Part shown: in pieces, positions 1-64,000 of the stretch | Layout of the letters: each line of letters begins with the position of its first letter | How positions within the stretch are numbered: position 1 is the stretch's first letter | Assembly (NCBI GenBank): GCA_002104905.1 | Contig: MCFE01000188.1 | Location: 1-64,000 of the forward strand | DNA: 64,000 nucleotides | Direction: 5' to 3' | DNA from: Basidiobolus meristosporus CBS 931.73 | Taxonomy: Eukaryota > Fungi > Basidiobolomycota | Program-made: the position numbers and the translations under genes | Notes under the pieces: model-generated | Database searches by the model: none | Told to the model about the DNA's origin: nothing | What the model saw: the letters and a program-made list of their open reading frames with translations, nothing else

Positions 1-2395
1 AGCGATCGTGCCAATGCACTGAGGGTAGGAGTGCTGAACAAATGGCGAATGGTGAGAGTCAGACCAACGCATCGCAAGCGCTCAATTAGCTGAACCGCAA
101 GCAGGGAGTGGCCGCCCAGCGAAAAGAAATTGTCATGCCGGCTTACTACATCAAGATGCAAGAGCTCGGACCATATCCTCGCCATAGTAGTTTCGACCTC
201 ACCATGCGGTTCCTCGTGGAAATGGTGGGCAAATGCTTCATTATCAGGTGCAGGGAGAGCCTTACGATCGAGTTTGCCATTCGAGTTGAGTGGAAGAGAA
301 TCGAGTCGGACAAATGCGGCTGGAACCATGTAATCCGGTAGACACAATCTGAGGTAAGAACGCAGAGTGTGGACGAGCTGATCATGGTGCTTAGCAACAA
401 CATAGGCCACAAGTTTCCTGGCGCTTTCTTCGCCCATCGCAATCACAGCCGCCAAATGAACTAGCATATGCTCAGTGAGTCGGGCCTCAATCTCACCTAG
501 CTCAATCCGGAATCCTCGAATCTTCACTTGATGGTCGTTGCGACCTAGGAAAACAATGTTGCCATCGGCAAGGTACCTCGCTTGATCGCCCGTCTTGTAC
601 ATTCTCGCGTCTTGCTCACCTGAAAATGGATCCCGGAGGAACACCTGGGCGGTCAGATCGGGCCGATTCAGGTATCCCCTTGCTACCCCTGCTCCGCCGA
701 TGTACAACTCTCCAGTCGCTCCTAGGGGAACTAGTTGTCGATGCTCGTCGAGGATGTAAATACACTTGCTGGCTATGGGGCGACCAATTGGTACTACGTC
801 TCCGCTGAAGCCCAAGACTGGCACCGCTGCATAGAGTCGAGAATGTATCCATGACACACCCGTCAAAGGCGAATGAAAAGAACTGCAGGACGTGCGGATC
901 CCGTAGACAAGGTTGGACAAGCCTCTATGCTCCACCATCACACCCTTGGGCTTCCCTGTAGATCCGGAAGTGTAGATGATGTAGGCCAAATTGGATGAGG
1001 TCAACCCTGCCACCTGCGGGTTGGTGAGTGAATTGACCGATTTACCACCACTGAAGTGTGATTCATAAGAGCTAGCTGTTAGCTTCAATGTAAGATGACA
1101 AGATAGCTTTGTAAATCATGCTTACCTGTTTGAGCGCGGTTCTGCCGCCAACTTGTTTGGACCCCCTCTCCTAGCGCTTGTTGTCCCAGGGTATCTGCAA
1201 CGACAATGTGTGGACTAGAGTCCAGCAAGATGTCCCTTAGTCGATCACTTGCATATGATGGATCGGGTGGGATATAGGCTTTGCCTGCCTTGAGGATAGC
1301 GAGTACTCCTGCGACCATGGCAACTGAGCGTTCGGCGCAGATAGCCACAACACTCTCAGGCTGAACACCCAATATGATGAGCTGGTAAGCCAGTCTGTTT
1401 GCTAGCTCATTCAACTCAGCATATGTCAGTGATTGGCCGTCAAATACCAAAGCGGTGGCCTGTGGAGTGCGCTCGACCTGTTGCTCAAAGAGATGATGGA
1501 TGCACAGCTCCAATGGATAGTCCTGTTGAGTGTCATTCCACTCTCCAAGCACAAGCTCTCGCTCAGCGGGTGACAGCAGGTCTACCGACATTGCAAGTCG
1601 ATCTACGTCCACCAACATTTCCCGAAGCATCGAGCATAGGTACCCTACATGTCGCACCACCGTCACGCGATCAAAGAGAGCTGTCGAGTACGACATGCTT
1701 CCCATGACCCCATCCTCCAACTCAAATAGCCCTAGCGTCAAGTCAAACTTCGCAACATCGTAGCCTGTATCGACATTTGTTATCTCAAGCCCAGGCAGTT
1801 GCAAGTCTGTCATCTCATTGTTCTGCAACACGAACATCACTTGGAACAGTGGGGTGTGGCTGAGGCTTTGTGGCAGCTGCACAATGTCAACAACCTGTTC
1901 GAACGGCAGATCCTGGTGATTCTGAGCATCAAGAGACGTCTTTTGCACTCTTTCAAGAAGCTGGCGCATTGTTGGGCTTCCTGTTAGGTCAATTCGTAGT
2001 GCTAGTGTGTTGACAAAGAATCCAATCAGGTGATTGCGGTTGGCCGAGGGTGATCCAATGATAATGTCATCCTGTCCTGACATCCGCGACAGAACACAAC
2101 TCCAAGCAGTGAGGATGGTCATGTACAATGTCACTCCAAGCTTTTGACACAGCTGTTTGAGTTCTCGTGTAAGATGTGAATCCAGATGGATGGATACACT
2201 ATCCCCTGCAAATGACTGCTGAGGCGGTCACGGTTGGTTCGTAGGTTGAGGAGGATATGAGCATTTGCCATGACTGTCTTCCAGTATGTTGTGTGAGTCT
2301 TAAGCTGATTTCCACTAAGCCACTGCTTCTGCTACGCAGCGTAGTCAGGATACTGAACAGTCACAGGAGGTAGTGGATCATGGGCAACAATGAAA
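1..2395 (-). pseudogene. NRPS pseudogene fragment: one C-A-T module of bacterial-like sequence type, running off the left edge of the window
   Basis: Minus-strand translation across frames gives C-domain motifs (QYPDYAA*QKQW; IIGSPSANR..LIGFFVNTLALR; HQDLPFEQVV; AKFDLTL). A-domain motifs: [86 protein letters not shown] motif: [13 protein letters not shown]. Lesions are a TGG>TAG stop near 2338, several frameshifts (about 2225, 1160, 905, 630) and loss of the A5 region near 810. One GTAAGC..GCTAAC..CAG intron lies at 1051-1125. Confidence 0.93.
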
Positions 2396-2679
2396 ACATG
2401 ATTGTTTTTGCCAATATGTACTGTTAGTGTAGTAATAACATTGAGGTATCTAATAAGGTTGATTGCGTCTCAAATGAACTGCTCCTTGAGTTATATACGT
2501 GCAACGCACTCTTGGGATGATTCATTCTACATTTTATGACTCACCAATATTTTGAAACTAATAAAGTTTGCAATATGCAATAAGTAGCATATCATCTTCA
2601 TCACCGCTTCAACTTATTACTGTTAACTTTACTTTGATTTCAACTCCTACACCTACACCTACTCTATATCCAAATATCT

Positions 2680-4257
2680 TTGATGAATATTCCTCCTGAT
2701 AAGATCCCTAACCCACTGCCAACATCTCGACCCAGGGGATGGTACTGGCAAACAGAACCAAGCAAAACTGTCCTATCTGTATTTGAATCCAACAAATCTA
2801 GGGCAATATGTCCTAAATGCTGCCTACATCTCGGATTTACAAAGGACTCCAATGGTAGTGGCAATGCTACCTATGGATGTTTCAAGTGTAAAGGTTGCGC
2901 TACTAAGTTTAAGGCCAAGATCTTTTGGACAGAGTGCATGCATTTACCTGCAGACAAACTGCCTTTGAGTATACCTGATCCTACAATTACTCCACCTGCG
3001 CAGTCCAGTACACTCAGCAACCTCTCCTTATTCTTTGGAAAGGCTACCGATGTAAGCATGTCATTGGATAATGAAGACCAAGGCTGCCCTACCTCACCTG
3101 TGCCCTCTCATAGCAGTATGGACACTACTGTCAATCTTCCGGTGTACCAATCCTCACTGGAGCACTTGGATGGTGCTGCTAGCCTGTCACCCTGCTCAAC
3201 AACACAAACATGCTCATCTCTAAGACTCCAAGCCCTCAAGAAACGTAGAAGATCTTGCTCACCCCAGCAGAGATTGAGAAATGCCACTGGTTGCTCACCA
3301 TTTGCCAGGGCCAAAATCAGATACCTGGAGAATGCTGTTAAGGCCATGAAGACTACAATGGCCCACTATGCACAAAAGGTTGACAGACTCACCATGCTGA
3401 TGGAAAACTTTCTCAGCACTCAAAGCAACTCAAGCAACACACAACCAAGCCAACCCAATAAAGCTCCAGTTGCAAATGCACCTGTGCAAGTACTAGCAGA
3501 CCCTTCTTCAAGCAGTATAACATCTATTGCTTCCCCTTCAGCTGTTGTGCAACCCCAGCCCCTCTCAGCTACTCCCCATTCCTCTTCAGTGTCCAGCCCA
3601 AAGCCTACCTTTGCTGAAATAGCAAAGAGACATGCAAAGACTGGTACAAAGGAGGAGGTAGACAGAATGATTGCAGCTATGAGGAAGTGTGTTGGAGCTA
3701 AGCCTCCCTATACCAGTACTCAGGCTGAGGCAAACCACAAGGTGTGTAGAGTATACCTCCAAGGTATCAGGAACCAGCCAATTAGGGAAGTCAAGTCTTT
3801 GCTCTTTGACCTTAGATTTCAGTTGTCTAAGATTTGGAGTATTGACTTCATTGGCAAAAACACAGTGGAGTTCACATTATCAGCTACATATGTGCACTCT
3901 TTTGTGTCTAAAGTAAAGATATTCCCATTCTTGACTTTACTTCCAAGGGTGAATCCTATCAAGCCCTTGGACCAGAATGCTTCACCTAATGTTGCAGCAC
4001 AAGTAAAGGCTGCATACACTAGGAGAATTAGTAATTCCTACTGCCTCTCAAGGAACCCCCTGTATAAGTCCTACTTGGCTGACTTGGCCAAAGAATGTGG
4101 TATTGCCCTGGTATGTGAGGAGCCTGCAAGTAACATCTCTGCTACTAAATGTCCCCCTAACCCAGATGAGATAGTCATAGAAGAGCCTATGCTAGGCATT
4201 GACACCTCTTCTGCCTCAGCTAGTACCTCCAAGTGTGCTCCCCAGAAATGCCAATGA
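2680..4257 (+). CDS. LINE ORF1 protein (525 aa)
   Basis: Open ORF directly upstream of the RT ORF. It has an N-terminal Cys cluster (CPKC..CFKCKGC), a coiled-coil-like segment, a Ser/Pro-rich linker and a C-terminal RRM-like block (RVYLQGIRNQPIREVK..SIDFIGKNTVEF). Confidence 0.8.
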   Translation: MMNIPPDKIPNPLPTSRPRGWYWQTEPSKTVLSVFESNKSRAICPKCCLHLGFTKDSNGSGNATYGCFKCKGCATKFKAKIFWTECMHLPADKLPLSIPDPTITPPAQSSTLSNLSLFFGKATDVSMSLDNEDQGCPTSPVPSHSSMDTTVNLPVYQSSLEHLDGAASLSPCSTTQTCSSLRLQALKKRRRSCSPQQRLRNATGCSPFARAKIRYLENAVKAMKTTMAHYAQKVDRLTMLMENFLSTQSNSSNTQPSQPNKAPVANAPVQVLADPSSSSITSIASPSAVVQPQPLSATPHSSSVSSPKPTFAEIAKRHAKTGTKEEVDRMIAAMRKCVGAKPPYTSTQAEANHKVCRVYLQGIRNQPIREVKSLLFDLRFQLSKIWSIDFIGKNTVEFTLSATYVHSFVSKVKIFPFLTLLPRVNPIKPLDQNASPNVAAQVKAAYTRRISNSYCLSRNPLYKSYLADLAKECGIALVCEEPASNISATKCPPNPDEIVIEEPMLGIDTSSASASTSKCAPQKCQ

Positions 4258-7247
4258 CTAATTGCTCTTCTATGAAAATTGGTTTCTGGAATTGCCAGGG
4301 TCTAAGTATTCACAAATGGACACAAGTATTGGACTTTATCAACAAGCCTTTTGATTTGATATTTCTTGCTGAAACCTGGTTTGTAGACCAGGCTTTACAT
4401 ACATCTCACCCCTCATATCTCACTACTTCTAAAAGAACCTACCCTAAACCTAAGACAGGCCATGAGAAGGCTGGCCTCCTCTGCTTAATATCACCAAACT
4501 TGAGACCTTATGTGTCAAAGGTTGTCTCCACAGATCATACTCTCTCTATCACTTTGCTCTCTACCACTATCATGGCTGTTTACTTTCCTCCAAGTATGAC
4601 ATGCACCACAGTGGCCTCATATCTACCACTTCAGGCTCCAGCCCTGCTACTTGGTGACATCAACACTCACTTTGGTAGCAACTTTGGCTCCTCAAGAATT
4701 GGTCCAAAATCCAGAATTGACCTTTTTGAGAGCTTTACCTTGAAGCTAGGACTTGATCATCTTGTCCCTAACCCATCAGGAAACACACCAGACCATGCCT
4801 TTGTTAGGTATGACCACACTGCCCAATGGACCTGTTGCCATGATCTTGCCAAAAATCTCTCAGACCACCTCTTTATGATGGCTGAGCTCAGCTTCTTTGA
4901 TGCCAAGCAACTCACTTTTCCAGTCCATCTTTCTGACTCTTCAAAGTTTTATCTATATGGAATAGATAAGCAAGTAACTCAGAGCCTCTTGAACTCTGCA
5001 TATTCACAACATTCCACCTCTCTTCTCAGTGTGAAAGCACACCTTGCCTCTTTGTCCTCTGATATGCCTATCAGAAGACTCTCTGCAGCTGTGGATGCTG
5101 CATTCACTATGTTCTACTCTCTTCTAATCTCAATATGTGAGACCTGCCTTGGGAGCTACTCTGTTCAGGCAGCTAAGTCCAGACCAAACAGAGGTGCTAG
5201 TAATGTGCTCAATCAGCTCAACAACACCTCTGCTGCCAGCAAAGCTTCATTACTTTTCAAGCAAGCTCTGAAGTTCTGTAATGTGGATACTGCCATAAGC
5301 TCAAGGGATCCAAGTGTCTCTGCTTTGGATGATGCCTCCCTTTATTTTCAAGAAGTCTTTGCTACCCCTGCTGTTGAACTCCTGCTGCATGGTCATGCAC
5401 CTGGTTTTGGCACTCCCTTTACAGACTCAATAGCTGAGACTGAGTGGTTCTCCACAAAGACTCTTCACAAGATAATCAGAAAATATCCTGCTTCAAAATC
5501 TTCAGGAATGGACCCATTACATATCAGGATTATTAAGGTCCTGGCATGCAACTCAAGCTTTCTAGATGATCTGAGATTCTTCTTTCAGAAATTTCTCATT
5601 CTGGGATGTACTCCCACCCAGTGGAACTTATCTCATATTCATCCAATTCCAAAGAAACTAGAGTCTTCTACAATTGATGGCTTTAGACCAGTGGCCTTGA
5701 CCTGCATGCTCAGAAGATTATTTGAAGCATGCTTACTTAAATACATCAACTCTACAGATGTATCTAGATTTCACCCTTCACAAGCAGGCTTCAGAAAAGG
5801 CTTTTCAACAGTAACCCATTCTGTTGTTTCCCATGATGGATTTTTCCTGGCTGAAGACTACAAGAGGCCTCACAGAGTCTTCATTGACCTAAAGCAAGCC
5901 TATGACAGAGTTATTGTACCAATACTCCTCAAAAAACTGGTAGTCTTGAAGGCCTCTGAGCAGCTCATCAGACTGGTACACTCCTTATTCACCTCATGCT
6001 ACTCCACAGTGAGTGTCAATCAGGTAGTGTCATCTCCCTTTCAAAGGCATAGGGGCCTCTTCCAAGGCTCTCTGCTCTCCCCATTCCTATTCAATGTTTA
6101 CATTGATGACTTGGCTGAGTCCTTGAATCAGACTGACTCACTCTCCCATATTCCCTCTGCCCTGCTGTTTGCAGATGACATAATGCTCCTCCCAAAGGAT
6201 AGAGAACATGCCAATCACATGCTGGAATGTCTTAGTGTTTGGTGCCACAACAATGGTATGCAGGTGAATGTTGCAAAATCTGCTTATGTTGGTCCCTCAG
6301 CACAATGGAGTCTTTGCTTAGATGGAGTAGCACTTCCTGCTCCCAGTTATTACAACTATCTAGGCCTACCTGTATGTAGCACTGGTGTTGATTGGCAACT
6401 TTATGTTGACAAATGTATATCAAAAGCTCTTGCACTACTGAGAACTTTGCAGGCAAAAGGTTCAAGATGGCCCCCCCTTGTTAGACTGCAATTATTCAAA
6501 TCCTTCCTAAGATCTTGCTGGGAGTACTCTGCCCCAATGATGCACTTCACTCTCAGCCCTGATATCTTGCACAGAATTGAACTAGTACAAAGGGAAAGCT
6601 TAGGCTGGGTAGTAAGTTCTTCTTTGTATCATACTAAACAGTACCATAGATTGATTCAAAGCTTGACTGGCATTGAATCAGTATCCCAGAGATTTGAGAC
6701 TTTAAGTATCAGGTTTGGCCAGCACTTTGCAAAGTCTAGCCCTGACAACCCATTGAGGGCTTTGGTAGATGCCATTGTAGGAAGAAGAATAGACACTACT
6801 CCAAACTCTTTAATCAAAAAAGGAGTACATTGCCCAGCTGGCTACAAACAATATGTACTAGCCAACAGCAGTGCACCTCCTGGTGGACAGATTCCCCTTT
6901 GGGTTGCAATGCATCAAAGGAGACTTCAGAATATATCACAAGTTACTACATCAAGGGATAGAATTAGGCTTATCAGAAAAGACAGTAGACACACACATAA
7001 TGGTGCTGATGTGTCATTGTACCTGAAGAGCACCTTCTATTCCCTCCAGGCTATAAGATGGAGGATGAATACCATATGTCTGGGCTCCAAGTGCCCAATC
7101 TGCAAGCAGCCCTTCTACTATACTCATGCTGAAAGATGCTTTGAATTCAAGGATACTGAAGCACTCTTCCAGTTTCATACTCAGAGAGCTTTGGTCAGAA
7201 GATTAAATTGCATAATAGCTGCAATTAGACCTGAGCTTCTGCCATGA
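4254..7247 (+). CDS. LINE ORF2: AP-endonuclease + reverse transcriptase + C-terminal Zn knuckle
   Basis: Endonuclease motifs: IGFWNCQGL, FLAETW, LLGDINTH, TPDHAF, SDH. RT motifs: FRPVAL, QAGFRKG, FIDLKQAYDRV, GLFQGSLLSPFLF, LFADDI, YLG. C-terminus CPICKQPFYYTHAERC. The ATG at 4254 overlaps the ORF1 stop (ATGA). Confidence 0.95.
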   Translation: MTNCSSMKIGFWNCQGLSIHKWTQVLDFINKPFDLIFLAETWFVDQALHTSHPSYLTTSKRTYPKPKTGHEKAGLLCLISPNLRPYVSKVVSTDHTLSITLLSTTIMAVYFPPSMTCTTVASYLPLQAPALLLGDINTHFGSNFGSSRIGPKSRIDLFESFTLKLGLDHLVPNPSGNTPDHAFVRYDHTAQWTCCHDLAKNLSDHLFMMAELSFFDAKQLTFPVHLSDSSKFYLYGIDKQVTQSLLNSAYSQHSTSLLSVKAHLASLSSDMPIRRLSAAVDAAFTMFYSLLISICETCLGSYSVQAAKSRPNRGASNVLNQLNNTSAASKASLLFKQALKFCNVDTAISSRDPSVSALDDASLYFQEVFATPAVELLLHGHAPGFGTPFTDSIAETEWFSTKTLHKIIRKYPASKSSGMDPLHIRIIKVLACNSSFLDDLRFFFQKFLILGCTPTQWNLSHIHPIPKKLESSTIDGFRPVALTCMLRRLFEACLLKYINSTDVSRFHPSQAGFRKGFSTVTHSVVSHDGFFLAEDYKRPHRVFIDLKQAYDRVIVPILLKKLVVLKASEQLIRLVHSLFTSCYSTVSVNQVVSSPFQRHRGLFQGSLLSPFLFNVYIDDLAESLNQTDSLSHIPSALLFADDIMLLPKDREHANHMLECLSVWCHNNGMQVNVAKSAYVGPSAQWSLCLDGVALPAPSYYNYLGLPVCSTGVDWQLYVDKCISKALALLRTLQAKGSRWPPLVRLQLFKSFLRSCWEYSAPMMHFTLSPDILHRIELVQRESLGWVVSSSLYHTKQYHRLIQSLTGIESVSQRFETLSIRFGQHFAKSSPDNPLRALVDAIVGRRIDTTPNSLIKKGVHCPAGYKQYVLANSSAPPGGQIPLWVAMHQRRLQNISQVTTSRDRIRLIRKDSRHTHNGADVSLYLKSTFYSLQAIRWRMNTICLGSKCPICKQPFYYTHAERCFEFKDTEALFQFHTQRALVRRLNCIIAAIRPELLP

Positions 7248-7443
7248 AAGATCTGTACCACTAACACAAATGATTACCAGCTACTATGAGATTACCATAG
7301 CCCTTTCATGTTCAAACCACTTTGACATAATTTTCACACTCTGAACACTCCCAGCTATCCCTCTTGCTTACACAGGCTTCACATCAGCTGGTATTGGCTC
7401 CTTTAGCATGTATGTTCCATTACAATACTCATTATCCCAATAA

Positions 7444-7815
7444 AGCACTAGAACCCTAACCATAACCCTAACCCACACAACACCTGGCTCCTGCTGGAGA
7501 ACTATACTTGGAGATCCTGAAGTCAAGAAGTATGCTCATTATATTCTGCAGTCAGAAAAACCCAAGCTGGCCTACCTGAAGTACTTGACAGACCTTTGGC
7601 AGCAATATCTGCAGCAGCACACTCCCTTTATGATGAATATCAATCCTTATCACATTCCCCTCATTAATGTTGTTCACAAGTCATTCTTACCTCTCTTGCT
7701 ACCCCCCTTCCCACTGAACAGTGTCTTGAGCACTGAAGAACTATCATCACTTCTTATTAACTTACCTACAAATTCCCCTCAGCTACACACTCTTGTATCA
7801 AAGCTACAACAGTAG
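7444..7815 (+). other. 5'-truncated unidentified ORF remnant, probably TE-derived
   Basis: An open frame without a start codon (..GSCWRTILGDPEVKKYAHYILQSEKPKLAYLKYLTDLWQQ..VSKLQQ*). It is CpG-free and followed by AATAAA near 7839. No family recognised. Confidence 0.3.
7452..7474 (+). repeat. Short degenerate telomere-like tract (ACCCTA ACCATA ACCCTA ACCC) at the LINE 3' end
   Basis: Read directly: gaaccctaaccataaccctaaccc, about 8 nt after AATAAA. Confidence 0.6.
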
Positions 7816-8503
7816 CGCTGGCTTCTTTGTTTCAACTGAAATAAAGAATTCACCTGTTGGTGACTGTCTCCCCCCCCCCTAAACCCCCTGCTTTTTTATT
7901 CTCTATGGGACTGCGTCCCCTAGACCCCCTGCTCTTCTCACCTTTTCCTGGCCCTTACTACAACACCTACACCCTAACCAAGAGCACTTAGCCTTGTGGT
8001 TATCCCTAACCCTTCCATACTCATGATTGTGGGTTCAAATCCTGGATCTAGCAAAATTTGATCAATAAATTGATGTGTGCTCTTTGGGAGATGGCTTGAT
8101 CCACCATTGGGCAAAGTAAAGGCTCTGATTGGCTGAAATCCTTGAAATGCTAATTGGCCAGATTTTGCTAGTAAATATGGCCAGTGATCACCCAGAGATT
8201 CCTCTCAGTTCCCCCAGTCCACTGGCCATTCCGGCCACAATCCAGCTACTGCCAACCAATATAACTTAGCTCAGATATATTCAGATTCTCACTTCTCAGG
8301 CCTGGCTTTCCAGGTAACCTCTTTACACCTAGCTAACTAGGAAATATAGTACCACTCAGCTTCTCAACTCTCAGACCTGGCTTACTAGGAAGATATCTCT
8401 CAGACCTAGCTTTCTAGGAATAACTTCAGATCAACATGGCTTCTTTCAATACCTGTCATAAGTAAGTAAAGATTTCACCACTTGGTGACTTTCCTCCCCC
8501 TTA

Positions 8504-8780
8504 GGTTGACAAGCACCTTCCCCCTCCACCCAAAAATGAGAAACTAACGGGACAAAAGTGGAAACCAGGCAATAAAGTGTGGTACAACCAAACTGTTGCA
8601 GGCCTCAAGTTTTGCTCACAATTTACGCCCCAATGGATTGGCCCTTGCACTGTTATTAGTTCAGACCACGGGCCAAAGTACACCATCACCCTGAACAATA
8701 ACACAATCTGCAATGTAGCACCAGCCCATCTGAAACTGTTTCATGATGATCCACTGATCATCACTGAAACCAAAATGTGA
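8504..8780 (+). mobile_element. Ty3/Gypsy integrase C-terminal (GPF/Y, SH3-like) fragment
   Basis: WKPGNKVWY..KFCSQFTPQWIGPCTV..KYTI..NVAPAHLKLF matches the W.GP..V...Y.I...hLK.F module. Confidence 0.7.
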
Positions 8781-8882
8781 ATATACAATTATCAGCACAA
8801 GGATAGAGGAAGACACAGGATACATACAAAGTTTTTTAGATATTTTAGTTGATATAGGTACAAATGATATGCGTGAGGAAGT

Positions 8883-10830
8883 TTGCCCAAAAGGGAGAAC
8901 AAAAGAATGCATATGGAAAGCGCCAAAGGAAACAGCTCACCCAAAACTGGTGATACCCCTCCCACCAGCAAGAACCAAGATGATATCAAAAACAAGACCA
9001 ACCTGCAAGTATTGAGAGACATGGTACAAGTGTTACATGCAACAAGAACCACCTATAAACAGTTGTTTGCCGGAGCTGTCATGTTGATACAAGACACAAT
9101 CAGAGACAGACAAGACAAGTTACCCATGCCAATACAAGGTAAGGAGATACTACCCAAGAAGGCCATGTATCACTGGAGAGGAGGTTCCTTGATCAGTAAG
9201 GAGAGGGATGCCACACTGATTCTCATATCCATACTGGACACAGTCAGACAGAAGACATAAGGAGTCAACTGTTGCACCCTTACAAGGCCTTGAGAGCCCC
9301 CCTGTTTTGTTGCATACTTGCCATTAATAGGTACCACAGTTGTTGAGGTATACACAGACCTGGTACAAGCAGCAAGAGTACCAGAAGTAAAACTCTTGAT
9401 CAAAGGACTCCTCTGAGAAATCTGCAAACATCTCAAACCACATTTCCAAGAAGGAATTATCCCAGAGAAGGTATGCAAACAGATTAAATACACCAGTGTG
9501 GTAGAGTAAACATACCTCCCACAGACAAGTTTATTCATATAGCCATTATGATATACTTATTCATATTTTATCTTATCAGTATTATCCCATTCTTCTTTTG
9601 CCCATATTACCAGTATTATCCCCATATGATGTTTACCCTGATTAGTTATTAGCATTAGTTATCCCAGATGTTATTCAGCTTTGTGATCAGTATATGTATC
9701 TACATAAGGCAAGTACCTTCATCAGTACCTGTGACACATGACCCAGGTCTGTGTTACCATCCCTACCATTTCAATACCATATATGGTATTTCTATGTTGC
9801 ACAGGTTTCAAACTACTAATTCCTGATTAGTTGGATGTGCTGTGCCTTTTAGAGCCTTCCAGGACATTCTTGGCATATTTTTAGCTCATAGTGAAGTCAT
9901 CAAGAATTCCACTGATGCCTAGAATCTTCTAGAACCTTGTCATTAGTAATCACTTGGCAATCAGGAAAAGTATTTAAGGGAAAGCAATCCCTCATCAATA
10001 AGTCATCCCTTCTATCAATAACACTTTTACCTTATTGATTAGCAGTTGACCACTGCACCTGCCTTCAACAGTACATCTCAGACCTGCCATCAAGGAGCTT
10101 TTCAGGGTAGTGCATAAGACACACAGAGGCCTTTGGAGACACTTGGAGCACCTAGGAAGCTAGAGAAGCAGGAGCTTTTACCATAGTTACACATTGTCAA
10201 AGACACCAGCAGTTTAGACACAGAGGTTATTGCACCCATGAGACACCTCACACACCTTGAGTTGTGTAGCTTCTCCCAGGAGTACCTCTACACCACCACA
10301 CTGGCATGTTAACTCATGCAATCCACCAAGTTGTTGTGTTACAACTATTACAGTGGTTTACCATAGGACAACTCAGGAACTGGTACAAAGTCCAACTCCA
10401 AGAAGCCAAAGAAGCTGCTGCAGACTCTGTAGAAACCATGAGGCAAGTGCAAAAGCACCTCAGTTGTGCCACAGTTTCTACAGAAGAACTACAATATGTC
10501 TTGGAAGAAGCAAAACTTGTTATTGACAATGGGTGACTGCCAACCAAGTGTACACCCTCTTCAAAAGGTCCCCTACCATCATATTGAACACAATAAGGAC
10601 AAGCCCTGACAACATTTGCAAGATAAAGAAGCAAGACTTTATTGCATTATTGCATCTCTTCTTGTTCTCCAACCCTCCCAAGGAACTTACCCTGAACCCT
10701 ATGGTTTGCCAATTGTTTGGCTCTGTGGAATACATACCTTGAGCAACTCAAGCCACACCCCACTCTACTGCCAAATGGTATCAGGTACTTGCCTGCAACC
10801 CCCTTGCAAGTGACAACCAGCAATGATACT
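8883..10830 (+). pseudogene. Degenerate unidentified TE-associated ORF, split by a solo LTR
   Basis: The 8883-9260, 9263-9496, 10305-10536 and 10533-10742 segments join with two frameshifts and TGA stops. Removing the LTR and one TSD restores the frame ..KQIKYTGMLTHAIHQ... Confidence 0.55.
9497..10300 (+). mobile_element. Solo LTR (804 bp) related to the Gypsy X LTR
   Basis: Ends are TGTGGT...ACCACA. Blocks shared with the 62511-63590 LTR include AAGGCAAGTACC, the TATA region AAAAGTATWTAAGGG, CTTATTGATTAG, CAGAGGTTATYGCACCCA and TACACCACCACA. Flanks are CCAG and CTGG, read as a decayed CCGG TSD. Confidence 0.8.
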
Positions 10831-12459
10831 ATGGTGACTCCCCATGCTCTGTAAACAAAATTGACCCTGGAGAAGCAAGTTAGTCAAAGAACATCAGGGA
10901 CAAGCTCCCTCTTAACCCCCAAGATATGTGAGTACTACATGTAGTACCCACTTGTTATCCAAGAGTTCCCCCCAGAGTCCTACCTGAAGTCCGCCAGTAT
11001 CCTCCCTATGATTCCCCCATGTGTCCTCCCTCTTATTCCTGCCCTTATCTAGTTAAAACACTTACCATAACAGGAAGGTGCTCACACCCCTATCTTATAA
11101 CACATTGTCCATTATCTAAGCCCCCCCCCAAGTGATATATATATATCTATCCAATTGAACCAAGCAAGAGGACAGAAAGATTTGGACAAAATAAACACTA
11201 GTCTTTATTACATTGCTACCTTCTATTGGAAGCTATTCTGAACCAAGTGGTACTGACTTGACCTACAAGCTCTCCCACTCACCAAGTACAGTCAGTAATA
11301 ACCCACAGGGTCCACTCAAGTTAGTGTAGACCATAATAAGACTGTTAAAATACCTTTCAAATCCCATTAAAGGACCACCCAAATACTGTCAAGTTTGTAT
11401 ACCTTTTCAGCAGTGAGATCAGGAAAATACCATCACAATCCAATCATAAGACTGTAAAGAGGGTCAATAATACCAGGCAGCTGGCATGATAACAGCCTCC
11501 CTGTGGGATCTTGATGGCTGATCTGGATTGGATCCACCTGCAGGCCCAAATTATTTTTCATAGGGTTGGTTGGGGATGGATAGCAAAAGTAACACTTTCA
11601 TAAGCCCACTAGCCAGCCTATCCTTGCAGACTCTCAGCCAGTAACTGAACTGGCAGTAGAGTAGCTGAAAGCAGAATTGCCTAAGGATGGAATTCTTAAT
11701 CAACTGGTTACTCTTTGACATAGCTACAATGTCATGCTACTTTCCTTGTCAACATGATGTCATTTTTAGTTGCACTTGTAACTATCAGGCAAGTGATATA
11801 TGCAGTTTGCCATTCCTCTATATATCCTGATAGCTCTTCCTCTTAAGAAGAACTTGAATACATTCAACAAGATATTATGCCAAAAAACAAGTCTAAGTTG
11901 CAATGCTTAAGAGATTCAATACCTCTTAGCTGGCTTCTTAGATTTTATTGTGTTAATAACTTTCCCCCTCCCCACCCATTTACACTTGGTGAAATAAAAT
12001 ACTGAAGACCAGGCACCTTATTCACTAGAAGCAAGCCTACACAGTCCTCAGTGAAGCTTCTGATGTTTGCAATGACTGAAGAGTAGCAGGGAATAATGAA
12101 AACTGATCTGGTGCCATATTCCCACTACCTTTCAATCAGGATGGATTTTAATACTAAAGGTTTGCATTATGTTGGAAACAATATAGCCAAAAGATATTCT
12201 TTGGATGGGAAAAGATTTGCCAAATAAAAAATATAGAATAGGTGTGGCTATACAGTATCCAAAGGAAGCAGGAACTTAATTAAATGTCATTTATCTTAGA
12301 AGAAATTCAACAAGTTTTGAAGATCTGGGTTTGCCAAGGATAATTAAATACTACAAGGACTTGGTTGAGAAGCATTTGAAGCACATAGATGTAAAGCTTG
12401 ATTACTGTGAGCTGGTTGTGGCCAACCTGATTCCTAGGGATAAAAACTTGGTCTGAATC

Positions 12460-12494
12460 ATCACTGGCAGGGTGCTCAGTGATACAGCCGCTAG
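12460..12494 (+). mobile_element. Candidate Helitron-type 3' terminus (weak GC hairpin, then CTAG followed by T)
   Basis: ggcagggtgctcagtgatacagccgCTAG|T lies exactly where CpG-poor TE DNA switches to CpG-normal DNA. No Rep/helicase was recognised. Confidence 0.3.
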
Positions 12495-12661
12495 TTCACT
12501 ACTGCTTGATCACCTCTGAGCAGCCATCCACGGATATTCAACCAAGCACGCTACATCAGCATTCATCAATAAGCACTTATAAAAGTGAGGAACATGGTGC
12601 ATAATATAGATCAGGCAATACAAGAAGTAATTAATGTTGGGGTTTGAAAAGCGTTGGCAAG

Positions 12662-17806
<5,145 letters not shown>

Positions 17807-18589
17807 TTGATACTGGAGTAGTTGGCGGACGTAAAAGAGGAGAGGGGAGCATGGGTTTTATCTCGCAGGGAAATGGGCAAGGATCTTTTGTAGATTGATA
17901 TTAAGACATGTCACCGATGGAATGCACATGCTAAGAAATCTGACCCTCTATTGCGGAAAAGGATACAACAAAGGCGTTCTATTTATACTTCAACAGAGCT
18001 ACAGTGGATACCAAAATATCTACCAGTCGCTATAACCAGCACATATTCACATCCAGTTATATTCTCCCAAATCCTCACATCCTGTTATATTCTCCCAAAT
18101 CCAACCTCACCCAGCTATCCAGATCAACATTTATGGAGTCAACTGCGGATCTGCGGGCTTGAGCAATCCCACATTTATGAGAATTCACAGTAAAGTAACA
18201 TAAAGCTTCCGACTCGATTAGGTAGTACAGGTAAAGAGATTAAGTAGCTTAGTAAAGGATGGGTGGGCATGAAGTGAACCGCCATGTTGCTCTAGAGCCT
18301 GAAGGATTTTGGCATTTCTTGCCCATAGAAAATCCATTTTGCTTGGCTAGTTTACGAGTCGTTTCTGGTTTTTCTGTGCTTGACTCCGGCAGTTGTAACT
18401 TGAGAGTGATGATGTCGCATAGCGAGTCACTCCCCCTGTAGAACACGATTGGTGTGGTTGGTTGCAAATGGATGACATACGTGTTCACTTCGAGACATCG
18501 TGGATGGAAGGATAGTAGAATATGACTTGACACCAATCAAAGCTCCTTTTAATTATAATTCCAGCACGACGAAATATCTGTAGCGATCA

Positions 18590-19212
18590 AACCCTGGAAC
18601 CCATATGAATGAGTGTCTGAAACTGTATTGCAATGTTGGCCAGTGTATTTATAGCTGATCTAATTAACAAGATATATGCTGCAAAAACTGGGCTATTTTG
18701 GGAGATTGTTAAGTTCTTTGTGAGATGATATCTACATAGCTGTTTGGAAGAGATGATACATTGGGACACTGTAGATAGTCTATTGAGTAGTAAAGCTAGT
18801 GCTGATGTAAGATTGTTGGTGGACTGTCACTCTTAAATTTATTACTTTGATATATGTATGTATATGTTGACTAAGATGCTTATAGTATTGCCATGATGCA
18901 ACTGTGGTACCTATTGGTTTACTCTCAAATCACCTGACATACTTCACAGCTCTATGTAGCTGATTGCTGGATTATGAGTTAGGATTTGAGTTATTAGCCA
19001 AGTCATAGGATTAGTGAGCCCCTGGAACTATCAAAATCTTCAAGCTTGCTCAAATGGGTACAAAATATGTACACCACTTCCAGGGACCTTAACTGAACAT
19101 TGACCACTGGCAAGGTAATTTGGTATACCCTCCATAGGCATCAAAATTTTAAATGTGTGACATGATAGTTAAAAAGAAAGAAATTTTTGGGTCAAATGTT
19201 ACACGCTCTCTA
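18590..19212. repeat. AT-rich, CpG-depleted island, probably a non-coding TE fragment
   Basis: Abrupt loss of CpG relative to both flanks. The right end (CGTGTAACATTTGACCC on the minus strand) resembles motifs in the Gypsy Y LTR. Confidence 0.4.
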
Positions 19213-19663
19213 CTATACAAAATATATGTGACCATGCGGCATGATAATTACTCAGTTTACTCATAGAGTCCCCATTTCAGTTCAGAATACTCAACGCCAC
19301 TCAGCCCAAGAAAGCGGTGGCCATGATCCGACTATGAACAATCCCTACTCTTCAAGCAATTTCCATAAACAGACAAGAGGAGCAAATTACCAATAGGTTG
19401 CTTTTACACTAACCGCAGCGTAGTCACCCGAAACTTTAAATCGGAGTATTTCGGTGTGAACTTCATTGGCGTCCATAAATCAGGGCCCCAGAGCAGCGGA
19501 ATATAATTTTCCGTGGGCGCGTGACACCCCAGAACTTAAGCCCAGTCGGAGGTGGTCCCCAGATATATATTGATGTCTATATGCACTCTAAATACTCGGT
19601 TCAGCTCACATGTTGGCAAGTATATAATGACCGGGCTCAGCCTAACGCTTTAACCAATGTACA

Positions 19664-21331
19664 ATGATACTGACATTAATCCTTGCTGGCTTTGCGCTCT
19701 ACATATTCTGGGATATATACTTCAAGAATAGCCAATACTCCCATATTCCTGGGCCGAAAGGGGTTCCCATATTTGGAAATGTATTGCAAATGCGTTTCGA
19801 GTATTTGATCCGAGACTTCGAGGCTTGGGCTTGGAAGTATGGCAGGGTTTTTCGCCTGAATTTAGCACACAAGCCCTGCCTTGTTATCTCGGACACTCAG
19901 ATGTGCCACGAAATTCTCAAAAGCAAGGCCTGATGGGTTCTCTCGTGGGGCAGCCTTGTCCAAGATTGCGGAGGAGCTCCACGTGAATGGCATCTTCACC
20001 CAGGAGGGTGATGAGTGGAGACATTCTAGATACTGGATTGCCTCCGCATTTTCCCCATCCAAAGTACGTGAATTCAAGAAATGCATATGGCATCATTCCA
20101 AGAGGTTGCAAGAGAAGCTACGGGAAATTTCGGAGAAGCAGGCCAAGGTGCTTGCTTCGAGACACGGTGAAGGGACTGATTCCACCACGAGCAGGTTTCC
20201 GATTCTGAACCAGCACGACGGGGACGATTTAACTGGCAATATTATCAGCGAAATTCAGTCGGTAGTCCTCTCCATTGTGTGCGATGTATCGTTCTCTTGG
20301 GGTGAGGAGAACTTTCTTTCACATGATGTGATCTCTAGAAGCAAGACCTTCATGGCTCGCATGTTTGAACGAGCACACGCGGTGTTCCCGATTTGGAGGT
20401 TCTACAAGGGTGAGCGGGACATCATTGCGGAGGGCTTGAGTGCAGAATTTTCGCAACGTATACAAACATTGATTGACAAATCACAAGATAACCTGGAATC
20501 CCGGACACTGCTGGACACGTTGTTGAGAAGCACTCTCGAAGCAGATGGTGAAACTGACAATCTGTCCGAAAAGCGCCGACGTATGCATAGACTTACTGAT
20601 GATCAAGTGAAGGCCAACCTGATGACGGTTATCATGGCGGGATATGGTGAGTTTGTGATTCTGGTTCTACGAGCGCTGCTAACAGTGACTATTGATTAGA
20701 AACCACGGCTACAGTAATGAGCTGGGTCCTGTATGAGCTTGCCAAAAACCCTCAATATCAAGAAAGAGTCCGAGCGGAGTTGAAAGAGGCCTTCGGAGAT
20801 ATAAACCAACTTGACATTGATCAGGATATATCGGTCATTGAGAAAGCACTCAATCTGCCTGAGGTTCATCTCCCATTTATTCACGCTTTGATCCAGGAAA
20901 CGCTCCGTATCCATTCGGTTGCCCCACTTTTCCAACTGACGGCACTGAAAGACCACGTGATCCAAGGGGTTAAGATCACCAAAGGAACTGAGCTCTTCCT
21001 TCTGACGCGAGTCGCAACCTTGCGTTCATGGCCGACTTCAGACCCATTCAAGTTCAATCCAGAGCAGTGGCTTGGAGAGAATGGGGAAAGCGAAAGTCAG
21101 ATCAAGACTATGAACCAGCTTGGCCTCACCTTTGGCTTCGGACCCCGAGTGTGTCCGGGACGACACCTGGCAGAAACCGAGCTGGTCGTCTTGACCTCCT
21201 TGATAGCCACCAATTTCCAATTGTCATTGATTCATATGCCGCCAGCTATGGAGCCAGTCATGGAGAAGATGCAGTTCACCACATACCCAGCTAACATCCA
21301 TATTCGTATTGAACCTAACACTACGTCTTAG
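19664..21331 (+). pseudogene. Cytochrome P450 with one intron and a +1 frameshift (pseudogene or assembly error)
   Basis: N-terminal TM followed by IPGPKGVPIFGN; I-helix AGYETT after splicing 20647-20699 (GTGAGT..GCTAAC..TAG); ETLR; FNPEQW; heme motif FGFGPRVCPG. An extra A in ctcAAAAgca (about 19920) breaks ILK-ARPDGF. Confidence 0.9.
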
Positions 21332-21504
21332 ACAGGTGTGTGTGCACCCTAAAGTCACCTGGAGATCAATGTACGCCCCATAACCTGGTGTGATGATAAA
21401 ATCAAACTTATTATTACTTATTTAATCATAAGCTACACAGCATAATTTCAAAAAAGGTCAACATATTTTACATTTAAATTAAATTGATCGGGGTTGATTT
21501 TGGG

Positions 21505-22422
21505 CTACAGATCAGAGAGTTGATTTTGGGCTACGGCCTTGATGGTAGCATTGCTCGGACCACCAGATCCCTGCTCCAAAGGCATGAAAATGATTTTGGT
21601 TCCGCTGTTTTTGCTCATAGCTGCTAAAGTCTCGAGATACCGGATCTGCATGGCAGCAGGTGTATTCAATATCTCGGCCGCCTCCCGCATCAGTTTGGCC
21701 GAATCCACCTCGGCTTGAGCTGAAATTACCTTGGACTCACCGATTCTCTTTTGTGTAGCTGCGCTAGATAATGACTCTTGCAGCTCTCTGGAGAAACCGA
21801 GATCCTTGATAAGGATTGACTCAATGGTAACCCCCCACTCTCTAGCTGGAACATCAATCATCTCCCGGATATCATCTGCAATGGTTTCCCGGTTCTCAAT
21901 ACAGTCTTGCAGGACACGGGTGCCCAACACGCCTCGAAGTGTAGTCTGGGTGCGTTCAATCAGGGCTGCCTTCACATCGCTGACTCCAAAGAGCGCCTGA
22001 TATGGATCCACAACGTGGTAATACACTACCGCATCGATTCGGATGTTGACATTATCTTTGGTCATGATACGGATGTCCTCTATGGATGCAAGCTGGATCT
22101 TAATGTCCACTGGGTAGACTTTTTCTGTAAACGGATTGATGGATACCAGGCCGGGGTCAACGCATTTGTACACTCGGCCAAACCTTGCTACTAAACCCAC
22201 ATTTCCTTGAACAATCTCCTTGTTCGGGTTGGGACAGCAGAAGCATCCGGGGATTGAGCCTAGTAATCCAAAGAACTCTCCTAGTGACTGCATGGTGGTC
22301 CCATAGAACCCAGAGACTGGCTCCACCGGCATTTCCTTTGCAAAGGATTTTTTCATTACATTTGTATGAGGCTCACGATCAACGAGGGGCTGAGCATCAT
22401 TCTGCTGTTTAGAGGTAGACAT
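21505..22422 (-). CDS. Stomatin-like SPFH/band-7 protein (305 aa, intronless)
   Basis: TKDNVNIRIDAVVY, QTTLRGVLG, WGVTIESILIKDL, AQAEVDSAKLMREAAEIL, AMQIRYLETL, plus the fungal CFCCPNP motif. Confidence 0.93.
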   Translation of the reverse strand: MSTSKQQNDAQPLVDREPHTNVMKKSFAKEMPVEPVSGFYGTTMQSLGEFFGLLGSIPGCFCCPNPNKEIVQGNVGLVARFGRVYKCVDPGLVSINPFTEKVYPVDIKIQLASIEDIRIMTKDNVNIRIDAVVYYHVVDPYQALFGVSDVKAALIERTQTTLRGVLGTRVLQDCIENRETIADDIREMIDVPAREWGVTIESILIKDLGFSRELQESLSSAATQKRIGESKVISAQAEVDSAKLMREAAEILNTPAAMQIRYLETLAAMSKNSGTKIIFMPLEQGSGGPSNATIKAVAQNQLSDL

Positions 22423-23646
22423 TGTTGTAATACAAGTTGAGATAGCCAAGGTTCTCAGCCTTATAAATCCCCCTGATTTCGTGCCTCATGATTCCACTGT
22501 GGGCAAATATGGGAACACCAACTGTTATTGCCAAGGTTGTGAGGCTTGCAAGGCTGGTGGCTAAATCCGCTAGGAATGAGCAGCCAATTGAGCTTCCTGA
22601 GAATAAATAGAGGTGGGTCTGGTTTGGAATCTGCCATGCGTAGCTTTTACCAGAATCATAACAAATCACCACGCGTTTCTTTTACCAAAAGAATGCAGTC
22701 TACGTCATAATACCTGGTTCGCCTTTCATGCTATGCCTATTTGGTGTAGATAGCGAAATCAAATCGCTGATTACACATTTCTGGGATCAGATTTAGAGGT
22801 TGGAGATATACCATAACCGTAACTTGGGAGAATCTATTGTATCAGCTTTAACCGGACCTAGGATGTCATGCTCACCAATACAGCAACGCGTCCCCACCCA
22901 AGAAGTGGTAGTGGGAAACATATGTGCGATAGCTATGGAGTGTTCATTCGATCGTTGCCGAATGATATGCCAATATTGTCTCAACGATCAAAGCAAGTGG
23001 TGCCTCTGCTTCCGGCAATACTTAAACAAAGTAAAGCTTCCACTTCAGGCCGAGATGTTTATTCGCATCCCATGAATAAAGTAGCCATTCACTTATATGC
23101 ATCCATCTATGTATGGAATGCAGTATTGTGACTGGATCGCCAACATCGACTGTATGCAGTAGGTTCCGATGGTTTGGACACAGCCATCACAATAGTGGGA
23201 TGCGTGACATGGTTTACTCCGATCTGCACAAGTATCAATGTTGATGATATGCTTCCCGCAAATACATGATATGCGCGCTCTTGGCGGGAATAATGAAACA
23301 TATGGGTGGAGAGGTTTAAATGCGGTGCAGGCTCTTGTCTCTATTTTGGATCTTAAGTGCTGTGCAGTCTCATTTCTTAATTCTGAATCCTCCTTGTATT
23401 GTCCGGTATTCACCGAAAGCGATAGTTCCGAATAATATGTACCCGGCTTTTGACTAGTATTTCTCGAGAGAAATCGCCCACCGAGGTTCTTGGATTATCA
23501 ACTTTACCTGCTTGATCTACCTTGAGTGTGCAGCGATACCAGCATCCATCTATATATACATCTATCTACAGAGCATACCTCGCTTATAATTATTTGGTTC
23601 TCATTGAATGGAAGATCTGCTTCTACCTCCTTCTTTCCCGACCTTC

Positions 23647-26600
23647 ATGCCTTCTCAGACTGAAATTGATCCCTCACTGCCGTTGAATAGTAAGTAGGAT
23701 ACTGCGAAAGCTGTAGCCTCAGTATTAACCGATAGTCTATCATTCAAAGGCGAAGAAGAAAACAAATTCTGTCCTACACTCCTTAGCTCTCGAAAACTCA
23801 AGCGCACCGTTGCAATTAGAATGCTGAAAACCACCGCCAGTGTCACAGACGAGAAATCCTTGTGCTTTGACCAGGAGACTCCTTTAAGGCGCTCTACATC
23901 TCTGGACACCAGAAAAGAATCCACAAAATACTTGACCAACTCAAAGTTTACAGCAACCCCTTTGAGAAAATCAAGGTCTTTTACCACCATATCCCAGAAG
24001 CACATCCCCAAGCCGAATCATACTGCCACGTCGCGTCAACCAGTCCCTGGCCATCCCCCCATGCCAAAAATGTCGTTGCGTAGAAAGAAAGGTTTAGGTA
24101 AGGTTCGAAAATACACAATGCACCATGAGATCAGAACATAACCTCAACTTGCCCCTAGTTGTGAATCAACGGGCGAATAAAGACAATACGAAGAGAGAGC
24201 ATCAGACGATGGACTGGAAATCTCTTGCTGATTCATACGATGCTTACCATAGCGACAGCGAATCCTCTAGAGGAAGCATAAGGTCGAAGGAGATTGGACC
24301 CAACAACCGAGCATCATTAACCCCTCGACGATCAAGATCGTTTAATATCTCCTCTAGACGCTCCAGTAAAAGCACATCTCTATCGCGCACACTTTCTACC
24401 AGAGAGCAACATCGAGCACAAACAGAAAGGATTGGCATCTGGTCGAAGCGGTTTCTTGCTGACCGGGAGCCATCTACAGAGCGGATCTCCGGAATACTAA
24501 GGAGCTGGACCAGCAGCACTGTATCTCCGGTTTATTTTTCGGGTGTCGAGATGGACACAGAAATTGATTCAGAAGATGAGCCCACCACAACATTGCCCAA
24601 GAACTTTATCAGAAAGGTCAAACATCTCAAACCGCGTGTCAGCAAGATATTGGTTCGATACCCTAGAACAAAAACCACTGCTGGCGACAAAGAGATGAGC
24701 GAACCGTCTGCGATACAAACAGTAGACAACCAAGGACTTTTTCCACCTGGAAAGGAAATCAAGGTCAATAGGGTCCAACTAAATGTCAGAACCTCTATGG
24801 AGATGAGACTGACCAAAGAAAAGCTGTGTAAAGTGATTTTGGAGGATGTAAACCAAACAACTCTCGAGGACAGCTCCGAAATGTCGCCCATTGCAACAAG
24901 CCGTGAAAGCAACGCAAATCCTGAGAGCCATCAAGGCACCAGAGCGAAATTGTTCGAAGAGCCAGTAAGCATATGCTGCCTGACCACCACTGCCAACGCA
25001 AACACCGCTCAGACGGATATAGCAATACAAGACCCGCAGCAGGTCTATTCTGAGGAAACCTCGCAGTCGCCGCTCTCGCTCTCCGACGTCGGGCCATCTT
25101 TCTTCCTAACTGCATTCTCAGACCGCTTGAAATCTCCCGCTGGTAAATAACAGCAGTGTGGAAATCCGATCAAACCCAGGTGATTTATCGGCGAAAGAGA
25201 AGAGCAGCGTGGAGACCTTCGACTCAGTCGAAACTGAATCCGACTTTGCCACAGGCTGGAGCGAAGAACATTTGAAGCCAACCACGTATGCAGAGAGCAA
25301 AGGCACTAACGAGACCATCACCATTGCCCCAAAAGCTAAATCCAATATTCTGAAAACATCTTTATCCATTCCGAAGATTGTAAATCCAACCCCGAATATT
25401 CCCAGTGGGAGATCTATCCAGCGCGGATTCATAGGCAACTTACGAGTGGAGAGTAATATCAAAATCACCACTAGTGCCACACTCAAGGCGTACTCCAACA
25501 AAATCAACCCGATCAAAGGTGGGAAGAAGAACGGCTTCAAGGCACCTGCAACACTCGCTGGTTGCGAGAACAGTTGCAAAATCCTTGAAAGCAGCACAAT
25601 GAACGGCAACACTCAACTAGCAAAAGAGCCATCCAAGTCACGTAAAATAATATTATACGGCTTCACTTATCAGATAGTTAACAGCAATGCTGTTAAACAT
25701 CGCTATCTATTCTTATTCGATGATTTATTGGTTGTCACGAAACCACTTAGCAAGGAAGGGAATCGTCACCTTGGCCTGCACTCGCGCTTTTTGGTCAAGC
25801 ATTGTATCAAGACCAACTCGATCCTCTTCAACGGAACACGCGAGCGTGTGACGAAGAAGAATGACAATGGATTGAAAAAGATCGAAGGAGAGCCTCACCC
25901 GATATTTACAAACGCAGTGCGTAAATTCGAAATCAACCCGCACTCGGCTGTGATGTATATGATTGACAAAGCCACACTGAAGACGGATCCAGGCAGCATT
26001 GCTGGCTTCCTGCATAAAACACCGGAACTAAGCAAGAAACAGCTGGGCAAGTTCCTCGGGACGGAGAGTAATCATGCCATTTTAAACGCCTTTTTGGACA
26101 AATGTAAGCTGTCCGGGTTGAGAATCGATGATGCCCTAAGAGTGTTCTTGGCGTCCTTTAGACTTCCTGGTGAAGGAGCCATAATTGATTACTTGGTGAG
26201 CTCATTTGCCAAGCGCTGGCACAGTGCAAATCGCAGCCGAGTTGGCTTTGACATGGATACATCCATTAAACTTTCGTTCTACATGATGGCATTGAATGCT
26301 GATCTCCATAACAAAAAACGAACTCTACGGAGCAAGATAGAACTGCATGAATTTCTAACAAAGTTCCAGGACTCGAATGGCGCTCAAATGTGCGTTACAG
26401 AGGAACTGTTAACAGATATATTCACATCCATTCGCAGGGATAAGCTGGAGACGGCGGTGGACGATACCGCTTCAACACACACAATAACAGTGAAATATCC
26501 GGATGCTCAACATTTGGAAGTGAACGTACCGCTCGAGATGGTGGTAGAAATCCCAACGCCGGACAAAAATTTCCGAATCAAACCAGTCGGAGATGGGCTG

Positions 26601-26987
26601 ATTTGTGAGCCTAAAATCCTCGATTTCGTTCATAGCAGCCACCAAACACTAAGGTTCCAATTTAGTTCACCTGGTCGCAAAAGCTTGACCTTGATAAGAC
26701 TGGGCTCGCGCGCTCGCAAATACTCGAACGTCCCTGGGCATGTGTTCATTCTGGAACCCAACTATATGAGGCATTCTATCATGTTGACTTTTCCCGCGGA
26801 GAAGGCAGAAAAGAAGTTCTTGTTCGGTTTTACGGATCGAGCTACGCGTGACCGCTGGTCAAAGAGCTTCTCTACTGTCAAACAAGCCGAGGAATCATCC
26901 TCGATCAAAACCAGAACCATCCCTGAGCTCTCGATCTGGTCAGGCTATGACCTAGTGGAATGGTTAACAAAACCCGCTCAACATTAA
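23647..26987 (+). CDS. Sec7-domain Arf guanine-nucleotide exchange factor with a long disordered N-terminus and PH-like segments
   Basis: Sec7 motifs: LSKKQLGKFLG, LRIDDALRVFL, FRLPGE (catalytic Glu), LNADLHN. Probable introns at 23690-23749, 24098-24158 (GTAAGG..CCCTAG) and 25143-25179. The start is less certain than the C-terminal half. Confidence 0.85.
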
Positions 26988-27254
26988 GCTATTTTCTCAT
27001 GAGCAATACCCTCACATTGATTATATATGTATTCCAGATGCTCGTAATCCAGCAATAAAGACGATTAAATTAGATCCACGCGAAACCAGCCAATCTGGAG
27101 CAGTACAAATATTTTCTACTGTAACCTCTCTCTATTGGCTCATCTAGGGTAACTGTGGGACATTTTTTTCTTCATCCAATCATTGCTCCTCAAAGCTGGA
27201 TAGGCTATGGCACTCAAAGCTATCGGATTGCTGTCGAGTGCTAGAAACGTGGAC

Positions 27255-28707
27255 ATGATTCATTCCAATAAAGTAAACGTGTTGGCGGGTGTAACAATAC
27301 TAAGCGCTTTTGTGAATACCATTGGTGCCTGTAAGTTGGGTGTTCTCGCTGCTATCCTACGCGTTTTCTAAAACCTCCACTTCTGTAGCTTGCTACTATG
27401 CCACTGATCCGGGTTGGTATGCTACCTCAAAATATCACTACCAGCTAGCAGTGTGCCCCCAGGGGTCTTCAAGTTCCATCCAGAGCACCATAAAATTCCC
27501 GGTTGAATATAAAATAGAAAGTATCCCCGGTGAATGCAACCCGATTGGCAATGGCGGTTTGCAATGCACCAGTTCCGGTGGGTTTCTCTCGTTTGACCTG
27601 TTCACGCCAGGGAATCTCAACGGCCAGCCAAGCGTCACGGTCATTGTCGACAAAGAGGAGTGTAAGTTCGCCACCTCTTGTTCCGCGGTCAGTGGTGATG
27701 GGCACAAGACCAAGTCCGGGATGATTAGTCTGGGACCGTTTGGAACGTATCCTAGAGCAGCAGCCATCGGCGGGTTGTGTGCGTTTTGTTTTGTAGTCCT
27801 TTGCGGAATTGTCTTGGTGTATAGACGGACTAGAATGTATAGGAGTAGGAGCTCCAGCGAACCAGCCCCACGAAGAAACTTCTGGCAAATCATCTGCGGC
27901 AAAACCCACCGAGAAACAGGGAGTAGATTCAAAAAAGCCAATGCTAGCAGCTCAAAAGCAATGCCCTTGAAAACTCACTCCCTCAAGAGGAAAGGCGATC
28001 TGGAGGAGGGAAATCCGGGCGCAGAAAATATCAAGTCGTTTGGGGAATTTTCGGTCAACGAGCTGGGCTCAGGCCTGAAAACCATCCCAAAAGCATCGGT
28101 AATAGCTAGCCACAAGGGTACCTCGACTGTAGACCGGTCAAACTCTCGTCGTGAGCCCCCATCAACTACCCGTTTGAAGTCTACAAAGCGCACTCGGCCC
28201 GAATCCGATCAACATCGCAATCACAACGAGACAACGGGTAGATCCAAGAACAAGGAATCCGTGTCGAACAGCAAGCCTGGACGAGCGAAGGATATATCAA
28301 AAAATTCGTCCGATACTAAGCCTCAAGCTCACTCTCATGCTCCAAAGCAAGGCGACGAACGAAAACATCGCACTGCTACTGCGAGAGAGGAAGAGATTGG
28401 TTCGGCTCCGAAGACTGCGAAACAATCCTCCAAAGCTTATGATCCGGACAACGTTCCTCTTGGGGCTCTTAAGTCAAAGTCTAAATCCCACACAGCTGCA
28501 GAAGAAGAATCCTCCTCTAACCAGGACGACACTCCACTTGGATTGTTACGACGGAACAAAACCCTTCATGTGGCCAACAGTTCAAGCAAGACCGACAATC
28601 CTCCGTTGAGAAAAGCACAAAGTGCCCGAGAACAAGCTAACCATCCTCGTAGCCGTGACTCGAGATCGGCAAATAAAACCACCAAGAGAGAGGGTGGTGG
28701 GGATTAG
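27255..28707 (+). CDS. Uncharacterised type I membrane protein (signal peptide, small 6-Cys ectodomain, one TM, long basic disordered tail)
   Basis: The intron at 27331-27388 (GTAAGT..CTGTAG) joins MIHSNKVNVLAGVTILSAFVNTIGA to SCYYATDP. TM is AAAIGGLCAFCFVVLCGIVLVY followed by RRTR. An alternative in-frame ATG lies at 27207. Confidence 0.75.
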
Positions 28708-28763
28708 CTCCAATCCAGTCAAATCCCAGTACCCAGAGCATTCATTAAAGTGTATTCACATAA

Positions 28764-28800
28764 CATAACGTAAACCATAACGTAAACCATAACGTAAACC
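28764..28800 (+). repeat. Tandem repeat (CATAACGTAAAC)x3
   Basis: Read directly, downstream of the membrane-protein stop codon. Confidence 0.85.
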
Positions 28801-28947
28801 AAATAATAATAATATTATGTTGACTGAAACTACGTAATTTGATGAGTTTCTTATCTACGGATGATTCCACCAACAGGATTTCTTTTCCTCAGTCACGGTT
28901 TGATACAGATACGAGTCCCTTCTCGCTGAGAGCGTAACGTCCCTCTG

Positions 28948-31900
28948 ATGAATACGAAAGCGGTGAATAGCGCGGGTCCTTCCGCGCCGAACAAAGCTCC
29001 AGAGGAACCCTGGATAAAAGTGTACAAGAAATACATTCTTGTGATTGCGTTGTGTATATGGATTTTATTGACTCATATCGGCGGGATATACTTGTTCACT
29101 CGCGGCTTCTTGCTTAGTCGAAAGATTCTAGAGAACAAGAGTGAATGTGAGGTTTCCCCCCTCACCGGGCCCTCCTCTGACATGGCTAATCCCGAAGTTT
29201 GCTGGCACAAGCCAGCATTTAAGAAGGCGGTTGTGATTCTTGTGGACGCACTGAGGTTCGATTTTGCGGTTTTTAACGAGACTAACAGCGAGCCCGCCTT
29301 CTACCAGAACAAGCTGCCCATATTAGAGAGATACTTGAGCGAACAACCCGACAACTCTTTCCTTTTCCAATACATTGCCGATCCACCCACCTCGACCCTG
29401 CAAAGACTGCAGGCATTAACCACTGGAAGTCTGCCAACCTTCATCGATGTTGGTAACAACTTTGCCGGCTCGGCCTTACTTGAAGACAACCTTATGGAGC
29501 AATTGAAGAACCAAGGGAAGCGCATTACCTTCATGGGAGATGACACCTGGGTCAGCATCTTCCCCGAGGTGTTCCGACCGAATCACACCTTCCCCTTTCC
29601 CTCATTTAACGTTTTCGACCTGCACACAGTAGATAATGGGATTCTCTCCAGACTGAAGGATACGATCGATGGAGACGAGTGGGACGTGCTTATCGCCCAC
29701 TTTCTGGGAGTTGATCATTGTGGCCATCGGTACGGCCCGAACCACCCATCCATGGGCCAGAAGCTCACCCAAATGAACCAAATGATTGCCACCACTCTGG
29801 AGCAAATTGACGATGAGACCATCGTGCTTATTATGGGGGATCACGGGATGGACGCAAAGGGAGACCATGGCGGAGACAGTCCGTTGGAGGTCGAGTCGAC
29901 ATTGTTTGTACACTTCAAGAACGCGGAGGGGCAGAGACAGCTGTTGAACGAGGTGCATGCGGCCCTCAAGAGCCTGGATGCTCAAGAGGAGGACTGGAGC
30001 TCCTACACACTGGACTATGATCGGCCACATCGCACAATCCCCCAAATCGACTTTGTGCCTACGCTCTCCCTCCTTCTGGGGATCCCTATTCCTTTCAACA
30101 ATCTCGGAACGGTGATCCCCGAGCTGTTTGTGCATTCGGAGGATGGCTCCGTTGGCCAAGGGCTGGCGAACCTGCTAGAGGTCACGCAGGTCAACGCACA
30201 CCAAGTGTATCAGTATGTCCATGAATACGCCCGCTTCTCGGCCGCATTCTCGTCTGACGTCCTCGGCGAGTTAGACACCCTGTTCAAGAACGCCGAGGCT
30301 GCTTACGCGAAGTTGGGCCAGGGCGCAATCACCGCTGACGATTTCCGGAGCGTCTTTGTGCTCTACCACATGTTTCTTCGGTTCACTCTCAAAGCCTGTC
30401 GTCATATCTGGGCTCAGTTCGACCTCACGCTAATTTCAATCGGGGTCGGGGTTCTCTTGGGCGGGCTTGCGTGTATATTTATGCAGCTCCGTCGCAACGC
30501 TAGCCGCTCGATCTTCGAGGTCCAGAGAGGGACCCTCATCAACGTAGGTCTGGGCGCCTTTGCCGGTCTGTTTCTAGGGGCGGCGGGATTCTTGAGGTCG
30601 GTGCCCTTCCTTGCGACCGATCTGGACATCTCGGTGGGCGACTATTCGCTGATGGGCGCATGCTTCGGCTCGATACTCGGCTATCTATTCGACCTTGCGG
30701 TTGCCGGTTTCCCGGTGCAACTCACGCTGCCCACCTCTGCCACCTTCATTGGGCTGGTGTTCGCCGTGGCCCAGTGTCTGTTCTATACATCCAACAGCTA
30801 CATTGTTCAGGAGGACAAGATCATCCTGGCTATGCTGCAGACGTTCGGAGCAATCGTGCTGTTTCGCGCCTTCTCGATCAACGATGTAGAATCCCGCCTG
30901 AGGCTGATCTTGTTCTCCACCACATTCCTGATCATCAACAGAATTACCGGATATTCCACCATCTGTCGCGAGGAGCAGGCGCCTTATTGCGTAGCAACAT
31001 TCTATTCCGAAGAGACCTCCACCGTGTCCTCGCCCCTGGTGATTGCCATCCACTTTGCGTTTTCAGTCGTAGTCCCGTACATCTTCAAGGAGATCTACAA
31101 CCGCACCAGGAACTTCAACGACACCGCGGTCATCTGGCTGAGCTACGGTCTGCGCTGCGGCCTGCTGATCTCGTCGACATACTGGGCATTGGAGACGGCC
31201 GAGACTGCCAGTGGCACCAGCTATGCCTTCTTGAAGCTGCTCACCATTCGGTTTGGATTTGGCATCGCGCTGGTGGTTGGCGTTAGTTGCTGGTACACCA
31301 ACCCAGTGTGTGTGGATGTCAAGGTGATCAACACCCCCACTGAATCGGGCGCGCCAAACCGGACAGTGGTGGTGTTCGGATACTCCAACGCTTTCGGAAC
31401 GGCGTACTTCCTCTTCGTCACTGTTGTCTATCTCTTCCTTGTGATGGTGCAGCGACCCATGGGCGGCATCATGCTTGGTTTGGCCATGGTCCAGCTTGTC
31501 TGCACCTTAGAGATCTTCGATCTGGCTCGTGACCACAAAATCTTGAGTGGATCGGACATGAGCCACCCACTTCCATACCCAGGCTTCCTGGAGGCATGCA
31601 TCTTTGGCTTGCTAGGGCTCCTCTACTTCTACGCCACCGGCCACCAAGCCACCCTACCATCTATCCAATGGTCCATCGCACTGGTCGGTCTGAATGAGGT
31701 CAACTACTTCATCTCGCCAATCCTGGTGTTCTGCAACACGTTTGCCGCGCCCATCCTGTTCTCCCTCGCCGCCCCGTTGGTGGTTTTCTGGAAGGTGCCC
31801 CCGAACACCAAGACCACGCTGGCGTTCTTCAGCACCCTTGGCAGACTTGTTTTCCATCACTTCCTCTACATGAACCTGGTCACCCTGGCCATGGTTGTTG

Positions 31901-32079
31901 CCGTCGCTTGCTTCCGAAGACACCTGATGGTCTGGAAAGTGTTCGCCCCGAGGTTTATGCTCGCCGGCGTGACCCTGATCACGTGGGAGGTGGTGTTGGT
32001 GGTGCTTGGCCTCGTCTTTGTGGGCTACAAAACTCTGAACGAGGTGCGAACCTTCTTCGGTGTGAGCGGCTATCAATAA
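28948..32079 (+). CDS. GPI13: GPI ethanolamine phosphate transferase 3 (PIG-O), 1043 aa, intronless
   Basis: IYLFTRGFLLSR, DALRFDF, ADPPTSTLQRL..LTTGSLPTF, GDDTW, FDLHTVDNG, HFLGVDHCGH, GDHGM..GDHGG, QIDFVPTLSLLLG.PIPFNNLG, RRHLMVWKVFAPRF. Confidence 0.96.
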   Translation: MNTKAVNSAGPSAPNKAPEEPWIKVYKKYILVIALCIWILLTHIGGIYLFTRGFLLSRKILENKSECEVSPLTGPSSDMANPEVCWHKPAFKKAVVILVDALRFDFAVFNETNSEPAFYQNKLPILERYLSEQPDNSFLFQYIADPPTSTLQRLQALTTGSLPTFIDVGNNFAGSALLEDNLMEQLKNQGKRITFMGDDTWVSIFPEVFRPNHTFPFPSFNVFDLHTVDNGILSRLKDTIDGDEWDVLIAHFLGVDHCGHRYGPNHPSMGQKLTQMNQMIATTLEQIDDETIVLIMGDHGMDAKGDHGGDSPLEVESTLFVHFKNAEGQRQLLNEVHAALKSLDAQEEDWSSYTLDYDRPHRTIPQIDFVPTLSLLLGIPIPFNNLGTVIPELFVHSEDGSVGQGLANLLEVTQVNAHQVYQYVHEYARFSAAFSSDVLGELDTLFKNAEAAYAKLGQGAITADDFRSVFVLYHMFLRFTLKACRHIWAQFDLTLISIGVGVLLGGLACIFMQLRRNASRSIFEVQRGTLINVGLGAFAGLFLGAAGFLRSVPFLATDLDISVGDYSLMGACFGSILGYLFDLAVAGFPVQLTLPTSATFIGLVFAVAQCLFYTSNSYIVQEDKIILAMLQTFGAIVLFRAFSINDVESRLRLILFSTTFLIINRITGYSTICREEQAPYCVATFYSEETSTVSSPLVIAIHFAFSVVVPYIFKEIYNRTRNFNDTAVIWLSYGLRCGLLISSTYWALETAETASGTSYAFLKLLTIRFGFGIALVVGVSCWYTNPVCVDVKVINTPTESGAPNRTVVVFGYSNAFGTAYFLFVTVVYLFLVMVQRPMGGIMLGLAMVQLVCTLEIFDLARDHKILSGSDMSHPLPYPGFLEACIFGLLGLLYFYATGHQATLPSIQWSIALVGLNEVNYFISPILVFCNTFAAPILFSLAAPLVVFWKVPPNTKTTLAFFSTLGRLVFHHFLYMNLVTLAMVVAVACFRRHLMVWKVFAPRFMLAGVTLITWEVVLVVLGLVFVGYKTLNEVRTFFGVSGYQ

Positions 32080-32596
32080 CAACTGTTGTGCATTCAGTGT
32101 ACATTAATAAAATAGATTTCTCAATTCATGCTGATTCCCATATGTGCCCACTCAGCTCCCTGTACTAATGTATGCAGCAGTGTTATTGAGCAGATGTGCG
32201 GTTGGCAGGCGAGGACATCATGCGAATGGTGGGACATGACTGGCTCCGACTTTATCGGTTGATCGATCACACACGATGAATCGAACGTTGATCGATTCGT
32301 CGGAAGGATTGCACATGCATTGTCAATGTTTGGCGAACGAACAGGAATAATATACGGAATGTGTTCTTTTTGAAGCTTGTCCCTTGAGTGTTTGAGCTGT
32401 ACAGTGGTGAAGAAATGCCAAATTTCTTGATTTGTTAATCTTCCATAATCGTAAAGATTTCCCCATCTCAATTATTCTCACTCAAGCGATTCTTCGTAAT
32501 ACAGTGCCTACTTCTCATAGCTACTTTCGTGCCCCCCTCTACGTACAAACCTATCGTATATACCTAGCCCAGTGTGTGTAGATCGCTCAGACTCGG

Positions 32597-35500
32597 ATGC
32601 AAATGTCTGCGCCCTTCGAGCTAGACGACTTTCTCTCAAACCTGAAAAACCCTGGTATGCTAGCGATGTTCTTGAACTGTCCATAGCCTTGCTCATGCTC
32701 ATGCTCCTTACCTTGTTTCCAAACACTGGCCATACCCATCAGTCCTTGATAAGAAGATCTCAGCACTCTCCACTTTTGAACAAGCCAGCCGTGACTCAAA
32801 ACAAGAGTACGAGGTATGTGGTGCAATAAAATGCTTTGGTTCACCGGTGGTCTAAGTGCAGGCCGTTGTTTTCCTTTAGTCTAAGCAACTCGATGAGGCA
32901 GTCCAGGTGCTAATTCATACGGTGAAGTCCCCGCAAATGAATCTATGTCTTGCGGGGCTCGCCGCTGCTGGGGCCCTTCTGTATCAGTTCGAAGTTTATC
33001 ACCCGACGCTTTTGAAGCCCTATGCACCCCTACTCTTCCCCCATCTCCTTGATCGCCTTGGCGATTCAAAGGAAAAGGTCAGAGAAGGGGCGCTTACTGA
33101 GCTGGTCAACTTGTGGAGGTTGACCGGTGCCTCCCCTGACATTCAGAGCACTCCGCAGAAAGCTCAAAGCAAAGCCACCACCGCTGTCGGGGTTTACTTT
33201 GAAAAAGAAATGAAAGCTCATGGATTCAATCATAAGACTTGGAGAGTGCGGGAGCAAGTAAGTTGCTTTTGGGTTCGAAAGTGAGCAAAGATTGCTAACT
33301 AGACCGATCTTCACTGGCTCTAGGTACTGTCATGGGTGGTGCAATGTGTCAAAACGGTTCCCGACTTCAGTCTCAAGCCGTATGTTCCCTTCATCGTGAA
33401 GCTTCTTGAGGACTCGCATGACCTGGTTCGAGAAGCCAGCAAAGAGACTTTAGTGACATTGTTTTCGTAAGCATCGCCCTACTACTATTCACTAGAACAC
33501 CCCAGCTAACCAGACACGAACTCTGCTCTTCACAGCTCGAGCTCCCAGCGGATGCGACATGATCTTGCCAAAGAACTCCAGAAAAACAACATCCGCGGCA
33601 CCATAGTTGATAGTATTTTGGGGAAAATTGAAGCCAACTCCAAAGTGATGGATTCCTCGTGCCAGGCTATCGAGACAGAGCAAGAGCCGCTTCAGAATCC
33701 TGCCCCTGATGACGGTATCGAACAAGAAAAGTGGGAGATCGGCTCGCATTCGACCACGACAGAGAGTGATTCCTTGCCACCACCCCATAGCAAAGAGCAT
33801 CCCGAGCCTAGCAGAGCACCCCAATCGACGGACGACGACGTCGATGTAGTGCATGTGTACAACTCCAAGGATCTTGAAAACGAGTTCTCTAACCTTGCAA
33901 CGGTTTTCAAAGGAAAAGAGACGGAAGATAACTGGGAGTCGAGAGATCGTGCTTGGCAAAGACTTCGAGGAATTATTCGAAGCGACGCACCCTCCAGATA
34001 CCAAAGCACCATGACCGGCGGCCTACGAAACAGCATGACGCTGATCCTAGACACTCTGCATAGTCTTCGGACGTCGTTGGCGTTGTCGACGCTCAATCTC
34101 GTCAAAGATCTGGCGGTGTTCTTGGGATCCATGTTGGATCCACACTTGGACCAGCTCCTTGCAAATCTTCTGAAGCTGAATACGCAGACCAAGAAATTGG
34201 TCGCGCAGGCCTCATTCGAAACCACCTGCGTAGTGCTTCGTATGACCTCGTACAATCATCGCACCACAAACACGATCACCATGGCAATGGGTGACAAGAA
34301 TGTGCAGCTTCGTGGGTTTGTTATCGGATACGTCAAGGTGCTTTTGGAGGCGTTCGGCGGCAGAAAGGAGGTGTTCGAAAAGAGCCATGGCGTTGATTCG
34401 ATCGAGAATTGTATACGCAAAGGTGTAAGCGATGCCAATCCTCAGGTGCGGGAAAGCAGCCGTGAGCTGTTCTGGGTGTTTTGGGAGCTGTGGAGGGGCA
34501 AAGGTGAGGCCCTAAAGAAATCCTTCGACCCCAGCACTCAGAAGCAGTTGATGCGTCTACGAGGCCACGAGGCGGTTGATGTCTCCAGATCCCAGACCCC
34601 GTCGATATCGGTTCAGAACCAGAGCTCCCGCACCAGATCCGGTCCTCGAATTGACATCACATCGCATGATGCCAAAGGCCCTGCCAAACGTAAAGCCAAC
34701 CAGAATGGTGGCCTCTCCCTGCCAAAGAGCCCGCTGCCCTCCAAATTGCCCTCCCCCACCAACATGAGCATCCCTCGCCTGGCCTCTCACGATGGCACAA
34801 CTCTATCCAGTCGCTCTGCCGAGAACAGCCTGACGTCCCCACAGCTTCATCCTAGGAGCATGTCTTCAATGTCGTTCAACAGAAGATGCGTTTCTCCAAA
34901 GCCTACCTCCCCTACTGTTGCCTCTCGCAGGGCTCAAACACCATCACTCTCTCCCCCATCCACCCATAGGCTGAGGGCAAAAACTCCCACCCTATCACCC
35001 CCAAGCGCCTTGAGGACTCTACGCTCCAGCACTCCCACGCTGACTCCACCCCGCAACACAGCTCGACCTCGTTCTCCTGGTGTAGCTTCACCAGTTGTAT
35101 CAGGCAGACGAACCCCTGGGATACCCTCACCAAGTCGACCACATACCCCTCACATATCTGGGCAGCGACCTGGCTCAACCAGGCCAATGACCCCTGGAAG
35201 CGTAGGAGTCGGGCCAAACCACAATCGGCCCAATACCCCGCAAAGCTCGTTATACGGGCGCTCGAGCACGCCTTTTAAGCTAGTGTCCCCTACCATCTCC
35301 ACCAAATCCAAACTTCCAAAACCTACCACGATTGCTCGTCCCGGAACCGTGTTCTCAAGACCCACCACCCCACAGACACTCCACCCATCCCCTCCGCCGT
35401 CGTCCACAGGATCATCATCTCCCCGTAGACGATTCGGAGCAGCAATACCCAGTCGTCTCGACTACCAATTGCGGAAGCTCTCGGTGATGGAGCAGTTGAA

Positions 35501-37787
35501 ACATAGTGACCATACCATCAGGACTGCGGGTATCAACAATCTGTATCACATGTATACTTCATCCCCCACCTCGACCGATACCACCCTGCCACCTGGAAAC
35601 AGCAAGTCACTGCCATCGCCACGGGTGCTCGCCCCTATTCTGCTGAGTCTGTTCAGCGACACACACCCCAAGGTAGTTGCGCAGCTTGTTAGGACAGAGG
35701 TGATGGATGTGATGACCCGGATCATTCCGCTAGAACAGCTCTTCCTGGCAGTTCTCAGCCAGAGCTTGTCTCTCTCCACGAACGATGACACCCAGATCAA
35801 CCACCCTGCCCTTCCCATGCTCAAAGCGATCGTGCCAGAAGACAGGGCCCTTGATATCCTGTGCATGACCCTTCAGATTCTCAAAACCCCTGGTGGTCTG
35901 CGGAACTCATCTCCCGCCCTAAGCAACATGACCACCGCAGAAAGGAAGAAGAGCGTGATACGTGTTCTGACCTGGATGGGGGAGATTGCTGAGCACGCGT
36001 TGATCTGGCAGAACGACCATATGCACGATGACGACGACGACGAAAGCGTCTTCCGAGACAAAACCAGCATCGGGGAAAAGGCCTACCTCTACTTCTCACA
36101 GGAGAAGAATATGCGCCACTACCTTTCCCGCATGCTTCCCTATCTAGGCTCCGTCCCTCCTACCGCCGCCACCTACCCACTGCTGATCGAGCTGATCAGG
36201 AAGCTGATGCAACTGGCACCGGACGTCTACTCCCAGTCCCTGATGGAATGCGAGCCACTGGTCGTCGACAAGCTAGAGATAGTGTTTGGCGACTCCACGC
36301 TGTACCCCGATCAAGACGCCTATCAAGGGAATGCTGGCATCAACATTGACGGTGGCTTCGTAACAGGGGCGGATGGTAAAGTGGAGGAGGTCGGCGACGA
36401 CAACTTGCTTGGCCTACGAAACTTTGTGCACGACCAGGACGCGCAACGCATCACCACCACCTCCAACATGCTCGCCAATCGTTTGGACGCAATCAAGCTG
36501 GTAACGATATCACTGGTTGCTGTAGCGGATCCGAACCGGCCACTTATCACCCTTTTCACCTGTAGGAATTGGAACGGGATGAGGATCAGTTCGCCTTGGC
36601 TCTTGAGGACCGCATGTCGTCATCCTCCAACGAGCTGGATTACTTTGGCAGCCCCACCAAGAGTATCCCCCAACCAACCCCAATGGCCGACTCCATCCCA
36701 ACCTACAGTCGCAAGTTGAGCGCATTCAGACCGCCAGATGAAGGTTAGTCATGGATACCATCTAAGCCACCGTGCGCAGCTGACCAATCTCTGTATATGA
36801 ACAGGCGCCACCACGCCCTTTCCACCATCGCTTAGCGATCGTTACCAGATGGTTGCTACACTAATTTCTCGTTTAGGAACCGGAAATGCCGACTCGTTCA
36901 CATTTAGAAAGCTCATCCGTGCCTCCAGGGAGACCTCCACCGAGGAAAACCCTAGGGAGGCGCACGAGGTTTGGGGACAGCATGGGATGTTCGACAATGT
37001 CATCACTGCCATCCTCAGCTTTTTGCAGGGCCCATATGTACGCACTACAGTATACACCTTCTCCCCTCGCTTCCTTCTAACCACGAACCCTTTCTAGCAT
37101 CCTGAGCAGAAGGAAAACTGCCTCCTGTTCGTTAAGCACCTGCTTACGAACCAAGCGGCCTTCTTCCAGCCCTACGTACGGGAGATCCTGAACCAACTGA
37201 TGGACTGTAGAGCGAACGAGTGGAACGAGGTAGGCAACCGGCTTTCATAGCGCACCCAGCCCATTCCCGATTAACTCGGTGGTTTTTAGGTTTGCAGCGC
37301 GGCGGAGGATGCTTTAGACACCTTCGTCATGTACATGGAACATCATATAGCATTGGAAGCAACCTCGGAATGGCTGGACAAAGCATTGACTATGGAGGAA
37401 ACCAATCCAGCCGCACACCAGGCCTGGTCTTCAGGGCCCAACCCTCTGGCAACCGCATTCGACATCATCTCTAGATTGATTCGTCGCTATTCCGAAGAGG
37501 AGACATCGAAATTGACGCAAAACGTTATGCCATTGGTTGTGAAGGTTCGCCCTCGTCAGTCGTATTAAATCCCTCACGAAGCTTGCTAACTTTGCGCCTA
37601 CCGTTGCTAGGGATTCCATGACGTTAGGCCGGAGGTGCGGAAGTCGGTGGTGGAGGTGGTTGTCTCGCTCTACGAAATGTGCGACCAGTCCGTGATAGAT
37701 GACTCCGTCATGCCCGACCTCACCTTGTCGCAGAGGAAACTGGTCACATCCTATCTGGAGCTGAGCGGGAGCCATAGGTTTCAATGA
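32597..37787 (+). CDS. STU1: CLASP/Stu1 microtubule-stabilising protein (TOG/HEAT domains, S/P-rich linker, C-terminal domain), about 10 exons
   Basis: HEAT/TOG motifs: LLDRLGDSKEKVRE, LLEDSHDLVREA, FKGKETEDNWESR, LHSLRTSL, GDKNVQLR, GVSDANPQVRESSR; C-terminal GFHDVRPEVRKSVV..QRKLVTSYL. All junctions read as in-frame GT-AG introns. Confidence 0.9.
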
Positions 37788-37964
37788 TTGCCCACCATAT
37801 TGTAACATCCATTATTTCAAACATCAGTCTAACCGTCTGTAGAACAATCAAACCCCCTAATACTCTAACCAGCACCCAATATAATCCCACTTAGAGGACA
37901 TGAATCACCATCTCACCATCAAGCTAATTACCCCAAGTCGCCCCTCCAATCCCAATCAAGTGTC

Positions 37965-37992
37965 CCCTAACCCCAACCCAACCCTAACCCTA
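37965..37992 (+). repeat. Short degenerate interstitial (CCCTAA)-like tract
   Basis: ccctaa ccccaa cccaa ccctaa cccta, intergenic. Confidence 0.5.
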
Positions 37993-38162
37993 GACCAAGA
38001 ACCATTTAGGAATACGATTTGCTCATCAGATTTGTGATGTAAATTACCACATTTGCCCGAAAGTTGCTATTACGAATAAAGTGTCAGCAAACAAGCCAAT
38101 CAGTGGCCGGAATCGCACCAATGTGCAAGCCAAATCGCCAGCCCAATCAAGGGGTGTTGTCA

Positions 38163-38230
38163 TTCAGGAACAAATTAGCCCATTCTTCGGAAATCGTTCA
38201 GGAACAAATTAGCAGATTCTTCGGAAATCA
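38163..38230 (+). promoter_or_regulatory. 34-bp tandem duplication with HSE-like TTCnnGAA cores upstream of HSP110
   Basis: TTCAGGAACAAATTAGCnnATTCTTCGGAAATC occurs twice, with a further TTCTGGAA near 38291. These lie 170-300 bp upstream of the ATG. Confidence 0.6.
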
Positions 38231-38461
38231 GGGGATTCACCCAAATGGAAATCCAAAATTCGGCGAGCACGACTGAAGATTCCTGGTCTTTCTGGAAGGA
38301 TCCAACCCGACGGCGATTATATAGGTGGGGTTCTCTGCCAGGAGATTCCCTCGATCATTCCGCGGTCAACTTTTTTTTCGCCAAGTGGATTTTTTTTCCG
38401 TGTATATTTTCCCCTTGCTTCCGGTCCGTCTTTCCTTTGCTGCGTAGACTCCACTCACATC

Positions 38462-40916
38462 ATGTCTGTTGTTGGTATGTTCTCTACTTGTTGCGTACCG
38501 CCTACAGGCGAGGCTTGCTAACGGCTCCTGGTTGTTTCCCACAGGTATTGATTTCGGTTCTCTTCAATCTATTATCGCTGTTGCCAGAAACAGAGGTATC
38601 GATATCGTCTGCAATGAAGTGTCCAACAGAACCACCCCGTAAGTGTTTCGCCACCTGAGTCTCTACAGACGAGTTCCTCTAGCTAACCCTCACCTTTCTA
38701 GTTCCTTGATTTCTTTCGGCCCCAAGCAAAGATTCCTCGGTGAGGCTGCCAAGACCCAAGAAGTCTCCAACTTCAAGAACACTGTTGGTTCCCTTAAGCG
38801 TTTGGCTGGAAGAGCCTTCGACGACCAAGAGGTCCAAGAGATCGAATCCCAATTCATCAACGCCAAGCTTGTTGATGTCGATGGCCAAGTTGGTGTCAGA
38901 GTTAGATACGGTGAATCCGAGACCGACTTCTCCTCCACCCAGCTTGTTGCCATGTACCTCGGCAAATTGAGAGACATCGCTGCCGCCGAGCTCAAGGCTC
39001 CCGTCTCCGATGTTGTCATCTCTGTTCCCGCCTGGTTCACCGATGCCCAAAGAAGAAGCATCCTCGATGCTTCCGAGATTGCTGGTCTCAACTGCCTTCG
39101 TCTCATCAACGATACCACCGCTGCTGCCTTGGGTTACGGTATCACCAAGACCGACCTCCCCGAGGAGCAACCCCGTCACGTCGTGTTCGCCGACTGCGGT
39201 TACTCTTCCTTCACCGTCGCCGTTGTTGCCTTCAAGAAGGGCCAACTCACCGTCAAGTCCGTTGCCTTCGACCGTCACTTCGGTGGTAGATACTTCGACC
39301 AAGTCTTGGTTGACTACTTCGCCGAGCAATTCAAGGAGAAGTACAAGATTGATGTCAAGTCTAGTCCCAAGGCTCTCTTCCGTCTTCGTGCCGGCTGTGA
39401 GAAGCTCAAGAAGGTCCTTTCCGCCAACACTCAAGCTCCTTTGAACGTCGAGTCCATCATGGAAGACATCGATGTCTCCGCCATGATGAAGAGAGAGGAG
39501 TTCGAGGAGCTCTGCAAGGGTATGTTGGAGCGCATGGAGGACACTCTCGCCCAGGCCGTCAAGGACTCTGGTTTGACCGTCGAGCAAATCGACACCATCG
39601 AGGTTGTCGGTGGATCCACCCGTATCCCCGCCTTCAAGGAACGCCTCAGCAAGTTCTTCGGCAAGGACATCAGCTTCACCCTCAACCAAGATGAGGCTGT
39701 TGCCAGAGGTTGCGCCTTGCAATGCGCCGTCCTCTCCCCCGTCTTCAAGGTCCGTGAGTTCGCTGTCCAAGATGTTACCAGCTACCCTGTCAAGTTCACC
39801 TGGACCGCCTCCGACTCTGGTTCCGAGAGCCAACTTGAGGTCTTCAGTCACAACAACCCCGTCCCCAGCACCAAGGTCCTTACTTTCTACAGAAAGGAGG
39901 CCTTCGATGTTGAGGCTTACTACTCCAACCCCGAACTCTTGCCTCCTGGTGTTAACCCTTGGATTGGCAAGTACAGCGTCAAGAACGTTGTCCCTACCGC
40001 CGAGGGTGAACTTTCCACCGTCAAGGTCAAGGCTCGTCTCAACGTTCACGGTATCGTCAACGTAGAGGGTGCCTACATCGCCGAGGAGATCATCAAGGAA
40101 GAGGAGGAGCCCACTCCCATGGAGACCGACGGTGAGAAGAAGGAGGAGAACACCGAGGCTCCCGCCCCCAAGAAGGTCAAGAAGATCATCAAGAAGACCG
40201 AGCTCCCCGTCGTCGGTGGTTCCACCAATGTCGACAAGACCGTCGTTAACAAGCTCAAGGAGCTTGAGAACGAGATGTACGCTGCCGACAAGTTGGTTGC
40301 TGATACCGAGGAACGCAAGAACGCCTTGGAGGAGTACGTCTACGATACTCGTAGCAAGTTGGAGTCCAAGTTCAAGGACTACGTCCTTCCCGAGGTCAAG
40401 GAGAGCTTCTCCAAGCAACTCTACGATACCGAGGACTGGCTCTACGACGAGGGTGAGGATGCCACCAAGAGCGTCTACATCAACAAGCTCAACGAGTTGA
40501 AGGCCATCGGTGACCCAATTGCTCGCCGTTTCAAGGAGCACGAGGAGCGCCCCAGAGCTGCTCGTCTTCTCCGTGAGACCATCGAGAAGTTCGCCATCGA
40601 TGTCACCTCCAACGATCCTCGCTACGAACACATCTCCGACGAGGAGAAGAAGTCTATTGTCGATCGTTGCGAGAAGGCTCAAGCCTGGCTCGCTGAGAAG
40701 ATGGACCAACAGAGTGTTCTCACCAAGGTCCAAGACCCCGTTGTCACCTCCCAGGAAATCCTCAAGGAGAGAGAGGCCTTGGTCTTCTTCGCCACCCCCA
40801 TCCTCTCCAAGCCTAAGCCCAAGCCCGAGCCCCCCAAGGAAGAGGCCCCCGCCGCCCAACCTGAGGCCGAGTCCAAGGCCAAGACCGAGGAGGCCCCCGA
40901 GATGGAGATTGATTAA
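38462..40916 (+). CDS. SSE1: Hsp110-family Hsp70 nucleotide-exchange factor (Sse1/Hsp88)
   Basis: Exons 38462-38474, 38545-38638 and 38702-40916 give [30 protein letters not shown]. Also [48 protein letters not shown]. Strong codon bias; the C-terminus ends EMEID, not EEVD. Confidence 0.97.
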
Positions 40917-41306
40917 ACCCACCCATCACCCCTCTATTTATCTCGAACCCAAACCCGAATGACCTGTTCTCATTGAAATTATTATTAGAATTGTAATCAT
41001 CCAACCATTTCGACACGACTTTTTCACTTGGGCTAACTGCACTCCCATTACACTTCTTCTGTTAATAAAAAGCCTGACCCACCAATTCCCCGTGAACCGA
41101 GTCTGGATCCGATGTGTATACAAAGAAAAAGGCGTCGATGATGACGGCCCTTCATTGGTCGCCGTCGGCAAAACAGTGAGGAAAACAGGCCTACGTGTTC
41201 ATTTATAAAGAGCCCGGGGAGATTCCCCTCGACCTCAGGGTAATTGATTCCCATTCCCATTCCCATTCCTAACCACTGCCCTTCTCTTCAACCCACCAAA
41301 GTAAAC

Positions 41307-41471
41307 ATGAACCGTGGTCCCATCATTCTAACCATCGACGAGGCCGAGTACCTGCTGGATCAGTTCCCCCGTCCCGACCCCGAGGAAGATCCCATGGTCA
41401 CCAAGCTCCGGGAGAAGCTCGAGCTACTCCTGAGCGAGCTTCGCAAGAACGCCGAAGGCTACTCACAGTAA
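41307..41471 (+). CDS. Small 54-aa protein of unknown function
   Basis: MNRGPIILTIDEAEYLLDQFPRPDPEEDPMVTKLREKLELLLSELRKNAEGYSQ. It has an AAAC-ATG context, strong C/G-ending codon bias like the neighbouring HSP110, and a helical amphipathic pattern. Confidence 0.7.
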   Translation: MNRGPIILTIDEAEYLLDQFPRPDPEEDPMVTKLREKLELLLSELRKNAEGYSQ

Positions 41472-41820
41472 GCTTGCAAGTGTGTTCGGGTAATAAAGCC
41501 AACTTTCAGTCGAACTTTGTTTAGGGTGAGGGTTTATTCTGGGAGTAGGCTGGTCTAAAATAGGGGTTGTACTAGAGGAGAGGAGAGGAGCGGAGAAGGG
41601 GGATACACAGGTAGGACTGCTGCTGGTGGTTCCTCGTAAAGCGGAAGGGTATGTATGACATGGTATGATGCGCTGGCGTTTCGACAAAAATACCTCTCCC
41701 CTTTCCCTAGAAACAAAACCCCCGGCTTGGTAAACGTGCAGGGTGGCTGGTCACGCCAACTCCAACCACCCGCGAAGTGCGGGAGAAGGCGGTTCAGCGC
41801 CCCCTGGAAAGTCCCCGGGG

Positions 41821-42335
41821 CTACACGAGCTGTTGGGATTGGTAGCTATGGGGTTTCCCCATCCTTGGAACCATCTGTTTCAAGGTGCAAACTATCCGGT
41901 GAAACCACAGCCGAAACCTCGCCTTCCTCCTCCTACGTCCCATCATGGACACCGAGTCGTCCAGGTCCTTATTCACGGGCGCGTCGGGGTCCGGCACGTC
42001 CTCGAGCGTGTGGATGGACGGGGACCGGAAGTGTCCCGAGTTCGCTTCGTGCAGAGACCTCTCCCTGAGGTTGAGGTTGAGGTCGGTTTGCTGGTTCACG
42101 TATTGGGTGACCCTGGCCCGTTTGGACTCCTTCGCCGGCGGCATCTAGAGAAACAAGAGGGCCCCCGACCCACCGACCGTTAGACAGCCACAAAATTTCC
42201 ATCACTTCGCAAACGCGTGCCCCTTACCAGTGTGTTGTGGGTCTGAAGGTTCTCCTGGGTTAACGGGTGGCTCCTTCTCGATTTCGTCTTCCGGCCTGGG
42301 TCCGACTGCCGGTTGAACGGGCCGAGGCTCGGCAT
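41821..42335 (-). CDS. Hypothetical two-exon protein (about 143 aa)
   Basis: The intron at 42145-42226 (GTAAGG..CTAAC..CTCTAG) joins MPSLGPF..PLTQENLQTHNTL to MPPAKESKRARVTQYVNQQ..RRRRKARFRLWF. The start is uncertain and an upstream exon is possible. Confidence 0.5.
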
Positions 42336-43045
42336 GGGGACTGGGCTCGATGGGGTCTGACCGTGTGGTGGTTGCGATCTTTTCCTTGCTCAAGCTTCGT
42401 TTCTAGTCTGGTCACCGTCCGGAACGAGGGGAGGCGACGTCCCGCTTTAATATGGCTGGTACTCACCTATACAGTGAAGCTATGCGGACTTGACCGGAGT
42501 TTGTAGTGGTGGAAATCAGAGTGAGCAGTACGGATACGGGTACTGATGCTGAGATTGATACCGATGCCGATACAGATGAAGATGGGTGTATGAGGTATTG
42601 GGTGTGGGTGTGGGTGCTGTATTTGAACTGGTAGGGTGGCTGGATACAGTAGAGTGCGATAAATTAACAGATCTAAGTAGCAAGTAGTAAAAACCGATTA
42701 AGTAAGGCTTGGGAAGAACTATAAACAAGGAAGAGGATGGTTCGAATGAACAAAGCCCAGAGGCCAGGAGTGGCCAACTCTAGAGTAGAAATAAGTGGGA
42801 GGGAGGGGTTTCGAGGGGCGGAGTAAATCTCCACATGCATTAGGGGAGATGATACGATTCCGGTTCCAATGTGCCACCAACGAGTCCACAGCATATGTGT
42901 AAGTGATCTCGCCTTATTTCCCCCTCGATAATTTATGTTCCCTCTTTCACTTGCTCTGCCTTTGTCTCACACCAAGATGCGCTGTGCAGGCACTGCTGCA
43001 TGTCGACCATTAATTCCCTCGCCACTCATCCGGTTTTGAGAGTTG

Positions 43046-44548
43046 CTAAACAAATGGCCACTCATCACCGACCACGAAGCCACGTGACACCTCGGACCAA
43101 CACCCAACCCACAGTTGGTCTTTCCTAAGCCGGTCGGTGATGTTCTGCACCTGCTCACGAGGCCGGTATCGAACATGAGCCAACATCATGGATAAACGGG
43201 ACTCGGCGAAGTGCTCTTGCAACCTCACGAACGCTGTTTCCGGGGTGACCAGCTCGATCGGCCTCTCCAGCACCCCCGGAAGCGTCCACGACGAGGCCAC
43301 CGGCTCCGCCAGAGGGACCACCCCGTAGGCATCCCCGACATACATCCTTACCGGTCCCATGTAGTCGTGCTTGGGTAGGAAGGCGATGAGGTGGTCCTCC
43401 GGAATACCCAGGCCCGGGTTCGCCTCGATGCCGGTCCAGCTGAACCGATGGGACCATCCCTTCCAGTGTCCAGGGTTGAGTTGAAATCGCCAACGCGGGC
43501 CGAGGGAGGGTAGGGACCGCGGGGGTTCCTGAAGCTCCTTCCACACCGGATACGGGTAGAACAGACATCCTTTGACGAAGATCTCGCTCCCCGTAGGGAC
43601 CGGGACCCCGGCCTGGTGCAGACATTCCGTCGCCGCCCGGTTCTCCCCCAGCAGCTCGGACGCGCTAAAGCACTGGCGCACTTTTCTGTCCAGCGTGTCG
43701 GCTGGGGACGGTTTGGTGGGTCGGTCAGTCGGTTGGCAGATGGTGAGGATTCGGGGTAAGCGTGGAAAGGTACTTACTGGATTTCGGCCCTTTGAACCAC
43801 TCCAGTCTGAGGTCGTCCAGATCTCCTACACGTCCGCTGGGGCCCAGGAAGTCCTGGTCGAAGATGTAATACTTGATGGCCACCTCCCAGTGGGTGACCT
43901 GGCCTGTTTCTGAGGTGGGGGGTTGAAACACCAGGTCCAGGTCCCCAAGGGTCCTTCTTGCCACCCTCTGTTTCCTGGGTTTCCGGGGGGTTCGTCTTTT
44001 GGCGTCCGGCTGCTCGGTGGGGTGCTGGGGTGACTGGTCACTCTCCCCTACCGGTCTGGTGGGCTGAGGCTCCGGTGGAGTGTCGAACAGCTGAACGCAA
44101 CTCCACACCCGGCCGTCCACCGTCACCCGCTCGCGCAGCCAGTACTCAACCAACATGGCGAAATAGCTTCCCAGCCGGTGGATCGCCTTTTGTCGGTTCA
44201 AAAACTCGTAGAGCGGGCTGGGGTCCTCATCCAAGGCTAGGCCCACGGGGAGAAACGGGGGAAGGGTGGCGAGGGTCAGTTAGAACGACGCTTCAAACGG
44301 TCGGTTGGTTGGGTGGTGGGCGTACCTTCTAGCCAGGCTCTTGACCTTTCGTACTCGGCCAAACCCCACTCCCGAGCCACGAAGGAGCGGCGGAGGCCGG
44401 TTGGTTCCTGAAATATGGGCTCCCCGTGCAGCACCCTAGGTAGAAGGTTGGTTAGGTGGGGGGGGAACGGATGAGGTACTGGCGCACAAGTGGGTAGATA
44501 CCAAGCCAGGTGACGAACCGCCTTGTGTCTAAAGTGAGGGAGTTCCAT
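43046..44548 (-). CDS. DUF1853-like protein (predicted PD-(D/E)xK nuclease-like fold), 445 aa, two introns
   Basis: Exons 44548-44326, 44236-43778 and 43701-43046 total 1338 nt in frame. Motifs: VRHLAW, WLEALDEDPSPL, RLGSYF, TLGDLDL, HWEVAIKYY, GPKSTDTLDRK, KGCLFYP, PGHWKGW, PKHDYMGP. These match the pattern I recall for DUF1853. Confidence 0.8.
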
Positions 44549-45099
44549 GTTGGGCGTGGGTGGGCCGCCGTCGGGAACCGTTCATTTATTCGGTGAGAGG
44601 GCGGATGCTGATTTGTGGATCCACGGATCCCACCGCCTGTGCCTCTGCATTCATCGACCCTGCCCCATATGATATCCTACTTCCCCCGTGCCCGATCGCC
44701 TCCCAAAAATCGGACCTCAGGTGAAGAACGATGGTCCGATTCGTCGGGGACCAACTGGGTCCAAACGCGATGGATTACCAAAGAACTGTGAACCCACGGG
44801 CAATCCAAGGGTGCCGGTTGCTCTTCACCTCCAGATACTTGTATCCAAATGCGCATCTGATGGGCTGCCTTCCCCTGGAAACATTCTCGTGAATGTACCT
44901 AGAGTGCCTGATCCTCCTAACAAAAATGCGTCCCATTACCCAGAAGTAGGTCCAGATCAATCGGAATTCCGCTCAATGGCCCATGGACCAAAATGACCAT
45001 ACTGGATAGCCTGTTTGCCAGAGGGTCATGCATCGCACTGGGTAAAATTAACCATGACCAGATAACCAATTCTGAAGCCACTTAAGGCAACGGGTATCG

Positions 45100-45899
45100 T
45101 GAAGTGAAGTTGTTGATCAACCCACTTGAGCACCCGCAGGCTGACTCCCGCCGGAATCCAGTGTTCCCACCCGAATTGTTGTGTGATTTTGGGGGACATT
45201 GGGACTGATTGGGAGTACTAGTGGGTCTGTGGCTCTCACTTTGTGACTTGTTGCATGTAGAAGTGATGTTTCTGTTGTTACATGGTCTGGACAAAGCAAA
45301 TGGTGTAAGATAGGTCTAGGATGACCGAAACAGCAAGTGTGCCAGACTTGGAGTTGTTTGGATCATTTCGTAAGTTTTCATATACCAAGTGTTGCAAGAT
45401 TCTATAGAGTACCGGAGTTGATTTGGAAAACCATATCTGGCAAGCTAAATTGCAAGACAATAATTTGTATTTCATCAATAAACAACGCAGTGTTGCAAAT
45501 CTTGTATTTTCACACGCGTACTCACTCAACTAGGCCATTCAGATTGGAGTCTGCAAATCTTTGAGTATATTGCCCAATTCCCTTGTTGGAACTTACTTGG
45601 AGTATTTCATCAGGATAACAGGTACCCAGTACACAAGAATATGAAAGTGGTCTAGAGTCTCCCAAACTTTGCTAACATGCACATTGGACCTTTCTGTTGC
45701 AATATTCTGAGTATTGGAAGTGATGTGGAGAACTAAAGGATTTACATGTTATTCACCTATATATTTATTGATCATAAGTATGATATTTGTACTTCTAATA
45801 CAGTAAAGCAAGCAAGCACATAGAGTTTGTAAGGTAAGGCCCCAGGAGTATGTGTGCAAAGTTTAGAGTCTTATGAACAACTTTGAGAAAGATCATAAA
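45100..45899. mobile_element. Older Copia debris: GAG-pre-integrase remnant and two diverged LTR fragments in opposite orientations
   Basis: Minus-strand WHTCCFGHP near 45320. 45565-45694 resembles the middle of the Copia LTR on +, and 45695-45899 resembles the LTR 3' end on -. Confidence 0.5.
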
Positions 45900-47135
45900 T
45901 GTTGTAAGAGTCCTGGAAATATTGGAAGTGATTTGGGAGAAGAAGTAGATTATGTGGTTTTCACTTAATGATTTATTGAATGTAAAAGTAGTATTAATAC
46001 TTTTACATGGTCTTGGCATAACAAACATGTAGAATAGGCTAAGGAAGGTCCCAAGAACATGTGTGCAAAGCATGGGGCCGTTTGGACAACTTTGAGAATT
46101 TTCATGTTCTGGGTACCTGGTATTTTGGTAAAAATATTCCAAGTAAATCCCAACAAGGAATTTGGTCAGTGTTCCCTAGGATTTCAAGGTAATGATCTAA
46201 GTGGCCAAGTTAGGTGAATACTTAGGTGGAATTACAAACTTTTACAACACTCCCACTCAGCTAAATGTTCATACTGACTAGTCCTAATTTTGACCTGAGA
46301 TATTCAAACTTGTCTCTAGCTAATGGTTTGGTCAATATGTCTGCAATCATTTCAACTGAAGGACAGTAAGCTAAGCTAGCTAAGTTATTCTCTATAGCTT
46401 CATGTATGAAATGATGTCTAATTTCTATGTGCTTAGTTCTAGCATGAAAAGTTGGATTTCTACCTAATTGCATGCATCTTGAATATCTTGAAATAAAGTC
46501 ATAGGCATTTTTTGTCATAAGCCTAAATCTGTGAGAAGCTTTCTTAGCCACATTGCTTCTTTTGTAGCCTCACAGGCTGCCATATACTCTGCCTCTGTGG
46601 TGGAAAATACCACAGATGGTTGCTTTCTTGAATTCCATGAAATTGCTCCTTGACAGTAAAGAAAGGTGTATCCTGTGGTGGATCTACTGTCTTCTAAATT
46701 TTGTCCCCAATCTGCATCAGAGTATCCATCAAGATCCTGTTCTAAATCCTTATAAGTGTATCTTAAGCAGATATCAGCAGTTCCTTGCAAATGTCTAAAA
46801 ATCTGCTTAACTGCTGCACTATGATCAGATCCATGGCTCTGATTATACAGGCCAACAACTTCCACTGAACATGGGATATCTGGACATGTTTTAAGCACAA
46901 TATACATCAGACTGCCAACCATAGATTGATAAGGAAAGTCAGGGCTTTCAGATGGCACCAAGCACTCTTGATTTGGTTGAGTTTTGACCAAGTTAAGGTT
47001 TGTCTCCATTGGGGTAGCTGCCAGTTTACAGATTCCATTTGATACTTCTTTAGTATGTCTTGAGTATACTTAGATTGGCTTAGGGTGATAGTCTGGGTAC
47101 TTAAGTAGTAACTGAGCTCTCCTAGAATGGACATC

Positions 47136-49035
47136 TGTGGTAATGGAAAGTATTCCATTACTACAATATCTCTAAACCAATATTGCACTCATTTCTTTAT
47201 TTTGCTTTTTGCTATTGTAACACACAAGTGAAAGATCAAGAATTTCCAACTTTGAAGAACAAATGCTCTGGACCCTGACAAGCAATCCACCCAAGAATAT
47301 TATATCATACAGAACATGTAGTAGCCAACACATGTTTCAAATTACAGCTCATTTGAAGCAGTACTTAAGGAGTTATGACCAAAAGAGTCCAATTATTATA
47401 TATACTATGCCCTATTGCTAAGATTACTAGGGTGACTTTGATCGCGTGTAACTTTTGAACCAGCCAATCAAATCACGTGATATTTTCACAGGTGCTGCGC
47501 CTATGTCCAATCTGCACCACTGCAAGATTTAGCTTTGTATCATGTGAATTGCTTGCGCAATTGCCCAATAACTTTGACCCTTCAAAATTTTCATATATAT
47601 GACTTCCCCAGCTGAAAAATAAAAGAGAGCCTCTCTTTCCAGAATCTCCACACTACAATTACAAGCTTAAAGGTTATAAGACATCCCCTGCATCACTTGC
47701 ACTGTTAAGTATTCTGACTTTGATTAGTACTTCATCAGTAAAGAGACTGCAAAGCTCACAAGAATCCAATCTAAGTTCTACAAGAAACTACCACTTTTCT
47801 GTTGGAAAAGTCCCCTCTGTTGTGCATCAACATTTAAAACTTAGCCAATTTTACTCCGTTTGAAAATCTAGTACACTAACTGCTTTTCCCTAACCCAAAC
47901 ATAACAAATCCCAGTTACAGTTTATTTTATCCCACCTCAGAATCTATTTTTAGCTATCACACCTGATCTATTTTCAAATGGTCATTACGTTATCAACCTA
48001 TCTGCCAAGCCTTCCCAGGTAATTAGTCATCTGAGATCTATCCAACCACTGTGCAGTTGCCAAGACATCAGTTGAGTGATGATGTAATTTTCATTTATCT
48101 TATGCACCTATGAACACCCAAATTGATTTCAATCAATCCAGTCCCTTGGCGCTTACTAATTCAACTTGATCAGAAAAGTATAAATAAAGTTTACTGAACC
48201 TTTTGGTTTAGTGTGTGTCTCAACAAAATTAAGATTCTGTCTCAGCAAAAATAAGAATCCAACAATTCTGTTCTAGTTTCTATCCAAGCCTAGTATATCT
48301 AGCACTCCAAAGAACACCAAGCCTAGCCTGCCTAGCAAACAAATATCATTGTCTTTATAGCCAACCCAGCTATATCTAAGACCAATATTAGATCAGAATC
48401 TTTCTGCTAATATTTCCGCCACTCTCTGAAAATTCTAAGATTCTGCACTTAATTGTCCTTTTGGTTCAGTTAGACCATTCAAGAGTTTTATTACACTTTC
48501 TCTTGGATACAACACCCTCTAAGAAACCCCTTTACTCTAAAGACCCCTTTAGAGACCCCTTTACTCTAAAGAAGCCCCTTTAGGCACCCCTTTAGTGTAA
48601 AGTCCACTTTAGAGACCACTACAAGAAGCCCCTTTACTCTAAAGACACCCCTTTAGACACCGCTTTAGGTTTAAAGACCCCTTTAGAGACTTCTATAACA
48701 CACCCATTTAGGTTAAAGGGGAGTTCAGAATTTCTATATTAGGTAATATATTCTTGGAAAGGAAAGTGACTTCCAAATAAGGAAAAGTTACTATAAAAGT
48801 AAATAAGCCAATTAGTTGACAGAAGGTCAGAACACTACTGTATAAGTGATAAACACTGCCCACAGTAAATTTTGAGCCTAAGATTGAGGAAATTAGTAAA
48901 GTTATATCTTCTACTGGTATAGATCAAACTCCAAGTAAACTATTTCAGTATTAGCATACTGGAAGTTGTTGTATATTTTTGATTAGCCTCTACATTGTAG
49001 AACAAGCCCCAAACTAGTCATAATACAACACAACA
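47136..49035 (+). mobile_element. Solo LTR of the Gypsy Y family inserted in Copia A RT, 4-bp TSD CATC
   Basis: Ends are TGTGGT..CACAACA, near-identical to 55289-56531. CATC lies at 47132-47135 and 49036-49039. Removal restores gacatcctgagctcc, matching the Copia B RT. Confidence 0.93.
47818..48514. mobile_element. Solo LTR Z (697 bp) nested in the Gypsy Y solo LTR, 5-bp TSD CCCTC
   Basis: Ends are TGTTG..CAACA, with CCCTC on both sides. It is absent from the two other LTR Y copies (aagtcccctctaag). Confidence 0.88.
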
Positions 49036-51625
49036 CATCCTGAGCTCCTTAGATAGGCTGGGTTTAGTCTCTTCTAATGTTTTAAGGTTGTTGGCAGCTA
49101 TGATAAGATCATCCACAAATAGAGCTAATAGAGCTGGATTGGCTCTATTTGGCTTATTGTATATACTATAGTCAGCATTACTCCTTTTGAGACTCAAAGA
49201 TTCCAAATAAGAATCTATTTTGCAATTCCAGGCTCTTGGCAATTGTTTGAGTCCATATAGAGACTTTTTAAGCTTGCAGACCAAATGGGGGTTATCTTGG
49301 CCAACAAGCCCATCAGGCCAGTCCAAATACATGTCCTCATCAAGTTCTTTATTTAACAATGCAGTTTATACATCTATTTGATGAATAAAAAACTAATATT
49401 TGGCTGCAATAGCCAATATTAATCTGATGGAATTAAACTTGGCAACCAGTGCAAAGGTCTCAGTATAGTCAAGTCCTTTTGTTTTAGAGTATCCTTTGGC
49501 CACAAGTCTTGCTTTGTATCTTTCAACTGTACCATCAGCCTTGTATTTTGTTTTGAAGATCCATCTACATCCAATTGATTTTAGGTTGATTGGTAATTTG
49601 ACTAAGTTCCAAGTTTGATTTTCCATTAGGGCCTGATAGTCCTCAGTCATTACAGATCTCCAAAACTTTGTCTGAGGGCTGTTTAGCACCTCTTTTACAG
49701 TCTGGGGCTCATCAATATGGACTGAATATGCATAGGCTAAGTTTGTACCCTCATTGATATGGTAATTTGGGCTATTTCTTGTCCAGATGGATCTCTGGGC
49801 ATTTAATACTAGAATGCTCACTTCTGGGATATCCCTGGGCCCTGATTCAGGCTGAACCATTGCTGTAGAGTCTTCTGAGTGAAAGAATTTTTATTGTTTT
49901 GCATGGATTCAATCCTGACAATTAGTGGACTTGAGATCAAATTTATGTCATCATCTGATGACATAATTGATGAAAATCTTGAATTTTCATCAAACAACAC
50001 ATCCCTGGACTTGCTCAGCTTCTTTGTCTTGGTATTTTAGAGTCTGTATGTCTTACTTTCATTGCAGTAGCCCAAAAATATGCATTTTACACTTATTGGC
50101 TCAGTTTTTGACTGGTTTGCAGGCAGTTTCTTGGCATATGCTGTACACCCAAATATTCTGAGATGTTCTGCACTTAGTCTGTATCCATTCCATGCTCCAA
50201 ATGGAGTAGAATCACAAAGTATTCTGTTATAACTCCTATTTTTGAGGTATACAGCTGTGGCAACTGATTCAGCCTAAAATAATAAGATAATGTTTGATCC
50301 TGGATCCTGAATCTTGCTATATCAATTATTGATCTGTTTGCACATTCTGCTACTCTGTTTTGCTGTGGGGAGTATAGTACAGTAGACTCTTGCTTTATCC
50401 CATGAATTTTGCACAAGTGGATGAAGAGTCTTGAGGTATATTTTCCACCATTGTCAGAGGGTATTTTCTTGATTTTTCACCAGTTTCTCTCTCCACCATG
50501 GCTACAAGCTCCCTGTGATTATACATAGCTTCTTGCTTTCTCTCCATGAAGAAGGCCCTTGTGTATCTTGTACAGTCATTAACAACAGTAATCAAATACT
50601 TCAACTTGCCTAAGGATAAACTTTGCAATGGTGCACACAGATCTGAGCAAATTAGATCTAATTTTTCTTAGTTTAAGTTGACCCAGAGCTCTTGATTGGT
50701 TGTCTGGCTTGTTTCCCATATATTCAGGCTTCACAGTGCTCCAAATCATCTGGGGGATCAATTTTTACTCCGGAAATTAGCTGATCTTTGATCATCTTGC
50801 ACAAATTATCAAAATTGATGTGTCCAAATCTCCTGTACCAAAGCATTGATGTTTGTTCATTTAAATTACATATATTGGCTTCCAGATATGACGGAATATA
50901 AGTCAGCTTATACAGATTCTGATCTCTGATACCCAAAGCAATATGAGCACCATTTTGATCAGTCATCCTGCATTCAGAATTGTCAAAGCTGGAACTGAGT
51001 CCTTCTACTATGGCCTTGCTTACAGATAGTAGGTTCTTGGCTAATTTTGGTACATGGAGTACTTCTTTAAAGGTCAGTGTATGGCTTCCTTTACTGCTTT
51101 TAAGGTTGACTTGGAGAGTTCCTTCTCCCACTTCATCAAGTGTTTTATTGTCACCCATGAAAACCTTCTTAATTCAAATTTCTTGATACTGGGTAAAAAG
51201 TTCTTTTTGGTGTGTAATGTGCTGAGATGCTCCAGAATCAGTATACCACATCTGAGAATCCTTACTTGTGGTCAAATTTAGTGCAGATATCAATAGTGTA
51301 TCTTCAGCTGTTGCAGCATTTCCATATTTAAGCCTATTTTGTTGACTATCTCTTTTTATCTAGCACTGGTCTGATGTGAGTCCTTTCTGTTTGCAGTAGT
51401 TGCAGAACAGGTTGCTATTACCTTTGAAAGGTCTTGGTATCTCCTTTGCTGGTTATCATTGCTTATCAAAGCATTCTCCTGTTCCTTCTTATTGGCACTT
51501 TATTTTCTTAATTCTTTGTCCAGGAGCCTTTGATGTACATAATTTAGGGTCAAATCTTCAGTTCTGGACTCTAGGACTGATACAAGGCCCTGAAGCCTGT
51601 CTGTTGGGCTAATCAGCATGGTCAC

Positions 51626-54600
51626 TGTTGCAAAAATTTGTATTTCCACCTAAATATTCACCTTACTTAGTCACTTAGATCATTAACCTCAAATCCTAGA
51701 GAATACTGACCAAATTCCTTGTTGGGACTTGCTTAGAATATTTTCACCAAAATACCAGGTACCTAGAACATGAAAATTCTCAAAGTTGTCCAAACAGCCC
51801 CAAACTCTGCACACATGTTCTTGGGACCTTTCTTAGCCTATTTTATGTGTTTGTAATGCCAAGACCAGGTAAAAGTATAAATACTACTTTTACATTCAAT
51901 AAATCATTAAATGAAAACCACATAATCTACTTGTTCTCCCAATCACTTCCAATATCTCCAAGACTCTTACAACAGGTTATGAGCCCCAAGCTGTCACTCT
52001 CTGCAATGTCTACTACTGCTATTACCCGAATTTTTCCCTCTGCTGAAAAATTGGATGGATCTAACTACCAAGTGTGGAAGGTGAAGATGAAGATGCTGCT
52101 ACACAAAAGAGGTCTTTGGGATATTGTCATGGGAGAAGAATGTCCTCCTAAAAACATGGGAGAGGAAGCCTTAAAGTACCAGAAGAAAGAGCAAAGTGCC
52201 TTAACTGCATTTGCCTTAATGTCAAGGACAAATTGCTAATTCAATGCCCAAGAGCAAAAACGGCAAAGAATGCCTGGGAAGCATTAGAAGACACCTACCA
52301 GTCATGTTCAGCTGCCAAGAAAATGTATCTGAGCCAAAAATTCTTTACTACAAAGATGCTGCCAGGAGAAGAAATGAAAAATCTAATTAACAGAATTACC
52401 CTGTTGGCAGATGAGATGGAATCTGTGGGCATACCAACTACTGATAAGGATGTGATAGTTACCATCCTGAATAGCCTGACAGACAAGTTTCAGGGCCTTG
52501 TATCAGCCCTAGAGTCCAGAACTGATGATTTGACCTTGAATTGCGTATGTGGAAGGTTCCTGGATGAAGAATTAAGAAAATCAAGCGCCAATAAGAAGGA
52601 AATGCTTTAATAAGCAATGATAGCCAACAAAGGAGATACCCAAAACCCTAAAAGGCAACAGCAACCTATTTTGCAACTACTGCAAAAGGAAAGGACACAC
52701 ATCAGACTGGTGTCTCAAAAAGAGAGATTATCAGCAAAAGAAGCCTGAATATGGAAATGCTGCAACAACTGAAGATAGACTATTCATATCTGCACTAAAT
52801 ATGACCACAAACAAGGATTCTCTGACGTGGTATATTGACTCTGGAGCTTCTCAACACTTTACACGCCAAAAAGAACTTTTTACCCAATATCAAGAAATTC
52901 CAATTAAGAAGGTTTTCATGGGTGACAATAGAACACTTGATGCAGTGGGAGAAGGAACTCTCCAAGTAAACCTTAGAAGCAGTGAAGGCAGCCATACACT
53001 GACCTTTAAAGAGGTACTCTGTGCTCCAGAAATAGCCAAGAACCTACTCTCTGTAAGCAAGGCCACAGCAGAAGGACACATATGCCAAAAAACTGGCCGG
53101 AATTCAGTCAAAATTTGAGCCAAAAAGTGTAAAATGCATATTTTTGGGCTACTGCAACAAGAGTAAGGCATACACACTCTACAATACCAGAGCAAAGAAG
53201 CTGATCAAGTCCAGGGATGTGTTGTTTGATGAAAACTCAAAATTTTCACAAAAAATGACATCAGATGATGACGAAAATTTGATCTCAAGTCCACCAATTG
53301 TCAGGATTGAATCAGAGCAAAACAATGAAGATTTTTTCACTCCAGAGAACTCTAAAACCATGATCCAGCCAGAATCAGGGCCCAGGAATATCCCAGAAGT
53401 GATCATTCCAGTATCAAATGCCCGGAGATCCAATTGGACAAGAAATAGCCCAAATTACTATATCAATGAGGGTACAAATTTAGCCTATGCCTATTCAGTC
53501 CATATTGATGAACCCCAGACTGTAAAAGAGGCCCTAAATAGCCCTCAGACAAAGTTTTGGAGATCTGCAATGACTGAGGAATATCAGGCCCGGATGGAAA
53601 ATCAAACTTGGGACTTAGTCAAATTACCAATCAACCAAAAATCAATTGGATGCAGATGGGTCTTCAAGACAAAATACAAGGCTGATGGTACAATTGAAAG
53701 ATACAAAGCAAGACTTGTAGCCAAAGGATACTCTCAAACAAAAGGACTTGACTATACTGAGACCTTTGCACCAGTAGCCAAGTTTAATTTCATCAGATTA
53801 ATATTGGCTATTGCAGCCAAATATTAGTTTTTTATTCATTAAATGGATGTAAAAACTGCATTTTTGAATGGAGAACTTGATGAGGACATGTATATGGACC
53901 AGCCTGATGGGTTTGTTGACCAAGATAACCCCCATTTGGTCTGCAAGATTAAAAAGTCACTATATGGTCTCAAACAATCACCAAGAGCCTGGAATTGCAA
54001 GATAGATTCTTATTTGGAATCCTTGAGTTTCAAAAGAAGTAATGCTGACTATAGTATATACTATAAGCCAGATAGAGCAAATCCAGTTCTATTAGCTCTA
54101 TATGTGGATGATCTTATTATAGCCGCCAATAACCTAGATATATTGGAAGAGACTAAATCCAGCCAATCTAAGGAGTTCAAGATGTCTGATTAAGGAGAAC
54201 TTAGTTACTACTTAGGGATTAAGTTCTCCATAGACAGAAGTACCCAGACTATTACCCTAAGCCAATCCAAGTATATTTAAGATATACTAAAGAAGTACAA
54301 AATGAAAGACTGCAAACCAGCAGCTACCCCAATGGAGACAAACCTTAACTTGGTCAAAACTCAACCAAATCAAGAGTGCTTGGTGCCATCTGAAAGCCCT
54401 GACTTTCCTTATCAATCTATGGTTGGCAGTCTGATGTATATTGTGCTTAAAACATGTCCAGATATCCCATGTTCAGTGGAAGTTGTTGGCCTGTATAATC
54501 AGAGCCATGGATCTGATCATATTGCAGCAGTTAAGCAGATTTTTAGACATTTGCAAGGAACTGCTGATATCTGCTTAAGATACACTTATAAGGGCTCAGA

Positions 54601-55288
54601 ACAAGATCTTGTGGGATACTCTGATGCAGATTGGGGACAAAATTTAGAAGACAGTAGATCCACCACAGGATACACCTTTCTTTACTGTAAAGGAACAATT
54701 TCATGGAATTCAAGAAAGCAACCAACTGTAGCACTTTCCACCACAGAGGCAGAGTATATGGCAGCCTGTGAAGCTACAAAAGAAGCAATGTGGTTAAGAA
54801 AGCTTTTTACAGATTTAGGCCTAGGCCAAAAAACGCCTATTACTATATTTCAAGATAATCAAGGATGTATGCAATTAGGTAGAAATCCAACTTTTCATGC
54901 TAGAACCAAGCACATAGATATTAGACATCATTTCATACGTGAAACTATAGAGAATAACTTAGTTACCTTAGTTTACTGTCCTACAGATGAAATGATTGCA
55001 GACATATTTACCAAACCATTAGCTAGAGACAAGTTTGAATATCTTAGGTCAAAATTAGGACTAGTCAATATGAACATTTAGCTGAGTGGGAGTGTTGTAA
55101 AAACTTGTATTTCCACCTTACTATTCACCTAACTTAGTCACTTAGATCATCACCTTCAAATCCTAGAAAATACTGACCAAATTCCTTGTTGGTATTTACT
55201 TAGAATATTTTTTACCAAAATACCAGGTACCTAGAACATGAAAATTCTCAAAGTTGTCCAAACAGCCCCAAACTTTGCACACATGTTC
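51626..55288 (+). mobile_element. Ty1/Copia retrotransposon B (same family as A, integrase core deleted); 3' LTR interrupted by Gypsy Y
   Basis: 5' LTR 51626-51974; PBS GGTTATGAGCCC (iMet half-tRNA type); gag (EKLDGSNYQVWK), protease WYIDSGASQH, RT ([22 protein letters not shown]) and RNase H; PPT TGAGTGGGAG; 3' LTR from 55093. The left flank is GTCAC. Confidence 0.94.
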
Positions 55289-56598
55289 TGTGGTAATGGA
55301 AAGTATTCCATTACTACAATATCTCTAAACCAATATTGCACTCATTTCTTTATTTTGCGTTTTGCTATTGTAACACACAAGAGAAAGATCAAGAATTTCC
55401 AACTTTGAAGAGCAAATGCTCCAGACCCTGACAAGCAATCCACCCAAGATTATTATGTCATACAGAACACGTAGTAGCCAACACATGTTTCAAATTACAG
55501 CTCATTTGAAGCAGTACTTAAGGAGTTATGACCAAAAGAGTCCAACTATTATATATACTATGCCTTATTGCTAGGATTACTATGGTGACTTTGATCGCGT
55601 GTAACTTTCGAACCAGCCAATCAAATCACGTGATATTTTCACAGGTGCTGCGCCTATGTCCGATCTGCGCCACTGCAAAATTTTAGCTTTGTATCACGTG
55701 TATTGCTTGCGCAATCGCCCAAAAACTTTTATCCTTCAAAATTTTCATATATATGACTTCCCCAGCTGAAAAATAAAGGGAGAGCCTCTCTTTCCAGAAT
55801 CTCCACACTACGGTTACAAGTTTAAAGGTTATAAGACTTCCCCTGCATCACTTGCACTGTTGAGTATTCTGACTTTGATCAGTACTACATCAGTAAAGAG
55901 ACTGCAAAGCTCACAAGAATCCAATCTAAGTTCTACAAGAAACTACCACTTTTCTGTCGGAAAAGTCCCCTCTAAGAAACCCCTTTACTCTAAAGACACC
56001 CCTTTAGACACCCCTTTAGTCTAAAGACCCCTTTAGAGACCCCTTTAAGAAACCCCTTTACTCTAAAGAAGCCCCTTTAGGCACCCCTTTAGTGTAAAGT
56101 CCACTTTAGAGACCACTACAAGAAGCCCCTTTACTCTAAAGACACCCCTTTAGACACCCCTTTAGGTCTAAAGACCCCTTTAGAGACTTCTACAACACAC
56201 CCCTTTAGGTTAAAGGGGAGCTCAGAATTTCCATATTAGGAAATATTTTCTCAGAAAGGAAAGTGACTTCCAAATAAGAAAAAGTTACTATAAAAGTAAA
56301 TAAGCCCATTAGTCAACAGAAGGTCAGAACACTGCTGTAGAAGTGATAAACACTGCCTACAGTATATTTTGAGCCCAAGATTGAGGAAATTAGTGAAAGT
56401 TATATCTTCTATCGGTATATCAAACTCCCAATAAACTATTTCAGTATTAGCATACTGGAAGTTGTTGTATATTGTTGATTAGCCTCTACATTGTAGAACA
56501 AGCCCCAAACTAATCATAATACAACACAACAAGAATTTGGTGGAGGACCTGGGTAGTTTGAACCTTTCACTATACAAGCATCAAGAAACGTTACAAGA

Positions 56599-58135
56599 AT
56601 GACTGATACACCACTCCCAGAGTTAATAGCCACTTTTAAAGGTGCCAGGAGAGAATGTTACTGAGTTTCTAGAGGAGTTTAACAATATAGCTGCAGCATT
56701 TGAGCTATCACACAAGAACAAAATCCAATTGTTTCCCTTTCTCTGTGAAGTTGAAGTATCAAGATTCTTACGAAGTTTGGACCCATTTAAGATATCTGTT
56801 GGCACTAACTATAACTGGGACACTGCTCAACAAGCTATTTTAGCTGAATACCAAAAAGAAGCACAGTTTGTTACACTAAATGAGCTAGAAATGCCTTACA
56901 ACAAGACCCAACCCTTGCAGAAGTACATTCAAAAGTTTGAGTCAAAAGCAAGGCATGTTGAAGCAGCTATTGAAATTCCAAGATATTATCAAAGAAACTA
57001 TTTTCTGATGAATATGCCTCCTGAAATACGTAATGCCATTAGCCACCAAGTTCAGGCTACAAGCTCCTACGACAATGTTAAACAAATGGTGTTAAACTAT
57101 CAATCAGGGAGACAAGTCATGGATTCCATTAATATTCAAATGAAGATTTCCACTCCAGCTAAACAAATTCTTCATCGTACAAATAACACACAAAGTGATC
57201 AGGTTAATGAATTAATTGATGCATTAGGAAAGCTGACGCTTAAGTTGGACTCTCAAAGTGTACCATCATCAAGCCTCAACAAGGCAAGACCAGAAAATCC
57301 CAAAACAACCAGTAATTATCCACAGCAAACCAAATATTGTGTGTACTGTGAATCTGCTGAGCATAGCCGTTATGGTTGTCAAATATTGAATATTGATATT
57401 GACAGTCATAAGGTTATGATTGATTGTTATGGGAAGATCTGTGATATTGCTGGAAACCCCTTGCCTATCAACAGAGGTTATGGTGGAATGAGGTCCTATG
57501 TACTTGCTCAAGAAGAATCAAGTAAAAGCACCAAGACATCAAATTTCATACAAGTCCAAAAGACTGCAGAAATTCCAAGCAATGAACGTTACGTACTCAC
57601 AATATCAGATCCATCAGGGCAGGTCCAAGAATATCTAATGGAAAAAGAGGAAGTTGAAGAGTTTAATTGCCTTATTGATAAGAGAAAGTATGTTTCTACA
57701 GAGAACAATCCTAAAAAAGTGTGTACCGACAAAAGAAATCAGCCAATTGTTGAAATACCAGTACAGCCAGAAACATCAAAAATCCAAAAAGAATACTTGC
57801 AACCTCAATCTAAGTATGATACTACTGCAATTACACAGAAAGTTATTGACAAATTCTGGAAATCTCCATTTCCACAACTTACAAATCAAGAAATGTTCAC
57901 TGCCATCAACAATCTCAGTCAACTACTACCAGAAATGGTTAAGCCTATGAACAAAGATATCCTGAAGAATTATCAAGAACAGTCATCAACAACATTATCA
58001 AGTGAACAACTACGATTTGAAGTAAAAAAAGCCTTTTACTCTACAACAACAGGAAGCTATGCTGCTACAATCAACAATGTTGAAGTGGAATGTGTTTTGA
58101 TTCTGGATCAGAAATCAATGCTATCACCGCTATGA
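56599..58135 (+). pseudogene. Gypsy Y gag (frameshift shortly after the ATG at 56599)
   Basis: The long open frame 56642-58135 carries a CCHC-type knuckle; the ATG lies in a neighbouring frame. Confidence 0.8.
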
Positions 58136-60822
58136 CTTTTGAAAAAATCAAATTGCCATCAACAGAAGTTGACTGGAATATGAGAACTGCTACAGGTGCA
58201 ACAGAGAAGATGCTTGGACTTTGTCACTCTGTACCAATTGAAATTGGAGGAATCAGGGTTACTTCTCCCTTTTTCATTGTTGCCAATGGACCCACTTTTG
58301 AGGTATTGTTGGGACAACCATATGAGAGAAAGTCTCTTCTACAAGCTGATAATAGACCTGATGGAAGCTTATGGCTGACAATCACATCTGACGATTGAAA
58401 AAGAAGGGCAACCTTTTGTGCAGTAGAAGAGAATAATCCAAGAAATGCAGACACCATTCCAGTACAAAACATACAGGTTCATAAGGATATTTTGTTTTAT
58501 GATCAACACTTCATTCCATTGACAACAAGTAAGACAAATACCAAGTATAAGCCAGTTGCATTGAAAGCAAAGCCAGTATCTACTGGAATCTCACCATCTG
58601 CCCACAACAATCCTCAAATGGAGCCTTTGCACAAATATGACAAAATCAGACTCACAGAAGAGAAGCTCAAGGAGTTGGCTATTGGGACTACTCTTTCCAC
58701 TGAGGAGAGAAGTCTCTTTTTGACTATGCTACAACGCTATGACAATGTCTTTGCATTTAATGATGCACAAAGAGGATGTTTATCCACAGAGCTATTTCCA
58801 CCGGTTAAGATCCATTCCGTTGAACATACACCATGGGCACTGAGATCATATCCTATTCCCTCAAGATTACTGAACAAAGTAATTGAAATGCTACAATCAA
58901 GATTTCAAAGTGGAGTCATTGAATATAGCTATGGACCTTATCGCAATCCCTGGTTTACACCGTTGAAGAAAAATGGAAGTCTACGGTTTATTCAAGACGT
59001 ACAGCATTTGAATAAGGTCACCATCAAAGATGCTATGCAACCACCCATACAACATGAGTATATTGAGTCATTTACTGGATATCCTCTGATTACAACATTG
59101 GATCTTTACTCAGGATATGACCAAATACTTCTGGATCCTACCTCAAGAGATTTCACCGCTATGGATACACCAATAGGACTCATAAGGATGACAAGAATTC
59201 CTCAAGGATGGACAAACTCTGTCCAAAATTATCAACGTGCAATGATTTGTGTTTTGGATGACTGTTTCCCTGAAATATGCCGACCATTTCTTGATGACAT
59301 TGCAGTTAAGAATAAGTCCAGAGAAAAAGATACATCGCATGTCTTACCTCAAGTAAGAAGATATGTTTATGATCACATAAGCACAGTTGAGAGGGTCATG
59401 AAGAAACTTCAAGCTTCTGGTCTGACTGTATCAGGAGCCAAATGCAAGTTTGGCTACAACAAAGCAATCATTCTAGGTGAACTTGTTACTGAAAAAGGGA
59501 GATTGCCTGATCCTGCAAGACTTTCATTGGCACTGAATTGGAAGCCACTAAGGAATATTCATCAAGTCAGACAATTATTAGGACTTACTGGTCTATTCAG
59601 AATCTGGATCAAGAACTATGCTCAAATTGCTAAGCCACTGACTCAGTTATTACAGAAAAACCAGAAATTTGAATGGCATGAAGAACAGGCAAATGCTATG
59701 TTGACATTGCTTGAGTCATTATCAAAGCCACCTGTCTTAGCAGCTATAGACTACAGTGTTATTGATTCACAACCAATCATTGTATCAGTTGATAGCTCTG
59801 GAATTGGGGTTGGTGGAATCATGATTCAAGTTTCAAAAGATCATCATTGACAACCTTGCAAATATCTTAGCAGACTATTCAAAGGGAATGAGCTTAACTA
59901 TCCATCTATCAAGAAAGAAGCACTGGGAGTACTCTATGTACTCAAAAAGCTAAAGCCATACTTATTAGGAGTACACTTCACACTGGAGGTTGATGCCAAG
60001 CCATTATTAGGAATGTTGAATAAGTTGGAGCTTTTGCCTGATCCTATTCTAGCACGGTGGATATCATACATCCAGATCTTTGACTTTACGCTGCAACATA
60101 TACCAGGAGCCAATCACAAAGGACCCGATGCCTTATCTAGAAAGCAACCAAATTCACCGTACTCAACTGATGATGATGAGATTGATGAGTTTCTTGAAAA
60201 CACTAGTCTTGGATTCTCATTCAGACATATGATACAAAGCAATTATCAACAAATCAAGGAATTTCTTACATCACTCAAAGTTCCTGCTGATATTCCCACA
60301 AATCAACGCACAAATTTTAAAAGGAAGGCTCTGAAGTTTATACTGCATGACGGCACACTTTTCAGAAAAAGCAAACATGGAGTTCCTTGACGGTATATAC
60401 ATAACAAGCATGATCAAGAGAAGATCATTCAAGAATTGCATGAATCTGAATCAGGAGGTCATAAGGGAATTACATCAACATATGCAAAAATCTCTTTATG
60501 GTATTTTTGGCCAACGCTTTACACCAACACAAAAGAATATGTGAAATCATGTATTCCATGTCAAAGAAGAGACAACCAAAAGATGCATGAACCACTTCAC
60601 AGTATATACACATCTTATGCTTGGCAAATTGCACATGTAGATATTATACATTTACCAAGGGCAACAGCTGGGTATAAGTATGTGGTGGACTGTCGTGATA
60701 ACTTTACTGGTTGGATAGAGGCTAGAATGCTGAAACAAGCCAATGCAAAAGCAGTAGCAAGATTTCTCAAAGAAGATGTATATCTCAGACATGGTTCAGT
60801 TGGCACCCTTATTGCAGACAAT
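58090..60822 (+). pseudogene. Gypsy Y pol (PR-RT-RH-INT), one frame interrupted by three TGA stops
   Basis: ORFs 58090, 58492, 60013 and 60436 share a frame. The only stops are TGA at 58396, 59848 and 60388. Confidence 0.9.
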
Positions 60823-62510
60823 CCAGTATGCTAATACTGAAATAGTTTATTGGGAGTTTGATATACCAATAGAAGATATAACTTTCACTAATATCCTCAA
60901 TCTTAGGCTCAAAATATACAGTAGGCAGTGTTTATCACTTCTACAGCAGTGTTCTGACCTTCTGTTGACTAATGGGCTTATTTACTTTTATAGTAACTTT
61001 TCCTTATTTGGAAGTCACTTTCCTTTCTGAGAAAATATTTCCTAATATGGAAGTTCTGAACTCCCCTTTAACCTAAAGGGGTGTGTTGTTGAAGTCTCTA
61101 AAGGGGTCTTTAGACCTAAAGGGGTGTCTAAAGGGGTGTCTTTAGAGTAAAGGGGCTTCTTGTAGTGGTCTCTAAAGGGGTCTTTAGACTAGAGGGGTGT
61201 CTTTAGAGTAAAGGGGTTTCTTAGAGAGGACTTTTCCAACAGAAAAGTGGTAGTTTCTTGTAGAACTTAGATTGGATTCTTGTGAGCTTTGCAGTCTCTT
61301 TACTGATGTAGTACTAATCAAAGTCAGAATACTCAACAGTGCAAGTGATGCAGGGGAAGTCTTATAACCTTTAAACTTGTAATTGTAGTGTGGAGATTCT
61401 GGAAAGAGAGGCTCTCCCTTTACTTTTCAACTGGGGAAGTCATATATATGAAAATTTTGAAGGATCACAGTTTTTGGGTGATTGCGCAAGCAATACACGT
61501 GATACAAAGCTAAAATTTTGCAGTGGCGCAGATCGGACATGGGCGCAGCACCTGTGAGAATTTCACGTGATTTGATTGGCTGGTTTGAAAGTTACACGCA
61601 ATCAAAGTCACCATAGTAAGCCTAGCAATAAGGCATAGTATATATAATAATTGGACTCTTTTGGTCATAACTCCTTAAGTACTGCTTCAAATGAGCTGTA
61701 ATTTGAAACATGTGTTGGCTACTACGTGTTCTGTATGATATAATATTCTTGGGTGGATTGCTTGTCAGGGTCTGGAGCATTTGTTCTTCAAAGTTGGAAA
61801 TTCTTGATCTTTCACTTGTATGTTGCAATAGCAAAAAGCAAAATAAAGAAATGAGTGCAATATTGGTTTAGAGATATTGTAGTAATGGAATACTTTCTAT
61901 TACCACAAGTCTCCTCTAACTTTGAGAAATAATGCCCTCATTATTACTTCTGCTATGGAACTTCTTCAATCTGTTACCAGGTTGCGTCAGTGCAAGTGGT
62001 GTACCGTCAAGTTCTGCTAGTTTGTAAGATCCATTTTTGTTTGCCTGTATGATCTTGTAGGGACCTTGCCATTGCATATCCAGCTTGGATGCCTTGTTTC
62101 TTTGGCTTTTTGTGTTGTGAAGTAGTATCAACTCACCTACTTCTAACAATGTTTTTCTTAGGCATTTTTGAGCGTCAAAGTACTCCTTGCCAGCCATTCT
62201 GGATTTCTTCAGGTTTTCTATTGCATTCTGTTGCAGAGTGTGTGCTTGTTGAATCTGTTGTACTCTTGCTAGCAATAGCTCTGATGTTGTCATGGTTGGT
62301 TTCCATGGGAGGGTAAGCCAATTTTCAAGAGATATGTCTATCAGCAAAACAGCTTCATGTCCATACATTAAAAAAAATGGTGTATACCCTGTACTTCTCT
62401 TAACCATAACTATATCAGCCCAAATTGCTGCATGAAAGTTATTTGCCCACTTGTTGGGTTCTTCATAGCTAAGCTTTGCTAATGTGTTTGCAAAAGCAGA
62501 ATGTCCACGT
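60822..62510 (-). mobile_element. Inverted 3' part of Gypsy Y: integrase C-half, PPT and 3' LTR lacking its last ~72 bp
   Basis: (E)RGHSAF..AIWAD..STGYTPFFLMYG..WQGPYKI..NRLKKF at 61916-62510; purine tract TTAGAGGAGA; LTR copy at 61907-60822. Confidence 0.88.
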
Positions 62511-64000
62511 TGTGGTGGTGTATAAGTCCAAAGGGCAAAATACGGCCAACACTTCTCAAGTGTGAATGTGTGTGGGGTGTTCACTGGGTGCGATAACCTC
62601 TGGCAAAAGCTTGCTAGGAATACTGGGTCTTTTGTCTAATCTAATGTGATGGGGGATAAAGCCTCAAGCTTGTCAAGGGAAAACTATTGAACTACAATCC
62701 CCAACTTAGTTGGCGTCTTAACAAAAGTTTATAATGGCTTTGACGTCCTTTGAGATGACAATGTACTAAAGCTTCCAAAGTCAAAACAACTGTAAACTCC
62801 ACCAACAGGGACTTGATAAGAATGCAGCTTTGACCAATAGTTACAAAGACTGAAAAGTATCTTTGCCTGTACAAGAACAAGCTTGGGAAAACAAACAAAT
62901 ATAATAAAATATACCTACTCTGAGTATTCCTCACAAGTAGTGCCTCCAAGGTCAGTTGGCTGTCAGCGCGGTTTCCTGGGAGTGTTGTCAGGTCTGGGTC
63001 AGAAAATAGTGGTAATAGGTAGCGGTGATCTCACTAATCAATAAGTCAGAATATTGGAAGAGGGATGATTTATTTTAAGGGATAGCCTCCCTTATATACT
63101 TTTTTGCTGCTCAAATTCTTGCTAGAAAATACTTTCCGGAAGTTTCCAGAAGGTAGTAGACAGCCAATCATGTCATTGAGTACTAAAAATAGCGCAAATT
63201 CTTGGCAGATTGTTCCATGAGACATAGTAGCACTTAGCCAATCAGGTAGTGGTAATATGAAACCTCTGTGTCATGTGGTTGCCTCTTATGGTAGTAAGAT
63301 GGGAGGGTTATGAAGCCAAGATGGTCACATGACATGGGCACCGTTGGGGTACTTGCCTTATATGGTAACTATCTTATCTTGGCATCTTGGCAAGGAATAG
63401 GAATAGCTTGTGCTATGGGTTAATAGTGACAAATAGTTTGTCAGGTTGCATAGTAATAATCACAAAGACAGAAATAGGAAATATTGCAAATTTGGGATGA
63501 TAATAATATAGGCGGGGTAATCCTTTTTAGGGAAGTGAACGCATAAGAATGAGCACATCTGCCTGTGGGTGTCACTGTGACCCCACTACATCCACCCCCC
63601 TCTCAGCTTTGAACTCAGGTCAAAGCAAACTAAATGTGATGTGTGAAATTCCGGTGCTTGAATAGCTTAAGTCTGTTTCCTGCCACAGGTGCTCTCAGCG
63701 GTGTTTCATCAAGTTCAGACAGGTAGTAGCTTCCATTTCCAATCACCTTAGAGATAATATATGGGCCAGACCACTTATTGTCAAATTTGTGACTCCACTG
63801 CTTGTCTAAAGTGGAATCATAGAGCAGTACTGGATCTCCTTGCAGTAATGGCTTTGGTCTAAGGCTATGTGACTTGTCAAATGGTTCCTTGTTCTGAAGT
63901 CTTGTCTCTTTGAGTTTAGCAGCTGCTTGGGTAATATCAAGTTCATGGTGATCAAGCTGTTTGATGCATGTAGTCAGTAGTTCTTCTGTACTCATTGTAG
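62511..64000 (-). mobile_element. Ty3/Gypsy retrotransposon X, 3' end (integrase tail, PPT, 1080-bp 3' LTR), inserted in the Gypsy Y integrase
   Basis: Integrase tail KWSGPYIISKVIGNGSYYLSELD..GNRLKLF at 63630-63995; PPT GAGAGGGGGG; LTR TGTAGTGG (63590) to CCACCACA (62511), followed by ACGT of the host integrase. Confidence 0.9.

Follow-up and report, generated by a model that had tools for sequence, protein, structure and literature searches.

The window, that is, the whole 64,000-nucleotide stretch of the genome of Basidiobolus meristosporus CBS 931.73, a gut-dwelling fungus, contains a DUF1853 gene flanked on one side by Hsp70- and CLASP-family genes and on the other by an AT-rich nest of retrotransposons (Table 1). 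As an earlier note on this DNA had claimed, the gene is intact and stands next to the nest, which begins ~450 bp upstream of the ATG and whose Copia and Ty3/Gypsy fragments carry the Pfam domains RVT_2, gag_pre-integrs, RVT_1, RT_RNaseH_2, Integrase_H2C2, and rve. A role of the gene against transposable elements is not supported, this adjacency being the sole pointer to it.

Table 1. Positions in the window of the DUF1853 gene, its parts, and the neighboring features
Feature	Position	Strand	Description
CLASP-family gene	33552..36719	+	Pfam CLASP_N, E 4.9e-63; synteny anchor
Hsp70-family gene	38643..40916	+	Pfam HSP70, E 9.6e-155; synteny anchor
DUF1853 gene	44548..43046	-	Intact; four exons, three introns
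Exon 1	44502..44548	-	ATG at 44548; M1 to first two bases of W16; residues 1-16 of P0002
Intron 1	44436..44501	-	66 nt, GT..AG, phase 2, in frame, stop-free
Exon 2	44326..44435	-	Last base of W16 to first base of A53
Intron 2	44237..44325	-	89 nt, GT..AG, phase 1; position and phase shared with B. ranarum
Exon 3	43778..44236	-	Helix α1 (YFAMLVEYW), β1-β2 insert, TLGDLD, HWEVAIK
Motif-I helix YFAMLVEYW, residues 77-85	44139..44165	-	Helix 74-90 in AF2 model; column statistics
β1-β2 insert, residues 104-147	43953..44084	-	Basidiobolus-specific; from loop-length comparison, pLDDT, and pI
Basic tail, K132-R147	43953-44000	-	End of the β1-β2 insert
Motif II TLGDLD, residues 148-153	43935..43952	-	D153 is the conserved Asp
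Motif III HWEVAIK, residues 168-174	43872..43892	-	ExxxK variant of (D/E)xK (PMC3045609)
Intron 3	43702..43777	-	76 nt, GTAAGT..AG, phase 1; position and phase shared with B. ranarum
Exon 4	43046..43701	-	Residues 206-423 and stop; helix α2 with K212, β4, C-terminal half
K212 codon	43682-43684	-	Helix α2, exon 4
Retrotransposon nest, AT-rich	45001..64000	.	Copia and Ty3/Gypsy fragments; GC 0.36-0.41

While the gene had been described as having three exons and two introns, our model has four exons separated by three GT-AG introns. The first of these is easily missed because it is in frame and stop-free, but its site coincides exactly with a 22-residue gap in the BLASTP alignment to the public protein P0002, and taking it out restores the conserved LAWV motif. 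The intron that interrupts the B. ranarum gene at this place is not in frame. The four-exon model encodes a product of 423 aa, identical to P0002 and to K493DRAFT_26836, which already bears the public label DUF1853. The exons were searched separately, and P0002, being identical to the exon model, was used for the full-length analyses. Exon 3 matches P0002 at 151 of 152 residues, the sole mismatch being its first codon, read as Met under table 11, and exon 4, which encodes the C-terminal half of the protein and ends in SRGFVVGDEWPFV, matches it at 217 of 217. The start of the gene aligns with residue 1 of the bacterial homologues.

As had been proposed, the gene belongs to the DUF1853 family, which it matches over its full length. 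Exons 3 and 4 each match Pfam DUF1853 (PF08907) above the gathering threshold of 25 bits that we took as the limit of membership (42.4 bits, E 8.4e-11, and 27.7 bits, E 2.4e-6, respectively), and they do so at co-linear positions of the profile; the B. ranarum protein, P0001, scores 70.6 bits. Alignment with homologues of ~300 aa is co-linear from residue 1 to 423, that is, from the N-terminal VRDLAW to the C-terminal RGFVV..WP. DUF1853 has been assigned to the PD-(D/E)xK superfamily, and its E/Q, D, and ExxxK motifs and helix Lys described (Laganeckas et al. 2011, PMC3045609), and the family (COG3782) was also covered by Steczkiewicz et al. 2012 (PMC3424549).

The predicted structure supports a PD-(D/E)xK-type fold, which the earlier note had also put forward. 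In the AF2 model (pLDDT 85.8, pTM 0.86), the motif-bearing elements are ordered α-β-β-β-α-β, namely H74-90, E96-103, E148-156 with D153, E167-178 with E170 and K174, H209-218 with K212, and E243-255. Among the top 50 structural matches of the domain model, nearly all have the PD-(D/E)xK fold, led by Card1 (Z 6.5), AF1548 (Z 6.2), and VRR_NUC (Z 5.6), although values of Z below 8, as all of these are, may reflect a common arrangement. Foldseek gave no match at E <= 1e-3 for either the whole protein or the domain, and no match was obtained in the PDB by single-protein or profile sequence search, in NCBIfam, or, for the fungal protein and two homologues, with PADLOC. A literature search for COG3782 found nothing.

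Comparison with B. ranarum reveals that the gene predates the split between the two species and is no private, recent acquisition. The order CLASP-Hsp70-DUF1853 is the same at the B. ranarum locus, and the ortholog has all three introns at identical positions and phases. The DUF1853 protein is 57% identical between the two species (dN 0.32-0.35, dS saturated), against 89% for the Hsp70 and 75% for the CLASP neighbor. The "high GC" of the gene, which has a GC3 of 0.69-0.76, is no foreign signature, the neighboring PIGO, CLASP, and Hsp70 genes having values of 0.61-0.72; a signal of foreign composition was thus rejected. With its introns, host-like codon usage, and eukaryotic chromosomal neighborhood, the gene is aptly called "eukaryotised." That it might be a bacterial contaminant in the assembly is excluded by the three spliceosomal introns and the Hsp70/CLASP synteny in two species, and an ordinary vertically inherited fungal gene is hardly credible either. 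Nothing specific speaks for either reading except that the gene is ameliorated to the composition of its host, and no fungal homologue outside Basidiobolus was found among the listed and named matches of the word-based and exhaustive searches. Taken together, the two are highly improbable.

These searches place the relatives of the gene mostly in bacteria. A HMMER profile search of 1.84 billion cluster representatives yielded 726 matches, of which we examined the best 150, few of them with organism names. Among these 150, only the Basidiobolus cluster fell below E 1e-30, the next match being at 7.7e-23, and the others were mostly ~300 aa long and, where gene context was checked, mostly bacterial. 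In word-based searches, the only close relatives are the two Basidiobolus proteins, and every other match with an organism name is bacterial. The broad vertical distribution across fungi that the earlier note had named as telling against its proposal is not seen among these matches. In species-representative bacterial genomes, the 80 best loci belong mostly to Gamma- and Betaproteobacteria; their neighborhoods consist of unrelated housekeeping genes, the commonest neighbor occurring in only 12 loci, and so offer no functional hint.

Inspection of the motifs reveals a mixed picture, since TLGDLD and HWEVAIK are present, as claimed, while two other conserved residues are replaced. D153 occupies a column with D in 147 of 148 sequences, E170 is found in 148/148, K174 in 147/148, H168 in 146/148, and K212 in 145/148, and both Basidiobolus species keep D153, H168, E170, K174, D207, and K212. 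On the other hand, the Glu/Gln that forms motif I of the family on helix α1 (YFE) is not kept at its canonical position in Basidiobolus: column 79 holds E in 142 of 147 sequences but Ala in B. meristosporus, and motif I reads YFAMLVEF in the B. ranarum genome. One helical turn (four residues) after A79 lies E83. Gln220 (Q in 144/147 sequences) is Ser in Basidiobolus, and column 151, E in 142 sequences, is D in the two Basidiobolus proteins only; together with D13H, Q220S and E151D are Basidiobolus-specific replacements of near-invariant polar residues. Because the active site is altered in this way (A79, D151, S220, H13), nuclease activity cannot be assumed, and catalysis may be impaired by the replacement of the motif-I Glu, Q220, and D13.

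Might the protein then be a catalytically dead derivative, its fold serving as a scaffold or for nucleic-acid binding now that hydrolysis has been lost? We consider this unlikely, though well worth weighing, and it would be compatible with either origin discussed below. The replacements at positions 79, 220, 13, and 151, the last three unique to Basidiobolus, would fit such a loss, as would the low identity of the protein between the two species relative to its neighbors, and in a related eukaryote-like clade motif II has already been lost (GQLK). Against it stand the six residues retained in both species, E83, which is conserved across the subclade at i+4 on the motif-I helix, and the bacterial proteins P0070 and P0093, which have A79 with their other motifs intact. 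The reading that we retain is that of a putative nuclease. It would hydrolyze phosphodiester bonds in nucleic acid in a Mg2+-dependent manner via D153, E170, K174, and K212, E83 possibly substituting for the lost E79, while E151D, Q220S, and D13H suggest altered specificity or weaker activity.

The motif-I variant is shared by a defined subclade. In a careful IQ-TREE search without plant, oomycete, or named green-algal members of the family, the Basidiobolus proteins are sisters of P0070 (97/81), P0093 is a near relative (91/63), and all of these form a subclade with a eukaryote-like group (95/88). The whole subclade lacks E79 and has E83 and R87, while E79 is found in 221 of the 224 other sequences. 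P0070 (assembly GCA_001545115.1) and P0093 (JGI metagenomes) both lie in bacterial gene context, where a V-ATPase operon beside valS may point to Chlamydiota. The eukaryote-like proteins P0078, P0145, P0066, P0213, and P0214 are probably picoeukaryotic, as indicated by neighboring Pfam domains on their contigs. In two of these contigs, the DUF1853 gene adjoins a gene for a Mut-7-like exonuclease. At 1.8 substitutions per site, the branch leading to Basidiobolus is long, and the quick and the careful tree searches placed it differently.

The horizontal acquisition that had been proposed is upheld in part. In its favor, the only fungal relatives among the listed and named matches are those in Basidiobolus, and P0070, their sister in the careful tree, has a bacterial context; however, a joint clade of Basidiobolus and the eukaryote-like group is not rejected, lying 7.1 lnL units below the careful tree with an AU p of 0.295. 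This leaves room for another history, in which the Basidiobolus and picoeukaryote-like genes go back to one eukaryotic acquisition, or to transfer between eukaryotes, with no separate event from a bacterium to Basidiobolus. Holding both groups together indeed improves on the quick free tree by 33 lnL units and yields a tree only slightly worse than the careful one; E79 is missing from both groups, which have E83 and R87 in common; their loops are enlarged at four common sites (178-202, 319-355, 372-409, and a single added residue ahead of RLG); and DUF1853 has been noted in plants, algae, and Phytophthora (PMC3045609). Several observations speak against it. The A79/E83 signature also occurs in P0070 and P0093 and is therefore not eukaryote-specific, the enlarged loops have no sequence similarity between the groups and growth at permissive sites is common, and motif II, degenerate (GQLK) in most eukaryote-like proteins, is intact in Basidiobolus. 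Moreover, both branches are long, so that long-branch attraction may be at work, the only indication that the contigs are eukaryotic comes from neighboring Pfam domains, and in the careful tree it is the bacterial-context P0070 that is sister to Basidiobolus. We regard a shared eukaryotic lineage as the less probable history.

The account that we favor, with moderate confidence, is that K493DRAFT_26836 is a DUF1853 member of bacterial-type origin, a putative nuclease domesticated before B. meristosporus and B. ranarum split. The gene would descend from a bacterial-type subfamily in which the motif-I Glu had moved by one helical turn (YFA..E rather than YFE), the three spliceosomal introns as well as the host-like codon usage having been gained afterwards. 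It already stood beside Hsp70 and CLASP in the ancestor that the two species share. A more elaborate scenario, which strikes us as rather improbable, would start with a single ancient transfer into a lineage common to Basidiobolus and picoeukaryotic algae, the donor being a bacterium of intracellular and possibly chlamydia-like kind, and would add migration of the Glu and, in Basidiobolus, targeting of a nuclear nuclease via the loop described next.

Several surface loops would have been lengthened along the way, the largest being a disordered β1-β2 loop of 40-50 residues with a strongly basic end before the strand of the catalytic Asp. This is the low-complexity basic insert that had been noticed directly before motif II; it does end in KRRTPRKPRKQRVARR, 10 of the 17 residues from K132 to T148 being K/R, and the pI is 11.2 for the insert as a whole. 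Whereas in 146 homologues this loop has a median length of 12 residues and never exceeds 33, it reaches 43 in B. ranarum and 52 in B. meristosporus; the AF2 model shows it as disordered (pLDDT 57-69). Its length and basic character, though not its sequence, are kept in both species, the B. ranarum loop being K/R-rich as well (KKGNKKVKKTNTRR; KKVKK). We infer that it may act as a nuclear import signal, an arm gripping nucleic acid, or both. That it is a nucleic-acid-binding arm or tolerated low-complexity growth, with no nuclear localization signal, is a strong contender, if slightly short of an even chance. The loop ends directly before the D153 strand and therefore adjoins the putative active site, conservation of charge rather than sequence between the species fits the same reading, and an insert at this site in the metagenomic homologue P0104 indicates that the site tolerates insertions. 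Yet both species keep NLS-like K/R-rich stretches, and the protein has no N-terminal extension able to carry another targeting signal.

DUF1853 proteins, with their nuclease fold, are widespread in bacteria but have no known function. An intron-bearing, conserved copy in a culturable fungus extends the search for a phenotype to a second kind of organism, and for the migration of active-site residues in PD-(D/E)xK enzymes the YFA..E subclade offers a natural test case. While the gene opens no long-standing question and its protein is already public as DUF1853, it is another instance of Basidiobolus keeping bacterial-type genes, and adds one old, fully domesticated, and well-documented case to those reported. 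For this strain of B. meristosporus, 806 candidates for horizontal transfer from bacteria were listed, with Proteobacteria as the top source (Tabima et al. 2020, PMC7466969); the text of that paper does not mention the DUF1853 gene. Like those candidates, it belongs to a mostly bacterial family and has fungal flanks and host-like composition, but it has three introns whereas their median is none.

How does the protein compare with other members of its family? Like the bacterial members of PF08907, it keeps the motif II Asp, the ExxxK motif III, and the Lys of the following helix. It differs in its eukaryotic host and three introns, in its length (423 aa as opposed to ~310 aa, because five loops are enlarged), and in having Ala at the canonical motif-I Glu with a Glu four residues on, as well as Q220S, E151D, and D13H. 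P0070 and P0093 are closer, sharing with Basidiobolus the YFA..(V/I)E(F/Y)WL variant of the helix and the HWEV(S/A)(V/I)K(Y/F)Y strand, but they are ~310 aa long with short loops, stand in bacterial gene context, and retain GEFD and HQ(L/I). The picoeukaryote-like proteins from marine and freshwater metagenomes resemble Basidiobolus in their subclade, in the loss of E79 with E83 and R87, in loops enlarged at the same sites, and in their probably eukaryotic genomes; unlike Basidiobolus, they are much longer (up to ~700 aa), and most of them have a degenerate motif II together with Arg instead of K212.

The DUF1853 gene comprises four exons separated by three introns of 66, 89 and 76 nt, all GT..AG, rather than the three exons and two introns of the earlier note. 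Intron 1 is in frame and devoid of stop codons, and therefore reads through as an ORF. Searched separately against Pfam, exons 3 and 4 gave matches to DUF1853 (PF08907) with E values of 8.4e-11 (42.4 bits) and 2.4e-6 (27.7 bits, cut-off 25), co-linear on the profile, which bears out the family assignment previously made by eye. With exon 4 as query, a word-based search found a single protein, P0001 of Basidiobolus ranarum, and the same type of search with P0001 led to P0002 of B. meristosporus CBS 931.73 (K493DRAFT_26836, 423 aa; UniRef name "DUF1853 family protein"), on which all full-length analyses were run. Since P0002 agrees with exons 2, 3 and 4 at every residue and shows, relative to the ORF reading, a 22-residue gap precisely at intron 1, the public gene model is the four-exon model.

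Exons of the DUF1853 gene in the window, and key residues of its product with their frequencies in a 148-sequence alignment
Feature	Position	Strand	State	Remark
Exon 1	44548-44502	minus		reverse complement read
Exon 2	44435-44326	minus		reverse complement read
Exon 3	44236-43778	minus		reverse complement read; Pfam DUF1853 match
Exon 4 incl. stop	43701-43046	minus		reverse complement read; Pfam DUF1853 match
Residue	D153		kept	D in 147/148
Residue	H168		kept	H in 146/148
Residue	E170		kept	E in 148/148
Residue	K174		kept	K in 147/148
Residue	D207		kept	D in 146/148
Residue	K212		kept	K in 145/148
Residue	A79		replaces E	E in 142/147
Residue	D151		replaces E	E in 142/148
Residue	S220		replaces Q	Q in 144/147
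Residue	H13		replaces D	D in 129

The B. ranarum contig JASJQH010007022.1 carries CLASP, Hsp70 and DUF1853 genes in the order and orientation seen in the window. The public model there, K7432_004319 (336 aa), is truncated at its N terminus. It begins at an internal Met because annotation overlooked the first two exons, which tblastn and the sequence place upstream (region 1680-1975 of that contig). All three introns agree between the species in codon position and phase, and since intron 1 is out of frame in B. ranarum, its status as a true intron is confirmed. Because this ortholog is syntenic, with introns at matching positions and phases, the gene is older than the split between the two species, and it is intact in both. 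The two proteins share 57% identity (dN 0.32-0.35, dS saturated), compared with 89% for Hsp70 and 75% for CLASP.

In the window, the gene is preceded by ordinary eukaryotic genes encoding a PIGO/PIGG-type GPI ethanolamine-phosphate transferase, a CLASP-family and an Hsp70-family protein. Past its 5' end, GC drops to 0.36-0.41 and the ORFs are Copia and Ty3/Gypsy fragments, so it was rightly described as the last gene before a TE nest. Its GC3 (0.69-0.76) resembles that of neighboring genes (0.61-0.72), so its high GC carries no foreign signature and a reading as foreign composition was ruled out. The interval from the Hsp70 gene to the DUF1853 gene contains two overlapping plus-strand ORFs (41655-42183; 137-146 aa), one of which (41655-42065) has no Pfam match; small genes are called at the equivalent place in B. 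ranarum. A 747-aa minus-strand ORF (38679-40922) antisense to the Hsp70-family gene, with a Pfam NAD-GH match, was rejected as spurious; ORFs antisense to Hsp70 genes are a well-known artifact.

When 1.84 billion cluster representatives were searched exhaustively with HMMER, 726 matched. Among the best 150, only the Basidiobolus cluster falls below 1e-30, the next match is at 7.7e-23, and the majority are ~300 aa long. Among species-representative bacterial genomes, the 80 top-scoring loci come chiefly from Gamma- and Betaproteobacteria, and Flavobacteriales, Planctomycetota and others contribute a few; beyond the two Basidiobolus proteins, the organisms named in a profile word search were Halomonas, Ectothiorhodospiraceae and Bergeriella only, and ESM Atlas neighbors are bacterial DUF1853 clusters. 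No fungal homolog outside Basidiobolus appeared among the matches listed or named in the HMMER, word-based and profile searches.

In quick trees, the stem of the Basidiobolus pair was long (about 1.8 substitutions per site) and its neighbor unstable. Some longer matches (P0078, P0145, P0066, P0099, P0213 and P0214) formed a separate clade. Two contigs of this eukaryote-like group have neighbors with eukaryote-type domains (YVC1_C, NIF, EF-hand, Mut-7-like exonuclease), a GC of 61-63%, and neighboring genes that cluster with TARA 0.22-3 µm proteins, among others; they look picoeukaryotic. Constraining Basidiobolus and this clade to group together improved the score over that of the quick unconstrained tree. 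In a more careful tree (IQ-TREE, LG+C20 PMSF, 45 rows), Basidiobolus grouped with P0070 (GCA_001545115.1; 97/81), joined by the JGI metagenome protein P0093 (91/63), and these formed a clade with the eukaryote-like group (95/88). Both P0070 and P0093 are surrounded by densely packed bacterial genes at 40-42% GC. On the contig with P0093 (L088, GC about 40%), a V-type ATPase operon stands a few genes from valS (1-3717 and 13052-15910). This arrangement recalls Chlamydiota; if the contig came from that group, the closest bacterial relatives would be intracellular symbionts.

As to the earlier proposal of horizontal acquisition, the evidence supports a bacterial origin of the subfamily and the lack of a fungus-wide distribution. 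The gene might have passed straight from a bacterium to Basidiobolus or descended through a eukaryotic lineage shared with the eukaryote-like group, and the AU test does not separate the two: a single Basidiobolus/eukaryote-like clade was not rejected (delta lnL 7.1, p = 0.295). Basidiobolus and the eukaryote-like group both have enlarged loops at coinciding sites, with no common sequence.

DUF1853 motifs have been defined as I (E/Q), II (D) and III (ExxxK), with a Lys on the helix following motif III (Laganeckas et al., PMC3045609). The set D151, S220 and H13 occurs in Basidiobolus only. In every member of the clade uniting Basidiobolus, P0070, P0093 and the eukaryote-like group, column 79 is A, S or G, without the motif-I Glu, and E83 and R87 are present; outside it, 221 of 224 sequences have E79. 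In the model, E83 lies at i+4 on helix 74-90 and may take over from E79. At 52 residues (B. meristosporus) and 43 (B. ranarum), the β1-β2 loop exceeds both the median of 12 and the maximum of 33 in 146 homologs. As noted before, a basic insert directly precedes TLGDLD: K/R account for 10 of the final 17 loop residues (K132-T148), after which the D153-bearing strand begins. The corresponding place in B. ranarum reads KKGNKKVKKTNTRR; basic character, not sequence, is conserved between the species. The loop could direct nuclear import, act as an arm that binds nucleic acid, or do both.

The AF2 model of P0002 (pLDDT 85.8, pTM 0.86) places the motifs on an α-β-β-β-α-β core, as a nuclease fold would predict, with insert 104-147 at low confidence. 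Fold matches are weak. Foldseek gave none at E <= 1e-3 for the whole or domain model, and the top VIA Z score was 4.2 for the whole model. The domain model (residues 60-300, pLDDT 81.8) found Card1 (Z 6.5), AF1548 (6.2) and VRR_NUC (5.6), and PD-(D/E)xK-fold proteins make up nearly the whole of its top 50, which is weakly consistent with that fold. No solved DUF1853 structure was detectable by sequence.

Bacterial neighborhoods offer no functional clue: they are not conserved (the commonest neighbor occurs in 12/80 loci) and consist of unrelated housekeeping genes. PADLOC found no defense-system match for the fungal protein or two homologs, the literature reports no function for DUF1853, including under COG3782, and nothing beyond adjacency ties the gene to the TE nest. 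On two GC-rich, probably picoeukaryotic metagenome contigs (L084:6001-11588 and L086:2246-7435), the gene immediately downstream of DUF1853, whose motif II is degenerate there (GQLK), encodes a Mut-7-like exonuclease of ~1350 aa (DNA_pol_A_exo1, tRNA_edit and Mut7-C), a pair that may be conserved. P0192 and P0237 (metagenome; Ketobacteraceae MAG), of ~500 aa, combine DUF1853 with Rhomboid (PF01694; NCBI name rhombosortase), and on another contig (L083) a rhomboid-family gene lies two genes from a long DUF1853 gene.

A published survey describes extensive transfer of bacterial genes into B. meristosporus CBS 931.73, with 806 candidates and Proteobacteria as the main source; the DUF1853 gene is not mentioned in its text (PMC7466969). 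The protein was already public and labeled DUF1853; new are the correction of the gene model, the finding that introns and synteny are conserved, the YFA..E subclade with bacterial and probably picoeukaryotic members, and the altered active-site columns. Set against what was known, the gene is a real yet fairly ordinary feature.
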